Virus record (IMG/VR): IMGVR_UViG_3300033630_000015
Length of the DNA: 64,000 nt
Source of the DNA: an uncultured virus (IMG/VR IMGVR_UViG_3300033630_000015)
Lineage: Duplodnaviria; Heunggongvirae; Uroviricota; Caudoviricetes
Reading direction: 5' to 3' (one strand)
Each line of letters begins with the position of its first letter. The first letter of the stretch is position 1. Shown here piece by piece: positions 1 through 64,000 of this stretch. A program made the translations under genes and the position numbers. The notes beneath the pieces are model-generated. The model did not search any database. It was given only the letters and a program-made list of their open reading frames with translations, and was not told where the DNA came from.

Positions 1-177
1 GCAGAAGTACTTAAACATGGATATCGAGGACATATACCAGGTCTATCCCGATGCCCCAGTTAGATCGGAAGGGTGATCTATCCTAAACTCCCCCCTCTAA
101 TTTTAAAACAGATATAGAAATAATGGCGCTCCCATGTAGGCGGTCATCATCATTCCTGATATCCTCACAGTAAAACA

Positions 178-496
178 CCAAGGAGGCCCGTCCCCTTCAG
201 GGGATGGGAGGAATTGGGTACACTTCCCAGTTTACTTTCGCGGTGCTCTGCATACCTATTTAACATGTCAAACCATCTCCTGTATGTACTTGGGCATCTT
301 AGGCACCCTCGCGGTAAACCGTTCGATGCCGATCCTGTACGGCTCTGCCAGACTCTTGCCCGAAAGGGAACGGCTGAAATACGATTTGAAACCGTCTTTG
401 GCAGATCTGAGGCCAACGTTCCAGCAAGACTGGGACCTCTGCAGATCTGCTCAGGGCTGCTGAAAGCCCCTCTCCTTCAGGGGAGGGGTAGCTTAC
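178..496 (+). mobile_element. Non-autonomous IS200/IS605-family element (PATE/MITE-like) with left and right end hairpins and no ORF
   Basis: Left end CCAAGGAGG-CCCGTCCCC-TTCA-GGGGATGGG-AGGAATTGG (178-217). Right end AAAG-CCCCTCTCC-TTCA-GGGGAGGGG-TAGCTTAC (463-496). Both match the typical IS605/TnpB subterminal hairpin style. Confidence 0.7.
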
Positions 497-567
497 AACC
501 GGTGATTCACCAACATGCTTATATACTATGCTATATTTGTAATATGATATCACAACGAGGTGAACAT

Positions 568-960
568 ATGAAGACCAAGAATGTAAAAGTGTTTGACCAG
601 GATGACATAGACTTCATGACGTGCCTCCAGGACATCGGTGTTGAAAGACGGCAAGCCGCAGTTTTAGCCTTTTTCAGGGTTGAAGAGGTAGGAACTTCTA
701 GGGATATTGAAGTTACCGCGATGATTCGGCAACCGGAGGTCAGCATTGCCATAAGTACGCTGAGGAAACTTGGATTCATCAATGCAGAACAGCTCGTAGT
801 TCCTGGTAAGAAAGGACAATATAACAACGAATATTCTTTGGCCGTCCCGTTATCAGACATAATAGACCACTTCTGGCAAATAAAGCTGAAGGAATGGGGA
901 GATATGATGGATAACTACAAGAAGCTGTCCGAGTATGAAATTCGTCCTTTCTCCGGTTAA
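568..960 (+). CDS. Methanogen-type wHTH transcriptional regulator (COG4738/ArsR-like)
   Basis: GAGGTGA RBS before ATG 568, TATA at ~519. Motifs TSRDIE..IRQPEVSIAISTL and YSLAVPLSDII are typical of this Methanosarcinales family. Confidence 0.8.
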   Translation: MKTKNVKVFDQDDIDFMTCLQDIGVERRQAAVLAFFRVEEVGTSRDIEVTAMIRQPEVSIAISTLRKLGFINAEQLVVPGKKGQYNNEYSLAVPLSDIIDHFWQIKLKEWGDMMDNYKKLSEYEIRPFSG

Positions 961-1198
961 AAAACCCAACTGCAACTACATGGTCAAGCAGACTAAGCGA
1001 GCCATACTACTGGTTTTGATGGACGACGGGGCCCAGGTTCCGTACTGGGTTCCAAAATCCCAGGCCACCCTGAAGAAACGAGATGTTATCAGGATCGTGG
1101 ATAAAAAACCAGTAGTTGTTGACCAGGTATTTGAAGCTGTAATTACAGATTGGTGGTGGAAACGAAGAGAACCGGCTAAACCTATGGGGTGTTATTAG
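935..1198 (+). CDS. Hypothetical protein (87 aa)
   Basis: ORF overlapping the upstream stop; T.RAILL..WVPKSQ motif reminiscent of small viral proteins. Confidence 0.6.
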   Translation: MKFVLSPVKKPNCNYMVKQTKRAILLVLMDDGAQVPYWVPKSQATLKKRDVIRIVDKKPVVVDQVFEAVITDWWWKRREPAKPMGCY

Positions 1199-1215
1199 GA
1201 TATTGGTGATTTTAT

Positions 1216-1350
1216 ATGAAGGTGAAATATGTTCTAAAACTGATTATGGAAGGAGACTTCCCAGGGTCTCCGGATCAGGAGTCGGTGGAGATATCCGAGG
1301 CTGAATATAATCAAGTTTGGAATGAGTTCTTTCGTGGGAAGAATGACTAG
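1216..1350 (+). CDS. Small hypothetical protein (44 aa)
   Basis: GGTGA RBS, ATG 1216; fills the gap and overlaps the next start. Confidence 0.5.
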   Translation: MKVKYVLKLIMEGDFPGSPDQESVEISEAEYNQVWNEFFRGKND

Positions 1351-1756
1351 ATTATTTTTTATTTTATTTGTACTTGTGAATCTGTCTGGCGGGTCACTTG
1401 AGTCTGACCTCGCGAGCATACCTACTTTTCCGTATATCGAAAACGAATGGGATTGCAGCGAGATGTCTTTTTATCTGCAACATGAACTTGAGGATCGTGG
1501 GTACAACGCCCAGGTTGCCCAACGAATCGGCAATCCTGGTCATTCTTGGGTCATAGTGGTTGCTGAAACGGAGATAATCACGATTGAAGCGACGACCATG
1601 CAGATAGTGCCATTCAGAAGCGATTTTAACAGAGTTTTCAGGAATGCCACAGATGCTATAAATCATGGCGTACCAGTGGATGATGTAGATTGGTGGAATT
1701 ATGATGAGATCAGCAGAATACGAGAAGCCTCCAAGGGCCTCAAAAAAGATGATTGA
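1343..1756 (+). CDS. Secreted transglutaminase-like/papain-fold cysteine peptidase
   Basis: N-terminal hydrophobic signal; WDCSEMS...GHSWV...IEAT fits a Cys-His-acid triad. Confidence 0.6.
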   Translation: MTRLFFILFVLVNLSGGSLESDLASIPTFPYIENEWDCSEMSFYLQHELEDRGYNAQVAQRIGNPGHSWVIVVAETEIITIEATTMQIVPFRSDFNRVFRNATDAINHGVPVDDVDWWNYDEISRIREASKGLKKDD

Positions 1757-1888
1757 GGAGTTCGGTAAACAGGCCGGGTTGCCTGATAAAGATTACAAAG
1801 TAGTACATACGGCCCCTGTTTTGAACAAGCCGGCAACGACAAGGCTTAAATCTAAGGACATCTTTATAGAACGACAGAGGTTGAACAA

Positions 1889-2623
1889 ATGAGAAAATAC
1901 ATTTTGATGTTGATGGCGATGTTTCTCGTCATTGGTATGGCAGGCGCTGCCAATTATATGTATGAGAAATCATCCATAAAGGGTGTCGGCATGTTGGAAC
2001 AGGTGAAAGTTGTATCGACGCAGCCTGGGTTCGCTGGCCAAAAGCTCGTTGAGAGAGTTGCCGGTTCCGGCCAGGTGGTTGTCCTGGAGGCCGAACTTGA
2101 GGCTGAGAGACAGATGGACAGCTCCGGCAATGCTTTTAACTGCACATTCCCAAATAACTGTGCAATGGATTATATCAACTACACCAAGGAAGCTGAGTTC
2201 GAGTACATGCCCGTCTCTTACCAGACTGGCAGTTACGATGCCAAGTGGGTTGACAAGCTCTGCGTGCAGAATTACAAGATTGGTGGCGTACTGACAGAGA
2301 TGTATGCCCATTCCGAGCATCTGGTCCGGAGCACCGAGGTTAAGACCAGAGGCTATGGCGACTGCGCTGTAAATTGCTGTACTGGAGTTCTTGAGGCCAA
2401 CGTCAACAGCAACGTAATAGGAGTTGCGCATGTTGGTTGGATGTCCAGAGACCCGGTTGGAAGCGATGCTCTTAAAGGCCGCCATGCTGAGTACGGAAGG
2501 TCAGTTGATGACTTGACAGGAGTGTTCTCCATAAACAAATTCATCCAGTTGTGGGGCAACTCGACATGCCAGGCTATATCAGTTGACTGGTTACCCTGCT
2601 TGCTTGGATTACAACTGCTATGA
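1889..2623 (+). CDS. Secreted Cys-rich beta-rich protein resembling Methanothrix cell-envelope proteins (possible sheath-protein family)
   Basis: Signal peptide MRKYILMLMAMFLVIGMAGA, multiple Cys, C-terminal DWLPC. The family resemblance is from memory. Confidence 0.5.
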   Translation: MRKYILMLMAMFLVIGMAGAANYMYEKSSIKGVGMLEQVKVVSTQPGFAGQKLVERVAGSGQVVVLEAELEAERQMDSSGNAFNCTFPNNCAMDYINYTKEAEFEYMPVSYQTGSYDAKWVDKLCVQNYKIGGVLTEMYAHSEHLVRSTEVKTRGYGDCAVNCCTGVLEANVNSNVIGVAHVGWMSRDPVGSDALKGRHAEYGRSVDDLTGVFSINKFIQLWGNSTCQAISVDWLPCLLGLQLL

Positions 2624-2656
2624 TGCGATAGGTGCTTTCGGCATCATATTTTTTTA
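2618..2656 (+). terminator. Hairpin plus T-run terminator
   Basis: TATGATGC...GCATCATA stem followed by a T-run, directly at the stop of 1889-2623. Confidence 0.6.
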
Positions 2657-2721
2657 AACAAACCAACAAAGATTGGATTCCAACCAAAGGTTTTTTAAAC
2701 CAATAAATCATATCAACAATC

Positions 2722-3453
2722 ATGCGAACATGCACCATTTGCGGCGAAACGAAAAGTAAAGAAGGATTCAACAAAGGACGACCAGAATGCAGAGAGTGTA
2801 GCAAGAAAATACAAAAAGAAGCATATTGGAGAAACAAAGGAAGATGCATAGACATAACCGAAAAAACATGCAAAAAATGTGGAATGATTTTACCAATATC
2901 AAAATTCGATAAGAAAGGATGCGCCAAGGATGGTTATAGACAAAACTGTAAAGATTGCACAAACGAGTTGAGAAAAGAATGGAGATATAAAAGAGGAGAC
3001 AACGAATTACCATCGCCAACACATGCGAGAAACGTGTGGCTGGGAATAACCATAGGTGAGGAAGTGGCGAGTAGATATTTCAAGAATCCACGAAGAGCAC
3101 CATATGGAACACCGGGGTATGATTTGATCTGTCAGAATGGATTCAAAATAGATGTAAAATTATCAACACTTAATAGAAATAGCTGGACGTTCAGCATGCA
3201 AAACAGGACCGGAGAAAAACCGGATTATTATCTAATGATTGCAATGGAGTCAGGTGATACATTGACACCCCGTCATATATGGTTGATACCAGTTGGTGCA
3301 ACAGTAGGAAATAGAAAATTGTGTGAAAGACAAAGTATCAGCGTTTCGCCGAGCACGGTATCAAAGCTCGCAAAATATGAGAAACCCATAGATAAATTGA
3401 ATTGTATATGCGATACAATGCATAACAATATATCCAACGAAGTAGAGGTATGA
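2722..3453 (+). CDS. Zn-finger + PD-(D/E)XK endonuclease (free-standing homing-endonuclease-like)
   Basis: Two CxxC...CxxC units at the N-terminus, then GYDLICQNGFKIDVK (D...DxK). The DNA is markedly A-rich relative to its neighbours. Confidence 0.7.
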   Translation: MRTCTICGETKSKEGFNKGRPECRECSKKIQKEAYWRNKGRCIDITEKTCKKCGMILPISKFDKKGCAKDGYRQNCKDCTNELRKEWRYKRGDNELPSPTHARNVWLGITIGEEVASRYFKNPRRAPYGTPGYDLICQNGFKIDVKLSTLNRNSWTFSMQNRTGEKPDYYLMIAMESGDTLTPRHIWLIPVGATVGNRKLCERQSISVSPSTVSKLAKYEKPIDKLNCICDTMHNNISNEVEV

Positions 3454-3456
3454 TTT

Positions 3457-3930
3457 ATGCCAGACGAAATTGAAGAAGTTGCAGAAGAAGATTTCCTCGA
3501 AGGAATATGCGAGTTCCCTGCTTCCGTAAACAACCGGCCAAGTAAGATCGTGATAGCCAATCCCAACATGACCATAGATGATCTGATCCAATCTGTGTTC
3601 GTGAAAGGCGTTGACGGCGTGATAACAGAAGTGAAGTACGGGTTGCCGGTGGAGGGAAAGATTGTCGGGTTCAGAAAGGACATGATGGCTCTCGCGGAGC
3701 TGGAAAACACTTTTGGCGATCAAGGAATCCTGCTTTCGAGCCCTGCAAATCCAACCGCGTTGATGACTATTGCCGAGTGGGAAACCAAGTTCGGCACAGA
3801 CCCATTGCCGCTGCTTTTTGCTATGAGAACCTGGTGGAAGAGCATGGGTGGGGGAGTTCAGGTTACCAGACCAGCTACTGCAAAAGAGGTAAAATATCTG
3901 AAGCTCGGTCGTGGCGGCGTGACGTTCTGA
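3457..3930 (+). CDS. Hypothetical protein (157 aa)
   Basis: GAGGT RBS; followed by T-rich terminator-like runs at ~3937-3964. Confidence 0.7.
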   Translation: MPDEIEEVAEEDFLEGICEFPASVNNRPSKIVIANPNMTIDDLIQSVFVKGVDGVITEVKYGLPVEGKIVGFRKDMMALAELENTFGDQGILLSSPANPTALMTIAEWETKFGTDPLPLLFAMRTWWKSMGGGVQVTRPATAKEVKYLKLGRGGVTF

Positions 3931-4017
3931 GTACACTTTCTTTTTTACGTCAACTTTTTTTTTTACGAAAACATATAAGTATCCTGATGAACGTCTTCCA
4001 TCTTGGAGGATACAAAT

Positions 4018-4254
4018 ATGGCATTTATACCCCTCGGAGAGACCGCTAATGCTGGTCTTGTAATGTCCGGCTACGGAAAGCCTTATCTGAAGAGAGCAAG
4101 CTATGCGAAGGGTTACAACCCCGAGCATCTGAAGGCATATCAGGCCGCCTTTTCAACCGCATCCAAGGAGTGCTCTGCTGCAACTCGTGGAATGACTGGT
4201 ATGGAGAGAGCTAAAGCGAAATCCGCCTGTATGTCTGGTGCTTTGAAGAGGTAG
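4018..4254 (+). CDS. Small basic Ala/Lys-rich protein, own transcription unit (candidate virion DNA-binding protein)
   Basis: TATA-like ATATAAG at ~3973, GGAGG RBS, downstream hairpin AGGTAGG/CCTACCT. Confidence 0.6.
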   Translation: MAFIPLGETANAGLVMSGYGKPYLKRASYAKGYNPEHLKAYQAAFSTASKECSAATRGMTGMERAKAKSACMSGALKR

Positions 4255-4399
4255 GTTTTATCCTACCTTCTTCTCAAAATCTTTAAGTCTTTTTTGTCCT
4301 TTTGTCTCGGATGCTGTTTTTGATCTGCCGTATATGGTGCGCAGTGTTTCCATCATGCGTTTAGTCCTTTCGAGCGATGTAGCCCCCTCTTTTATCATG

Positions 4400-6007
4400 T
4401 TATTTCCTCCATATTATCGCGTCTCTGAACCACGGTTCCAATAGATTCTTGTTCTGCGAATAAAAAAACCCGAAGTTTGAGTCCAGAATATATGTCTTGC
4501 TGAAATCATCAGGGTCTCTGGTTGTTCTCCCAGCTGCTTGTTGGATTGCTACAGCTGTTGTCAATCTATACCACTTGTCGATGTTTAACTCTGCCTTGTC
4601 AGTTTCATTTCTTTTGATAACCCATTCATCACCAAGTGATGGATATGGAACCTTCGCGATGATGTTTCGTTGGAAGTTTTCTCCTTTCAGGTTGATTCCC
4701 TCAGCGTAGTTCACTGATAGGAAAATACATTCCTTGGATCTCATGAATTGCCGCAGTGCATCTTCGCGATGTCCGGGGGTTTGCAGTAGAACCTTTGGAT
4801 GCCTCATGTTGTCCTTCAATTTTTGTGCAATGCCATATGAGTGGCAATGCACTATGGTTTGTCTCGGGTATTCCTTGTGTATCTCCAATATACGCCGCGC
4901 CATATTTGGCACGGTGTTATCTATATTGCTTCGACTCATCTTTCCAATAGGTTCGTAATATATTAACCTATTTTTCTTAGGAATAGGATGAACTGCTTCG
5001 ACTCGCGAATAGTTTCGACATATGAGCGATGTTGTTGGGGTTCCAGAACTCATTATAACCAATTTTACTCGGCTGGCCATGGAATTGAAAGGGTATTCCC
5101 CGCGAACCAGTTTCAAGTTTCTATCCTTGTCAATGAAATATGCTTTATCATTGCTGGAAATGACCTGCAATATCCTGCCGCATTTAGCAACCTGCCGTTC
5201 GATCTTGGTCAACTTGGTGGTCAGATACCGGATATCATTCAAGAGGTTTGTATTGCTGGTTGAACTCAGGTTCATACTCTCAAGCATCTCGGTGTAGTTC
5301 TCGGATTCCTCCTCTAGCGATATCATCCATTCATGGATCGAGTCCGTCAGGTTCTCAAGATCAATATTCTCTGGCAGAGCTATACCGAAGTGATTTAGGA
5401 GTTTATCCTCAAGGCTTGCTGATTCATCGATTATGAGAACGTCTGTTGCGGCCCGGTTATATATGAAGAAATCCAAGGTGCACGCTGCTAGATCTGCATC
5501 CCTAAAAGCATACTTAGCTCGGGTGTATGGGCACCTATTGCAGATTTTTGGTTTTCTGCTTGCAAGACTTGCGGATCGGAATGGGCAATCTGATGCGTCT
5601 AGACCTTCCAGCAACAGGCAATCATAATTGCTTTTTCCAAGAACCACGGGAATGCCCAGTTGTTCATCTTCCTCAATTTGGTAGACCAGGGCTTTAAGCG
5701 GGGTGGTATATACTACTTTTTTAATTTCGTCTGGATATAATTCCAACAACGCTTTTCCAGCTGCACGATTAATTATGGTCTTGCCCGATCCGGTTGGGCT
5801 TGGCAATTCAACTATTTTTGAATTTATTTCTCCAGATCTTATTTTTTCATATGTACTTAATATTGATTCAATTGCTTCTTTCTGTCCTACTCTGTATGAA
5901 GGATATACGTTATATTTATTCAAGTCCACAATCTTTAAATCCTGGCATGGCTTGTTATTATTGGTAGCCGTGACCATTTCTAGTTTAGTTCCCTCCACGG
6001 CTATCAT
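4400..6007 (-). CDS. XPD/Rad3/DinG-like SF2 helicase with Fe-S cluster motif
   Basis: Q motif YRVGQ, Walker A SPTGSGKT, Cys cluster C..DCP..CNRCPY, IIDESA, EGINL, QQAAGRTTR.PDD, ILDSNF. Confidence 0.9.
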   Translation of the reverse strand: MIAVEGTKLEMVTATNNNKPCQDLKIVDLNKYNVYPSYRVGQKEAIESILSTYEKIRSGEINSKIVELPSPTGSGKTIINRAAGKALLELYPDEIKKVVYTTPLKALVYQIEEDEQLGIPVVLGKSNYDCLLLEGLDASDCPFRSASLASRKPKICNRCPYTRAKYAFRDADLAACTLDFFIYNRAATDVLIIDESASLEDKLLNHFGIALPENIDLENLTDSIHEWMISLEEESENYTEMLESMNLSSTSNTNLLNDIRYLTTKLTKIERQVAKCGRILQVISSNDKAYFIDKDRNLKLVRGEYPFNSMASRVKLVIMSSGTPTTSLICRNYSRVEAVHPIPKKNRLIYYEPIGKMSRSNIDNTVPNMARRILEIHKEYPRQTIVHCHSYGIAQKLKDNMRHPKVLLQTPGHREDALRQFMRSKECIFLSVNYAEGINLKGENFQRNIIAKVPYPSLGDEWVIKRNETDKAELNIDKWYRLTTAVAIQQAAGRTTRDPDDFSKTYILDSNFGFFYSQNKNLLEPWFRDAIIWRK

Positions 6008-6282
6008 TCCCTATGGAGTTGTGCGTGCAGTTTCAATATGGTTTTTACTATGCCATTTTCTTTATTTAATACATAGTATCTGAAGTTCTTCTCCGAATCG
6101 ATTGCCTTGACTATGTTTAGTTCCTCAAGCATCTTCCATGCCTTGTAAAAGCTTGGTCTGCCCATGCCCATCGCTGCAATCATTTCACTCTTGCTGAAAT
6201 GCCTCGGGGCATTGCAGATCATAAAGTCCAAGATTCGAACTACGTGTTTATTACCAAATACTGATACAAACATGTATCTCAC
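6004..6282 (-). CDS. wHTH transcriptional regulator
   Basis: VVRILDFMI..FSKSEMIAAMGMGRPSFYKAWKMLEELNIV is a typical archaeal wHTH. Confidence 0.75.
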   Translation of the reverse strand: MRYMFVSVFGNKHVVRILDFMICNAPRHFSKSEMIAAMGMGRPSFYKAWKMLEELNIVKAIDSEKNFRYYVLNKENGIVKTILKLHAQLHRE

Positions 6283-6351
6283 CCGACATATGGATGTGTC
6301 ATATGTTATATATATCTTGCGGTAAGTTGTCGAAAAAAGAATATATGGTGC

Positions 6352-7743
6352 CTATTCTACTATGATGGTGGCACCTTTTTGCATCGCGGTCTTGAGCCCG
6401 GAACAAGTGCAATTCTTCACAACGATGGTACTCTGAACGGGATCTGGGTCCGTCGTGCAGAAACACCCACCTGGTGCAATTATATTGCACCTTATTGCAG
6501 TGACGCGGGCCTGCATAATGGCATGGATGCCAAACAAACCTTCAATCTTGCTATCTTCAATTGAGGCATCGGATTCCCCAGTAAAATACGTGGCCCCGCC
6601 GTAGGAATTCACTTTATTCTTATCGCTCTTTAAAATGGATCGAGTGATTTTTCCACGCGCACTGATTACGGCCAAACCATAGCTCTTGGAGGCGTTGGTA
6701 CAGTCCATATCAAGGTTATCAATTGTAAAATCATTAACCTGCCTAACTGTAACCTGGCTGTCAGTGCGCAGATTGAATGCGGAGACTTTATCTGGTTTCC
6801 TGGACTTCCAATCGGTGTTCCCGTGCAGGCAGAATCCTTCTCTGCAATTCCATGCCTCGCTGTCGGCTAACCGGCTATTCGAGCACGTATCAAGTATAAC
6901 TCCTTCAGCGCCGCAATTCTGGCAGAATATGTTCCAGACCTGTTCGTTGTCGCCTGGGCCTGATCCATTATTGCCGAGATATGCGCCAGATGCCCATGAA
7001 TTGATGAATTTAATATCATGGACCTTTGTGCCGCTTCTTAGAGAACCAAACGTGATAAGGCCTTCTCCATCATATGGGTCTTTATCGGTTTGCTTACATC
7101 TATTTCCATCAAACGTTAATTCAGATATCTCGAAAGCGGAGTGCCCTATTGAAGTGGGTGATGTTGCACGGACTAACATCATTATCACATGCCGTGATGG
7201 ACTGCGTTGATTAGGAAGAAGCCTAATGATGGTCTTATCGACCCCTGCTCCAACAACCTTCATATTTCCTTTATCCACGACGGGCAGAGCCACCCAAAAG
7301 ATATTGCTGCCATCAGGATTTAGTCCAAATCTATAGGACGCCGATATGTTATAAAGCCCGGCTCCAATCCCAAGGGTCCCGTTTGCTGGGACCGAATCAA
7401 TAGCTTTTTTGAATACCTGATATGAATCCGAGCTTGCCGGACATGTTGCCAGTATCTTGGTTCCGGATCTAGCCATTACCAGGCCGGACTCCTGAGATAC
7501 CTCGACGTTGTATTTTGTGGCCGGCGCGGGGGTTGGAACTGGTTCTGGGGTTGGGACCGGAATTGGATCTGGCGTTGGCGCTGGCGTGGGCACCGGGTCT
7601 GGAGAAGGTTGAGGATTTTTCCCGGCAAATTCAAGCATGATCCCCCGAAGTGCCCCGTCTCGGGTGGTGTTGTGTTCTAGTTGATATTTTATCCATACAT
7701 TATATACATCTTCGTCAATAGTTACCATAAATCGTCTCAACAT
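6352..7743 (-). CDS. RHH-like N-terminus + Pro/Thr linker + right-handed beta-helix (pectate-lyase/tailspike-like) domain
   Basis: GGAGG RBS before ATG 7743; FMVTIDEDVY.. RHH-like segment; PDPVPTPAPTP linker; beta-helix paralogous to 41600-43987. Confidence 0.7.
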   Translation of the reverse strand: MLRRFMVTIDEDVYNVWIKYQLEHNTTRDGALRGIMLEFAGKNPQPSPDPVPTPAPTPDPIPVPTPEPVPTPAPATKYNVEVSQESGLVMARSGTKILATCPASSDSYQVFKKAIDSVPANGTLGIGAGLYNISASYRFGLNPDGSNIFWVALPVVDKGNMKVVGAGVDKTIIRLLPNQRSPSRHVIMMLVRATSPTSIGHSAFEISELTFDGNRCKQTDKDPYDGEGLITFGSLRSGTKVHDIKFINSWASGAYLGNNGSGPGDNEQVWNIFCQNCGAEGVILDTCSNSRLADSEAWNCREGFCLHGNTDWKSRKPDKVSAFNLRTDSQVTVRQVNDFTIDNLDMDCTNASKSYGLAVISARGKITRSILKSDKNKVNSYGGATYFTGESDASIEDSKIEGLFGIHAIMQARVTAIRCNIIAPGGCFCTTDPDPVQSTIVVKNCTCSGLKTAMQKGATIIVE

Positions 7744-7786
7744 GTTATCCTCCGTTTTTATTTTGGGCCACTGAAAAAAAAAAGAT

Positions 7787-8059
7787 TTAAAAAGGTTCGC
7801 CGGGGATGCCCATGCCTTCAGGCCCTGTTCCCCAGAGAAATACATCTTTGTCCTCAGCCCATGGGCCGATTGCCCTTGTTTCCAGAGCTTCACTGGTCAT
7901 TGGTCCTATGCTCATGTTGGTTTCGATGGACCAGTCCAGGCTGTTGTTCTTAGCAAGGGCCTTTGCGAAGTCCGGGTTTGTTCCTGACAGCTGAACAGGC
8001 TGGATCGCGGCAACTACACCCACGAACACCAACAGTACGATTATAGGAAGTATCCTCAT
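7787..8059 (-). CDS. Small secreted protein (Methanothrix-like)
   Basis: Signal peptide MRILPIIVLLVFVGVVAA; ends ..LWGTGPEG..; T-run terminator downstream. Confidence 0.6.
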   Translation of the reverse strand: MRILPIIVLLVFVGVVAAIQPVQLSGTNPDFAKALAKNNSLDWSIETNMSIGPMTSEALETRAIGPWAEDKDVFLWGTGPEGMGIPGEPF

Positions 8060-10623
8060 ATTGTACACCTCTTCTGAATCTGTGGCGTTTCTCCTATTTC
8101 AAAGTTTGTTAAGGATTGTTGGCGGGATGGCTGCAATAGGGCCAGCTCATTTATCCCAAAGCTTTCGAACATCCTTAATAAGGGAGGAAGCAGTTGCTTG
8201 GATAGATAGTAGTCCGTGTCTATTTTTAGGTTGTTTTCGACTACGTACTCAGGATCTTCGGCCCGCAATGTCATCATTTCTGCTCGGCGGCCTGCTTTTC
8301 GTTGGCTCGCGATGATGATAAAAGGAACTCTATCTCCGATTGCATACTTGAAAACCCCTCGATGCTCAAGTTTCTTGACAAGTTCTGCATGCGGTTGCGG
8401 TTGCATATAGTTTTCCGGTTTTCTGGTCAGTGTTCTTGACATGATTAGGTCATTGAAGATATCTGGGGTGGGCTTTTTCAGCAATTCAATGGCTTTTCTA
8501 GCCTGCGCTAGGGCCTCGTCCACATCTCCTTCCATCAAGATAGTCTCTAGGCATTTGGTCAGAGCCACCGATGTGAAGTTGCACCAGTCTCGTCGGACTG
8601 TTTCTATTCCTTTTGCTTTTATTTCACCCCTATCCTCTGTTTCAAACCTGTACATGGCATAGTGTTTCTTTGCCAAAATGAGTATTCTTTTGGCAAATGC
8701 TTCGAAAACTAGTTCCATTGGCTTTGGTAGATCTGCTGTAACGATGGATGCGATCTTTTTTCCTATTTGTTTAGCTTTACAAAAGTCAATATTTCCGGTT
8801 ATAGATATAAAAATACTGTCGGTGTCGCCTGCTATCGTTTTTAGTTCAAATGGTTCATTATCCAGTGTAAAAAGCCCGTGTTTTTCAACTATTTTTCGAG
8901 TTCTGAGTAGATTTTCTCTTCCATAGCTGGTCACTGAGTTGGCAATTACTGGGCTATACAATCTGGCCCGAGCATAACCTGAATAACCATAGAAGCTGTT
9001 CAGCAATATCTTCATAGCATATTGCTTGGCATCTAGTTGCCGCTTTTCTTCCTCGGATATCCCAGGCAACTTCATTGCTTTCTTGGCCTTTATGCGTTCG
9101 TCCAGCAACTTTTCTAATACCCTTGGTACTATACCCCGCCTGATTTCCGGAGGTACAAATCGTCCGCCGCTAGGAGATATCGTGATGTTGCAGTCTGGAC
9201 ATTCGTCTCTGATTTCGGTCGTGTAGCATAGGTTTCTGGCGATCATGGTTGTTGGGTATAGTGATTTGAAATCGAGTATAACCACATTCTCGGTTAGGCC
9301 GATTTCTGGATCGAGAACAATTGCACCTTCAACCTGGGCTATATCATCATCTTCCAGAGCCATTTTAGTGCCCATTACATAGCCCTCTGCATTGTATTCC
9401 CGAAGGAGCTTGGCCTCGATCATACTGCTTTGGCCGCCATTAACTACGACTTGCAGGAATGCCCCGCTTGCCTTGGCCAGAGCGATGTACTTTTCAAGGA
9501 CTCCTGTTTTTTTGATCAGCTCCAAGACCAGCAATGCGTCACGTCTTGAATATGAGATGAATTTGTTGATTCCTGGTCCGGACCACAATTCTCGCATTTC
9601 ACCCGGTTTAACATCCAGCTTCTCGATATCTAAAATTTCTTTGGCCACGTTTGCCAGACGATAACTCTTCAATCGGTATTTATCCAATGCTTTAACTGCT
9701 GGAAGCATGTCAAGTGAAATTCGTCCGTTCAGTGAGACGGTGCTCTTGCCCATATAACTCTTGCACCACGCAGATCTCCCATCCCTGGACATTGAGAGGG
9801 AAACTCCCAGCCTTTTGGCCCTATCGGTTATATACGGGATATCAAACCCGTTTGAGTTGTATCCTCCTATCACGGTTGGATCATACTCATCCAGGATGAA
9901 TCCCAGCTTGCGAAGCATGTCATCTTCCCCCTCGGATGGAATCACGTCTTTTCGGGTGCATTTGATGTTTTTGGCCACCATGACAACGTTTTCTTGCCCT
10001 CTCCACGGTGGATCAAAGGCCAGACTGATCAAAACTATCGGATCTTCATCTGAGGTTGGCAGTCCACCGTTCTCTTTTGGTATAGCCTCGATATCAATGG
10101 CCATTATCCTCAATGGTGCATTGGTTCGATCTCCCTGGGGAATAATATCCGTATGATGGATGTATTGTTTTTTCGGAACTATACACCAACTCATACCCGA
10201 CAACTCATGATCCACCATGAAGCGATCCTTGAAAAAAATGTCACTTTCATGGGTAGTGTAGTGGCTTTGCTCGCAAAATTCCCGGAGGATTTTCACATCT
10301 TTCGGATTGCGGGTCGTTACCTTTATCATTTTTCGTGGTCTGGATTGATATCCCAGGGGGCCGAAACGATCTACAACATCGGTTTTTATCATGATCCCGA
10401 TAGAATCGGCGATGCTCGTTAGTAGCTGGTCTATTCCCTCAACGTTGTCCGAATCTATGTAGAAGTAGGGAAGAAACCCCGTGACATACTTTGTGACAGG
10501 ATCTCCTTCTTTTGTCAGGCCGAAAAGAGTTATGACGGGGAGCCCATCCGCATCATAACCATATGTTGCATCAATTATTTGGAGTTCCGTTCGTATAGCC
10601 CCCTGAAACCGACATCTTGGCAT
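8056..10623 (-). CDS. polB: Family B DNA polymerase (archaeal-type, RNA-primed)
   Basis: ExoI DIE, ExoII YNSNGFD, ExoIII YSRRDA; DFKSLYP; KILLNSFYGY; AGDTDS; KGIETVRRD; C-terminal PIP-box-like QQSLTNF. Confidence 0.97.
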   Translation of the reverse strand: MPRCRFQGAIRTELQIIDATYGYDADGLPVITLFGLTKEGDPVTKYVTGFLPYFYIDSDNVEGIDQLLTSIADSIGIMIKTDVVDRFGPLGYQSRPRKMIKVTTRNPKDVKILREFCEQSHYTTHESDIFFKDRFMVDHELSGMSWCIVPKKQYIHHTDIIPQGDRTNAPLRIMAIDIEAIPKENGGLPTSDEDPIVLISLAFDPPWRGQENVVMVAKNIKCTRKDVIPSEGEDDMLRKLGFILDEYDPTVIGGYNSNGFDIPYITDRAKRLGVSLSMSRDGRSAWCKSYMGKSTVSLNGRISLDMLPAVKALDKYRLKSYRLANVAKEILDIEKLDVKPGEMRELWSGPGINKFISYSRRDALLVLELIKKTGVLEKYIALAKASGAFLQVVVNGGQSSMIEAKLLREYNAEGYVMGTKMALEDDDIAQVEGAIVLDPEIGLTENVVILDFKSLYPTTMIARNLCYTTEIRDECPDCNITISPSGGRFVPPEIRRGIVPRVLEKLLDERIKAKKAMKLPGISEEEKRQLDAKQYAMKILLNSFYGYSGYARARLYSPVIANSVTSYGRENLLRTRKIVEKHGLFTLDNEPFELKTIAGDTDSIFISITGNIDFCKAKQIGKKIASIVTADLPKPMELVFEAFAKRILILAKKHYAMYRFETEDRGEIKAKGIETVRRDWCNFTSVALTKCLETILMEGDVDEALAQARKAIELLKKPTPDIFNDLIMSRTLTRKPENYMQPQPHAELVKKLEHRGVFKYAIGDRVPFIIIASQRKAGRRAEMMTLRAEDPEYVVENNLKIDTDYYLSKQLLPPLLRMFESFGINELALLQPSRQQSLTNFEIGETPQIQKRCTI

Positions 10624-10638
10624 CGGTTATAATTCGCG

Positions 10639-10896
10639 TCATTCGAAATCCTCTGGGTTGAGTTCATCTGATTCTTTGGCGGATGCTTTTGACAGGCTCG
10701 TATAATCTATATTTCCTTGAAACAGATACTGATGAACATTCAGTTCATCGAGTTCCCAGTTGTTTTCTGTATCGATTCTCCCAAATACTTCTGATTCGAG
10801 AGCTTGTCTGATCGCGTCTTTTTCATCTTCTGCCAGAAAATAGTTCGAAACTATTCCTGCAATTGGCAGACGAACAAAATATACTTTTTTTGGCAT
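10639..10896 (-). CDS. Small acidic hypothetical protein
   Basis: ORF in the co-oriented operon; AEDEKDA motif. Confidence 0.6.
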   Translation of the reverse strand: MPKKVYFVRLPIAGIVSNYFLAEDEKDAIRQALESEVFGRIDTENNWELDELNVHQYLFQGNIDYTSLSKASAKESDELNPEDFE

Positions 10897-11048
10897 TTAT
10901 TCTACCCCGTTGTCCGATTTTTTGATTATCTCTTGTAATGTCGCTATGTCGTCCATAATTATATCAGCTGTTTTGCTGCTATCTGCATTATCTGCCAGTT
11001 GTCTGAGTACGAATATTACTCTCTGGAGTGTGTTTTTTTCTCGGTTGG

Positions 11049-11354
11049 TTAACATGTTGCAGCCTCCAGTGCAATTTTATTTGCATCGTATTGAGGATTT
11101 AACGCGAATGGAATGGTAAGTATCCATTGTCTCTTTCCAACTTTTTCAGCTATACCGGCTTTGGCTAAGATCTTCAGCAGGCGCAATATCGATTTTGGTC
11201 CAAGGTTTTGCGTCATTACCAGGTCTCTGATAGTGATGGGAGATTGCTGTAACATGTATTTTATGATCCCATCTAGAGCACGAGCGTCTTCTGTGATCTG
11301 TCTCTTGCTCATTCCTTGTCTCAGACGCGGAGTCATTGTGGTGTTATCTCGCAT
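11049..11354 (-). CDS. wHTH DNA-binding protein
   Basis: PITIRDLVMTQNLGPKSILRLLKILAKAGIAEKVG.W pattern. Confidence 0.65.
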   Translation of the reverse strand: MRDNTTMTPRLRQGMSKRQITEDARALDGIIKYMLQQSPITIRDLVMTQNLGPKSILRLLKILAKAGIAEKVGKRQWILTIPFALNPQYDANKIALEAATC

Positions 11355-11502
11355 ATGCCAAGGGGTTCATAATCGATTTCGCCTTCACCGTCGTTAACTG
11401 CTTCTATTGCTACTTCTTCGGCATCTGCTTCGTTGTCTGCTTCTACCATTACGCTGGCGGTGCCGACTATATCCACTAAGACATTATATATTGCCAATTA
11501 TA

Positions 11503-11700
11503 TCACCTGCACATAGATTTAAACCGGTTTTCTACTTTTCTTACTATTCGCCCAATGGTTGTTGGCGATACATCGAAATCCTTGGCAATTGATGACAGGA
11601 GTTCGGTTTTTGCTCGCCTGGCGATTTTGGAATAATATTTTTCTGGTATTGGATGAGAGCCTACACGTCTTCCTCTTTTTCGGGTTTTGGGTGATTTCAT
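11503..11700 (-). CDS. Small HTH protein
   Basis: LSSIAKDFDVSPTTIGRIVRK HTH signature. Confidence 0.7.
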   Translation of the reverse strand: MKSPKTRKRGRRVGSHPIPEKYYSKIARRAKTELLSSIAKDFDVSPTTIGRIVRKVENRFKSMCR

Positions 11701-11784
11701 GCGATGTCCTCCGGCATATCATTTCGTTTATACATTATTCTTAGCAAATCGTGCATATCTCGTCTCGTTTTTCCACAACTTCTA

Positions 11785-12507
11785 CTAGCGAATCGTCTCG
11801 ATGCGCATTTTATTTCGTCCTTCGAAACCATTCTTATCACCTGTCTCTTCCAACATCGTTTGAAGTGTTGCAATATGTTTCTTTGTTTCTACGCTACCAT
11901 TTATTGCATTGCTCCATTCCAAGAACCGCAGTCCTTGGTCTATTGCTGTAACTCTGTCCTCCGTGATCTGCCAGGATTTCCTGCGATTTTCTGCCAATCT
12001 CCCCGCTAGATCTGCCGCTACAACCTCATAAGGTCGCAGATGGGACTTGCTGGCATCCGGCCCGATCTTGCCCTTTGCTTGGAGCTTTAGGCGGGCATTT
12101 CTGCGATAATCATTTTGTGTACAATCTGACGTATTTTTTCGATCCCACCAGTAGCCCTCACATTCTTGGGATTCATCAAAATAGTCTCCTCTGGCCAACT
12201 CTTCCACCAGGGCATCCTCGAGAGACTTGATCTGGGCAGCTTGCTGGTCAATGACATCCATCCTGGCTCGGATGCAGATCTCGGACTGCTCTAAATCAGC
12301 CTCCAACTCCGCGATACGGGCAGCTTGCTCTTTCTTTACCTGCTGAGTTTTCCAGATCATCCCTTTCTGCTCGGATATTTCGGCCCGCAGCCGCTCGATT
12401 TCGGCGATGGCGAGAGGAAACATAGTGATCGCCATGCGATCGTCGAATTTCGCGGCATCCCGCGCCTTCTCCAAATCGAAGGTCATGGAGATTCCTCTTC
12501 TGCACAA
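11785..12507 (-). CDS. Coiled-coil hypothetical viral protein (Ead/Ea22-like style)
   Basis: AIAEIERLRAE and ARIAELEA heptads. Confidence 0.55.
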   Translation of the reverse strand: MCRRGISMTFDLEKARDAAKFDDRMAITMFPLAIAEIERLRAEISEQKGMIWKTQQVKKEQAARIAELEADLEQSEICIRARMDVIDQQAAQIKSLEDALVEELARGDYFDESQECEGYWWDRKNTSDCTQNDYRRNARLKLQAKGKIGPDASKSHLRPYEVVAADLAGRLAENRRKSWQITEDRVTAIDQGLRFLEWSNAINGSVETKKHIATLQTMLEETGDKNGFEGRNKMRIETIR

Positions 12508-12592
12508 TCATCATTCGGGTTGACTTCCTCTTCAAATCTCTCGCAGTAATATCGATCACCGCGAACCAACAATAATGGGCAATGTCCACAGA

Positions 12593-12979
12593 TCATGATT
12601 TTGTCTCCTTCGTGGCCGTGTTTTTATTTACTTCAATCTTGAATACTATAAATTCACTATATTTTGCATTGTATTCTCGGATTTCACTCCACAACGGGCT
12701 GTTAGTTGGTATTGGAAACAGATCGTCCATGATATTTATTATTGGAATATATACTGTTGACACTACATGGACTTCCACAATTTTTCCCCAGATAGCTCCT
12801 TCTTTTGCATACCCTCTCCGTAGCTCTACGTCTCGACCTACTCGAACGGTTTGCCTGTTGAAACGATTGCTAAGGCCTCTTATTTCCCATTTCTTTTTTC
12901 CTTCAAGAAACAAGTCGTACCAGTGCTTGTTCAACGGAACAAATAGTCTATCTTGCATTGTTCCACCCCCGTTCTTCAA
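12593..12979 (-). CDS. ASCH/PUA-like domain protein
   Basis: LFVPLNKHWYDLFLEGKKKWEIRG (GxKxxExR) signature. Confidence 0.75.
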   Translation of the reverse strand: MKNGGGTMQDRLFVPLNKHWYDLFLEGKKKWEIRGLSNRFNRQTVRVGRDVELRRGYAKEGAIWGKIVEVHVVSTVYIPIINIMDDLFPIPTNSPLWSEIREYNAKYSEFIVFKIEVNKNTATKETKS

Positions 12980-13226
12980 ATTCCTGGAACCTTTCGAAAG
13001 TATGGGTTATACCGAGTTTTCTGATTTGTTCTGGTTGCTGGTATAAATCATAGCACAGCATCTCGATCTGCACCATCGCATCACCCAATTCCAGTCTGGC
13101 ATTTGCCATATGCGCAGATGCCTCACCTGGAAAGATCCTACATTGCAGAATTTCATATGCTACCTGAGCTATTTCTTTGTTCAGGATCACGATACGATCC
13201 AGCGGAGTTTTTTTGTCCTTTTCCAT
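12948..13226 (-). CDS. MazG-like all-alpha NTP pyrophosphatase
   Basis: KEIAQV...LELGDAMVQIEML (ExGD) pattern. Confidence 0.55.
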   Translation of the reverse strand: MEKDKKTPLDRIVILNKEIAQVAYEILQCRIFPGEASAHMANARLELGDAMVQIEMLCYDLYQQPEQIRKLGITHTFERFQEFEERGWNNAR

Positions 13227-13251
13227 TAGGTGAAGGGTTCGAGTGGTTCTC

Positions 13252-14052
13252 TCAAGCATGTGTGATTACCCCAATTGCTGATATCATATCGCTCTTATAA
13301 ATATGCAGAGAGTCATTTCTGTCAACGATTCTGGCAATTTCGCAATGATTGGGATCAATTATATCCCGATATAATGTATTTATAATACCGACGAGATTTA
13401 TTTGCCAGGCTCCAAAGAGGTCTCTTGATCTCCAGCTGAGGTTAACTGATACACGGTCATCCTTTTCATAGCGAATTCCCACTCTCTGTAAGCAAGGTGT
13501 TGCTGTTTTAGTCTGATCTATCCTGGGTATCCATGTGATCATCTGATTCCGGTTTGACTGAATTCCTGACTCAATTTGCTCTCGGAGGCCCTGTCTCATA
13601 TAGAGTATTTGATCATCTCTATCGAATCTATCGTAATAAATATAATCAAATCCTTCGGAGCCCTGGCTTCGGTATTTTTCAAGATACTCGGGTGTGAATT
13701 CCTCCAAATACTGGTCTACCAGTTGAAACGGGAACTTGGGATGCAGATGCTCTCCCAGTATCTGTTCAACTGCATGATTACCCAATACGATGGTCTGCAT
13801 GGTATCCATTGCCTGTTTCGCGCCATCTTTACCCCCGAATGTGATTGGTTTGCCTCTTAGTATCACATTTGAGAGGGCCTGTTCCCAGGCTGCATTGAAA
13901 TCGTCCGATGCAAATTGTATAACTGGCGGCAATACGGGCGAATATATGAAATCACCATGTGTTGCAGATAAAGACCTGGTACATCTTTTCATGCACCATG
14001 CATCAACTGGACGCATGATACTGTTTCTAAGTCGTGTCAGCATTTTTATCAT
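13252..14052 (-). CDS. Thymidylate synthase family protein (archaeal ThyA-like or dUMP hydroxymethylase)
   Basis: Catalytic PCLQ, WRSRDLFGAWQIN (RSxD...N), SLHIY. Confidence 0.85.
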   Translation of the reverse strand: MIKMLTRLRNSIMRPVDAWCMKRCTRSLSATHGDFIYSPVLPPVIQFASDDFNAAWEQALSNVILRGKPITFGGKDGAKQAMDTMQTIVLGNHAVEQILGEHLHPKFPFQLVDQYLEEFTPEYLEKYRSQGSEGFDYIYYDRFDRDDQILYMRQGLREQIESGIQSNRNQMITWIPRIDQTKTATPCLQRVGIRYEKDDRVSVNLSWRSRDLFGAWQINLVGIINTLYRDIIDPNHCEIARIVDRNDSLHIYKSDMISAIGVITHA

Positions 14053-14121
14053 CCCTTATACTCTTCTCTATATTATCTACTATATATGGGTTTTCGTTAA
14101 TACTAAAAAAAAAATATGTAT

Positions 14122-14883
14122 TTATGAAATTCCCCAGATACCATCTACCTGAAACATCTTATGCGCGGACTTACCAAATCGCCTGTCGTTTATCTTGAGA
14201 TTTTCCAGAGGCCCCAAGTTGCCGCTGTCTAGGCAGACCTGCGCTTCCTGTAAGAACTCGGAGACAGAGCCATACTGTTCCAATATAGCTTCTGCTCTTT
14301 CCCACCCGATTCCTGGTAGATTGCAGAGTACGTTTATAGCATGCATGTTTTTACGAGGCTTGCTACACAAGGTTATAGGCGGGTCACTGATGACATCGTG
14401 GATCATATAGTTAATCAGCAACCGAAACGAATCGATTGGGTTTCGCGACAAAAAAACCGGCAACACTCCTAGAGATTTGATATCGCCGAGAACAGCATAT
14501 ACCATGTTCTCATCTAGTGTCATTCGTTCTTCTGGTTTTTCTATTATGTTTCCCTCGTCAGTCTTGTAGTATGGAGGAATAGACTCGATCAGCTCCGACA
14601 GACTACCAAGTATGCTTAGATATCCGTAGTCACATTTTAGGGCTATATCCATGCATTGCCGACCTAGCCGACCCCTTGGTGGAAGGCTGCCCCAAAAATC
14701 GTCGAGTTCCTTAATCTCTGCTCCAACCTGTTTACCGGATTCTTCATCTACCAGCATAAGATCGAAGTCTAGGTTTGCTGGTTCTGGCTTATTTATTCTT
14801 TTCTTATAATAAGTCCAGGCTTCGTCCAAAAAGTCAGGTCGTTTACCTTGCTTTTCGTTGTTATCAAAAAAAAGTGAAAACAT
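14122..14883 (-). CDS. ERCC4/XPF-family nuclease with C-terminal HhH
   Basis: FDLML..GAEIKELDDFWGS..GRLGRQ; HhH LPGIGWERAEAIL. Confidence 0.8.
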   Translation of the reverse strand: MFSLFFDNNEKQGKRPDFLDEAWTYYKKRINKPEPANLDFDLMLVDEESGKQVGAEIKELDDFWGSLPPRGRLGRQCMDIALKCDYGYLSILGSLSELIESIPPYYKTDEGNIIEKPEERMTLDENMVYAVLGDIKSLGVLPVFLSRNPIDSFRLLINYMIHDVISDPPITLCSKPRKNMHAINVLCNLPGIGWERAEAILEQYGSVSEFLQEAQVCLDSGNLGPLENLKINDRRFGKSAHKMFQVDGIWGIS

Positions 14884-14886
14884 GGA

Positions 14887-15114
14887 TCACCTAATTATAT
14901 ATTGCGACGAATTTCGCCACACTATGATCGCAATACCAGACAGCATCGTTATTGCAGCAGGCACCGCAGTTTCGAGAGTCTGAAACTCCGTGATGTCTAC
15001 ACCAACCATACTTAACTGGATGGCCCCGAGTATAGTCACAATAAGTCCGCCCCATGCAATCTTACTCTTTTTAAGATCCTTCGTTTTGCACGTTGTCTCC
15101 GTCAGTTTTGTCAC
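14887..15114 (-). CDS. Small two-TM membrane protein (holin-like)
   Basis: KSKIAWGGLIVTILGAI and AAITMLSGIAIIVWR hydrophobic helices. Confidence 0.55.
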   Translation of the reverse strand: MTKLTETTCKTKDLKKSKIAWGGLIVTILGAIQLSMVGVDITEFQTLETAVPAAITMLSGIAIIVWRNSSQYIIR

Positions 15115-15352
15115 CTCCTAGATCTTTTACTATTCTATTACACTGCATACATATATTCTCTGCGACTTCCTCGATGGGGCAATATACATCAGAAAAACTA
15201 TCCTTACTGATTACCCCCATTAATTTTAAAGTGTCGAGACATTCGGTCACGGTTTCTATTGGAAGCTTTACGTTGTGTGCAATCTCATTTGCTGTTTTGC
15301 AAGACGTCAGTGCCTCGTTAACTATTCTCAGATCTTCTAAAGTTGCCATCAT
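15071..15352 (-). CDS. wHTH protein with C-terminal Cys motif
   Basis: KTANEIAHNVKLPIETVTECLDTLKLMGVI. Confidence 0.65.
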   Translation of the reverse strand: MMATLEDLRIVNEALTSCKTANEIAHNVKLPIETVTECLDTLKLMGVISKDSFSDVYCPIEEVAENICMQCNRIVKDLGGDKTDGDNVQNEGS

Positions 15353-15416
15353 ATCACAAGTCTTGAATAGGTACTCTCATTGAAATAGGTTTCGGTTACG
15401 AAAAAAATAAGGAAAT

Positions 15417-16613
15417 TCAGGTACTGTTGATAATGGCATCCCAGGATATCTTGTTTCCGAAGTCCTGCGGCACCATGAATTTCGCATACAAGGTCTTGGT
15501 TTCGCCGGGGGCAATTGAGCTATATTTCAACGGATCTCCCATGTATTGATATGTTTTCTTTGAATCGTTATCTGTGACAACAACGCCCAGCCATCCCTTC
15601 CAAGTTTTATCCCCAACGTTTTTCACAGTATATCCGAACCAGGTGTCTGTTCCATCCTTTTTCACGGTGTTGCAGACAGGAGCGATGAGACTTAGAACGG
15701 CAGACGGTTTTGTTACAGTTGAAGTACATGATGCCGGGTATGCGTTGGCTATGCCCCCAACATACTTTACGGCGGCCTTGGCATCCATGGATTCGGCAGT
15801 TGGATTGTAGCCGGTCGTCTTTCCAGCGGCAATCATCTTGGTGTTGATGCTTACCGTGTCATCCGTTGGATAATATATAGCAGCTATGAGTCTACCATAG
15901 GAGTCTTCTCCCTTTATGGCCAATTTAACCACTGTCCCTGGCGGGATTTGTTCATAAAGCCAGGTTTTAGCGGTTCTGCCGGCTGGGAAATTCATCTCAG
16001 ATGAAGAGATGCCATGCAGTCGAACATTAAATGGTGTGGTCACACAAAGCTGTCCTGGAAGACATTGTTGGGTTACCTGTATCGTATCTCCATCAGTGAC
16101 TTCCATCACGACCGCCATCATATCGTATCCGGTTGTTTCTGTAATCTGCCCCAGGTTGTCTATATAACTGTTTAGCGAGTTATTGATGACCTCGCTTCCT
16201 TTAGTTACGATATAGTTGTTTCCAACCGGGGTTAGGGTTATTTCTGATCCAATGGGTAAGTGCAATGTCAGCCATTCTTTAGCCTCCGAGTCTCTTGTTC
16301 GGGGAAATACCCCGTAAAGGATGATGGTTTTTGGTATTAGGTCACAAACCTGACCAGGAGCACAATCCATAAGCGCCTTGATCGTGGAACCATCAACAAC
16401 CTCGGTTACCTTTCCGGTAATTTCGAGTTCTACCTCAGGTGGATTGTATTTGGTCCCAAGAGCCGAAAAAATCCAAACGATATCATCCGGGGCTACATCC
16501 TCGGTGTTATTCAGATCGGCAAGTATGGCATTTATCATTCCTTCAGAGCTTATTGTACCACCCGAAAAAAAATGGGTGGACAGGTAGCTTTTCCTGGATT
16601 CTGTAATTGACAT
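15417..16613 (-). CDS. Tandem thermonuclease (SNase) domains + C-terminal Ig-like domain
   Basis: Degenerate VVDGST..ILYGV and intact VTDGDT..VRLHGISSSE..DSYGRLIA..INTKMIAAG; Ig-like YTVKNVGD..IAPGETKT. Confidence 0.8.
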   Translation of the reverse strand: MSITESRKSYLSTHFFSGGTISSEGMINAILADLNNTEDVAPDDIVWIFSALGTKYNPPEVELEITGKVTEVVDGSTIKALMDCAPGQVCDLIPKTIILYGVFPRTRDSEAKEWLTLHLPIGSEITLTPVGNNYIVTKGSEVINNSLNSYIDNLGQITETTGYDMMAVVMEVTDGDTIQVTQQCLPGQLCVTTPFNVRLHGISSSEMNFPAGRTAKTWLYEQIPPGTVVKLAIKGEDSYGRLIAAIYYPTDDTVSINTKMIAAGKTTGYNPTAESMDAKAAVKYVGGIANAYPASCTSTVTKPSAVLSLIAPVCNTVKKDGTDTWFGYTVKNVGDKTWKGWLGVVVTDNDSKKTYQYMGDPLKYSSIAPGETKTLYAKFMVPQDFGNKISWDAIINST

Positions 16614-19600
16614 TTAAGCCTCCCTATATAATGTGATCAATTCTTTCACATCGTCGGCGACAAAGGCCCAGTTTCCAGTGATTGCCGGGAAAGCCTCGGA
16701 CTTCGCAGAGCTGGCCAGACTAGTATTGCTTCTGGCAATCGCATATGCGTACACGATATGATCAGGGGTGATGGCTTCTACTCCACCCATGGCCTCTGCG
16801 AATCTCACCGCTCTGGACTTTGTAGTGGTCGAAGTGTCCTGATACAATGTCACCGATTTCCGAGCGATGCTGCCGTTATACACCTGAACTGGCAAGGTAT
16901 ATGGTTTGTAGCCATCCTTTTTGATGGTTATCGTGTGGACTCCTGCTTCAACTCCTATTATTTCATCGGTTGAGCCAATCACTGCTCCATTTTCATATAC
17001 CTCTGCATTTAATCCAGCGGCATCTATGAAAATACCAGTCTCGCCGGTTGACTTGGAATAAGTCGAGCCCCCGCTTTTATAACTACTGCTTCCGCCCCCG
17101 CCGCCACCCCCGGAGCTGGTCTTACTGGTAGACCCGGTTCCTTTCCACGTCTGAATATAATTTTCTTTGTCAGCAAGGAATGCCGCAATATCTTTACTGC
17201 CACTGTTGATAAATTCGGCATATTTTCCGGTGTCGATAGTAAATTCGCTCCCATCAGATTCTGTCTTTTTTTGATCGATGTCGTACTGCCCAGTGGTCGG
17301 GTTAAACAATTTGCCAGATTGAATTATATTGGCCGTGTGGGGATACCCAGTATCATCAATCCAGGATAATGTATTTCCACTCGCGGTTGCCTTGAAGTTT
17401 GCTGGATTATTCTGTCTCGCGGTGAAAATTGCCGCCTGGTCAGCTGGCATATATTGTTCGATTCTGGCGTTCTCGTCAATCAGGCCCGATGCTTTGTACT
17501 CAGCAATCTTTCGAGACAGCTCTGTTGGATCAGTGGCCGAAGCAAGGTCGTTCTGAATGGCTTTATTGATGGCTTCTTTTGGAAATATCGCACTCATCTG
17601 AGCGGCTGTCATATCCGGATACATTGATTTCAGTTTGCTGACGTCAAGGCTTCCATCTGGGTTTAAGAATATGGATCTCCACATTACGGCGTCTGCATCA
17701 GTACCTGTTTTTCCGTATTGGGCATATTTCGTCGCAGCGTCCAATGATGTTGGTGCGACTGCAAGAACCGCCCGCTGTTGTGCAGTGATTCCTTCAGCAG
17801 TCATTCCGGGGGTTGTTGATCCGATTGTCGAGAGTTGCCGGACAGTGCCGTCTGCCATTACTTGACCTATGATTTGGCTGGGGTCCGTGATATCTCTCCC
17901 GTAGACAACTTTTCCAGTCTGATCGACATATTGTGCATCGGGATCGATGGTTATTGTGGTTGTCGGGCCAACTAAATCGGTGTATGCTTTATTGGCCAGC
18001 TCTGAGATCGCGCCTCCTTTTACCAGTAGGTCATATGCTCCGCCGAACTCTTTGGTCAGAGTATCCTTTGCACCCTGGTTGCTGGCAGCAATAAAGTGGC
18101 CGAGACCAATCTGTTTTGCAAGTTCAGGATCAGTTATACCGAGACCCTTTGCTATCAAATTATTTGGTCCTATACTACCATCAGCCTGAATATCGTAGAT
18201 CCTGCGTAGTGTGTCACCATCAAGATGGGCCATGGTCTCGGGGTGCTGAGCCCAGTATGCCGGTCTTTCAGACTCGGGCCGAATAGATCCCCAGCATCCG
18301 GGACCAAATTCACAGCTTTCATCTTTGGTCCATAACCCCGCTTTAACACCTTTGGATACTTTGTCAGATGCAAGACCAATAGCTGCGTTTTCGATATACC
18401 ATCTAAATGCTGCGGGGCCTGCGAAAATTATACCGCCTCCTGGCAAATTGTCCAGAACCCAGTTGAGTGGACCTAGCATTTCGGTTGCGTGTTCAAAGGC
18501 CTTTAAACCGTCTCTATCAAGGTATTCCATATATTCATCTACCGGGGTATCCCATCCTGTCATTTGGATCATCGTTTGAAGACCTTCTTCTACCGCGAAA
18601 TAGGCAGTCATCACTGTATTGGCTCCGGCCCAGGCCAAAACCGTTCTTTTCAGAAGTGATCCTGGATGTGTAATCATGTTCGTAATCATACGAGCACTGC
18701 CTATCGCCCCGCCTCGAATAAATCTTGAAAACTTACTTGAAGGCATGTTTTGTCTGATCCTGGCCAGTCTTTCCATATCTTCATGGGTATATGTTCTCTT
18801 TGAATAAAACTCATCTATGAACTTCTTGTCGCCAGCCGACAGATTGTTGTACTTGGGATCGGCCTTCATGTCGGCTATTATGCGATCTTGGGCTGCCTTC
18901 TGATACTGAGATGCCACATTTGGATCAACGTCATAGATTTTTCCAAACGCCTCGTCTGCAAAGGTTTCGTCCTTCAACGCGGCCCTAACATCCTTATCCG
19001 TGAGCAGTTTCTTCAATTCATCCGTTTTTCCGGCCATGCTGGAATCGAGTATATTGTCTAGCTTGAGCCGGCCCAAGTCTGCCTCTGCTGACACGCCCTG
19101 ATATGCCCCGGCATTATCAACAATTCTTGTCACTTGCTGATAATCATTTTGATTGAGTTGCCGGGTCATTGCTTTGCGGATATATTCCTGGTCTGTGGCA
19201 GACATTTTGCCCCTGGTCACATCATCGATACGGCCAACTGCTCCCTGGTAATGGAACCCCATGATCTTTTCTGCGGCGGACCTGTCGCTGCCCAGCTTTT
19301 CAGAGATGGACATGGCCAATTGCTCGGCCTCTTCTCGGGAGGTGTTTCGGAGATATGTTTTAAGGTCCTCACTTTTGGCCAGGGCCTCGTCCAGCGCAGA
19401 TCGGCCATCCCGAACAGATAAACCGTCCAACTGATTGAGGAGATCATCAACGGTTGTCTGACCATTTATCAACTGGTTTCCTCGGGACTGCTGCACGTTT
19501 CTGGTGTCATACACCTCTTGATTCAGTCTGCGTGCCCTGTTTTTCAACGCATCCGCCTGCGCCTTCAAGCCATCGATCTGAGATTTTATTCCAGCTTTTT

Positions 19601-22600
19601 CCCTGGATGGGGCATCTTCGAGTTTGGCTCCCAGTTCCTGCATTTGCCGGCCCAGGTTTGATAGCTCATCTTCTGTAGCTATCCTCTCAGCTGTTTTTGC
19701 AGCAACTGCTTTTTGAGCTTCCTGATACTCAGATGCCAATCCTTCGGGAGTGACTGTGCCTGGGCTCGGGACCTCCTCGGGAACCCTGATACTCGGAGTC
19801 TCGGTTGGGGCCGTCTCTACAGCGGGGCGAACTTCTGGTGTCTTCCTGATATCGTCTACCATGGCTGCGCGGGTATCATCCAGATATTTGGTAAGGTATT
19901 GCAGCTCTTCGTCCGGTATGGCTCGTATATTTGATATCACATCTGGATCTTCGAGCAGGCTTCGAAATGTTGCTGCATCAAGGTTTTGCAGATCGATGCC
20001 CGATAGCTCTCCCACCCGAACCGCGTCTTTTTCAACAATTTCCACTGTGCGTCCTATCTGGAAGGAGCCGGATTTATCTGCTTCACGGACCGTGGACCAC
20101 AGGATTCCATCTTCGGTGAGGAGATCTATTTTAACGAACTCTTTGCTCATGTCGAAGTCGAGCCCTCCAGATTCAGTCAGACCTTTCCAAACTGCTTCGT
20201 CCGCTGCATACGGATCGGCCTTGTTAATAGCAACTACCTTGCTACCGGAGGCATTATCAGGGACCTTGAACTCAGTCGGGACATTAACTGGTTTTTCCCA
20301 GAAGAACATCTTGGCAGGAGTTGCTGCAACGTTCATTGCTTCGTCGGCGGAGAACACGATGTCGTTCTTTCGTATGAATGAGAACTCTCCCTCGGGAGAT
20401 CTTACTACCCAGCCGTCCATCTTCTTGAATTTGTGTACAGCTGCCTGCCAGTCATTAGCCCCGCTAATGATGGTTCCGTCGTTGGTGGCCTTTTCAAAGG
20501 CCTTTGCCAGTGACGCCTTTGTTGGTCCTTTTGTTCCAGTGACTACCAAGATGTCGCTGTACTTGCTGTTTCCTAGAATCAGTTCTGCCATGTTGTAATC
20601 GGCATTTGCATCTATCCAGGAAGCCGGCATTTGGGATATCAGCTCTTTGGCTGATTTCAGGGCTTCAACTATCTTATTCCAGGCCAGGGTTGCTTTCGCA
20701 GTCCATGTTGATTTTATGGTGTTGAATTTATCCAGAAGATTGGATGTTGTCGTTGGTTCGCCAATGAAGTATCTGATCTCATCCATTATCACGTCCTGGT
20801 CCGCTTTGGATGCACCCTTAAACTCTTCGAATTGCAGGAAGTCATCCATGTTTGCTTCGGCTTTGCTTTGGTGGACGATTATCTCTTTCTCTGGTCCAAG
20901 GTTGGAACTCTTGATATCAGCATCACTCAGGTTCTTTATGCTGTCTCTGGATGCAGTTACATGATTCTGGAAATCAGATAGGGACATTATGTTTATTGGT
21001 GTCTCCCCCATAGCTTCGTCAAAGGCTATACGGGCTGTGTCACTCATTTGCGATCTGAGATATTGAACTCTCGCGATCTCGGTTTCTGTCAGAACCTCGC
21101 CATTTTTGGCTTTAGCCAGGAGACTTACATCTCCGGATTGTGTTAGCGTTCCAAAATCGGCTGTCTGGGTGAATCTAGTCCACGCATCTGCAACTGCGTC
21201 TGCTCCGCCCTCCCTGGATGCGAGTGAAGAAACCAGACTATTATACAGATCAGATAGTTCTGTTTGAGTAGGAGCCACATATGATGGCGTGTATTCTACT
21301 GGGGTAGTAGTTGGCGTAGTGGTGGTGGTGGGTGTTGTTGTTGGAGTAGTTGCGACTAATCGGTCCGACAGATACTTGCCATATTCCTCCGGGGTCTGTC
21401 GAACATTGGTATATGGATTCAGGATCTCGAAAGTTCCATCGTTCTTCCTGAAATAATAATATCCTCCCTCGCTATTCCAGATCGGAGTTTCTTCGGCAGC
21501 CAGCAACTTTTCAAACTGCTCCTTGGACATCCAGTTCCCGGTTTGGGGGTCCATGTACTGAACATCCCCTGTTGCAGAGTTGGTCCTGGTCCTGGCGTTG
21601 TTTTTAGACTCATCGATGCCATAGGTGTAGGTTGGATTATTCCTGGCAATTGCTGCTCTTTCAGCGTCGAGATCTGTTTTTGACACCCAGTTACCAGCTG
21701 AGTCCTGATAGACCCTTGACCCATCCTTATTTAACTTCGTGTATGTGTTTAATTCTGCATCGTATTTGGGGGATCGGTCAGCGGTTCTCTGCAATACAAG
21801 TTCTTCATATTCAGTGGTGGAAAGGATATTGCCGGTCTCGGGGTCCTTAACCTGCCAGGTCTTTCCGTTATCAATAGAACGGAGTTCTGCTCCCCAGTTT
21901 TGGTTATAGGTCCACTGGCTTACGTCCTGCCCGGTGACAATATTTCCCCCAGTAGCATCATCTATATATCCTCCTCCGCCGCCTCCGATTGGACCGGCAT
22001 CACCCATTTCGCCACCGTATCCGTTGGGGCCGCCAAGCATTTCATCGGCAACTGGCGTTGGTGCGTGACTTCCAACCGTCTGATATTGATCAGGCATGGC
22101 TTTGAGACGGGCATCCCATTCGGTTGCCAACGAAAGTGCGTCTTCGTTGGTTGCAATCTGCCGGGTTGTAACTACATTCAGGGTATTTCCAGCTTCATCG
22201 GTATATGTAATCTGCCACGTATCCGGAAAGCCGGGTTTAGATATTTTTACAATAGAATCTCCTGCTTCATCGATTGCAACAACGGTTCGTTTCGATGGTA
22301 TGTAGTCCTTATGCACCTGGTAGTAGTTGCCTTTGCCATCAATATCCACGAGGAATTTTCCATCTGCTGTCTCCAAGACCCCCGTTTCTCGAACCTTTGT
22401 GATCGTGAATTTGTTGCCAGTCGGATCTACTACACTGAATGGCTTGAATCCATCATCAACGATGACGTTCTTCTTCATGTCGAAAAACTTGGTCTCAGTT
22501 GCAGCTTCTGTCGTGGCTCCTTTGAAACTGGTGGTCTTTTCAGAGGCAGCACCGATGGGCTTCAATCCAGCGTTCCTAGCCGCTGATGTTTCTGCTGGTA

Positions 22601-25600
22601 TTATAGGTTTGCCAGTGACAGTTTTCTCGCCAGCGACCGTTGTTTTGGCAGTTGCCGCTACTTCAACTGCTTCTTTACCATCCTTGGAAAGTTCGAATAT
22701 TTTTCCGTCCATGGTTTCCAGTCTTATTATATTGGGGTTATCGACAGAATAACCTACTTTGCCGACTAGTTTCGTACCTCTATATGCATTAATTGTTCCA
22801 TCGGATGCTTTCAACAGCTTCACAACTTCTGTTGTTTTGCTAGCTTTGGAAACAAGTTTCAATGGTACGCCGATACCTACAGTCAATGGCAAAAACAACG
22901 CAGCATTCAAAGTTTCGTTTGGGGTAAGTGGTTCTGTTACAATGGATTCTGTAAAAGCGAGTACTTGCACGCCTTTATACAGCTGCAAATCGATGGCATC
23001 GCTGCCTCTTGGCAAATAGGTTAAAGCAGATGAAAAACCCCGTTCTTTTTCGACGTCCTTAGTAAATTTTTTCTCGGCGGTGGTCATGGCTTTGTCCAGG
23101 GTGCTCTTGAATTCAGTTGAACCAAGCTTGTATTCAAGTACTGGTTGCATTACAGGGTCAGTTGCTGCTCCCAATATAGCTCTTGGATTGTTTTTAGCGA
23201 TCTCGGCAACTGTTTCTGCATCGGCGTAGGTTAGTGCGTTTTTAAATAGTTCATATTGGTTCATCCCGCCGATAACTGGGACATCGGTAAATGTAGAACC
23301 TGGTTTTGCAAGGTCTTTTGCTATTTTATCTAGTTGAATTAGTCCCTGTACAGTAGGCTGAACTTCATAACCATTTTCATAACCGGGGCCCATCATGGAC
23401 ATGTATGGTTTCTTGGATAACCAATCGGCATACCCCCACGGATCTTTTAATGGGTCTGGGATTTGGGCATTGGTTAACGGTTTCAATGTGAACATGCCCG
23501 AACCAGCTGCTCGCATATCTGGAACCTGAAACACCGTACCTAGTTCGGTTATAACTATATCCGCCCACCCGGTTTCAGGTTTTTTTGCAGATCCTACATC
23601 AAGAGTTGCAGCTCGGCTGAGCAAATCCTGACCCAGATCTCCAATTTCAGTATCGCTAAGCCCGAGATATGCGGTTTTTCTGTAGGACCATTCGTTAACT
23701 GGGACTGATTTGCCGGTGCTATCTTTCACGGTTTTAAATGGTTCGACGGAGAATAACCCACTATCTGACATAGCGGCATTTGGAACGGAACTCTGCATGG
23801 CTATTTTGACTTTTCCATCGTTTGATGCATATATGCCCATCTTGCCGCTCGCCAACGAATCAGCAATTTGATTGTCCTTATACCCAGTAGACTTCAGGGC
23901 CTTATAAACATCTGGATCTACGTTGACTACCCTACCTTCTACAGAACCTTTTACGGCAACTGCGTCTTTGGGTTTTGATGTTGATGTCGTGGCTGGTTTT
24001 GCTGTTTCTGGAACTGTTTTGGCATATTCTGTGAAACCGCCCTTTGCGAACTCAACCTTTGATATCTCAGATCCTGGCAGAACATCTCCTGTTGGTGTCC
24101 TGTATAGCTTGTTAAAATCAAGACCTTCAGCGGGCTTGCTGGAAGTAGTGGTTTTTGAAGTAGTGGTTGTCCCAAGGTCGTACAGTTTTTTAAAGGCCTC
24201 ATCACGATCTTTACTCAGCACTTTGTCCAGACTTTCAAAGATTCCGCCGGTTCGAGTATCTATTTTCTTGGTCTCGGCAGGTCCGGTTTTGGTCTTGGTA
24301 CTGGTCTGCGTTGCCGTTCCTGGTTTTGCAGACGTGGCGGCGGTTGACTTTGTTTCAGATTTTGATGCGTATTTCCCAATACCACGTCTCTGATCTTCCA
24401 TATCATCTCCGGTCGAAACTTTGCTCCAGTCCTCTGCTTGGATTGATGGCAACAGATCCTGTCGAATTGATGCTATCTTGGTGGAATCAATTTTTCCATT
24501 TTTTACATATGGCTTTAATGCATCGTTGATCGCGCCCATGCGTTCAGCTACTGTGGCAGCAGGCGCTGGGGTATTGGCGTAAAGTTGTGAATATATTGCA
24601 CTCGCGACGGAACTGGACGACTGACCAGGCGATATAGTGATAGAATTTAGCCGGGTTGCTGTTTGCACCGCGTTGTCGGCAATGGTTCTATTCTCGGTCA
24701 TCTTTTGCTTAACTGCATTGGATACCTGCAATTTTGCAAGTTGTGTAACCTGGTCTGCTGCCTTGCCGATTTCCAATATTTTGCTCACGCTTTTGTCAGC
24801 CGCCGATTTTAGATCGGTCGCTGTTTTCACGGTGTTCGCCTTGTTAAACTCGTTGTTGGCGATGCTTACCAAGTTGTTTAATGCAGAATTTGAAAGCGAG
24901 TACAGGGCTGCCTTCTCGGTGTCGATCTTCTTAACAGCAACATTACTGGCTTGTTCTGCAACCTTGTTAACGGCATTTAAGATGGTATTGGTGGTTTGCT
25001 GAAGTTTATCAACGTTGCCGGTCTTAAGGGAACTTTTTAAGGCTGCCTCAACTTTACTACTGACATCAATTGCAGCTGGTGGCTGCGTTGCAGATGCCAA
25101 AACCTGATTAAGTCGGGTGGTATTTTCCAGAAGAGTATTGGCAATTGCTGCTACCTTTGCAGCAGGAGCGGTTGCTATCTCGTCAAGCGGAACCGGAGCA
25201 ACGTTTATCGAGGGCGGTGTTGCTAGTTCGACTGCTTTTTTCATGGCTTCGGATATGGCAAGAGTTTCCTGCAACGAATATGTTGGAGCTGTGATCGGCA
25301 CGTATTTTATAGTTTTCACGGGTTCGGGCTCCGTTAGGGCAGCAATGCCTCCTTTTAGTGCTCCTCCAGTTGCCACCGCAGCCACCTTGGAACCCAGTCC
25401 CGTCGTTGGGATAGGCGCGGACAGAGGCTTCAATCCCTCGTTTCGAGCTGCAAGAAGCTCCGGTGTTATCGGCACATTTACACCAGAGGCTATTGATGAT
25501 TGTATTGCTTGGGCGGGGGTTTGAGATGTTGAAACTGGAGCTGTCGGGGTTGGGGCCTTGGCAGGGGTTACAGTGGTGGTTTTAGATTGAAAATCGAGTC

Positions 25601-25844
25601 GTGTCTCTGATTCATATGCTGGTAGTGATGTAGGGCCCGTGGACTTTATAAATTCAGTTATTGATGGCGCTGGTGCCGGCGCTTTTGCCTGCGTTGCCGG
25701 TGCAAGTGTCTTTTCCAGGGAACTCAGCTTTTGCGCAGTTGAAGATGTGCTACTGGAACTTTTGGCCGGGGTTGTAGTGGTTTTTCCGCTGCTACCCCCG
25801 ATACTTACAGTTGCGGGTTTTGATGATGATCCAAGTCGAACCAT
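16614..25844 (-). CDS. Giant 3076-aa protein with coiled coils, hydrophobic segments and a C-terminal PEGA domain (candidate virion/genome-delivery protein)
   Basis: Single uninterrupted ORF; PEGA AEVYENG..GVHTITIKKDGYKPY; S/T/A/P-rich N-terminus; TM-like segments. Confidence 0.85.
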   Translation of the reverse strand: MVRLGSSSKPATVSIGGSSGKTTTTPAKSSSSTSSTAQKLSSLEKTLAPATQAKAPAPAPSITEFIKSTGPTSLPAYESETRLDFQSKTTTVTPAKAPTPTAPVSTSQTPAQAIQSSIASGVNVPITPELLAARNEGLKPLSAPIPTTGLGSKVAAVATGGALKGGIAALTEPEPVKTIKYVPITAPTYSLQETLAISEAMKKAVELATPPSINVAPVPLDEIATAPAAKVAAIANTLLENTTRLNQVLASATQPPAAIDVSSKVEAALKSSLKTGNVDKLQQTTNTILNAVNKVAEQASNVAVKKIDTEKAALYSLSNSALNNLVSIANNEFNKANTVKTATDLKSAADKSVSKILEIGKAADQVTQLAKLQVSNAVKQKMTENRTIADNAVQTATRLNSITISPGQSSSSVASAIYSQLYANTPAPAATVAERMGAINDALKPYVKNGKIDSTKIASIRQDLLPSIQAEDWSKVSTGDDMEDQRRGIGKYASKSETKSTAATSAKPGTATQTSTKTKTGPAETKKIDTRTGGIFESLDKVLSKDRDEAFKKLYDLGTTTTSKTTTSSKPAEGLDFNKLYRTPTGDVLPGSEISKVEFAKGGFTEYAKTVPETAKPATTSTSKPKDAVAVKGSVEGRVVNVDPDVYKALKSTGYKDNQIADSLASGKMGIYASNDGKVKIAMQSSVPNAAMSDSGLFSVEPFKTVKDSTGKSVPVNEWSYRKTAYLGLSDTEIGDLGQDLLSRAATLDVGSAKKPETGWADIVITELGTVFQVPDMRAAGSGMFTLKPLTNAQIPDPLKDPWGYADWLSKKPYMSMMGPGYENGYEVQPTVQGLIQLDKIAKDLAKPGSTFTDVPVIGGMNQYELFKNALTYADAETVAEIAKNNPRAILGAATDPVMQPVLEYKLGSTEFKSTLDKAMTTAEKKFTKDVEKERGFSSALTYLPRGSDAIDLQLYKGVQVLAFTESIVTEPLTPNETLNAALFLPLTVGIGVPLKLVSKASKTTEVVKLLKASDGTINAYRGTKLVGKVGYSVDNPNIIRLETMDGKIFELSKDGKEAVEVAATAKTTVAGEKTVTGKPIIPAETSAARNAGLKPIGAASEKTTSFKGATTEAATETKFFDMKKNVIVDDGFKPFSVVDPTGNKFTITKVRETGVLETADGKFLVDIDGKGNYYQVHKDYIPSKRTVVAIDEAGDSIVKISKPGFPDTWQITYTDEAGNTLNVVTTRQIATNEDALSLATEWDARLKAMPDQYQTVGSHAPTPVADEMLGGPNGYGGEMGDAGPIGGGGGGYIDDATGGNIVTGQDVSQWTYNQNWGAELRSIDNGKTWQVKDPETGNILSTTEYEELVLQRTADRSPKYDAELNTYTKLNKDGSRVYQDSAGNWVSKTDLDAERAAIARNNPTYTYGIDESKNNARTRTNSATGDVQYMDPQTGNWMSKEQFEKLLAAEETPIWNSEGGYYYFRKNDGTFEILNPYTNVRQTPEEYGKYLSDRLVATTPTTTPTTTTTPTTTPVEYTPSYVAPTQTELSDLYNSLVSSLASREGGADAVADAWTRFTQTADFGTLTQSGDVSLLAKAKNGEVLTETEIARVQYLRSQMSDTARIAFDEAMGETPINIMSLSDFQNHVTASRDSIKNLSDADIKSSNLGPEKEIIVHQSKAEANMDDFLQFEEFKGASKADQDVIMDEIRYFIGEPTTTSNLLDKFNTIKSTWTAKATLAWNKIVEALKSAKELISQMPASWIDANADYNMAELILGNSKYSDILVVTGTKGPTKASLAKAFEKATNDGTIISGANDWQAAVHKFKKMDGWVVRSPEGEFSFIRKNDIVFSADEAMNVAATPAKMFFWEKPVNVPTEFKVPDNASGSKVVAINKADPYAADEAVWKGLTESGGLDFDMSKEFVKIDLLTEDGILWSTVREADKSGSFQIGRTVEIVEKDAVRVGELSGIDLQNLDAATFRSLLEDPDVISNIRAIPDEELQYLTKYLDDTRAAMVDDIRKTPEVRPAVETAPTETPSIRVPEEVPSPGTVTPEGLASEYQEAQKAVAAKTAERIATEDELSNLGRQMQELGAKLEDAPSREKAGIKSQIDGLKAQADALKNRARRLNQEVYDTRNVQQSRGNQLINGQTTVDDLLNQLDGLSVRDGRSALDEALAKSEDLKTYLRNTSREEAEQLAMSISEKLGSDRSAAEKIMGFHYQGAVGRIDDVTRGKMSATDQEYIRKAMTRQLNQNDYQQVTRIVDNAGAYQGVSAEADLGRLKLDNILDSSMAGKTDELKKLLTDKDVRAALKDETFADEAFGKIYDVDPNVASQYQKAAQDRIIADMKADPKYNNLSAGDKKFIDEFYSKRTYTHEDMERLARIRQNMPSSKFSRFIRGGAIGSARMITNMITHPGSLLKRTVLAWAGANTVMTAYFAVEEGLQTMIQMTGWDTPVDEYMEYLDRDGLKAFEHATEMLGPLNWVLDNLPGGGIIFAGPAAFRWYIENAAIGLASDKVSKGVKAGLWTKDESCEFGPGCWGSIRPESERPAYWAQHPETMAHLDGDTLRRIYDIQADGSIGPNNLIAKGLGITDPELAKQIGLGHFIAASNQGAKDTLTKEFGGAYDLLVKGGAISELANKAYTDLVGPTTTITIDPDAQYVDQTGKVVYGRDITDPSQIIGQVMADGTVRQLSTIGSTTPGMTAEGITAQQRAVLAVAPTSLDAATKYAQYGKTGTDADAVMWRSIFLNPDGSLDVSKLKSMYPDMTAAQMSAIFPKEAINKAIQNDLASATDPTELSRKIAEYKASGLIDENARIEQYMPADQAAIFTARQNNPANFKATASGNTLSWIDDTGYPHTANIIQSGKLFNPTTGQYDIDQKKTESDGSEFTIDTGKYAEFINSGSKDIAAFLADKENYIQTWKGTGSTSKTSSGGGGGGGSSSYKSGGSTYSKSTGETGIFIDAAGLNAEVYENGAVIGSTDEIIGVEAGVHTITIKKDGYKPYTLPVQVYNGSIARKSVTLYQDTSTTTKSRAVRFAEAMGGVEAITPDHIVYAYAIARSNTSLASSAKSEAFPAITGNWAFVADDVKELITLYREA

Positions 25845-26087
25845 TACTTACCACCTTCTTTTGTCTTTTTAATAGCTTTCATGAACATCTTGTCAATGTC
25901 TTGCTGGGCTTCCAATGCCTTTTTTTCTAATTCTTCTTTACTTATCATGTGGACCACGGATATAACAATAAATGCTCAAGGATTTATATGTTGGCCGCAA
26001 AAGTAGTTACCATGCAAATCAGAGTAAGTTGTGGATTGATACAGGAACTGGAGTCTCCGTTGTTAAAGTTCCCAGGGGGTGACGAGG

Positions 26088-27302
26088 ATGGCGGAAGAAG
26101 AAATAAGCTTGATTCAAACACCGACAGACCTATTGGCAATTGAATCTCCTGTCGATGCCAAGGCTCGCCAATGGTTGACACGAGTCCAGACAAACTTTTG
26201 GCAGTTTGATGCTGCCGTCCGGACTAGAGTAACTTGGTTTAATGATCAACATTACAATCCTTTAATGGTATACGAAGGTATTCTCCCCCATTACGAGGCC
26301 ATTAAGTCGGACCTCAACGAATTTAAAAAATACCTTGACGAAAACGGGTTTCCTCCGAATTCATCATATTATCAATATTATGATGCATACATGAAGTATT
26401 ACGATGCGTATGCTGATGTTGCGAAGCCGCCCGCGCTGGTTCAAGAGGAACTAGATAAAGGCAGGATCGTTGGTATTTGTGACAAGGTCGATGATGGCGA
26501 CACCATTTTCGTAAATGGAAAAGAGGTCAGGCTTGCCGGGATCGACTCGGCTGAAAAAGGGACGTACAGTGGGTCGGGACCTGCAACTGCGCGAATGAAA
26601 GAGCTGGTCCTCGGCAAAATGGTTACAGTGTATTTTGATCCCCACTCTCCGATGGAAATGTATCGCAGAGTCCTGGGTGCGGTATATATCGGCAATGGTG
26701 ATGAAGAAGAGCTGTATCGTCGCGATGACTGGAAAGACATTTTTGTAAATTATATAATGGTTAACGAATGTCTATCAAGCCCCAACAATAAAGGGAGAAA
26801 CATGTACATAGATCATGACGAAATCAAAGCGGCGTATGAAAAGTGCAAGATTGCCGAGCTGCCGACATTGGTTAGGGTCGAGTTCAAGTCCAAGCCTACC
26901 CACGCCATGATATTCGTCGATGGCCAGGATACCCATCGTATAACTCCTGATCATTGGGATATGACCCCAGGAGAACATACCATAGCCATAGTTGCTGATG
27001 GTTGCAGTTCCCACCATGAGACCATAAACGTGACTCGTGGTAAGAATGAGATCTATCGAACATTATCGCCGATTCCAACAGCAACTGGCAATATAAATAT
27101 ATTCACAACGCCACAGGACTGCGATATTATCATAAACGACATGCCGCAAGGAGTTGCCCCAATAATCGGGTTGAAGGAAGTTGCCAACGAGTTGCTAAAC
27201 ATAACAGCGGTGAAAGAAGGCTATACCTCAAAAACAGAGCAGGTTATCCCTGTTGCTGGAAGAACAATAACGGTGATGTTTGACCCATTAGAAAAAATCT
27301 AA
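26088..27302 (+). CDS. Thermonuclease (SNase) + two PEGA domains
   Basis: VDDGDT..VRLAGIDSAE..YRRVLG..VNYIMV; PEGA SKPTHAMIFVDG..GEHTI and TTPQDCDIIIND..KEGY. Confidence 0.85.
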   Translation: MAEEEISLIQTPTDLLAIESPVDAKARQWLTRVQTNFWQFDAAVRTRVTWFNDQHYNPLMVYEGILPHYEAIKSDLNEFKKYLDENGFPPNSSYYQYYDAYMKYYDAYADVAKPPALVQEELDKGRIVGICDKVDDGDTIFVNGKEVRLAGIDSAEKGTYSGSGPATARMKELVLGKMVTVYFDPHSPMEMYRRVLGAVYIGNGDEEELYRRDDWKDIFVNYIMVNECLSSPNNKGRNMYIDHDEIKAAYEKCKIAELPTLVRVEFKSKPTHAMIFVDGQDTHRITPDHWDMTPGEHTIAIVADGCSSHHETINVTRGKNEIYRTLSPIPTATGNINIFTTPQDCDIIINDMPQGVAPIIGLKEVANELLNITAVKEGYTSKTEQVIPVAGRTITVMFDPLEKI

Positions 27303-27673
27303 ATGGTAAGTGGCAGAACCAGGTCCTTACCATCTTCTTTCACCACTTTTATCATTTTTCCCAGTTCTGTGAAGTCCATACCATAGTCGTTTACTATGAG
27401 CAAGCCTCCCTTTCCAATGATAACATTTTCAGATATGGAATAGACCGTGACTAGCCGATTCATATCATTTTTCGACTGGCTGGTTGACAAAAATCCATCT
27501 GCAACCAGGCGATCAAGATGCTTCTTGAAAGCGTTTATCTTCCGATGTCGATCTGCGTCAGATTCAATCCCATAGATTTCCTGGACCAGTTCTGTTAGTG
27601 ACCTGGGTTCACCTTTTTCCAGGATCTCGATGGCTCTAACATCCGCTTGATTCAGACTCCAATTTCTGGTCAT
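27299..27673 (-). CDS. wHTH protein
   Basis: PRSLTELVQEIYG..HLDRLVADGFL pattern. Confidence 0.65.
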   Translation of the reverse strand: MTRNWSLNQADVRAIEILEKGEPRSLTELVQEIYGIESDADRHRKINAFKKHLDRLVADGFLSTSQSKNDMNRLVTVYSISENVIIGKGGLLIVNDYGMDFTELGKMIKVVKEDGKDLVLPLTI

Positions 27674-27902
27674 TTATGACAATTACCTCCGAACCAATCA
27701 TCCGAACTCGAACACCCGACAATCTCAAGGTTATGGCGTATGCGCATATCGGATGTCCATTTTCTCTCAGTGTGTTGCAGAGATCTCGAGCCAGTTGAGT
27801 TGCATAGAAGCCATATCCTCTCGGATTGTCGAGCATGTATAACATTGCTCGTCGTCTTTTTGGCATATTTTTGACTTCTATATCCAACTCAACATCAAAC
27901 AT
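27636..27902 (-). CDS. Hypothetical protein
   Basis: ORF in the co-oriented operon. Confidence 0.5.
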   Translation of the reverse strand: MFDVELDIEVKNMPKRRRAMLYMLDNPRGYGFYATQLARDLCNTLRENGHPICAYAITLRLSGVRVRMIGSEVIVINDQKLESESSGC

Positions 27903-27908
27903 GATTTA

Positions 27909-28298
27909 TCATCCAAACATGTTACCTTGTGTCGGTATCTGGTTCGTATGGACGACCTTGGCAAGCTCTTCTGCATATGCCGCGATGTTTTCTTTTCTCA
28001 GTTCTTCGTATTTCATTTCCATTTCATGTTGACTTTGCTCGTATCCGAAATTCATCCTGTACTTTTCTATCTGCAATGTCCATATATATTCTGATCCATC
28101 GGCTTCTTTGTTATACATCAAAAAGAACCCAGTTGCAGACATGTGATAATTGATGTTGTCCGCATCAATTCTGTAGCATCCGCGAGTTCCGAAGAGAAAC
28201 TTTAATATTCTGGACGATATGCTATTGTCATAATACCACACGGTCCACTGTTTTTTGGTCTCAGGTTCTCCGAATATTATTCTTCGTATTCTACTCAT
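27909..28298 (-). CDS. Hypothetical protein
   Basis: ORF overlapping the upstream stop. Confidence 0.6.
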   Translation of the reverse strand: MSRIRRIIFGEPETKKQWTVWYYDNSISSRILKFLFGTRGCYRIDADNINYHMSATGFFLMYNKEADGSEYIWTLQIEKYRMNFGYEQSQHEMEMKYEELRKENIAAYAEELAKVVHTNQIPTQGNMFG

Positions 28299-29145
28299 TT
28301 TTCAGCGCCTCCTTTGCAGCTTCGATTGAATCATATTCTCCACGATATAGTGCTGCGGCAATCTTCATCTTATTCTTTTGCGGCATGCCATCAAGAAATG
28401 GATCTGTCATGATCTTCGAACTAAATTCGATCCATGCGTTTTTCTTACCGCTTTTCTTTGTTTCTTCAGTTGCTGGGTTATTTTGTTTTACTTTATCATA
28501 ACCGGCACTCATGAAGTTTTCATCAATAACCCCCATGGTGCGGATGACGAGTTTTTTGGCCTCTGACTCACATTCCGGCAACCCGTGTTGACACAAGGCT
28601 CTAACATAATCGCCATGTGATGCCACCACATCAGCATCTCCTTTACAAAGATCACATGGATTGGTGGCTTCTTCCATTCTGATGCTGTCTACAAATTTAT
28701 CAATTTCACCGTTCTCAATCAGTTTCAGACCATCTATATATGTCCCAGCAGATTTTATGAATTTCTCCTCAACATCAGCAGGCACGTCCCGTGTTTTTTG
28801 ATATGACACCGGTTCTTCCTTGGCGGGTTTGGTCTTATTGACAACTGGCGAGGTCTGAGTATCAAAAGGTATTGTTGACGATTCACCGTTCCAAGGCTTG
28901 GTTTTATAATGATTCAGATATGCACTAGATACGTAAAACGCGCATCCGCACATCTGATCGGCTGGCTCCGATGCACTTCGTATTTTTTCTAAAGCCAATT
29001 CGCAAGGACAAGACTCAGCATGCCCACAGGGACATCTCCCGTCGCTCTCCTTCAGCAATTCTTCCCATTCCTGTGGGGATGTTCTGCCATGAATGAAGAT
29101 TCCATTGTCTTTGGCAAAATCAATTAGTTCCTGGACTTTGTTCAT
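28291..29145 (-). CDS. Protein with an N-terminal ferredoxin:thioredoxin reductase catalytic-subunit-like Cys motif
   Basis: GRCPC..SCPC..CGCAFYV resembles the FTR CPC..CPC..CHC.LF motif. Confidence 0.55.
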   Translation of the reverse strand: MNKVQELIDFAKDNGIFIHGRTSPQEWEELLKESDGRCPCGHAESCPCELALEKIRSASEPADQMCGCAFYVSSAYLNHYKTKPWNGESSTIPFDTQTSPVVNKTKPAKEEPVSYQKTRDVPADVEEKFIKSAGTYIDGLKLIENGEIDKFVDSIRMEEATNPCDLCKGDADVVASHGDYVRALCQHGLPECESEAKKLVIRTMGVIDENFMSAGYDKVKQNNPATEETKKSGKKNAWIEFSSKIMTDPFLDGMPQKNKMKIAAALYRGEYDSIEAAKEALKNE

Positions 29146-29558
29146 ATCTGAGAACCTGCCTGTATGCGATAGAATTTAACTATCCTGGCAATGTCTTCTG
29201 GGATTTCTTTCCCAGCTTTTTCCATTTCGTCAGCCCATTTTAATATGGCTTCTGTGTTTGCTGCATTGTGAGTCTTGGCAAACTCAATCTGGGCCTGAAT
29301 AAAGGCAGAAGGATTGCTGGACGATTTTATTGCCTTGTATATAACCTCAGAACCTTTCTTTATTGATTTAACGTCTTTAGCTATCTCCTCTAATTCTTTG
29401 CGACATTCTTCTCGTCCCTTTTCGTCTGGGACAAACTCGCATGCACCTCGGGCAGAGTTCCAGGCGGTCATGATTTCTGGAACTAAACATTGTACACAGG
29501 GCTTCTCTTCCTTTTGTTCAGATGTAGCGGCTACACCAGGGTCTACAACTTCTGACAT
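29142..29558 (-). CDS. Hypothetical Cys-containing protein
   Basis: GGTGA RBS; PCVQC..C..C motif. Confidence 0.6.
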   Translation of the reverse strand: MSEVVDPGVAATSEQKEEKPCVQCLVPEIMTAWNSARGACEFVPDEKGREECRKELEEIAKDVKSIKKGSEVIYKAIKSSSNPSAFIQAQIEFAKTHNAANTEAILKWADEMEKAGKEIPEDIARIVKFYRIQAGSQI

Positions 29559-29569
29559 AGTATCACCTT

Positions 29570-30004
29570 TTACCTTTTTATATAATAATTCTTCTTTAAT
29601 GGGGGTAGCATTTCTGACCCGACCAAAGCAGCGGTCCCGTTGTTGATAGAACTTACAAGCCTTGCTAATACGGAGTCTGGGAATACCACCAGTTCTACTT
29701 CGCCTCTTGCCATCAGATCCAGTAGTTCGGCAATGATGGCCTCCTGCCTTACGTTGCCAGGCAATTCTTGCGGGACTTCCCCATCTCGGATAATACGATC
29801 AGCAATCAGATGATACCTGGCGGACCAAGCAGCCGCGAAATCTCCGGTCGCTATTAGCATATCGTCCACAACATTGTCGTCGTGAAAAAACCTTCTGTGG
29901 TTAGGCCCCTCTTTACTCATTATGTCCATCATTTGATGAACATGTGGAAATTTTCTGCCGATAAGAATATCGTCTATGTTGTAATGTATCTCATGCTGTG
30001 GCAT
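29570..30004 (-). CDS. His-rich putative metal-binding protein
   Basis: H..HVHQMMD..HRRFFHD..YHLIAD. Confidence 0.5.
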   Translation of the reverse strand: MPQHEIHYNIDDILIGRKFPHVHQMMDIMSKEGPNHRRFFHDDNVVDDMLIATGDFAAAWSARYHLIADRIIRDGEVPQELPGNVRQEAIIAELLDLMARGEVELVVFPDSVLARLVSSINNGTAALVGSEMLPPLKKNYYIKR

Positions 30005-30212
30005 CCGGCTCCTCCATCTGTCTTTTCAGTTTCAATAGCTCCTCCGTTGTGAACTTGACACAGAATGATATGTAAGCCCACTCACCGTCTTTTTTGCTTA
30101 GTCGGAGTCTTGCTGCGAACTCAGAAGCCTCAAAAAGATCATCCAGTAGTTCAGCCGGGGCGCTGCCTCTTAACATCAGCGTATTCGATCGGCGGTCTAC
30201 ATTAGCCCACAT
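29991..30212 (-). CDS. Hypothetical protein
   Basis: First ORF after the divergent promoter. Confidence 0.5.
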   Translation of the reverse strand: MWANVDRRSNTLMLRGSAPAELLDDLFEASEFAARLRLSKKDGEWAYISFCVKFTTEELLKLKRQMEEPDATA

Positions 30213-30270
30213 TATACGCGTAAACTAGCAACAAATGATTTATATACTTTTCCACACGCGTAGTTTAGCA
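30213..30270. promoter_or_regulatory. Divergent archaeal promoter with flanking direct repeats
   Basis: TTTATATA at ~30239, between ACGCGTAAACTAGCA (30216) and ACGCGTAGTTTAGCA (30256). Confidence 0.55.
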
Positions 30271-31469
30271 TGGCAAAGAAACCAGGTAGGCCATCTTCCG
30301 ATGAAATAGCTACTGAATCGGTGAGACAGGCCAATGATGCTTCTAAGATTGACGTGCAGACAGATGATAACGAAACAGCTAGATTGCTAAAAGAGGCCAA
30401 TGCTATTTTAACGCAATCTGCAAAAACTGATTTATTAAAAGCCGCCGCAACAAATGCTAAAAAGGCCGCCCTAGAAGCAAAAAGAGAAGCTGAAGAAGAA
30501 TATGCTGTCATGAAAAGCAAAACAACTCCACCAACAAACCAGGGATTTCGCTCACTGCCCGCAGGATTTACGGCAGCAGATATTCGCGAGATTGCGAGTG
30601 CTCTTCCCGAGGAACAACGTGAGGCTTTCATACGGCAATCACTGGGTATGCCCAGCGGCAATAGTCTAATAAATGCTTTTATGCAGAGAACCCCAACTGC
30701 ACAACCAGTGGCTGCAACTCAGACACAAACGCAGCAACCCATGTCTTTTGCAGATATGATGCAGGGTATGATGGGTCTTATGACGATGAGCATGCAGTTG
30801 GAGCAGAAGAAGTCTGAGGAATGGCGACAGCAGCAGCAATATCTTGAAGATCAACACCGAAGGCGTGTTGAGGAGCTTCGAGAAGCCCGTGGAGAAGTCC
30901 GAGAGACAGGTCCAGATCCCATGGTTGAGGCATATAAGCTTCAGATCGAGATGTTAAAGAGTGAGTTGGACACCAATCGGGCAATGATCAAAGAACTGGT
31001 TGATGCTAAAAAGAGCGGTGGAGACAGTTCTGGCATGCTTGAATCCAAGATCTTGGAACTTACTCAGAAGAATCTGGATATCCAAAACCAGGCTCTTGAA
31101 GCGAAAGTGAAATCCATGGAGGCGCAATTGCAGCAAAGCAGTCGCTTCCAAATGAATATTAACGATATTATAAAACAGGCTAAAGAGGCTGGGGCTGATC
31201 TCAGGGTGGGGGATTCCACAGATCTTCAACTGGCCAACGATCATGAATATAGGATGGAACAGCTAAAATTGGCAAAAGAACGGGAAGACAAGATTGCCGA
31301 GGCCCAGATAGAAGCCGCCAGAGCAAAACAGGCCCAGGCACAATCTCAGCAAGAGTTGATTAAAACAATAGCCGTGGCAGTTGGTCAACAGTTGCTTTCC
31401 AAGAACGGATCAAAAGATGTGAAAGATTCCAGTGAGTCGGTGAAAAAGTTGGCAGGTGCTGTGCAATGA
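30270..31469 (+). CDS. Long coiled-coil protein (candidate scaffold/internal-membrane-associated virion protein)
   Basis: E/Q/K/A-rich heptads; Met-rich amphipathic segment MMQGMMGLMTMSM. Confidence 0.7.
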   Translation: MAKKPGRPSSDEIATESVRQANDASKIDVQTDDNETARLLKEANAILTQSAKTDLLKAAATNAKKAALEAKREAEEEYAVMKSKTTPPTNQGFRSLPAGFTAADIREIASALPEEQREAFIRQSLGMPSGNSLINAFMQRTPTAQPVAATQTQTQQPMSFADMMQGMMGLMTMSMQLEQKKSEEWRQQQQYLEDQHRRRVEELREARGEVRETGPDPMVEAYKLQIEMLKSELDTNRAMIKELVDAKKSGGDSSGMLESKILELTQKNLDIQNQALEAKVKSMEAQLQQSSRFQMNINDIIKQAKEAGADLRVGDSTDLQLANDHEYRMEQLKLAKEREDKIAEAQIEAARAKQAQAQSQQELIKTIAVAVGQQLLSKNGSKDVKDSSESVKKLAGAVQ

Positions 31470-31819
31470 GTTTGGAACAATTAGATCAAATCATTGCAGT
31501 ACACCTTAGCACGGCTGATGATTTTCCCGACGAAACGACCATCAAAGCAGCTTTTCAGCAATCAATGGTAATGGGCGCAGACCGCACTGTTAAATATATA
31601 AAATCTATGAATATATGGGAAGTTGCAAGGCCCATTCTCCAAGATGCTATTCAGGATATACCACTAGAAGAAAATCCTGAAATAGCCGGAAGGATATTTA
31701 ATGTGATGGAAACATTATATCCCAAGTTCATAATTGCCGTGGCATCGTCTCCTAAGAAGGTGACGCATGCGGGTGATATAATATCGAAGCTAATTAAGGA
31801 GATTAGAAATGGCACTTGA
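31466..31819 (+). CDS. Hypothetical protein
   Basis: ATGA coupling with the upstream gene. Confidence 0.65.
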   Translation: MSLEQLDQIIAVHLSTADDFPDETTIKAAFQQSMVMGADRTVKYIKSMNIWEVARPILQDAIQDIPLEENPEIAGRIFNVMETLYPKFIIAVASSPKKVTHAGDIISKLIKEIRNGT

Positions 31820-32630
31820 GATCAGGAATATAACAGACGACAAATACGGTCTGGTTGACCAGCCTTTCCGGGTTTACAAGGTTCCGGAAGGAGTGGGGCT
31901 TGATGAATATGCGTTGGAGGATTATCGACAACCGTTGTCTTTTGATGCAAACAAGAGACCTCTTACATATCTGCAATTGGCTAAGAACCCGGCAACCCGA
32001 AAATTCGTTCCGTTTGAGGTTCTTTATGATGCCAATGCATATACTGATGATGACATCCTAGCAATACCAACACTAGGAAACATTGGTCAGACGTGTTCTT
32101 ATTGCCAGGCCCGGAACGCTGGTGAAGAACTTGTTAGCAAACTTCCGGTTATCCAGGAGTATCAGAGACCAGTGGGTTCCCCGAAAAAGCTTGACCTTGG
32201 GGATGTCATTACTCCAAGTGTAATACCAACAGCTGTTGATGTGTTTTCGAAGATTTTTTGTCAGCCGTTGGGAGAAGCCCTGTTGAAGATCGGAGTGTCT
32301 GGATTATCTTCGATTGCTGCTGGGTGGGCATCAGAGGGTGGCACACAGGATGCTTGGAGAAAGATATCTGAAGACATTGTCAGCGAATATAAGATCTGCC
32401 CAACAGATATTCCAGCCTTCCAGCAAAATGTGCTGGCCATTAAGGAGGCTCTTGATAAAGATAAGAAAAACATTCTTGGTGCTCTCGCATCCGGCACAAT
32501 CAAGAATTTTGGTCAGCTCGCGAAGGAACATGGGTTCGAGGTTAGTGGATCAGCCGTGGCAAATGCCAAATTTGCAGGAAGAGCATCAATAGCTCCTCTG
32601 CAACGTGGAGGAGGCCGAGCAATCGACTGA
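31809..32630 (+). CDS. Hypothetical protein with a hydrophobic segment
   Basis: GGAG RBS; ALLKIGVSGLSSIAAGW. Confidence 0.65.
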   Translation: MALEIRNITDDKYGLVDQPFRVYKVPEGVGLDEYALEDYRQPLSFDANKRPLTYLQLAKNPATRKFVPFEVLYDANAYTDDDILAIPTLGNIGQTCSYCQARNAGEELVSKLPVIQEYQRPVGSPKKLDLGDVITPSVIPTAVDVFSKIFCQPLGEALLKIGVSGLSSIAAGWASEGGTQDAWRKISEDIVSEYKICPTDIPAFQQNVLAIKEALDKDKKNILGALASGTIKNFGQLAKEHGFEVSGSAVANAKFAGRASIAPLQRGGGRAID

Positions 32631-32635
32631 TCATC

Positions 32636-32848
32636 ATGAATAAAACTGCTATGAATCAAGTGACGGCATTGCTGCGGAGTAAAAATATATCCGCTTCAGA
32701 TATAAAAAGAGCAAATGAAACAGTTGCTGCAAATGGGCTCCGTATTAGCGAGCTACAGACCGCGTTGTATTTCGCTGATAATGGAGACTTGCAGCAAGCA
32801 AGAATCATGGCTGGACGAGCTGCTACTGCTATTCAGCGATTACTCTAG
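32636..32848 (+). CDS. Small helical hypothetical protein
   Basis: ORF in the operon. Confidence 0.55.
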   Translation: MNKTAMNQVTALLRSKNISASDIKRANETVAANGLRISELQTALYFADNGDLQQARIMAGRAATAIQRLL

Positions 32849-33004
32849 GGCCAGTTTCATTTTTTGTTTGGGCATTTCCGGGTTGGCTCTAAGCCAGGAA
32901 TCCACCATGGCCCTTAACTCCACGCTCATTTTCTTTTTTCTGGTAATACAGCGTTGATGGAATTCAAGCCCCATGTCATCTGATATTTCAAAGGTTATTC
33001 TCAT
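32840..33004 (-). CDS. Ribbon-helix-helix regulator
   Basis: MRITFEISDDMGLEFHQRC...MSVELRAMVDSWL; divergent from the capsid-like gene. Confidence 0.7.
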   Translation of the reverse strand: MRITFEISDDMGLEFHQRCITRKKKMSVELRAMVDSWLRANPEMPKQKMKLALE

Positions 33005-33097
33005 ATTATGCAATTGGGCTTTTAGAATATATACCTTTCGTAAAATGACAAAAAACACTTATATATAAAAAACTTGTTTTATTTATCGGTCAATTGA

Positions 33098-34297
33098 TTG
33101 ACCAGGATGAAACACATGGTAAAAGGTTTCGGAAGAATGACTTTGAATTTTAAGTATCCATTTTCCGTAGTGGGTACTACAGCTGGAGCTTCCATTCAGT
33201 GTGGGGATGACCCTGTATATGTATGGGAGCACGGCCTGGAAAGATACAGCAAACCTTGGGAACTAGCACCCGACATGGTCGCCGAGCTGGAGGGCATAGA
33301 AGTGATTGGCGGGGTAGATGCCTTCGGGCGGCGTGTTCCTATCAAGAGGATTGTTCCGGTAATAAGTGGTAATGACGTTGGCGAGAACATCTCCATTAAC
33401 GAGCACATGGCTCCTGCTCTAAGGGACGGCCCCAATGATCCCAGCTATCCGTTCCGCGACAGGCTCGCATGCGTCAACTTCGGCAAGGCTCTTCTGATGG
33501 GTGGCGGCGCAAATACCACATCTATAAAGATGGGACCAAGTGACACCCTGAACTTCAAGATCGAGTTTCCCACGGTTGCCCACGGTGGCGATGCAGTCAT
33601 AAATTCTGATCTTGAGATCAAAGCTCACATCGCCTTCGCGAAGGGTGCAGATCAGATGCTGAATGCGCTGAGATCATCCCCAGTTGCTGAGGTAGCCGCC
33701 GCTGCTGCCAATAACCAGATCAGGCAGTATGAGGTCTTGGGAGATCTTGAGATTTCTGATGTCATTGCTCCGCAGGTAATTGATAGATCGGTCCCAGCAA
33801 CAATGGATTGGTGGTCCAGCCTGAATATGGGTCTGAATGCCGATGACCCCCAGATCAAGAGAATCATCACCTATACCAAGAACAACCAGCCCACCACTCC
33901 GAATCAGGAAATGGAGATGGTGCGTGATGGTCAGTATGTCCAGGTGCCATTCCAGAATTTCAGGTGGACGGCAACTGAAAAGAAGTTTTACAGGTTTACT
34001 CATGTTGGTGTAATTCCCCATAGAAATATGTTCCAGGTGAAGTTTGATAACGGCAACAGCCGCTACCCGATGATCTTTAACTGTGAACCAAACGACAACC
34101 CGTTTGTAATGCCACAGCAATCTCTGGTTGCAGATATCAGACGTGGAGGACCAACTGAGTTGCCTCGCGCATATACCCTCATGAAGGGAATTGGATCTGT
34201 GAAGGTAACCGATAACGGTGTATCAATTCCCGCTTGGGCAGCTGGTGTTAGAGGATTCGAAATAGCCCTCTGGGGATATGAGTACACATTACAGTAG
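33098..34297 (+). CDS. Putative major capsid protein 1 (double-jelly-roll-like; true start possibly 33137)
   Basis: About 390 aa in two beta-rich halves ending FEIALWGYEY; strong TATA (TTATATATAAA ~33059); first gene of the structural block. The fold is inferred. Confidence 0.5.
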   Translation: MTRMKHMVKGFGRMTLNFKYPFSVVGTTAGASIQCGDDPVYVWEHGLERYSKPWELAPDMVAELEGIEVIGGVDAFGRRVPIKRIVPVISGNDVGENISINEHMAPALRDGPNDPSYPFRDRLACVNFGKALLMGGGANTTSIKMGPSDTLNFKIEFPTVAHGGDAVINSDLEIKAHIAFAKGADQMLNALRSSPVAEVAAAAANNQIRQYEVLGDLEISDVIAPQVIDRSVPATMDWWSSLNMGLNADDPQIKRIITYTKNNQPTTPNQEMEMVRDGQYVQVPFQNFRWTATEKKFYRFTHVGVIPHRNMFQVKFDNGNSRYPMIFNCEPNDNPFVMPQQSLVADIRRGGPTELPRAYTLMKGIGSVKVTDNGVSIPAWAAGVRGFEIALWGYEYTLQ

Positions 34298-34307
34298 GTG
34301 ATAAAAA

Positions 34308-35084
34308 ATGGCATTTGCTTTCTTCCCTATCGGTGCGGTTGGTCTGACCACGGTGCAGGGTGTTTCTGCATATTGGGTTAGACTTCCCATCGGCTCAAAG
34401 CCCATTCGTGACATCTACACTGCTGGAGTTCCTGCCGTCACTGACGGCAAGGGCGTGGTAATGATGGCACTGGGAGTACAGGAGTCCCTGGTTCTCGATG
34501 ATTGCGAGGACGCATGGGACGAGGATGTGCCGGCAAACTTTACGGTTTCGCTGGACGCCGCAGACAAGATGGTTGGAACCTCGTCTGTAAAGGTAGATAT
34601 TGCGGCTGCTGCTGCCGCTGGTACAATATTGTGCGAAGTTGTTGCACCCGGCACGGCCTTGCCCAAATTCACCCATTTGGAGTTCTGGATCAAGAGTAGC
34701 GTCGCCACCGCCGCCGGAGATCTTCAGATCCTGCTGGGCGATACCGCAAAGTGCGTCAGCCCTCTGGAAACTCTCAACGTGCCTGCCCTGGTCGCAGACA
34801 AATGGACTCATGTCCGCGTTGCACTTCTGACGCCACAGCTTGATACCGCTATCATAAGCCTCGGCCTGAAGTACACCGTAGACATTGGTGCCTGTACGAT
34901 CCATCTTGACGACTTCCGAGCCGTCAGACTAGCCACAGTTGCCACTCCACTCCAGGTCTCTCAGTTCGTCCAGGACGATGTGTATTTCGCATTGTCTGAA
35001 GCTGTGGATTCTGCGTATCATCAGAATGCCTTAATGCTGGTATATTACACCAGCCCGGACGAAGATCCAACTTGCAGCAATTAG
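34308..35084 (+). CDS. Structural protein with an inserted carbohydrate-binding (CBM-like) beta-sandwich
   Basis: LDDCED.W..GTSSVK..LEFWIKS..KWTHVRV..IHLDDFR pattern. Confidence 0.6.
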   Translation: MAFAFFPIGAVGLTTVQGVSAYWVRLPIGSKPIRDIYTAGVPAVTDGKGVVMMALGVQESLVLDDCEDAWDEDVPANFTVSLDAADKMVGTSSVKVDIAAAAAAGTILCEVVAPGTALPKFTHLEFWIKSSVATAAGDLQILLGDTAKCVSPLETLNVPALVADKWTHVRVALLTPQLDTAIISLGLKYTVDIGACTIHLDDFRAVRLATVATPLQVSQFVQDDVYFALSEAVDSAYHQNALMLVYYTSPDEDPTCSN

Positions 35085-35103
35085 AGGTAATAAAATTACC
35101 TCT

Positions 35104-35328
35104 CTATTTTTTTATAAAATTAAATAAAGTTGCTCTTATATCTCGTGTGAGACTGTCCACATCTAAATTGCTGTTTATTTTTGGCGGGAACACAATCAAG
35201 ACCCCATGATCCAGCAATTGCAGATCATCTCCGGCCTTTACGCCGTGCTGTTTCGTCCATGCGGCGGGCAATGTTATTCTATTAGATCCTCCACTTGGGA
35301 TCGCCTTGACAGTTCTAAATATTGGCAT
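35104..35328 (-). CDS. AbrB/MazE/SpoVT-family regulator
   Basis: SGGSNRITLPAAWTKQHGVKAGDDL signature. Confidence 0.85.
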   Translation of the reverse strand: MPIFRTVKAIPSGGSNRITLPAAWTKQHGVKAGDDLQLLDHGVLIVFPPKINSNLDVDSLTRDIRATLFNFIKK

Positions 35329-35448
35329 GAATAATACCACTATATTCCTAATATATAACATTGTTGAACAAGGCCATTAAATAAAAATAACCTGATTGAA
35401 CATTGTACTACTTTGTTCCGCATTTGTTTTTATATTAATCTCCCATAA

Positions 35449-36531
35449 ATGATTATTATGACAGCATTCTTGAACCTGGCATACGCCAGGTATCCAACCG
35501 AAGTACTCCCGGAAGTATTCCGGGTCAATGTACCTGTCAACAGCATAGAAGTCGCTCGATACGAGAACTTTGGCAAAAGATTGATTGAGATTCGAAATGT
35601 AGTCTCCACGAGACCCGCTGCCAATCCAATTGAAACTCTCATCGCCACCGACAAATCAGACGAAGCTCTAAGGTTATATTCAGCAGCGCAGGCCGGTGTC
35701 TGGAACGAGGACTCTCCTGCAATCTACAATAAGACCAGGGCCAGCTCCTATGCATATATCAGGCAGAGAAGTATAGGTGGGGCTGAGGCAGACATCACTA
35801 CCAGATATCACGTAGTGGTCCGGAATTACAACATGCTGGACCTCTACAGGTGGGGCGTAAAGGACCCCGAGGTAGCTCTGAACATGATCGAGAGCAGGCT
35901 TGACGATGCCGCCAAAACCCGAATCTATGATACTGCGAACCTGATCGAACGAGCCTTGATAGGATCTCTTCCTGTTCACCAGGACCTTCTGAACCCCTCG
36001 GTTGAGGAACAGTTTGAGGAAGTTAAAGAGATATCCAGACAGATCCCCGGTCTACCCGCAAATGGCGGATCTCATGTTTTATCTGGAGCCTGGATCAGAG
36101 TTCCCCCAGGATATGTAGCCGTGATCCTCGGCGTCGGGGTAGATGCCACCCAGGTCAGAAACAACCTGAGCGCAGGAGCCTTAGATCCATACGATGCCTG
36201 CCATATTTTCATCAGCCGGGACGATTTGACAAATTATGTCAGAATGGATGCTGCCTGCATGCCTTCAGGTGGTCTGGGATTACCTGATGTTGATATGAGG
36301 ATGTATATCCCGGCTTGCCAAAAGTTCCAAGTTGAGATTATCAACAACCATGCCGTTAATGCGGTGGCAGCCAACCTCCGGCTAAGGGTTCGATACGGTC
36401 TCCGAAAGATGACGATCATTGATCATCAAAAATGGGGCATCGCCTACGCAACGGATGTTGAACAGGCTGCGGCCAACGCACTGATCGAGAAGCATCAGCT
36501 TAATGACCTGATTTATATAGGCGAGATGTAA
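35449..36531 (+). CDS. Putative major capsid protein 2 (double-jelly-roll-like)
   Basis: Two beta-rich halves with parallel endings (TTRYHVVVRNYNMLD / RLRVRYGLRKMTIID); VPPGYVAVILGV is typical of jelly-roll strands. The fold is inferred. Confidence 0.5.
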   Translation: MIIMTAFLNLAYARYPTEVLPEVFRVNVPVNSIEVARYENFGKRLIEIRNVVSTRPAANPIETLIATDKSDEALRLYSAAQAGVWNEDSPAIYNKTRASSYAYIRQRSIGGAEADITTRYHVVVRNYNMLDLYRWGVKDPEVALNMIESRLDDAAKTRIYDTANLIERALIGSLPVHQDLLNPSVEEQFEEVKEISRQIPGLPANGGSHVLSGAWIRVPPGYVAVILGVGVDATQVRNNLSAGALDPYDACHIFISRDDLTNYVRMDAACMPSGGLGLPDVDMRMYIPACQKFQVEIINNHAVNAVAANLRLRVRYGLRKMTIIDHQKWGIAYATDVEQAAANALIEKHQLNDLIYIGEM

Positions 36532-36541
36532 GGAGGGAATC

Positions 36542-36913
36542 ATGCTTAAGTACAGGCATGTTCCTTTTGCCGTTTTTCGTCAACAATGCGGCGGGGTTGG
36601 CGAAGCGGGCCTCAAAAGGTACGATATAATGAATGGAGAAGATGGTCTGGCCGGCCTGGGAGTACCTGCAAAAGCCATCACCATCATGAACCATGGCCCT
36701 GGGATCTTGTATTATCAGATCTCTTCGAATGGCCGTGACGTGTCGGTTGTAGATGGAATTGATTCTGGCCAAGGTAAAGGATATCCCGCCGAAGAAGCTG
36801 TTTACGTCGGAGTTATCAGTCTGTACTCCGATAATGCAGCCACCACGTTCTCAATAAATGCCTCTCCTGGTGTATGGACCGAAGAAGAACTGATAGAATT
36901 GATGGAGGCTTAA
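36542..36913 (+). CDS. Small beta-rich structural protein (single-jelly-roll penton-like)
   Basis: GGAGG RBS; PAKAITIMNHGPGILYYQISSNG. Confidence 0.45.
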   Translation: MLKYRHVPFAVFRQQCGGVGEAGLKRYDIMNGEDGLAGLGVPAKAITIMNHGPGILYYQISSNGRDVSVVDGIDSGQGKGYPAEEAVYVGVISLYSDNAATTFSINASPGVWTEEELIELMEA

Positions 36914-36914
36914 A

Positions 36915-37949
36915 ATGCCATCGTTATTTATAACCACAATACGAGCTGATATTGACAGTCTCTACTTAAGCAGAGATTCTGGCGGAACCTTGTTTGTAGA
37001 TCAAGCGTTTCCCGGAGCTTCTGATGATAACGATGGTTTATCAGCAACATCTCCAAAAAAGACCATAACGGGGGCAATTGGTTCTGGTAGCTCCGGCTGG
37101 AAAATACGGGTCGCTCCGGGAAACTACACCGAAAACATCGTGATTCCGGCTGGATACGAAGGGTTGATAATTGAAGGCCGAGATCGTCTTGGTGCAAACA
37201 GAACAACTATTTCCCCAGCATCGGGTATTCCAATCGAGATCAATTCAAACAACGTCGAGATCTTTAATATGGAAATAATTGCTGGGACAGTCGCACCAGG
37301 AGATGCCCATAACACCGCGCTATATCTCAAGGGATTAAATCATAAAATCCATGATCTATCCATCCTCGGAAATAGCGATGGTTGTTGGGGAATATGGCTC
37401 GATGATGCTGATTACGCTGATGTGCATGACTGCTACATTGATGGCGGATATAAGGTAGATGGAATAGGTGTTTTTATCGGCGATAACACAATATCCAGCA
37501 AGATCCATAACAATTACATTACTAAATGGGGGAGCGGAGTAGGTGACGGCGGGGCCAACAATGGATATGGTATTGGTCGGCACATAAATGCACAGAGATC
37601 GCTAATCACTGAAAATGATATCCTTGATAATTACGTTGGAATCTACTATTATCCGCCCGGAGGTCCAACCGATATCGAAGGAGATTCTATAATCCACAAC
37701 AACTTCGCAGAGAATACCTCGTATGATATTTACGACACCCACGAATATCCTGAGTCTGCAATTAACATCGACAGTAATTTCTTTGGATATTCTACAGGAG
37801 GTGTCGTCTGGCATGCAGACAGCAACGGGGACAATGTTGCCGATTCCATAATATTCTGCGGAACAAATCGCGATAGACACCCATTGGCCGGGCCACATAT
37901 ATGGCGCGGAGTTGTTGGCAGCTTGCCGAGGTTCGGAGGCTTAACATGA
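36915..37949 (+). CDS. Right-handed beta-helix (NosD/pectin-lyase-like) spike protein
   Basis: DDNDGLS..PKKTI..VAPGNYTENIVI; repeated GIWL/IHNN/ITEN beta-helix rungs. Confidence 0.8.
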   Translation: MPSLFITTIRADIDSLYLSRDSGGTLFVDQAFPGASDDNDGLSATSPKKTITGAIGSGSSGWKIRVAPGNYTENIVIPAGYEGLIIEGRDRLGANRTTISPASGIPIEINSNNVEIFNMEIIAGTVAPGDAHNTALYLKGLNHKIHDLSILGNSDGCWGIWLDDADYADVHDCYIDGGYKVDGIGVFIGDNTISSKIHNNYITKWGSGVGDGGANNGYGIGRHINAQRSLITENDILDNYVGIYYYPPGGPTDIEGDSIIHNNFAENTSYDIYDTHEYPESAINIDSNFFGYSTGGVVWHADSNGDNVADSIIFCGTNRDRHPLAGPHIWRGVVGSLPRFGGLT

Positions 37950-38045
37950 AAAAATTTAGAAACACCGAAAAAGGCAAACCCGGTGAGTTGCTGGGAATTT
38001 TAGATGCTGTTCCAGTTCCTATCAAAATAGAGGAGGAGATCGAAG

Positions 38046-39497
38046 ATGATAACAGGAATTGAACCTTTCAATGTCTTGCCCAGTTCGATAGTAGCCAATG
38101 ATAGCTTTTATAGCGATTCTGATCTTTGGAAAGATCCTGTTATCAATGGAACGACGTTTACCCGATCAGATGGCTGGATGGTTGCTGCGCATGGCGTAGG
38201 CGGCGGCACTGGCATATCTTATCTTCAGGCCAATCAGAGATTCGGAACTCAGATGTCGTTTGAAGTTATCATGAGTCTATATGCATTTGATCCTGCCAGC
38301 AATAACCAAATTTCGGGTATCAGATTGTGGGTAGACGACGATAATTGGTTTGTTCTCGGTGCAGAAATCAACGCTGGAAACCAATCCGCAGCAATGCTTA
38401 GGTACAAAATTGCAGGAGCCGAAAGTGTTGTTCATTTTCCCGTGAATGGGGCAGATGCAACACGCAGCAACCTTGATGCGTATCGTAGACATTTCAGGAT
38501 TGATGTACTGAATGATCACCTAGTGATATACGTCAACAGTGTCAAGCGATTTGATCTAAAGGCAAACGCGGTTCCACTACTGAATTATTACTTCGAACTG
38601 ATTGCTGGGACAACCGACGATACCAAGGCTTTTCAGGCGCATTTCCGGGATGCTGTATATCGAAACCACATAACGACCCCGGAAGTTTACCCGGCTAAAA
38701 CAGGCGGGTCAATAACCCTGAGCGATACAACCCCATCTGAACTGATCTTCACGGATGAAATATCAGGAAATCTCTTCGAGCTGGTATTGAGAGCAGATCT
38801 TGACGAGGCCTACATAAACCAGGCATGGGTGCTTGACTCACCCGCAACCTATGATGACATAACATCAGAATGCAATGATTTGACGACTGGTATGGCCGTT
38901 TTACTACCAGCTGTTCCTGCTGCTGATGATGCGGTGATCTTAGGCGCATCTGAAAAATTTGATCATGTGGACGTATATATGGACGGCGGAGTTTCCAACA
39001 TAGACAATGAATTCAATGTATTATATTGGAACGGCGCTTCCTGGGCAGCTCTAGCTGTCACCGATGGCACGAATGGAGGAGTTGCCGGGAGGACCTTCTA
39101 CGAGAATGGGCGGATCACATTTGCGCCACCTGCTAATTGGACAGCAATTTCCGTAAATGGCGTTAGCTGCTACTACATAAGTATTCATGTTGTAACAGCC
39201 GGTTCGAGTGTTCCCGTAGCCACGCATATTCAGTTGGGTTTAGTCAGCCACAGTGGATTCGACCATGCAGCCGCATTCCTGAGTACGCTTGAAGTAAAGA
39301 TGTTCAAAGGCTTTACTGGTATTGGATATACCCGGTCTTATATGGACGCAATGTCATACCGGCAGTGTGTGGGAGAACGCAATGTTGAAATCAATGGCTG
39401 GAGATGTGATGGAGATGCAAAGATAACGTTCCAACTCTCGGAAACTCCCACGAAGCCGGTTGTTATACCATATTACGTATTCACCAGGAGGCTATAA
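38046..39497 (+). CDS. Lectin-like (ConA/LamG-type) beta-sandwich virion protein
   Basis: HFRIDVLNDHLVIYVNSV; YWNGASW..VTDGT..GRITF motif typical of spike proteins. Confidence 0.6.
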   Translation: MITGIEPFNVLPSSIVANDSFYSDSDLWKDPVINGTTFTRSDGWMVAAHGVGGGTGISYLQANQRFGTQMSFEVIMSLYAFDPASNNQISGIRLWVDDDNWFVLGAEINAGNQSAAMLRYKIAGAESVVHFPVNGADATRSNLDAYRRHFRIDVLNDHLVIYVNSVKRFDLKANAVPLLNYYFELIAGTTDDTKAFQAHFRDAVYRNHITTPEVYPAKTGGSITLSDTTPSELIFTDEISGNLFELVLRADLDEAYINQAWVLDSPATYDDITSECNDLTTGMAVLLPAVPAADDAVILGASEKFDHVDVYMDGGVSNIDNEFNVLYWNGASWAALAVTDGTNGGVAGRTFYENGRITFAPPANWTAISVNGVSCYYISIHVVTAGSSVPVATHIQLGLVSHSGFDHAAAFLSTLEVKMFKGFTGIGYTRSYMDAMSYRQCVGERNVEINGWRCDGDAKITFQLSETPTKPVVIPYYVFTRRL

Positions 39498-39499
39498 AA

Positions 39500-41236
39500 A
39501 TGGGAGTAGTTGCCGCTCGTAGCGCCGGAAAGGTGGACAAGTTATCAACTCGCAGGATAGACGAAACGCTATACATCGGCAACGTTAGTGGTCTGGCCAG
39601 AAACCAGATCATTAACCTCCATCCCATCACCCGCATGGAAAAAAACCCAGCTCAGCTCATGGCCACTGTCATGGCCGATCCAATAGGATCGATGGTGGGT
39701 AAATGGGTTGAAAAGAAATCTGGCATCAGCGGAGTCCAAACTTGGGCAAAGCTGGAAGGCATCACCTCTTCAATAAGTAGCCGAGACATAATGCTGCTCG
39801 AAAGCTCAAAAGATTTTAGGAAAGTGCGCGACGTCGGGGTATTTAAAACACCTGGCGAAATAATGAATGAGGATACTAAAATTGCAACAACCGGGCTGGG
39901 AGTGCAGTCTATAACCGTGGCAACTGATGTTGAATTTTATGAGGGAACATATGGGGGTTATTCTTTATATCCACATATTGGAAAACATATATACATATCG
40001 CCAGAAGGCAGAATCGGGTTATTTGTTTGTATGCAATATGGGGGTACTTTATCTCCGGTGGGAGTATATATCTATTCGGATGATGGCGGCAAAACATGGA
40101 CCTGGTATAGAATTGATTCATCAACTGACAACCCACAGACACAGGGATCGTTTTGCGCAGATGCATACGGAAATCTTCATTTCGTATGGAGAGAAGATAT
40201 TAGTACCACTGACGACGTTAGGATAAAATATCGAAAATATAATGCCACGACAAAAACATTTGGGAGTGTCCAAACGATAAGTACAGCAACCGGGGTTAGA
40301 ACAATATGCCCAATGATTCAACCCACTCCCATGGGCGACTCTGTCGAAATAATGTGGGAAAGCACCGGATATGCATCAGACGTTAACTATCCCCAGCTTC
40401 TTCTACGCGGGGTAAATGCGGATGAAACATTGGGAACGCTTTACCAATTGACCACAGATGGATCTATAACTCATCGATATATTTATCATTCATTTGATTA
40501 CGATTCGCAGGGATATCGTCATATAATGGCCATAGCTAAATGTGATACCGTCAATCCGGATCTCGGCAATCTTTGGTACATTCGGCAAACATCTGACGGA
40601 TGGCAGCCCAAAGTAGCATTGAATACGGATGCCGGTGATGTAAACGCGCTGCATTACATGTCAAATATTTTAATCAATAAACATGATGAAGTCTATTGCG
40701 CATATGCTATCGGGCCATTTGATGCTGTCAGCAAGCGTCCATTATATATTAAACAAATAAAAAATGGTGTAATCGGACCAAGAGTAACTGTGGAAGCAGG
40801 TAACCCGAGTCCTGGCGGAACTTATCCAAATATTCAGGTAGATTCCGATGGCCGAATCTGCGTAGTGTATGCCAGCAATACAGCTCCTGATACATATTCC
40901 TTGCGATCTTTAAATCGGGCTTTAACCGAAGTTGGAACCAGAATCGTCATCTACACGTTAGCAGCTGGCGATGAAATGTCCTATTTCCACATCCCTTGGA
41001 GCATACCACCCAATGTCCAGGGAGTCAATCCAAATGTCCCATTGCAGGGAATGACCATGGTGATGGCCAAACATAACTCTGCAACCCCTGAAAAGGTGGA
41101 CATACAGATTCATCATACTGGAAATAGTGTATTTGGAGCACCAGCAACGCCCAGTAAAATATTGACCAAATCATACAACATCAGAGGTATAGCCAGTAGA
41201 ACTAAGTTCAACGCAGGGTTCAACCCGGTGATCTAG
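39500..41236 (+). CDS. BNR/Asp-box beta-propeller (sialidase-like) adhesin
   Basis: YSDDGGKTW Asp-box; repeated D..G.LH.VW blades. Confidence 0.75.
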   Translation: MGVVAARSAGKVDKLSTRRIDETLYIGNVSGLARNQIINLHPITRMEKNPAQLMATVMADPIGSMVGKWVEKKSGISGVQTWAKLEGITSSISSRDIMLLESSKDFRKVRDVGVFKTPGEIMNEDTKIATTGLGVQSITVATDVEFYEGTYGGYSLYPHIGKHIYISPEGRIGLFVCMQYGGTLSPVGVYIYSDDGGKTWTWYRIDSSTDNPQTQGSFCADAYGNLHFVWREDISTTDDVRIKYRKYNATTKTFGSVQTISTATGVRTICPMIQPTPMGDSVEIMWESTGYASDVNYPQLLLRGVNADETLGTLYQLTTDGSITHRYIYHSFDYDSQGYRHIMAIAKCDTVNPDLGNLWYIRQTSDGWQPKVALNTDAGDVNALHYMSNILINKHDEVYCAYAIGPFDAVSKRPLYIKQIKNGVIGPRVTVEAGNPSPGGTYPNIQVDSDGRICVVYASNTAPDTYSLRSLNRALTEVGTRIVIYTLAAGDEMSYFHIPWSIPPNVQGVNPNVPLQGMTMVMAKHNSATPEKVDIQIHHTGNSVFGAPATPSKILTKSYNIRGIASRTKFNAGFNPVI

Positions 41237-41599
41237 ATGCCCCCTGACAAAGAACGTCAATTGAAGGCACTGCGAGAGATGCTGGATGGGATTTACTTAG
41301 ATGCCACTCAATCACATGCTACCGGAACGGTACCCTGCGATTTAACCATAATTTTTACAGCTTTGGCATCGCTTACAGTAAGTTATGATGATGTAAAAGA
41401 AGATGTCCGATCCTTGAAAGACAGCATGGCTGAGGTACAGACCGGATTGCACGAAATAGCAACAACCATAAAGGTATGCGACGCCGCCGATCAAGGTAAA
41501 AAAGCCGCATGGACAGCAATAATTGCATTTGTATCAGGCGGACTTGGAGTAACATTGATAAAATGGATATTGGATACATACTTAAATAATGTGATATAG
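41237..41599 (+). CDS. Coiled coil + C-terminal TM protein
   Basis: Heptads followed by AAWTAIIAFVSGGLGVTLIKWIL. Confidence 0.6.
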   Translation: MPPDKERQLKALREMLDGIYLDATQSHATGTVPCDLTIIFTALASLTVSYDDVKEDVRSLKDSMAEVQTGLHEIATTIKVCDAADQGKKAAWTAIIAFVSGGLGVTLIKWILDTYLNNVI

Positions 41600-43987
41600 G
41601 TGATATGCATGAAAAGACCAACCGCTAGACAATCTGCCTGGCAATGGCAAGAAAGAATAGGCATTGCCGATAGGAAAACACTAGACGGAGACCAATCTGT
41701 CTATTTCAATCGTCTGATGGATCTTGGCGACCCCATAGAACCGTACGACGTTGCTCATAAAAAGTATGTAGATGACGCTCTGCTGCATGCTGGAGGGGGC
41801 GGTGGAGAAGAGGTGATGATTGAGCATTTGGCAACTTTTGATCACCCCGCCATCCATCCCAGCAATATCGTAGACGGAGACCCAGTAGACGTTACTGGCC
41901 GTGATATTGATGATATCCTTACCTGGAATGGAACTGCATGGGTCCCAGTTTCGCCGCCAGTCTCAGTTGTTGGAGAAAATATAAATGATGTTCTCACTTG
42001 GAATGGAACTACATGGGTTTCTGCTCCCCCTGTGGCTGCGGGGGGAATACCCGATTTTGACATAGCTGTGGTCCTGGAAGGAACCACTATCAAAGTAGTC
42101 AACAATGAAGGAGATGTTATCGACACCGGTGTTCTTGGAACTGATGACACGGATTGTTTCGATACCGCAGTCGCAGCTTGCCCTCATAATGGAATGCTGT
42201 ACATTGGCCCAGGGACATTCACTCTTAAAGCAAACAAGTTATTTTATTTAAACGGTGGAGATGAGGGCAGCGCTTCAAATCCATTCTATTATGCGATTGG
42301 GGTATTAGATGGAAAAAATATGGCAATTCAAGGATCTGGTATAGGTTCAACCATTCTTAAAATGGACGCCGGTCAACATTACGAAGATCATCACGCCGTG
42401 CTGATTCTCAACCGTGCCCATTGGTGGGATTACGGAGCGACAATGTTTGTTGTTTCCGACATGACATTAGATGGGAATAGAGCCAACCAAGCAGAATGGT
42501 ATTATGATGGCCCTGGATTGATATTAACAGGTAGCATAGCCAGCAACTTCCGATTCCAGCGTCTCTGGCTCAAAGATAGCTTCGGATATGGCATATATTG
42601 TGGAAATAATGGCAGCGGCCCCGTGGCCGGGTTGGTTTTTAATGACATACGTGCCACAAATTGCTACAAATCAGCGATAATGACCGATACGGTATGCGGG
42701 TTACTCATAAACAATTGTCTGATTGAAGATAGCAATGCTGGTATTGAATGTGTCGGCAATCAGCCTGATTACCTGACCCGTGCTAGAGATGCTATCGTTA
42801 TATCGGATGTCATCTGCTTCCGGTCTGGAATAACATTGTGGACAGTGAACGACGTTACCATGAACAGCGTCTACATGGATTGCACCGGGGCTCCACTTCA
42901 GTATGGTTTGTTAATCCATAGCGCAATTCGGGTAATGGTGAGCGCCAGTAAATTTATAAATAACACCAATTATAAGTATTCAACATTTATTGACGCGAAT
43001 ACTTATATGGAGGATGGTCCTTGTCAGGTGTTTTTCAACAACTGCAACTTCGAGGGGTCTCACGCTTTTCGTATTCTTGGGGAAGCCGAAGTTATTATGC
43101 ATGGCGGCCAGATCCAGGGATATAGATCTTGCGTTTACATGGTTGGCGAATATGAATCTCCCGTCGCTTGTAAACTCAGAATGAAAGGTGTCGAATTGTT
43201 GGCCTTACAACCTATTGGAGAAGATCCAGAGCCAACACTCTTACTTGATATCGCTTCCGGTGGATATGTTGAAATGGATCAATGTCATGCTCCAAAGGCT
43301 GGTTATTTCCAGCTTGCTGCTGGTGCTAATCATTTCATCCGTGACTCAACGGGAGTCGGGTTGGAGGGACACAATTCTCGGTGGAGAGTAGAAGAAGGAA
43401 CTTATGTGGCTACCCCTGCAAGTACTTCTACAATAACAACTACTATTGATAGAGCCGGAGCTATCATTATCGGAACTCCGATTTGTTATCAGATTGCCGG
43501 AGTCAGGTACATGGGCATCGTTACGAATGTCACAATCGATACCATCACAATTGCCGGGGCACCTCTTACTGGTGACATTGAAAAACTATTCATTGGCGTT
43601 TCCGAGATGGTCGGGCAGGCTGATTATGTTATTCCTGGGGCGTTTTCGGCAATTGCTGAGGACGAGCTAATAAAAACCTTCCAGAAATCTCATAGCGTCT
43701 GGAGAGGCCGCCCTGCATATCTGGTATGGATTGGTAACATTGTTCAGGTTCTTGATTCAACCGTGCAGCCCAAGATTAACGTGACTATTAATGGGAATGC
43801 CGTTTCTACTGACAACGGTGGAGATGGAATTGCGGTTGGAGTAGTTCTTCAATCAACATCTGTGGGGATCAACCCCGCGACTTATAAGATTGAAAACGGT
43901 GATGTTATCGAGGTTACCACAACCCAGGGTGGTACTGGTGATGCGTCTGATCTTACGGCATTCTTGACGTTCGTATCGGAGAGTTGA
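41600..43987 (+). CDS. Tailspike-like beta-helix receptor-binding/depolymerase protein
   Basis: DVAHKKYVD and two LTWNGT.W repeats; GPGTF..IQGSG..TILK..LDGNRANQ beta-helix. Confidence 0.8.
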   Translation: MICMKRPTARQSAWQWQERIGIADRKTLDGDQSVYFNRLMDLGDPIEPYDVAHKKYVDDALLHAGGGGGEEVMIEHLATFDHPAIHPSNIVDGDPVDVTGRDIDDILTWNGTAWVPVSPPVSVVGENINDVLTWNGTTWVSAPPVAAGGIPDFDIAVVLEGTTIKVVNNEGDVIDTGVLGTDDTDCFDTAVAACPHNGMLYIGPGTFTLKANKLFYLNGGDEGSASNPFYYAIGVLDGKNMAIQGSGIGSTILKMDAGQHYEDHHAVLILNRAHWWDYGATMFVVSDMTLDGNRANQAEWYYDGPGLILTGSIASNFRFQRLWLKDSFGYGIYCGNNGSGPVAGLVFNDIRATNCYKSAIMTDTVCGLLINNCLIEDSNAGIECVGNQPDYLTRARDAIVISDVICFRSGITLWTVNDVTMNSVYMDCTGAPLQYGLLIHSAIRVMVSASKFINNTNYKYSTFIDANTYMEDGPCQVFFNNCNFEGSHAFRILGEAEVIMHGGQIQGYRSCVYMVGEYESPVACKLRMKGVELLALQPIGEDPEPTLLLDIASGGYVEMDQCHAPKAGYFQLAAGANHFIRDSTGVGLEGHNSRWRVEEGTYVATPASTSTITTTIDRAGAIIIGTPICYQIAGVRYMGIVTNVTIDTITIAGAPLTGDIEKLFIGVSEMVGQADYVIPGAFSAIAEDELIKTFQKSHSVWRGRPAYLVWIGNIVQVLDSTVQPKINVTINGNAVSTDNGGDGIAVGVVLQSTSVGINPATYKIENGDVIEVTTTQGGTGDASDLTAFLTFVSES

Positions 43988-45660
43988 AAATGCTTATCCG
44001 TAGACATTTCGTACCGAGTGCGGGGGTACCAGGTAATTACCCCCCTGTATTGACCAGTTTTGTACCCGACTTAGCCAGTCCGCAGACCTCGGGTGCAACC
44101 ATAAAATTTACCGCGAGTGCAACAGACGTTGAAAGTGATCCTATCGAGTACCGGTTCTATTTAGACGGTGTTCCTCAGACAGAGTTTTCATCAACCAATT
44201 ATTGGGAATGGGTAACGGATGAAGATGACGTAGGTCCGCATACTGTTACTGTGTATGTCCGAGACAATAATCACAGTCCAACCGGAGACGATTCAGAAAC
44301 TGTAGAATATACAGTTAATTCTGTTTATGGATATTATGCAGTATATCCACAGGCATTCGATGAAACCTATGTTAAAACCACTAACCGGTGGCTAGAGTTT
44401 GAAGGGTTTAGAGCAATTGATCCATCTCTTGCATTGGATGGTGGACGTTATCTAAATAGTTGGCTTACCAATGATGGATACATAGGTTCCCAAAGGCTTC
44501 ACGTAGAATTTACTAGCGCCAGAGTTGTGAAAAGAATTATATATTGCAATTCACATAATGACGGTTACGAAACAAATGTTGGTGTCAAGGATTTCATTAT
44601 CCAAGGAACCAACAATGCCGCTGCCTTTGCGAATCTCACATATGCTGATGATACCAACTGGACAACCATTCCCACCGACGTTTCGGCCATGGTTAAGCAT
44701 CCAGAAGGCTACGATGGAGTGATCTGGAATACCATCAACCTTACAAATGATACCGCATATAAATATTATGCCATAAAATGTGCAAATAATCATGGCAATA
44801 CACATTATATTGGTATCAGGCGATTGGAGTTCCAGATTCTTTCTGTAGATAATTTACCACCCACCATAACCAGCCTAACACCAAATCTGGCTAGCCCGCA
44901 ACCAGCCGGCGCAACAATTACCTTCACAGCCGCTGCTTCAGATCCTGAAGGTGATGCTCTTCAATATCAGTTTTATGTTGACGGGGTCGCACAAACCGGA
45001 TTCGGAAGCAATAGTTGGGCATGGGAAACAGATGCTGGCGATATTGCTGCGCATACTATCAGTGTGAAAGTCAGGGATAATAACAATAATCCATTCGGAG
45101 ATGATACCGAGACCATCAATTACACCATAGTGACGCCACCAGAATATGTTGCGGTATATCCACCTGCCTATAACGAAACCTATATTAAAACCACAAACCG
45201 TTGGTTTGAGTTCGAGGGTTTCCGAGCGGTTGATCCCGCATTGTCTCTCAGCGGAGGACGTTATCTAAATAGTTGGCTCACGGAAAATGGACATACCGGA
45301 TCGCAGAGGTTCCATGTCGAATTTGCGTCAGCACAGGTGATTAAAAGAATCGAATACTGCAATTCACACCACGATGGCTACGAAACAGATGCCGGTGTCA
45401 AGGACTTTACAATACAGGGATCAAATAGTGCGACTGCATTTGCAAATTTGACCTATGCTGACAATACTGATTGGACTGATATCACAGCCAATATATCTTC
45501 TATGACCCAACACACTGAAGGCTACGACGGGGCCATATGGCGCATAATCGAATTAACAAATGATGTGGCCTATAAATATTACGCAATAAAATGCGCAAAT
45601 AATCATGGGGATGGCAATAACATAGGTCTCAGGAGGGTTGTATTCAAGAAATTGGTCTAA
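43984..45660 (+). CDS. Adhesin with a duplicated [Ig/PKD-like + discoidin/F5-8C-like] unit
   Basis: Two highly similar ~270-aa units (ASPQ..GATI.F.A.A.D.E.D; VKDF.IQG.N; YKYYAIKCANNHG). Confidence 0.8.
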   Translation: MKMLIRRHFVPSAGVPGNYPPVLTSFVPDLASPQTSGATIKFTASATDVESDPIEYRFYLDGVPQTEFSSTNYWEWVTDEDDVGPHTVTVYVRDNNHSPTGDDSETVEYTVNSVYGYYAVYPQAFDETYVKTTNRWLEFEGFRAIDPSLALDGGRYLNSWLTNDGYIGSQRLHVEFTSARVVKRIIYCNSHNDGYETNVGVKDFIIQGTNNAAAFANLTYADDTNWTTIPTDVSAMVKHPEGYDGVIWNTINLTNDTAYKYYAIKCANNHGNTHYIGIRRLEFQILSVDNLPPTITSLTPNLASPQPAGATITFTAAASDPEGDALQYQFYVDGVAQTGFGSNSWAWETDAGDIAAHTISVKVRDNNNNPFGDDTETINYTIVTPPEYVAVYPPAYNETYIKTTNRWFEFEGFRAVDPALSLSGGRYLNSWLTENGHTGSQRFHVEFASAQVIKRIEYCNSHHDGYETDAGVKDFTIQGSNSATAFANLTYADNTDWTDITANISSMTQHTEGYDGAIWRIIELTNDVAYKYYAIKCANNHGDGNNIGLRRVVFKKLV

Positions 45661-45684
45661 GTTGCAGAAATATTGGAAAAAAGT

Positions 45685-45918
45685 TTACCCCTTCTTCGGG
45701 GGTAAACACTTCAACTCAAACTCTTCTCCCAGGTCCAAAGTGTCCAGGAGTTCTTCAGCCAGCTCCTCGTCGGGTCCGGTGATGGTTAACGTGGCCTTGT
45801 ATCTCCCAAGACCATTTTCATAGAGACCCTGGCACTTGACCTCGAACGTCTTTTTGGTTTCACCCGAAGAAAGAAGCTTGAGAGGCTTCGGACCAGCAAC
45901 TATGGTTGTTATTTTCAT
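45685..45918 (-). CDS. Hypothetical protein
   Basis: Start coupled to the MC1 stop. Confidence 0.6.
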   Translation of the reverse strand: MKITTIVAGPKPLKLLSSGETKKTFEVKCQGLYENGLGRYKATLTITGPDEELAEELLDTLDLGEEFELKCLPPKKG

Positions 45919-46355
45919 TATTTAGTCCCCGTTATAGCCAGTTTCAGGGCAGTTTCGTGCAACGGGACCCAAACGCTTCCCATCTTAACAGCAGTTGGAG
46001 TTGAGACGAGATCATTCATCCACTCTGGATCAGACTTTGTTTTGGGTCTAGTAACCCGCCCACCCTTGAAATAGTGGATCTTTACGTAAGTTGTCTTTTC
46101 TTTCTTGCGCACTATGACCTTTCTCTTCCCGGCCTCACGAAGAAGGATATCAACTACCCCCCGATTTGCAGCCTTTAGAGCTGCCTGACGAGGTGCCCGG
46201 CCAGTGTACTTGCCGATTTCACTGGCATCCCAACTCAAAAGGATGAAATTTCTTTTCTCGGTCCCTTCAATCTTCTTCGTCTCGGTCTTTACTTTTTTGA
46301 CAGGCTCCTTCTCAACGGGAGCCTTTTTTACCTTCTTTCCGTTCTTCTTCATCAA
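45918..46355 (-). CDS. Non-histone chromosomal protein MC1 homologue
   Basis: RNFIL..EIGKYTGRAPRQAALKAANRG..LREAG..KIHYF..PEWM matches the Methanosarcina MC1 signature (RNFVL..FTGKQPRQAALKAANRG..LRERGTKKVHVF..PAWMP). Confidence 0.9.
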   Translation of the reverse strand: MMKKNGKKVKKAPVEKEPVKKVKTETKKIEGTEKRNFILLSWDASEIGKYTGRAPRQAALKAANRGVVDILLREAGKRKVIVRKKEKTTYVKIHYFKGGRVTRPKTKSDPEWMNDLVSTPTAVKMGSVWVPLHETALKLAITGTK

Positions 46356-47806
46356 ACCACCAACTTTATTGCAGGTCCGTTTTTATCAACGGTTACCTCG
46401 AATATCTTTTCTCCCCAGGCATGGCTTCGAAGTCTAAAAACTTGGAACGCTGCTTTGGAACCCTGCGGGGAATCCAATGACTTTTTGGACAATAATAGTG
46501 CTCCTGGAATAAAATTGCTCTTATCCCCAAATGGCATGCGATGATCGCCTTTTTCCTGGGACGAGGACTTGCCAAACTCTGATTGTGGCTGGTTTGTGAC
46601 GAAAGCTATGGACTTGTTGAGATAGGTCCACTCCTTCAATACTCCCAACCACTTGATTATGTCCAGAAGCGCGCTCCCTCTATCGTGGGCGCTCATCGCC
46701 GAGAACTTCCTCAACACTGGCATACCAACGCTGTCCACAATAATGACATCGGCCTTGATTGCTGGTATGTTCTTGTCGAAGATTTCGTCAATCTCCTTGA
46801 GAACCGGGGTATAATGATAATTTACTCCCAGATTTCTCAACATTTCGACATCTGGAGGCGATATATTATTTTCCGTGTCTAAATAATATACTTTTCTACC
46901 AGCCTCAGCACACTGTTTGGCCAGCGCCACCATTCCCTGCGACTTCATTGTCCCGGTCTCTCCAAAGACCTCCATGAGATCCGGCCCGAAATGAGCAATG
47001 ATCTGGTCAAAGATGCTTTCCTTCACAGGGGCCGACTTTGTTGGAGACGAAGCAGCAACCTTGGCCGGCGCGGTCTTGGCAACCGGAGAAGTAGGCTCTT
47101 TGACAGGCTGCCCGCCAAGGATTCGTATATAACCCGCTACCTCGGACAAAATCTCTCCGTTGGCAAGAACCTCGGCATCGCCAAACTCGCCTCTCAGAAC
47201 TAAATGATCGAGGTTTTCTTCGACAACTTCAAGTCCCTGTTTACTGCCTCGAAGTTTCATTAGCTTGTATATCTCCGGGAGAACTTTGCCAGTTTTATCA
47301 CACTCAGGCCGAAGATCCGGCAATTCTTCCTCTTCATCTTCGGTGGGAGCAGGAGGCTGTTCGACCGGGGCATCTGGTGGGTCATTCTGAGCTTTCTTAG
47401 CTCTTTCCGCATCTTCGGCGGCCTTCGTGCCTCTGGGAGCCCTTCTTGGTTTCGGAGGTTCCTCCTCTCCAGTCGGCAATTCTGTCTTTTCTGTTTTCGG
47501 AGGACGCCCGGCCTTCTTCTTTGGAGGTTCTGGTTCAGCAACTGGTTCGGAGGCCTTCTTATTGGCCTCTAGAGATGTTCTGAGATATCCCGAAAAATGT
47601 CGCCGAATCTTCGACAAGCGCATTATTTGGTCATCATCCGTTTCATCAAGAGGTTCTACTCTCTTGAGATTCGCTACCCCGTCCTTTTCCTCAAGGACAA
47701 TTTCTCCATCATCCGTAACAAACTTAGCGGCGGTATCAGTAAATTCTACCGTGACACCAAACTCGTCGGAATACCTGGAGATTATATCGACTAAATCTTC
47801 TCTCAT
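46352..47806 (-). CDS. RecA-superfamily (RadB-like) ATPase with a long acidic/Pro-rich N-terminal region
   Basis: EVFGETGTMKS, YLDTE, IIVDSV, VTNQ motifs. Confidence 0.8.
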   Translation of the reverse strand: MREDLVDIISRYSDEFGVTVEFTDTAAKFVTDDGEIVLEEKDGVANLKRVEPLDETDDDQIMRLSKIRRHFSGYLRTSLEANKKASEPVAEPEPPKKKAGRPPKTEKTELPTGEEEPPKPRRAPRGTKAAEDAERAKKAQNDPPDAPVEQPPAPTEDEEEELPDLRPECDKTGKVLPEIYKLMKLRGSKQGLEVVEENLDHLVLRGEFGDAEVLANGEILSEVAGYIRILGGQPVKEPTSPVAKTAPAKVAASSPTKSAPVKESIFDQIIAHFGPDLMEVFGETGTMKSQGMVALAKQCAEAGRKVYYLDTENNISPPDVEMLRNLGVNYHYTPVLKEIDEIFDKNIPAIKADVIIVDSVGMPVLRKFSAMSAHDRGSALLDIIKWLGVLKEWTYLNKSIAFVTNQPQSEFGKSSSQEKGDHRMPFGDKSNFIPGALLLSKKSLDSPQGSKAAFQVFRLRSHAWGEKIFEVTVDKNGPAIKLVV

Positions 47807-47839
47807 TGTGTTCCCTCACCAAATGCTTAAAAAAGAGAC

Positions 47840-48226
47840 TTATAAAGTTTTCGGCCATTTAACATAACTAGACCGTGGCTCAAAATACGAACATTCCATA
47901 GGATTACACAGACCACCTCTCTTGCATCTGAAAACGCCACCATCTGCAACCTGGTTGTTACAGGCTTTTACCGGACGTTTCAGAACCTTTATATGGGGAT
48001 CGATTTTCTGCGCGACGAGATCCCCTATTTCAGACCTTATCTCGCGCATGACCGTAACCGCAGCGGAATGCTTGCCAACTCTGATTCCAAGTGCAAGTAC
48101 CTCCTGCTCGCGATCTGTCAAGCCTTCGCATAATATTCTTGAAATGGATTGCGGAGATCCATCGCATTTTGCGAATCTCCTCATCCTATCTTCGACATCT
48201 ATTCCTGCGTCCATTGGCTCAGCCAT
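47840..48226 (-). CDS. Hypothetical protein with a C-terminal Cys cluster
   Basis: C..C..C..C at the C-terminus. Confidence 0.55.
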   Translation of the reverse strand: MAEPMDAGIDVEDRMRRFAKCDGSPQSISRILCEGLTDREQEVLALGIRVGKHSAAVTVMREIRSEIGDLVAQKIDPHIKVLKRPVKACNNQVADGGVFRCKRGGLCNPMECSYFEPRSSYVKWPKTL

Positions 48227-48762
48227 TCCGCACTCATATTACAATGATTCGACACGTTTCTGAGAGACTTTACAGCATTACCGACAATTGCGGCCATAAT
48301 GCCGCGCTGGACAAAAATACCTCGCACAATACCAAGTTTGGCCTCCGGAGGCAGGTCAGACCAAGCCGTCAGAATATCAACGAACTCTCTCGACTTGCCT
48401 GTGACCTCCATATATTCTCTTTTGATCTCATCGAATTCCTGCCGTGAGATCTTCAACGATCGCATGATAGTGTTGTCCAAATTGAAGAAGTCACTGGCAA
48501 ATTCCTTGAAATCCGAAAATACCTTGCCAGGAGTGACTTTTTCACCATCCACGGTAAGGATATCTGCCATCTTCAACATCTCCAAAGTAGACTGAGCATC
48601 TTCAACCATGGTCTGTTGTTCTTCCGGCGTCGTGGCGGTTCCTTTCATCAGCATTGAGATGATTGCTGATACGGTTGACGTTGATTGTTCGTTTAGCCTC
48701 AGTAAGTTTGCAATGGGCACTCCATCGTCAACCAAAGCAACTATTAATTTTTCGAAATCCAT
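48199..48762 (-). CDS. Hypothetical protein
   Basis: GAGGG RBS; 187-aa ORF. Confidence 0.6.
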   Translation of the reverse strand: MDFEKLIVALVDDGVPIANLLRLNEQSTSTVSAIISMLMKGTATTPEEQQTMVEDAQSTLEMLKMADILTVDGEKVTPGKVFSDFKEFASDFFNLDNTIMRSLKISRQEFDEIKREYMEVTGKSREFVDILTAWSDLPPEAKLGIVRGIFVQRGIMAAIVGNAVKSLRNVSNHCNMSAEWLSQWTQE

Positions 48763-48795
48763 AAAAGTTCCCTCAAAAAAAATAATGGTGTTAAT

Positions 48796-49080
48796 CTATC
48801 TACCTATTCCAGCAACGATTCTGTCAATTGCAGACTTCACGGCCTCCAATTGAATGCCGTCCGCGTTTTCATACAGTTCTCTGGCCAGCTTGTCAATCTC
48901 CTCAGCGGAGAGCTTTTTGTCCGCCAGCATATCGGCAATATCCTGAATAGCACCTCCTGTTTCGTATAGAAGTTCAATCATTTCGGCATACTTCTCATCA
49001 GTCACATTAGCGGTAGCGACTTGAAGGGCGCGGTTGATGCCCCTCCCAGCGATATCTTCTATGATTCCCATGTTGATCAC
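48796..49080 (-). CDS. Helical acidic hypothetical protein
   Basis: ORF followed by a T-run on the minus strand. Confidence 0.55.
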   Translation of the reverse strand: MINMGIIEDIAGRGINRALQVATANVTDEKYAEMIELLYETGGAIQDIADMLADKKLSAEEIDKLARELYENADGIQLEAVKSAIDRIVAGIGR

Positions 49081-49306
49081 ATGTTCAAACGTTTTCCCAG
49101 GGTAAATATCTTTCTACCCGAGATCGAAAACCTCGTCGTCGTCAAGCTTCTCAACAACGATGGCATACTCTCCCGGATAGTTGCTCTTAGCCCGTGCCAA
49201 CTTCTCAGCCTTTTTATACCCCATGTGAAAATTGGCTTCATCGAAGTCACCCACCTTGAAAGCTTTAAAAGGTGAGCATCGTTGACGAATTATTATTTTA
49301 TCCATG

Positions 49307-49440
49307 GTGACTTCCTCCCATGACTGAAGTCATGGGCTTCCGCTGCCCCTACACCCCTTCATCATAAAAATCTCCCGGCTGCCGGGATGTCTGCCAGCGA
49401 GGAAGGAGGGCCGGCTGAATCATGACCGAAAACCTCGCCG
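49307..49440 (-). mobile_element. Isolated IS200/IS605-type right end with upstream structured segment (omegaRNA-like remnant)
   Basis: Minus strand GGAAG-CCCATGAC-TTCA-GTCATGGG-AGGAAGTCAC ending in TCAC; intergenic; no left end or transposase seen. Confidence 0.6.
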
Positions 49441-50177
49441 TTAGCAGTCCCGGCAAACCTCTTCTGAACACGCCTGCAATACATCAAATACTTTTCGTGC
49501 GGTTGGATCTCCGAAAAGGACCAGTTGCCGGGCTGCCTCTTCTTGCAGAGCTACCAAAACAGATTCCCAGCCGCATTCGTCAACAAAAGACTCCACGCTC
49601 GGACCTGTTACCACGCGCCACCCCAACGTCTTTCACACTTGGTTCTCATCAGCTCAAGTTCAATCGTTACCCACCAAAGATAATCCTTTAGATCGGTATC
49701 GGTCGGATGATATAATCTTGAGTCTGCTGGAGCATCCCTGCACCATCCGGATGGATATAACGGACAAAGAATTTCACACCCATTATCTCCTGATAATATG
49801 CTATCAATCTCGGCACATATACTACAATAGGCCCATACTGGGTATTCTCCTGTTAGCGCATATGTGTATTTTTCAATTGTTTTGTCGAGAGCATATTCTG
49901 GCAGATTGGACAAAGATATTCTCGTGGTCATATATTATTTCCCTCAATAAATAGCATTGTTTTGCATGCCGGGTATCTGCTCATCTCGGCAATCAGGGTT
50001 ATTGATTTCAGCTCTCTTTCGTCATTGAAGCACAGGTCGTTCCTATCTAGATATTCCCTTACTTGCATATAAGCACTATCGGCGGAGGATGCCACGACAT
50101 ATGATTCGTGATAATTCGTGCCTGTTGAACTGCATCCTCCGCGTATTCTGACTTGGTATAGTTTCATTTTTGTCAAC

Positions 50178-51149
50178 TCAATCAACATTGCCACTTGCCG
50201 AAAATGACCTAACGGCCCTGTTCACATAAACGCGATGCCAAATTTTGCCTAATACCAATATCTTATGTTCAGGGTGCCGAATTGTTCCCCTGGCATAAAT
50301 ATCTCCATCTTTTTGTCTGATTTCTGTTACTATGTGCGCATGACCTGTTCCGGCATTCGGAAAATATCGTGCCAGGTTATTTTGGTCTTTAATCGGGAAT
50401 CTGTGAACCATTCTACCAGAGCTATCTTCGATCTTCCCCCATGATTCTATGTGTCTTCTCAGGTGTTTTTCTGCAAGTTCTTTTGTTGCAAACCTCGCTT
50501 GATAAGCATGTTGAACATTGTAATCATACCAACCCCATTCATACAATAGCTCAACTGGTGAAAGTTCTTTTGTTTGCATATTTGTCGGTTCGAAGAAAAA
50601 TTCTCCTTGTCTGACATGCGGTGCGTCTCGGGCCAGATCTTCCGGAAACAGAGTATCAAACGCCTCATCAACCGAGGTTACATTCTCGGGCAATTCCACC
50701 AAAAAATATCCTCCTCGATCTTTGGCACCTGCATCAATTGATGACAAGTAGTGTTTACCTTCTATCTCGATTACGGCTGACCCCAGCCTGTGTTCATTGT
50801 ACTCAATTATTTCTCCTGTTTTTGGATCTCGTCGAATTCGTGGAATGTATATGTCTGATGATCTGTCAACCATCTTGATAGCTGAGTACTCCGTTGTTAC
50901 CTGGTTCAATGCCGAAAATGGGATTATCACATTTGGAGTCAAATGTCTGATGCACAACGATGTATGCCTTGATGTTGATGAACTATAAGTATCCCCGTTG
51001 ATCAGATATTCGCCGGTATCTAGTCTCGTTGCTAGGATGAAATGATGCCCGTAGCTGTATAATTTTCGATTGTCATCATGAAAAATGTTTTTGCTGTTTC
51101 CTCTTTCTTGACGCGCAAATGCGATTACTGCATCTTTGTTTGATAACAT
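50178..51149 (-). CDS. Viral hypothetical protein (323 aa)
   Basis: GAGGTGA RBS; LYSYGHHF.LA..YSSSTSRH; RQGEFFF; GTIRHPEH motifs reminiscent of phage early genes. Confidence 0.7.
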   Translation of the reverse strand: MLSNKDAVIAFARQERGNSKNIFHDDNRKLYSYGHHFILATRLDTGEYLINGDTYSSSTSRHTSLCIRHLTPNVIIPFSALNQVTTEYSAIKMVDRSSDIYIPRIRRDPKTGEIIEYNEHRLGSAVIEIEGKHYLSSIDAGAKDRGGYFLVELPENVTSVDEAFDTLFPEDLARDAPHVRQGEFFFEPTNMQTKELSPVELLYEWGWYDYNVQHAYQARFATKELAEKHLRRHIESWGKIEDSSGRMVHRFPIKDQNNLARYFPNAGTGHAHIVTEIRQKDGDIYARGTIRHPEHKILVLGKIWHRVYVNRAVRSFSASGNVD

Positions 51150-51165
51150 TTTTGTTCACCTCGTT

Positions 51166-51699
51166 TTACCAACTTGAGTAATATTCGAACTCCCAGCCTG
51201 TCGTGTCACTGTTTAGTATCTTGTCAATGACCTGTTTGGTTTCTTTTATATCGTTTAGATAGTATTCGTCATAATTCGTTGATCCAAAGAAGAATCCATT
51301 TGTCGTCGGCATCAATGATTCAATTTCTTCTGGATTTTCTATGACCATTCCATCTTCAAATTTTGGTATAAATTCTTTACCGTCCGTTGATATTTCCCCG
51401 ATTTTCACTTGTCCTGGAATTTGTTTTGCGGTTGCTATTACCATATTACACAAATCTCGTAGTGCGATTAGTTCATCTTTTGAAACATAGTAATGACCGC
51501 AATCATCGTTTCCACTTTGTACGTTTTGCACGAACCAATTATGTATCGCGTTTGCTTTGCGCCAGTACATTGCTGTATATTCTATATATCGTGGTTTGTC
51601 CGAGAAAGGACACGGTACTGCATTTCTGATTGCATTAGCCAATTCGCTATCATCGTGCCAAACGAATTTTTTCGCAATTAAATACATATCAAGACCCAT
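51166..51699 (-). CDS. Conserved phage protein (MGLDMYL..YWRKANAIHNWF family)
   Basis: Motifs MGLDMYL, YWRKANAIHNWFV, GFFFGSTNYDEYY, YYSSW. Confidence 0.75.
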   Translation of the reverse strand: MGLDMYLIAKKFVWHDDSELANAIRNAVPCPFSDKPRYIEYTAMYWRKANAIHNWFVQNVQSGNDDCGHYYVSKDELIALRDLCNMVIATAKQIPGQVKIGEISTDGKEFIPKFEDGMVIENPEEIESLMPTTNGFFFGSTNYDEYYLNDIKETKQVIDKILNSDTTGWEFEYYSSW

Positions 51700-51843
51700 T
51701 TTCGTCACTCTCTTTTTCGTTGTTTTGCTTCTCATCGCGCTTGCTTTTCAATCGCTGTCCATATTCTTTTATCATCTTGCATTGTCGATTTATATTTTCA
51801 GCAAGTTCCTCCATGGTGTACATAATACACTCTCCTTTTTTGT

Positions 51844-52572
51844 TTACTCGCAGAAACTTTTTATTTCTTTGACTAAACGTTCTCTTAGTTTTTCTTCATA
51901 TTCTGATGTTTCTTCTGCTTTTTCGATTACTACATAATAATCATCCATGTCTTCTGGTTCGTATCCCAGGCATTCAATTGCCGTTTCTAGTTTGATATCA
52001 TCGATGTCTAAACTGTTGATGTTCATTATCAATGTATTAAATTCGTCCCATACCGCATTTCCATATGTGTATGCAGCCTGAATTTCTGCAATTCTGTCAA
52101 CGTTGGTTTCACCTTCCCACAGTCCGGTATCTTCTTCGGCGTTCCCATATAACTGGCTCAACAGCTCTGCGGCATCGGTTAGATGATATGACCTATCCGT
52201 GATTACTTCGTGGAATATTCCGTCTCCGTTGTCGTAATCATTGTTTATGTTGGCACTGGCTTCACCCTTGTCGATGAGTTGATCAATTATTTCGTCCATG
52301 AAATAATCTGTGATCAACATTGCAGCATCGTCCTCGGCTTCTTGCTGATAGTCTATTATCGGTTCTGGCGGCAATTTAAACATAAAATTACTCATGAACT
52401 CGTCGATGCCATCTAATGAATGATTGTTGGCGAATTGTATTGCCAGGTTTGATATTTGTGCTTTTAGTGCCTGTTTTGCATCGTCCTTGTCTGCCCACGT
52501 GTTATACATTGAAATTGGTCTGCCTAGATCGATATCGATCGAGGCGATTATGTATGATTGTTCCTGTTTCAT
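51844..52572 (-). CDS. Highly acidic protein, Ocr (T7 gp0.3)-like DNA-mimic candidate
   Basis: Very D/E-rich; the segment EEDTGLWEGETNVDRIAEIQAAYTY resembles the recalled Ocr segment [22 protein letters not shown]. Confidence 0.45.
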   Translation of the reverse strand: MKQEQSYIIASIDIDLGRPISMYNTWADKDDAKQALKAQISNLAIQFANNHSLDGIDEFMSNFMFKLPPEPIIDYQQEAEDDAAMLITDYFMDEIIDQLIDKGEASANINNDYDNGDGIFHEVITDRSYHLTDAAELLSQLYGNAEEDTGLWEGETNVDRIAEIQAAYTYGNAVWDEFNTLIMNINSLDIDDIKLETAIECLGYEPEDMDDYYVVIEKAEETSEYEEKLRERLVKEIKSFCE

Positions 52573-52612
52573 CGTTTTCCTCCTTATGTGTCTGCCGATG
52601 GCGTTGAATTGT

Positions 52613-53035
52613 TCATGCCAATTCGATTGTGTTCATTACTTTCAGTAATATATCGGCCATCATCTCTTTATCAGCCGGATCTAGATCGTCTACCCATCTG
52701 CTTTTGCAACTATATGTTGCTACAAGTTCTCCGCTTGGTGCTCTGATTTTTGCAATTAGGTCTCCGACGTTTCCATAGTATTGTACTATGTAGACATATG
52801 TTCCGATCACTGCTCCAATATCTTCAGCTATTTCGTCTGCGTCTGTGGTGCCGGTTCGATAATCGACCAATACTCTACTTGATGATACGTCGATGTCTAC
52901 TTTGTATATGTCATTTGCACCGTCTTCTAATACATCTTCTCCTACCATTTCTATTTCGCTGTAGTCTGTTCCAGTGGTTATCCCGATTGCTGCGATCAGC
53001 AATAACATACCAAGTATTGTTTTCATCTTATTCAC
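52613..53035 (-). CDS. Secreted/membrane-anchored acidic protein
   Basis: Signal peptide MKTILGMLLLIAAIG. Confidence 0.6.
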   Translation of the reverse strand: MNKMKTILGMLLLIAAIGITTGTDYSEIEMVGEDVLEDGANDIYKVDIDVSSSRVLVDYRTGTTDADEIAEDIGAVIGTYVYIVQYYGNVGDLIAKIRAPSGELVATYSCKSRWVDDLDPADKEMMADILLKVMNTIELA

Positions 53036-54386
53036 ACCCCTCTTCTCTGGCCAGTTCGATCCATTGCTCGTGCAAGCACTTCTTCAGTTCAGAGTAGCTT
53101 CTGGCGTTCTTTTTTTCGGCACCTATTTCATATGCTCCTCTCGGGATTGATGGAAAATATGATCCGTCGTTGGGATTCAGATATGCGGAACATAGGTATG
53201 ATCCAGTTTCTTTTGATATGAAGAATCGATTGTTGGGATTCTTGCCCGTGGTTCTCAGGATCTTCATTATTGTTCTCAGAGCTTCCCATGTTGGTTCTGC
53301 GATATGTCCTCTGCAAAATGGGTATGGATCATAGATTGTCTGCGCTACTTGTTCTTCCGGATCTGTATAGCGGACTGTTTTTCCGCATACCTCGCAAATG
53401 GTTTTGATGGTCATGTTCAGTCTCCAAAGCCTAGAAATCTCTCCATAGCAAACCACGCTTCTTCTGTTGTCATTGTCTGCAATTTCTCAGCGAATGCAAT
53501 AGACACTGGAAATCGATTCATAGAAGTTTCATGTCTATTTGGTAATCGTTCGATATAATAGTGTCCATCATTGGCCTGTTTGAGCCATATCAATATTTCT
53601 GGTGATATGTTGCTTGCGTCAATTATTACTTTCATCTTATTTCAACTCCTTTTCTTCTAATTCTTTTGTCCATTCTGCGATACTTACTTTCGACGGTACG
53701 TGCTGAAGAAATCCCAAAATAAAGTCCTTGTCACTGGAATGCTGTTCGAACAGTCTGGCGGTTTTGCTTCCTGTCCGCTCATCAACATAATCCAGATCAA
53801 AGGAGACCGTAAACCGCATGCATCTCATGGGTCTGGGACCTGAAATGAGATACTATGTTCGTAGTCTAAATTCTGCACCCAATTGCGAACTTCTGCGATC
53901 CTTTTTCTCAAAACGTCTACATATTCCGGAGTTCCGAATTTTGCGTATTCAAATTCAAATGTTGCACGCATATCTCCCTTTTCAAACCAGGTGTTTCCGC
54001 CATTAAATATTCCTAGACCCCGCTCTCTATCAGTGTTTGTTAACAGTCTTGATGCAACGTACATAGGTGTTTCTTTACCATCAACGAGCACTAACTCATA
54101 TTTGTGCCCGTCTTTAATTCCGTCTACCAATGTTATTTCCATTTTATCTCACCTCAACATTTCTTCAACTGCTATCTTTTTCCCGTTCCAGCTGATCCAG
54201 ACCGGGTGAAAGTTGCCGATTTGTCGGCCATTGCCTACCCGGTATTGGATCTCTCCGCTCGTTCGGTCCCTGATAAAAACATCAATTTTTGTTCGGTCCC
54301 CCATTGCATTCAGGGTATAAACATCCCCAAACGCAACATCAAACTTGGTCCCATGATGCCAATTTGCGTTTCCTGGCGGAACTTTT

Positions 54387-54830
54387 CTAATTTTCATTGA
54401 TAACACCTTGAAACCGGTATGGACCCCTGCGATTCTCAGCAATGCTTCTATCTGCTTGTGCCAGTTCCCCAGGGTTGTCAAATGACCTGTAGAATACGAA
54501 ATTCGTTTTGATCGCCCCTAGATTCTTGGAAAGGTTGGCCCCCATTCTTATCGAGGTGTCCAGTCCCACCGTTAAACCGCCTTCAATCGGGATTATTATG
54601 TAGCAATGATCTCCAGGGCCGGGATCAGTTCGAACCACAATTTTAGGGTCATATCCATGATCTTTGAAAAATTGCCAATTGGCAGAGGCCATGTCCGCGC
54701 AATCAAAGACATCATCCTCCCAGGGCTGGGTAAAATGATGAGAGTTGACCAGCTCTTCAACTTCCTCAAGATTGCCGGCAATGACTGTTGGTGTCAAACA
54801 CAGCAATGCGATAACCCAAATGAATTTCAT
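54387..54830 (-). CDS. Secreted transglutaminase-like cysteine peptidase (paralogue of 1343-1756)
   Basis: Signal MKFIWVIALLCL; FDCADMA...GY...DHCYII...LD. Confidence 0.6.
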   Translation of the reverse strand: MKFIWVIALLCLTPTVIAGNLEEVEELVNSHHFTQPWEDDVFDCADMASANWQFFKDHGYDPKIVVRTDPGPGDHCYIIIPIEGGLTVGLDTSIRMGANLSKNLGAIKTNFVFYRSFDNPGELAQADRSIAENRRGPYRFQGVINEN

Positions 54831-55191
54831 CTTAGCCCCACCATGCGTCGCATAACCCAGATCAAATGTGTGGTTTTGAAAGTGGTACACATATCGAATT
54901 CATTGCTCCAATATCTAAAATCCTTCTGACTATGCACAAACGCAATGCATTTGACTAATTCTTCTTCACTTATTGTAAAAGGTTTCACGACAATTCACCC
55001 CACAAATACTTGATCCGCCACAATAGCTGCAATCTCGGATCGTTCTATAAATGAACCATTTGTACCAAACCCCACCGTGACGTTGCTACCATGATTGTTT
55101 CTGATATTTTCAAGTTCATCTTTTGTGAGTTCATTTATAGTTATTTTAATGCCCGATTTCAAAACAACCAAATATCTCATTTTAAGTCCTC

Positions 55192-55977
55192 TCAATAGTT
55201 TTCATCTTCAACTCTCCTCTTCATTTCGTTGACCATGCCTATCTGCAATCTTACAGAAGTCAGATAAAATTTTACCTTGTCACCGTTTGGATCAGTTGCT
55301 GCCGATTCAATCAGAAGAATAATATTTGTTCTCAAGTTTCTGATCCAGTGTAAAACGTCTAGATCTGTTTCCTCTGTTTCCTTTTTGTATAGGAAACGCA
55401 TCAGTTCATTCATATCGGCAATCAGTGATGGCATGTTATCCTCGGGATAAAGCTGTTTCCACAGTTTGTTATATCTTTCTTCGATGGTTATATACTCATA
55501 CGGGGCCTTACCGTCTTCGAAACACTCCTTTGGTAGACAATAAGCCATGAATCCGCGTTTTCCGTCTGCATCTGGTAAATAAACTGCTCCTGGCGCGCAT
55601 GGTGAACAAAGTGGTCCGAGAGTAACATATGGAGATTCGGCAATGAATAGGTCATTGCCGATTAATTGTATTTTGTATCCATCGTGTTCATATAGTCTGG
55701 AATCTTCGCTTTCGTCCCAGTTTTCGAACATTTCTTCTGCGATTGATTCTTTTAATTTCTCGATTTCGGTTTCTTTATCCAATCCTCGTTCTTTTGCGAA
55801 CTCTTTTATTGGTTCGAACAATTCGTCAATTTCAAGCTCGATTTCTTTTATTGCAAGGTTTTCCGAGTTATCATAAAATTCTTCGTATGCGAACCAGGGG
55901 TCTAGATCGTGTAATGGTATCACCCCGTATCTGATGCCTGTTTTCGGATCTGTGTTTGGGATCATGTTACCTCCCAC
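55192..55977 (-). CDS. Acidic hypothetical protein
   Basis: PNTDPKTGIRYGVI, CSPCAPGA motifs. Confidence 0.65.
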   Translation of the reverse strand: MGGNMIPNTDPKTGIRYGVIPLHDLDPWFAYEEFYDNSENLAIKEIELEIDELFEPIKEFAKERGLDKETEIEKLKESIAEEMFENWDESEDSRLYEHDGYKIQLIGNDLFIAESPYVTLGPLCSPCAPGAVYLPDADGKRGFMAYCLPKECFEDGKAPYEYITIEERYNKLWKQLYPEDNMPSLIADMNELMRFLYKKETEETDLDVLHWIRNLRTNIILLIESAATDPNGDKVKFYLTSVRLQIGMVNEMKRRVEDENY

Positions 55978-56511
55978 TGCAATTCTTTGTCTGATAGCTT
56001 TGCATACTTTTCGAATGCTGTATCCAGTTCCAGCATGCTGAATCCGATGTCGGATAATCTTTTGCGGGTTTTGTTCAGTAGATTTCTGTGATACCAGCCT
56101 ATGTCTGGATCATCACTCTCGATTCCCCACGCTGATTCATATATTGAGGTGCTTAAGGATTCTTTGTTTATCCGTATTTCCAAGTCAATTTTTATGATGG
56201 CTCTCACGTAGTACCATTTATTGTCTAGCCAATCTTCGACGCGTTTTTTGTCTTCGTTTGCGTATCGGTATGCGTCTCGACGTTCTTTTCCCTTTAGATC
56301 GTGCCATTTTTGAATTGGTATTAACCAATGTTGACCAAGTTTTAATGCATTTGTTTCCCAGTGATCTGACAACTTTCCGTAGTCGTTTAACATGTAAATG
56401 TCATCATCAATTTCGTATTTTAAGAATATATCAACTATACGCAATTTTGCCTCCTTTTCCATGGCCGTCACCTCATTTGTCGTGTTGTTGTATCGCTTTT
56501 TCGATCACCAT

Positions 56512-56919
56512 TTACATTCTCTCCGTTTCCCATAACAAGGTCTCGTATGCTTCTTTTCCCAAGAAATTTTTCATGTTCAAAGACACAGCTTTCACATTGT
56601 TATATATTGTCTCAGCTCTTCTTAAACCAATATCATATCCATAATCGTTGGCCCAGTCTTCGAAACTATTCGAATTTTCGTATCCCGATGCATCCGATGC
56701 AATGCAGTCTAGAACTTCGGATACTGTTGGTCTCTTTCCTTTGTGACCAATCCCTTTTGAAAAGTATGTCACAAACTCGTTTATTCCTTTTCCCGGCATG
56801 TGCAGCACAATTTCCCAATGATCTCCTTTGAAATCTGTCATATATGGGCTTTGATGTATTTTGTTGCATTCCTTCATTTTTATTCCATGCATTTCAATGA
56901 ACTCTTCAATCGTGGCCAT
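56512..56919 (-). CDS. Viral hypothetical protein
   Basis: GGAGG RBS; PT..EVLDCIASDA..SFEDWANDYGYD motif. Confidence 0.7.
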   Translation of the reverse strand: MATIEEFIEMHGIKMKECNKIHQSPYMTDFKGDHWEIVLHMPGKGINEFVTYFSKGIGHKGKRPTVSEVLDCIASDASGYENSNSFEDWANDYGYDIGLRRAETIYNNVKAVSLNMKNFLGKEAYETLLWETERM

Positions 56920-56939
56920 ATGTATCTCTACCTCCTGAT

Positions 56940-56980
56940 TGCCGCTCCCGGAGTCGAACCGGGCTAATACCTCGGCGGCT
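56940..56980 (-). ncRNA. tRNA-like minihelix (t-element) 1
   Basis: AGCCGCC-GAGGTATTAG-CCCGG-TTCGACT-CCGGG-AGCGGCA: perfect T-arm plus a 5-bp acceptor-like core; intergenic. Confidence 0.6.
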
Positions 56981-56987
56981 ATTGTTT

Positions 56988-57428
56988 TTATTCCTCCGTT
57001 TGTTCTTCATTCTCAATAAATGCTTCTTCTGCGCAAGATTCCGAACAGAATTTTCCATAATCAGGATCTCCGTAGATTACGAAAAATTCTTTGTCATCTC
57101 TCGGTTTGCCACAGTGATCGCATTTTGGCAATGATTCGTAGTGCTTCTCGATATCCTTTCTCAGTTCATCAATATCTTGAGGTTCGCCCTCTACCATGTC
57201 AAAATGGCCAAACGCAATCCCTATTTCCTCATCAGGGTGATCGGCCTGCAATGCCTCTCTGACCTTGATCGCTGCGTCCAAGGCTTCTCTTGGGTCGTCG
57301 TATTCTCCTTCGCCTGGATAATCAGTGGCAAGCATATCTGAACCGGCGTAATCGATTCCTGGATATGCTATTTCTACCATATATTGTCCAGAGTAAAAAT
57401 AATGTTGGCAATTTACGAAGTATGGCAT
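56988..57428 (-). CDS. Acidic protein with a C-terminal Zn-finger
   Basis: CDHC...FCSESC. Confidence 0.65.
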   Translation of the reverse strand: MPYFVNCQHYFYSGQYMVEIAYPGIDYAGSDMLATDYPGEGEYDDPREALDAAIKVREALQADHPDEEIGIAFGHFDMVEGEPQDIDELRKDIEKHYESLPKCDHCGKPRDDKEFFVIYGDPDYGKFCSESCAEEAFIENEEQTEE

Positions 57429-57434
57429 TTTTAA

Positions 57435-57686
57435 TCACCTCAGCTCCCATACATGAATTTCTTGTACTTCATCGGATTCTTCCATGTGTTCCATTCTGAG
57501 TTCGACGATAATCGTGCCGGCCAGCGTTGATTTGATTTCTGATATGATTGATCTATAGTCGTTTTCCCACTCATCTGCTCCCAGTTTCGATATGTGTCGG
57601 TCTAAGTCTCGTATTGCGGTTTCGTTGTTTTTATTTGCAATGTAGACGCCGGTATCTTTTCCGTCTTTGTAAACTTTAAAGATCAT
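57435..57686 (-). CDS. Small acidic protein, paralogue A
   Basis: Shares LDRHISKL..EWENDYR..EIKST..MEESDE with 58205-58483. Confidence 0.7.
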   Translation of the reverse strand: MIFKVYKDGKDTGVYIANKNNETAIRDLDRHISKLGADEWENDYRSIISEIKSTLAGTIIVELRMEHMEESDEVQEIHVWELR

Positions 57687-58204
57687 TTTGATCTCTCCCT
57701 TATGTTGTCGATTGGCAGTCTACATGGTTTTTTATCTTTTTCACCAGTTCTATATTCAGCCTTTCAGCTTCGTCCATGTTTCCTATTCCCAGTAGACCCA
57801 ATATCTCGCATAAACGGTCTACGACTTCTGTCAGTTCTTCCGCCATATCCGCATCGTCTTTAAAGGTCACAAGTAGTATATCTGTCGAATATGTCAACAT
57901 ATTTGCATATCTCGATATCGCTTTTATCCGTTTATCCTCATCCATCTCAGGTCACCTCTTCGGCCAATCCAGGTTGTCATTTATATCATCACGCCTGTCA
58001 AAAATATGATAATTCCGACGATTGGCCCAAACTTGGAACCCCATCGTTCAAACCAGCTCCAGTGATTCGGACTGCCCATAAGAAGTACCCATATAGTCAT
58101 GAAACTGCTGATTGCCATTATGACAAGTTCCATCTCAGGCCATCTCCTCGACCTCTTCATCGATCTCTTCTACCATCACCATTCCATCAACAACTGAACT
58201 TATT

Positions 58205-58483
58205 TCAACCCAGGTTGTCATCTCTCACCAGCTCCCATATGTTAATTTCATCAATTTCATCAGATTCTTCCATATCAAGGTGTTCCATCCTAATTTCGAC
58301 GATAATTAATCCAAACGTGGTTGATTTGATTTCCGTTATGGTAAATCGGTAGTCGTTTTCCCACTCAACCATTGCTAATTTTGATATGTGCCTGTCTAGT
58401 TTACCTATCTTGGTCTTGTTGGGATCATCATGATTTATGTAATCCCCTGTAAATGTCCCGTTTTTGAAAATTTTAAATAACAT
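58205..58483 (-). CDS. Small acidic protein, paralogue B
   Basis: Paralogue of 57435-57686; GGAGG RBS. Confidence 0.7.
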   Translation of the reverse strand: MLFKIFKNGTFTGDYINHDDPNKTKIGKLDRHISKLAMVEWENDYRFTITEIKSTTFGLIIVEIRMEHLDMEESDEIDEINIWELVRDDNLG

Positions 58484-58659
58484 TTTTTGTCCTCCCTATT
58501 ACCAGAACTCCGTATCTTTGGGGAGACGCTTATAACCATCCTGCGCTCTTAGACTAGCCCTGGCCTCTCTTTCGGATACTGGCTTATCAAATCTAAGATC
58601 ATTGCAGTAAAGGCCCATTCCTGGCATCCTGAAGTGCCATAAGACTTTTTTATGCATTA

Positions 58660-58959
58660 TCAACTCTCCTCGAAAGTTTCATCATGGATCTCTGGGTGAT
58701 CGCAATTACACTTTTGAATTTCAGCGTACTCGGCCCCATAACGATGTTCATTTCTCCCCGGCCAGTCCGCTTCATCCAGCTCAACATAACCGCATTTCCG
58801 CAATTCTGCGGCTTTTACCCCATAACGGGGTAATTGAAAAACGTCTATCAGATCCCGGACTGCTTCGGAATATTTTTTGAAGCACGCCAGATGATCCGGG
58901 AGACATCCATGAGACCCGCTCATGGCGATATAGTGGGGTTTATTCTTCTTCGTCGGCAT
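58660..58959 (-). CDS. Hypothetical protein
   Basis: SGSHGCLPD..YAEIQKCNC; start MPTKK at 58959. Confidence 0.55.
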   Translation of the reverse strand: MPTKKNKPHYIAMSGSHGCLPDHLACFKKYSEAVRDLIDVFQLPRYGVKAAELRKCGYVELDEADWPGRNEHRYGAEYAEIQKCNCDHPEIHDETFEES

Positions 58960-59547
58960 GGTATTCTTCAACTCCTGATAATTTATAAAGGTCTTTCCAA
59001 AGTTTTTCACATCTTTCGCAGCGAACGAGCATCCATAACTCATCCCCATATCGTATATTTCCCGAATCGATCTCGTCAGATCCGCAATATGGGCAATGAT
59101 TACCACCGTCTTTAAGATATTTGGCTTTGGCCTCATCAGAGATCAAGTTTAATCATCCGCCGCATAATTTATGTCCTGGCCAAGCCTAAAGACTTGCTTT
59201 TCAAGGTATGGGATATTGCCGGAGATTCCGTAAATTGTGCCGTCTCGGGTTATAAAGATGGCTCCGATATCGTCATCAGCAATTCCCAGGTTAACCATGA
59301 CAGCTTTGACATCTTGACTATCTGAGATGAGCTGGGCGTCTTGTGGAATATCTTTAACTTGCATTATCAAATCCCCTGAATCGATCTACAAGCTCATCGA
59401 ATGTTTTGGTCCCGGCCATTGCTTGGAGAACTCTGGCCGCGCCGTTCGGAATATCGGCAATCTTCATCATTCTGCCTCCACGGAGATTCCCACAAGTTCT
59501 CCGGATTCCTCGTAGTATGTGACCCCATCGTAGGTGGCTGTGGTCAT

Positions 59548-59964
59548 TTAGGCCACAACCTTCGCACTGGGGAATGCCTCTGTTATGGCCTCATCATAAG
59601 GCCCGGCCCAAAATGGACTGTTTCCCGGAAGAGGATTCACAGGAGCGTTTACGTAGAATCTGAGCTTCTTGGCCTCTTTGAAGGCCCTGAGTTTGGTGAG
59701 AATGGCCTCATCAGGCTTGCCGCCTACGGTCTGAACCGCAATCATTGCTTTGCCCTTGTGTTCGTAGCGGACGATCAGCAATTTGCTGCTTGTCTTTTCG
59801 GCGGTGGGTTTGGGGGTTCTCGCTTTTTTGGTCTTGGGCTGTGTCTGGATGGGGGCCTGTGTCGCGGTGTTCGCAAATACGAGCATTGAGGTTAAGATGG
59901 CCTCATCATCTATTTTTTCGACAGTTTCAACTACCTTTTTTCTAAGTATGCTTATTTTGCTCAT
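59548..59964 (-). CDS. Basic hypothetical protein, first gene of the early cluster
   Basis: GGAGTGA RBS; K/T/P-rich linker. Confidence 0.7.
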   Translation of the reverse strand: MSKISILRKKVVETVEKIDDEAILTSMLVFANTATQAPIQTQPKTKKARTPKPTAEKTSSKLLIVRYEHKGKAMIAVQTVGGKPDEAILTKLRAFKEAKKLRFYVNAPVNPLPGNSPFWAGPYDEAITEAFPSAKVVA

Positions 59965-60126
59965 TTGGTATCACTCCTTTATTACTTTCCTGGAGGAATC
60001 TGAGTCGATTGCCTCATCAGGGTAATTAGGGGTCAGTGGACGATGCACCCAAAGGTTAGGAGGCCAATGGAAAAAGTGTCGCCCACTGTTGACGGGTTGT
60101 GAAGGGAGTTCAGCAATCCCGCCAAT

Positions 60127-60167
60127 AGCAGTGTCCGGAATCGAACCGGAAGTATGCCTGCACTGCT
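60127..60167 (-). ncRNA. tRNA-like minihelix (t-element) 2
   Basis: AGCAGTG-CAGGCATACT-TCCGG-TTCGATT-CCGGA-CACTGCT: perfect 7-bp acceptor stem plus a 5-bp T-stem with a 7-nt loop. Confidence 0.7.
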
Positions 60168-61061
60168 TCTTTGCCGGAGCCCTGGCCTTCCCCTCGACCG
60201 GGACTCGTCGTCGTTATCGGTCCGGCGCTCGTATCTGGCCCGTTCGCTGTCGGCTACTTGGGCTATGCGAGCTAGATCAGAAGTAAGGGCATTTTTGGCC
60301 TTTGGCGACTACCCTATGGTTCGGCTGGGTTTTTGGTGAGATGGCGTCTCGAAACCCGGCTTACACTAATCGCCGCATCAGGGCTAGTCAAATCCTCTGA
60401 ATCGATCAGATTTGGCCGTATCAGAGTTTGGTCAATCGGTTAGGTGGAAGGGGTTTCTTTTTCGACGGCATTGCAAAGGGGAATCTGCAATCGTGATCAT
60501 TTTTCCTTCCTCGGCTCGTCACTCTGGACTGATCCATTGCTCCGATTGACTCCGAAGGGTTGATCTGACCTTTGAGCTTGTGGCTTTTGGGTGGAGCCAT
60601 TGCCGTTTGTTGAGGTTCCGCCTCGACTTTAAGCCCAGCCTACGGAATGAATACCGATTTGCGGCTAGGACGGCTAACCATTGTTGCGCGGATTGATTGC
60701 TTTTGGCTTTTGGAGTCTGATGGAAAAATCGGGACTGGGATGCCATCTATTGCCCATATCCGTATTTCCTGCTCCGAAGTTGCTCTGTATCACCTCGATT
60801 GATGCCTATCTGTTTTCATAAAGCCGATACCTGATGATATTGATTTTGATTAACCCCAAACCGCCCAGCAATGAAGATCTCATTTCCCCGGAATTCGGAG
60901 AGATCGCCGGTTTTGGCCTGCCTGCTCTATTTGGGATTTTGGTTTTGTGCTCCGGTGTTTGGTTATTCGCCTTCGCACAATACCTCTCTTAGGCCTTGAG
61001 GATATAAAGCTTGCTGAACAACTATGCCCTACTGTGATCGATATGGTGATATCTTGTACGT

Positions 61062-61883
61062 TGATGTACATATTTGTACATTGGAAAGGATGGTTGGGGT
61101 GGTCGATTTCCGCGATGATGGCGCTTGATAGTGGTTTGATGTGGCGGGATGGCGACGAAAGGCGGAAAAATCGGCAACTGGCGGCTGTATATATCATGTA
61201 CGCACGCGTATATCTATATATAGGGGAGATATTGCCGCCTGTTATCGATTATATGGGATATATGCGGTCGATGATGGCTACTGATAGCGATATATGGGAT
61301 ATATGTGAGATATGTGTGATATATTCGAAAATTAATAAAAATGAAAAAGATGAAACGAAAATTTTTAAAATGAAATTAATTCAATTTACTATTATAGGGG
61401 ATATCCTGATATAAAGCGATAAGGGGAGGGGCCAAATCCAAGTGCACAGAAATGGACATTGGCGGCGAGAGGTTGGCAATGGTGCTTGAAGATATGCATT
61501 GGGACCCGGAGATGTGCATTGATGTACGAATATGTACATTTTGGCGTTGGCAGTAATATAACCCTAGAAATGCCTCAACCCGCCTACGGAACTATTGACT
61601 CACCAATGTACATATCTATCCATCTAGGGTTATATGAGCGCCTTGTAGCCCAGATCTGAGCATGGTTGAAGAAGGCAATCCCGGTATGCCTGGCCTGGCA
61701 CCCACATCCAGCAATCTCCTAATATCAAGTTCATATGAGGTTCATATCGTCACTAGCGATCGAATATGTACATTGCCGGGCTGGAATTATCAGGAACGGC
61801 CCGATTCAAGCACCAATGCGCAAATATGTACATCAGGCCGCATATACCAGCATCCCCCAACCCGCGAGCGCGACAATGTACCT
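61062..61883. repeat. Dispersed ATGTACAT palindromic repeats
   Basis: Perfect copies at 61064, 61532, 61606, 61766 and 61826 plus variants; 15-bp inverted pair 61062-61076 / 61821-61835. Confidence 0.7.
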
Positions 61884-62309
61884 TTCCAGACATTAAACCC
61901 CCCATATTTCCACTAGTGTAAACCCCAAGACAATAATGCTCACATTAATACAATAACACACAGCAGCGACCGAATAGGTGCGCATTAGCGCACCCTTCCC
62001 CTCCCGTGGAGGGGATTGAGGGGAGGAACCAGAAAGCTCCTACGTCACTTTCCGGTTGGGAAAAAAGATTGTATCAGAATCACATACCCCAACATAACCA
62101 AACCACAACCCAACCCTAAACCAAATAGCATAGCGCCATGCACCACAACAACCAGAACCAACAACCCACATAATACAATCTAACCCCATCAACACCACTA
62201 CAAATAATATCTACATAGCCTCGACCCTATAATAGAAAATTGGATTATTTTCGAAAAATTTCAAAAATTTTAGCAGATATCGATTTTAAAAAATAAATAT
62301 CCGTTGACA

Positions 62310-62549
62310 TCATATCCACCGTAATCGATTTCTCACAAATCGCAACCAGTCGCGCACTTTGTCCATTATTCGACGTTCGTTGCCACCATTTCTTGCCATT
62401 ATCCTCAACTCCTCCCAATACAAATCAGTCTCAGCAACCATCTTCGTTCTCCAAGCCAGATACTCTTCCTCTGTCATATCATCAGGCCCAAACACAAGAA
62501 CCCCATTAATTACCTCTGAAATCACGACGTGAACCTCCCATCCTTCCAT
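62310..62549 (-). CDS. Hypothetical protein
   Basis: ORF overlapping the YkgJ-like gene. Confidence 0.5.
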   Translation of the reverse strand: MEGWEVHVVISEVINGVLVFGPDDMTEEEYLAWRTKMVAETDLYWEELRIMARNGGNERRIMDKVRDWLRFVRNRLRWI

Positions 62550-62971
62550 GCCCCAATATACCTCAGATAATCCTCAAGCTCAAGTATGCGCAGGTTAGTC
62601 ACCTTTGCCAACTTAATAATCACGTCCTGGTCATCCATTTCAGGCAATTCGCCCGTTGATGTCTCGCAATAAATCGTAGGCCCAGCCAAATAAGGATACA
62701 TCCTACAAATCAGAGGTCTACTCCGATATATCCGGCATCCATTTTGATAAAACTCACATGGGGCCACATTCCGCAACGTCAACCTCTCATCATCCTTTGG
62801 ATGCCTCATAAAATGACGTTTAGCCGCCAGTCTCATCGAAATCCTAAACCTTCTTGCAATTCTAAGCGCATCCCTTGGATATATGTCAACAATTTTCGGT
62901 TCCTTGCAACACGTCCCACATCTCTTGCACTCGAAAAAGATCTGCCTAATAGCGCGCTCTTTCCAATTCAT
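62522..62971 (-). CDS. YkgJ-family CxxCxxCC Zn/Fe-chelating protein
   Basis: FECKRCGTCC..PCEFY..CRIY..RPLICRMYP. Confidence 0.85.
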   Translation of the reverse strand: MNWKERAIRQIFFECKRCGTCCKEPKIVDIYPRDALRIARRFRISMRLAAKRHFMRHPKDDERLTLRNVAPCEFYQNGCRIYRSRPLICRMYPYLAGPTIYCETSTGELPEMDDQDVIIKLAKVTNLRILELEDYLRYIGAWKDGRFTS

Positions 62972-63128
62972 ACCCCAACCTCCTTTCCACAAAACGGGCA
63001 ATACGTCAACTCATAATAAGCCATGTCTCGGCCAATCCACAACCTACCGTTGCGGCTTCTAACAACCAACGCATGAATCGCAGATTTCATAGTTTCACAG
63101 CATATGCACATGACCATGCCTGGCACTT

Positions 63129-63551
63129 TCATAGTTTAAAAGTCATCTCCTCGTCGTCATATTTAGGTTCCTTAATGGCAAAGAAGTCCTGCATGAACGG
63201 ACTCACCATGGGCTCGGAAAATCCCTTGCGAACCCTGTCTCGACCGCAAACGACCATGTTTATGATCCAGGTTCCACTGCCCCGTACCCTGCGTTCTTGC
63301 CCACAGACAAGATGGGTTTTAGGCCGCGTGCATACCTCAATCTTGCCCACAAGGTGCTCCATATAACTCGGCAATACCCTGTTCTCGCTGTAGTCCTGTG
63401 CTAGTGAGGAGTTGCCGGGAATTTGCCCCCCATCCACAGTCTTTTGGTCAGTACTACTTTGCAAGTTCGTCATGCTCAACTTCAGCATCGGAAAATCAAA
63501 TTGAGGAACCTTACCAGAAGGAAGGCCCATAGACCAGAAATTATTCATCAA
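63129..63551 (-). CDS. Hypothetical protein
   Basis: GGAGG RBS before MMNNF. Confidence 0.5.
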   Translation of the reverse strand: MMNNFWSMGLPSGKVPQFDFPMLKLSMTNLQSSTDQKTVDGGQIPGNSSLAQDYSENRVLPSYMEHLVGKIEVCTRPKTHLVCGQERRVRGSGTWIINMVVCGRDRVRKGFSEPMVSPFMQDFFAIKEPKYDDEEMTFKL

Positions 63552-63961
63552 ATACCTCCATTCATAGCGCACCAGGCCATCATAAACGGTTGAAAATGAC
63601 CAGGATGCCCTCTTATGTACATTGGCTCAACGTGTTCAAAGAGTTTTCCAGCAATGTCTTGCTCATGATCTCGGAGCCATGTGGCTGCCTGTTCAATTTC
63701 CTCGCATATATGATCGCATGCACAGGAATCGCACCTTTTTCTGAACTCTTCTTCAGCGAGGTCAATGCCAATCAAAACATAGTCGGCCATGTCTGGATCT
63801 GAATAAATCTCGTCAAGCGAATTATTCGCAGCTTCGAACTCGTTATTGGCAAAGATATCAACTTTCGAGATCGTCGTGACCTCATATGTCAGTCGATAAT
63901 GTTTAGCCAAAACTCCAAGAGCAACCTCGCATCGTATAGCCAACGCAAGATTATCGTTCAA
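63548..63961 (-). CDS. Hypothetical protein (may extend beyond the window end)
   Basis: ORF near the window edge; VDIFANNEFEAA motif and a Cys cluster. Confidence 0.5.
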   Translation of the reverse strand: MNDNLALAIRCEVALGVLAKHYRLTYEVTTISKVDIFANNEFEAANNSLDEIYSDPDMADYVLIGIDLAEEEFRKRCDSCACDHICEEIEQAATWLRDHEQDIAGKLFEHVEPMYIRGHPGHFQPFMMAWCAMNGGI

Positions 63962-64000
63962 GTATTTCAGGAACGCATCAACCAGTTTGCAATACTCTAC

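Follow-up and report, generated by a model that had tools for sequence, protein, structure and literature searches.

A probable lineage of large, tailless double jelly-roll viruses of archaea from anaerobic digesters, with no recognized packaging ATPase

PRD1 (Tectiviridae) and STIV (Turriviridae), both members of the Bamfordvirae, have genomes of 15-18 kb and capsid proteins, P3 and B345, with a vertical double jelly-roll (DJR) fold. Viruses of the PRD1-adenovirus lineage have icosahedral particles with trimeric pseudo-hexagonal capsomers and a single jelly-roll penton protein at the vertices, and most prokaryotic members contain an internal membrane. DJR viruses are also marked by an FtsK/HerA (A32-like) packaging ATPase, the gene by which the PRD1-type morphogenesis module is defined. 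To our knowledge, the described bacterial and archaeal DJR viruses have genomes of ~10-20 kb and all encode a packaging ATPase of the FtsK/A32 type. Large genomes with a DJR capsid are known from eukaryotic giant viruses, and we know of no tailed virus whose shell protein is a double jelly-roll. The Coyopavirales (Chaacviridae and Ixchelviridae) are tailless viruses of ANME-1 archaea from methane-cycling habitats; their description reports DJR capsid proteins that resemble no known ones in sequence and came to light only through AlphaFold2, and gives chaacviruses genomes of 10-11 kb and a protein-primed PolB (PMC9894754). Mriyaviruses are large eukaryotic DJR viruses reported to have genomes of 35-45 kb (PMC11253617).

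The 64-kb window, meaning the whole stretch of DNA analyzed here, covers the greater part of a virus-like genome 69-77 kb in size. We think it probable, short of certain, that this genome belongs to an undescribed lineage of large tailless DJR viruses of anaerobic-digester archaea that lacks the usual packaging ATPase. A preliminary description of this DNA had already suggested an undescribed lineage of at least 64 kb, and both points hold up: searches of GenBank phage and archaeal-virus records and of the literature turned up nothing similar, and relatives measure 69-77 kb. All of the open reading frames that it named are present where it placed them (Table 1). Terminal repeats in three relatives mark complete genomes, and the 123-bp repeat of one of these, G003, was confirmed by a check; a circular or circularly permuted genome of 69-77 kb is most likely. 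Comparisons were made mainly with G003, to which 38 of the 71 window proteins tried have matches, and with G002, a near-identical record that includes part of the genome beyond the window. Sixteen studies of anaerobic digesters, sludge, biogas and wastewater contain near-identical DNA, in a total of 20 sequencing runs, six of the libraries being RNA. There is no DNA-level match between the window and GenBank phages, a tRNA search found none, and an Rfam search returned no family.

Table 1. Coordinates of the structural block and adjoining genes in the window (AF2, AlphaFold2; G003, complete relative; L035, metagenome locus with a distant capsid-gene homologue).
Feature	Coordinates	Strand	Basis
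Two small conserved genes, divergent from the structural block	29142-29558, 29570-30004	-	Homologues in L035 and G003
399-aa A/Q/E/K-rich protein, probably coiled-coil	30270-31469	+	Composition; five long Pro/Gly-poor segments
Two conserved proteins, 117 aa and 273 aa	31466-32630	+	Homologues of the 273-aa protein in G003 and L035
Major capsid protein candidate, double jelly-roll, 396 aa	33107-34297	+	AF2, Foldseek
258-aa beta-sandwich-like protein directly 3' of the capsid gene	34308-35084	+	Choice-of-anchor J, E 0.0033 (weak)
AbrB/SpoVT-type small DNA-binding regulator	35104-35361	-	Pfam MazE_antitoxin (AbrB fold), E 9.4e-7
360-aa protein, predicted jelly-roll domains at residues ~14-126 and ~187-321, joined by helices	35449-36531	+	AF2
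123-aa conserved protein, candidate penton/vertex component	36542-36913	+	Conservation; gene order in metagenome locus L045
Right-handed beta-helix protein, spike/fibre, possibly depolymerase	36915-37949	+	DUF1565, E 3.2e-6
483-aa protein, weak carbohydrate-binding-module match	38046-39497	+	PDB 2vng, E 0.0056
578-aa protein, Asp-box-like motif SDDGGKTW	39500-41236	+	Motif in translation
120-aa protein, C-terminal transmembrane anchor	41237-41599	+	Hydropathy scan
795-aa beta-helix protein, spike/fibre	41600-43987	+	Pfam Beta_helix, E 1.1e-4, below cut-off
558-aa protein, two Ig-like (Big_7) and DUF5000-like units	43984-45660	+	Big_7, E 1.8e-11 (two stretches); DUF5000, E 4e-5
MC1 chromatin protein, lysine-rich N-terminal extension	45918-46355	-	Pfam MC1, E 5.9e-19
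RecA-superfamily ATPase (RadB/Sak4-like), deviant P-loop	46352-47806	-	PHROG UvsX-like, E 1.4e-7; RadB, E 8e-5

The capsid candidate is predicted, with high confidence, to fold as a vertical double jelly-roll, like PRD1 P3 and STIV B345. Its AF2 model, built from an input alignment of 39 sequences, has a pLDDT of 93.2 and a pTM of 0.92, and PM2 P2 and PRD1 P3 stand at the top of its Foldseek matches (E 3e-5 to 1e-4). This predicted fold is what it has in common with the Tectiviridae and Turriviridae capsid proteins; identity to P3 and B345 is only 7-9% in structural alignments, and there is no profile match. A PDB profile search with the capsid family revealed no relation (best E 0.035, CFAP20), and tblastn of the protein against GenBank phage and archaeal-virus records gave no match. 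A DJR capsid protein visible only through AlphaFold2 is also what the element would share with the Coyopavirales as their description portrays them, along with an archaeal host, a methane-cycling habitat and the lack of a tail. From the chaacviruses it is set apart, by that published description rather than by sequence comparison, through its 69-77 kb genome and its RNA-primed-type PolB. For the capsid candidate, 33107 is a more likely start than the TTG at 33098; a TTTATATA box precedes 33107.

The same fold, with the same Z (9.2-10.2), is found in cellular enzymes of the DUF2961/GH172 group (PDB 4kq7, 8ic8, 7v1v), and DUF2961 structures are interspersed with the capsid matches in the Foldseek list, an intermixing also described for true DJR capsid proteins (PMC8812541). 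A virus of spindle-shaped, pleomorphic or other archaeal morphotype might be built from other virion proteins, and its DJR protein might serve outside the shell, for example in receptor recognition by glycan binding or cleavage, in the manner of DUF2961/GH172 enzymes or of DJR-like domains in phage tail proteins. The BFVD matches do include Gordonia phage minor tail proteins, no packaging ATPase or proven penton accompanies the gene, and around its distant homologues lie epimerase, aminotransferase, methyltransferase and glycosyltransferase genes of sugar-nucleotide modification, a neighbourhood comparable to that reported for DUF2961 genes (PMC8812541). We nevertheless consider such a non-shell role unlikely. 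None of the 39 family members matches any Pfam family, DUF2961 included, and a beta strand closes the model at its C terminus, where DUF2961 proteins are described as having a helix (PMC8812541). G, P, N and T make up most of the near-invariant residues in the 39-sequence alignment; D369 is the sole acidic one and would not by itself supply a catalytic carboxylate pair. The sequence shows no signal peptide, the gene neighbours spike genes within a genome of viral character, and its product is the best conserved of the 38 proteins matching G003 (77.6%, against 30-70% for the others). Spindle-shaped archaeal viruses have a small, highly hydrophobic alpha-helical major capsid protein that is conserved across the group. 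An ORF of 75 aa at 14887-15114 with two hydrophobic helices might favour another morphotype; no match to it was found in G003 (tblastn, E 1e-2).

Transcription is consistent with a shell function. In three metatranscriptome runs from three studies, RNA contigs limited to the capsid gene and the next gene have a word depth of 73-169, against 4-19 for neighbours; contig depth is a poor basis for ranking genes, and RNA run X15 was flat, but within the block the capsid gene may have the highest transcript abundance. Intervals at 43343-45343 were without RNA contig cover in runs X17, X19 and X20.

The preliminary description had proposed two DJR capsid proteins, each of 360-400 aa and made of two beta-rich halves. 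AF2 agrees with the two halves in both proteins, and the capsid assignment stands for the first, through AF2 and Foldseek; it does not extend to the second, at 35449-36531. The two jelly-roll domains in the model of the latter pack unlike a canonical double jelly-roll, and known structures match single domains only, never both together, so that it does not count as a demonstrated DJR capsid protein. We regard it as a candidate vertex (penton or turret) protein or second shell protein. In viruses of the SH1, HHIV-2 and P23-77 type and of the SPV1 type, the lattice is formed from the products of two adjacent single jelly-roll capsid genes, which are accompanied by a packaging ATPase. By hhalign its family has no relation to the capsid family, and a BLAST link between it and the L035 capsid homologue (E 1e-3) was therefore taken as chance; PDB profile and sequence searches with its family found nothing. 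The 123-aa protein is 67% identical to its G003 counterpart and has no profile similarity to either jelly-roll family in hhalign. Capsid-family and 35449-like genes are paired in four distant metagenome loci, and in L045 a capsid-like gene is followed by a 35449-like gene, a 36542-like gene and a beta-helix gene. An alignment of six capsid sequences led to 19 metagenome loci; viral contigs returned nothing with this alignment or with a single distant capsid homologue.

A coiled-coil had been suggested for the 399-aa protein and is plausible from its composition and from the Pro/Gly-poor stretches picked out by a crude script; the protein, which has no family match, is a candidate scaffold or capsid-size (tape-measure-like) protein. 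A TTTATATA box lies ~29 nt upstream of its gene, and L035 has a 424-aa ORF at the equivalent position. The 273-aa protein (31809-32630) shares 61% identity with its G003 counterpart and 25% with a homologue in L035; neither it nor its 117-aa neighbour matches a family, and it has no PDB match. Homologues of the two divergent genes, also without family match, adjoin the distant capsid-gene homologue in L035 (30% and 41% amino-acid identity), and their G003 counterparts are at 47% and 67%. The 258-aa protein is a candidate capsid decoration or minor capsid protein: its counterpart is present twice in G003 (54% and 53%), and RNA contig depth over its gene equals that over the capsid gene. Within it, a strain-variable patch (34693-34881) has diverged in four of the four runs compared. 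The position of the AbrB-type gene is kept in G003.

Downstream lie the proteins that the preliminary description called five adhesins, three of which have beta-helix or Ig-type matches and two no family match. The first beta-helix protein matches a PHROG tail-fibre family (E 6.8e-5) and NosD-like proteins, the second has a weak PHROG tail-fibre match, and the Big_7 protein is a candidate for host recognition. The 578-aa protein has no Pfam, PHROG or PDB match and could, from its motif, be a beta-propeller receptor-binding protein. For the carbohydrate-binding protein that had been suggested, residues 63-167 of the 483-aa protein weakly match Clostridium perfringens CPE0329, whose 2vng module we take to be CBM51; it has no Pfam match, and a similarly weak hit is the anchor J match of the 258-aa protein. 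A 3076-aa giant adhesin-like protein is also encoded in the window. The proposal of a membrane-containing virion found no support, the only transmembrane segment of the block in a hydropathy scan being that of the 120-aa protein.

This wealth of adhesin-like proteins, one of 3076 aa, could also suit a plasmid-like archaeal extrachromosomal element that has its own replisome and surface or secreted proteins and whose jelly-rolls are cellular-type carbohydrate-active proteins, the more so as its genomes are circular at 69-77 kb, Pfam and PHROGs detect no classical virus hallmark by sequence and no packaging ATPase was found. We judge this very unlikely. The closest Foldseek matches of the DJR fold are capsid proteins, the jelly-roll genes keep a conserved order beside beta-helix spike genes, and G002 carries a diversity-generating retroelement directed at an Mtd-like receptor-binding protein; Pfam scans of the window, the G002 extras and G003 revealed no conjugation, partition or integrase genes, and among the ESM Atlas neighbour clusters listed, 54-100% of labels are viral.

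Those clusters are mostly labelled Uroviricota, and automated pipelines therefore appear to call relatives of this element tailed phages. Such labels, the weak tail-fibre matches of the beta-helix proteins, and a genome size and replication genes like those of archaeal tailed viruses are what a highly divergent member of the Caudoviricetes would display, its terminase, portal and HK97 capsid having drifted beyond the reach of profile HMMs. The scans make this extremely unlikely and agree with the earlier view that there is no head-tail module. Pfam was applied to the 15 block proteins, 56 other window ORFs, 22 extra ORFs of G002 and 96 ORFs of G003, and PHROGs to the 15 block proteins and 66 ORFs. 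In these ~250 ORFs there is no terminase (large subunit included), portal, HK97 capsid, tube, sheath or tape measure, with an HK97-fold protein excluded at the level of sequence only; the 15 block proteins gave just beta-helix, Big_7/DUF5000, AbrB/MazE and weak tail-fibre matches. The sole canonical Walker A belongs to an XPD-like helicase, no terminase-type P-loop occurs anywhere, and the best conserved structural protein is predicted to be a double jelly-roll.

The FtsK/HerA packaging ATPase of DJR viruses is likewise missing. None had been seen in the window, and Pfam and PHROGs gave no such match in the window, the G002 extras or G003. Four related records that are complete or nearly so (G002-G005) were also searched in six frames: FtsK_SpoIIIE was found in none of them, and Pox_A32 gave only an 11.4-bit P-loop match inside the RadB/AAA_24-like gene of G003. 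The partial distant capsid loci yielded no packaging ATPase either. We considered the ATPase at 46352-47806 for this role and set it aside, as its best matches are recombinases and it probably acts in recombination. Tblastn (E 1e-5) with this protein found nothing in G003, though a similar-sized ATPase (AAA_24, E 1.8e-12) occupies its position there.

The genome does carry its own PolB of the RNA-primed type and MC1, as first proposed, and a primase-helicase is encoded in G002. The best PolB matches among GenBank viruses are haloarchaeal tailed viruses (23-26% identity). MC1, a candidate genome-condensing protein, contains 18.6% lysine and is conserved in G003; it was not found in the nearest genome, G001. 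Because of MC1, a methanogen-type thymidylate synthase, an MreA-like regulator and the digester habitat, the host is taken to be archaeal. That it is a methanogen, as the preliminary description had it, is plausible but unproven: the closest named cellular MC1 matches read 'archaeon' and 'DPANN group archaeon'. Contigs with the capsid gene sit in bacterial MAG bins by record title; we judged this binning unreliable and did not infer the host from it.

Taken as a virus of the DJR kind, the element would be a tailless dsDNA virus of an anaerobic archaeon that builds its particle, probably an icosahedral one, from the block at 30270-45660. The capsid candidate would form trimeric pseudo-hexagonal capsomers, decorated by the 258-aa protein, with the coiled-coil protein as scaffold or size ruler. 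Five-fold vertices may be built by the 360-aa and 123-aa proteins and bear the two beta-helix spikes together with the other host-binding proteins of 38046-45660. With no FtsK/A32-type or terminase ATPase found, the genome would either be condensed by the lysine-tailed MC1 and enclosed during assembly or be packaged by an unrecognized motor.

Such a virus would depart from PRD1 and STIV in a genome ~4-5x larger, in its own RNA-primed-type PolB, MC1 and primase-helicase, in having no FtsK/A32 packaging ATPase and in the few membrane proteins of its module. Like the Nucleocytoviricota and mriyaviruses, it would combine a DJR shell with a large genome that codes for a family B polymerase and for a chromatin protein that condenses DNA; it would differ in its archaeal host, its small capsid protein without towers and the lack of an A32 ATPase. 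It is conceivable, if rather doubtful, that a deep DJR lineage grew to several times the size of any described prokaryotic member, acquired a full replisome, lost the A32 ATPase and came to assemble its shell around DNA precondensed by MC1. Such a history would mirror, among prokaryotic viruses, the genome growth and chromatin-assisted packaging of large eukaryotic DJR viruses. The capsid protein may also have been recruited independently from a cellular protein of the DUF2961 kind.

If our reading is true, it would widen the size range of prokaryotic DJR viruses several-fold and raise the concrete question of how a DJR shell is filled without a packaging ATPase. It would also offer a testable case for the growth of complexity in DJR viruses. 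Given near-identical DNA across so many runs and studies, these viruses may be common predators of archaea in methane-producing reactors.

The strongest evidence on the particle of this virus is the fold of the 396-aa protein encoded at 33107-34297. Its AlphaFold2 model (pLDDT 93.2, pTM 0.92) is almost all-beta and forms two barrels, and Foldseek against the PDB places PM2 P2 (E 2.8e-5) and PRD1 P3 (about 1e-4) on top, followed by capsid proteins of PR772, iridovirus, PBCV-1 and STIV. In VIA-align against 48,161 representative chains, all full-length matches are known double jelly-roll (DJR) proteins, with PHM, PM2, poxvirus D13, Faustovirus, PBCV-1, phiCjT23 and FLiP among the lower-ranked ones; PRD1 P3 and STIV B345 lie nearest in structure. 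An exhaustive HMMER search recovered 53 cluster representatives at E <= 1e-3 (29 at <= 1e-10; identity 24-58%), of which 38 were aligned with the window protein and 15 left out as fragments or multi-domain matches. None of these 39 members matches Pfam DUF2961 or any other Pfam family, a PDB profile search with the family returned nothing, and no homologue turned up among GenBank phages and archaeal viruses. As a lead only, an ESM Atlas feature search places members with PRD1 P3 domains in the neighbour clusters ranked 16 and 28.

Such a fold could also belong to an enzyme rather than a shell protein. The cellular DJR family DUF2961 matches the model as well as the capsid proteins do, Gordonia phage 'minor tail proteins' occur among the BFVD matches, and distant homologues on three contigs adjoin sugar-nucleotide modification genes. 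In favor of a capsid protein, true DJR capsid queries also give DUF2961 matches nested among the capsid matches, according to the accessible text of PMC8812541, and our protein shows the same pattern. Against an enzyme, it is the most conserved (77.6%; next 70%) of the 38 window proteins, among 71 tried, that match G003, a distant complete relative, and a long spacer of its own, with a TATA-like box, precedes the gene. Among the near-invariant residues of the 39-sequence alignment G, P, N and T predominate and there is a single Asp, a set that appears unlike an expected glycosidase active site. Three metatranscriptome runs from three studies yield contigs limited to this gene with high word depth (e.g. 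33101-34309 in run X19); depth is 73-169 over this gene and, equally, the next one, and 4-19 in neighbouring contigs. As contig depth is no basis for ranking genes and a fourth RNA run is flat, this is only a hint of strong expression. We favor a shell protein.

The three distant homologues (L035, L029, L032; 27-32% identity) lie beside genes for an epimerase/dehydratase, DegT aminotransferase, methyltransferases, radical SAM protein and glycosyltransferase, and in L035 a papain-family protease gene lies upstream; the virus may encode glycosylation of its own capsid. The 258-aa gene adjoining the capsid gene contains a stretch of some 187 nt (34693-34881) that keeps its length but differs in sequence in the contigs of each of the four RNA runs compared, and resembles a surface that varies between strains and is probably exposed.

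The preliminary description had proposed two candidate DJR capsid proteins; the first is a true double jelly-roll, while the second (35449-36531) is better described as a tandem jelly-roll of uncertain role. Its family is narrow, with 22-23 homologues at at least 53% identity bar one 160-aa fragment at 50%. The AF2 model (pLDDT 79, pTM 0.79) has beta-sandwich domains at about 14-126 and 187-321 joined by a helical linker. Credible VIA-align matches (rmsd under 10 A) span a single domain, the N-terminal one resembling Ena pilins (9.1), PR772 chain 6q5u_O and PRD1 P5 (7.1); the few rows that span both domains, among them XepA and C1r/C1s, exceed 26 A. Foldseek returns two-barrel proteins of many kinds, with the STIV MCP not before rank 29. 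On these matches it is a tandem jelly-roll protein rather than a demonstrated DJR capsid protein. Homologues adjoin distant capsid homologues on four contigs, one of which (L045) continues with a homologue of the 123-aa protein (36542-36913) and a beta-helix protein. From the conserved gene order, in which the shell protein is followed by the tandem jelly-roll, the small protein and the spike, we propose a putative vertex complex. Profile comparisons found no sequence relation among the families of 33107-34297, 35449-36531 and the 123-aa protein.

Features of the structural block and of selected genes outside it
Feature	Coordinates	Strand	Basis	Remarks
Family B DNA polymerase with exonuclease domain	8056-10623		Pfam	
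Staphylococcal-nuclease-domain protein	15417-16613	-		flanks 3076-aa protein; conserved in G003
3076-aa protein with PEGA domain	16614-25844	-		conserved in G003
Staphylococcal-nuclease-domain protein, also PEGA domain	26079-27302	+		other flank of 3076-aa protein; conserved in G003
AbrB-type regulator	35104-35361	opposite to block	Pfam	
Right-handed beta-helix protein	36915-37949		Pfam	
Weak match to PDB 2vng	38046-39497			2vng presumably a carbohydrate-binding module
Asp-box-like motif	39500-41236		motif in translation	
Transmembrane anchor	41237-41599		hydropathy scan	sole one found in block
Right-handed beta-helix protein	41600-43987		Pfam	
Two Ig-like + DUF5000 units	43984-45660		Pfam	

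All ORFs named earlier are present at their coordinates. With a single transmembrane anchor in the block, the membrane-containing virion once suggested finds no support in gene content. The lack of a head-tail module, by contrast, is borne out, as a sequence-level result: no terminase, portal, HK97 capsid, protease-scaffold pair, tail tube, sheath or tape measure appeared in scans of the 15 block proteins (Pfam, PHROGs), wider sets of ORFs (Pfam on 56 further window ORFs, PHROGs on 66, NCBIfam on 35 of the window), 22 ORFs confined to the near-identical record G002 and 96 of complete G003 (Pfam). The reported absence of an A32/FtsK packaging ATPase also holds. The only canonical Walker A (regex over every six-frame ORF of 100 aa or more) is in the helicase; six-frame searches of G002 and three more distant relatives (G003-G005) gave no FtsK_SpoIIIE match and, for Pox_A32, only an 11.4-bit P-loop-region match within a RadB/AAA_24-like gene of G003. 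Its window counterpart (46352-47806) has a deviant P-loop, matches UvsX-like and RadB families, and is probably a recombinase.

G002 (IMG/VR, 75,893 bp, CheckV 100%) is 94-97% identical to the window (94% over most of the block) and collinear with 3931-64000. Window 495-2556 maps to its opposite end in the same relative orientation, which fits a circular or circularly permuted genome; about 4.5 kb of G002, retroelement included, is replaced or missing in window 1-3930. Direct terminal repeats in G003 (77,180 bp; 123-bp repeat verified), G004 (70,280 bp) and G005 (69,328 bp) therefore indicate a complete genome of 69-77 kb, mostly within the window.

Outside the block, Pfam identifies an XPD-like helicase, MC1, a RecA-superfamily ATPase, a thymidylate-synthase-like protein and nucleases. 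The 3076-aa PEGA protein and its flanking nuclease-domain proteins may be virion-associated nucleases or adhesins. The rest of G002 (22 ORFs) adds a PrimPol-helicase, exonuclease, radical-SAM enzyme and diversity-generating retroelement. The latter (L009:11350-13736) pairs a reverse transcriptase with an Mtd-like target gene, its 117-nt template and variable repeats differing almost exclusively at template adenines, and is absent from the window (gap near 2556-3931). G003 encodes a DUF1699 protein and carries inteins with homing-endonuclease or Hint domains in PolB and the XPD-like helicase (L024:1106-4732, L023:15503-18097); the window's copies are intein-free.

An archaeal host is well supported by MC1, thymidylate synthase, MreA and digester habitats, while the methanogen first named is plausible but unproven. 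MC1 occurs in two of 14 control genomes (Haloferax volcanii, Methanosarcina acetivorans), and its nearest named cellular matches (41-47% identity) come, by their labels, from an 'archaeon' and a 'DPANN group archaeon'. In the viral MC1 (45918-46355, minus strand; 18.6% Lys) the MC1 domain is preceded by an N-terminal extension of about 30 residues that is rich in lysine, and the nearest cellular matches among those listed are shorter (86-107 aa). NCBIfam matches below cut-off, to a methanogen-type thymidylate synthase (13252-14052, E 6.4e-20) and the MreA regulator family (214-960, E 2.4e-22), are clues towards Methanosarcina-like archaea. Boxes resembling TTTATATA lie upstream of the first genes of operons, and a Shine-Dalgarno-like motif is found for 31 of 62 genes. 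Near-identical DNA occurs in 20 runs (six of them RNA libraries) from 16 studies, with the labels anaerobic digester, bioreactor sludge, biogas fermenter, wastewater or activated sludge. Two contigs with the capsid gene (95-99% identity) sit in MAGs titled Acholeplasmataceae bacterium and Saccharibacteria bacterium, likely by mis-binning into small-genome bins.

The accessible text of the 2025 ICTV archaeal summary (PMC12451623) names no methanogen-infecting DJR virus. A digester methanogen-virus survey saw tailless icosahedral particles by TEM, the contigs described in its available sections being tailed and spindle-type (PMC9796341). Literature searches, confined to main texts and with partial journal coverage, turned up no account of an archaeal DJR virus of 70 kb. 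The nearest analogues among described archaeal viruses are the ANME-1 Coyopavirales, whose DJR capsid proteins were likewise found only by structure prediction but which, in the available text, have 10-11 kb genomes and a protein-primed polymerase (PMC9894754). Given one true DJR protein, complete genomes without a head-tail module and no packaging ATPase, we consider this fairly likely to be a tailless virus with a DJR capsid, and its 69-77 kb genome, large as first proposed, is far above those of described prokaryotic DJR viruses.
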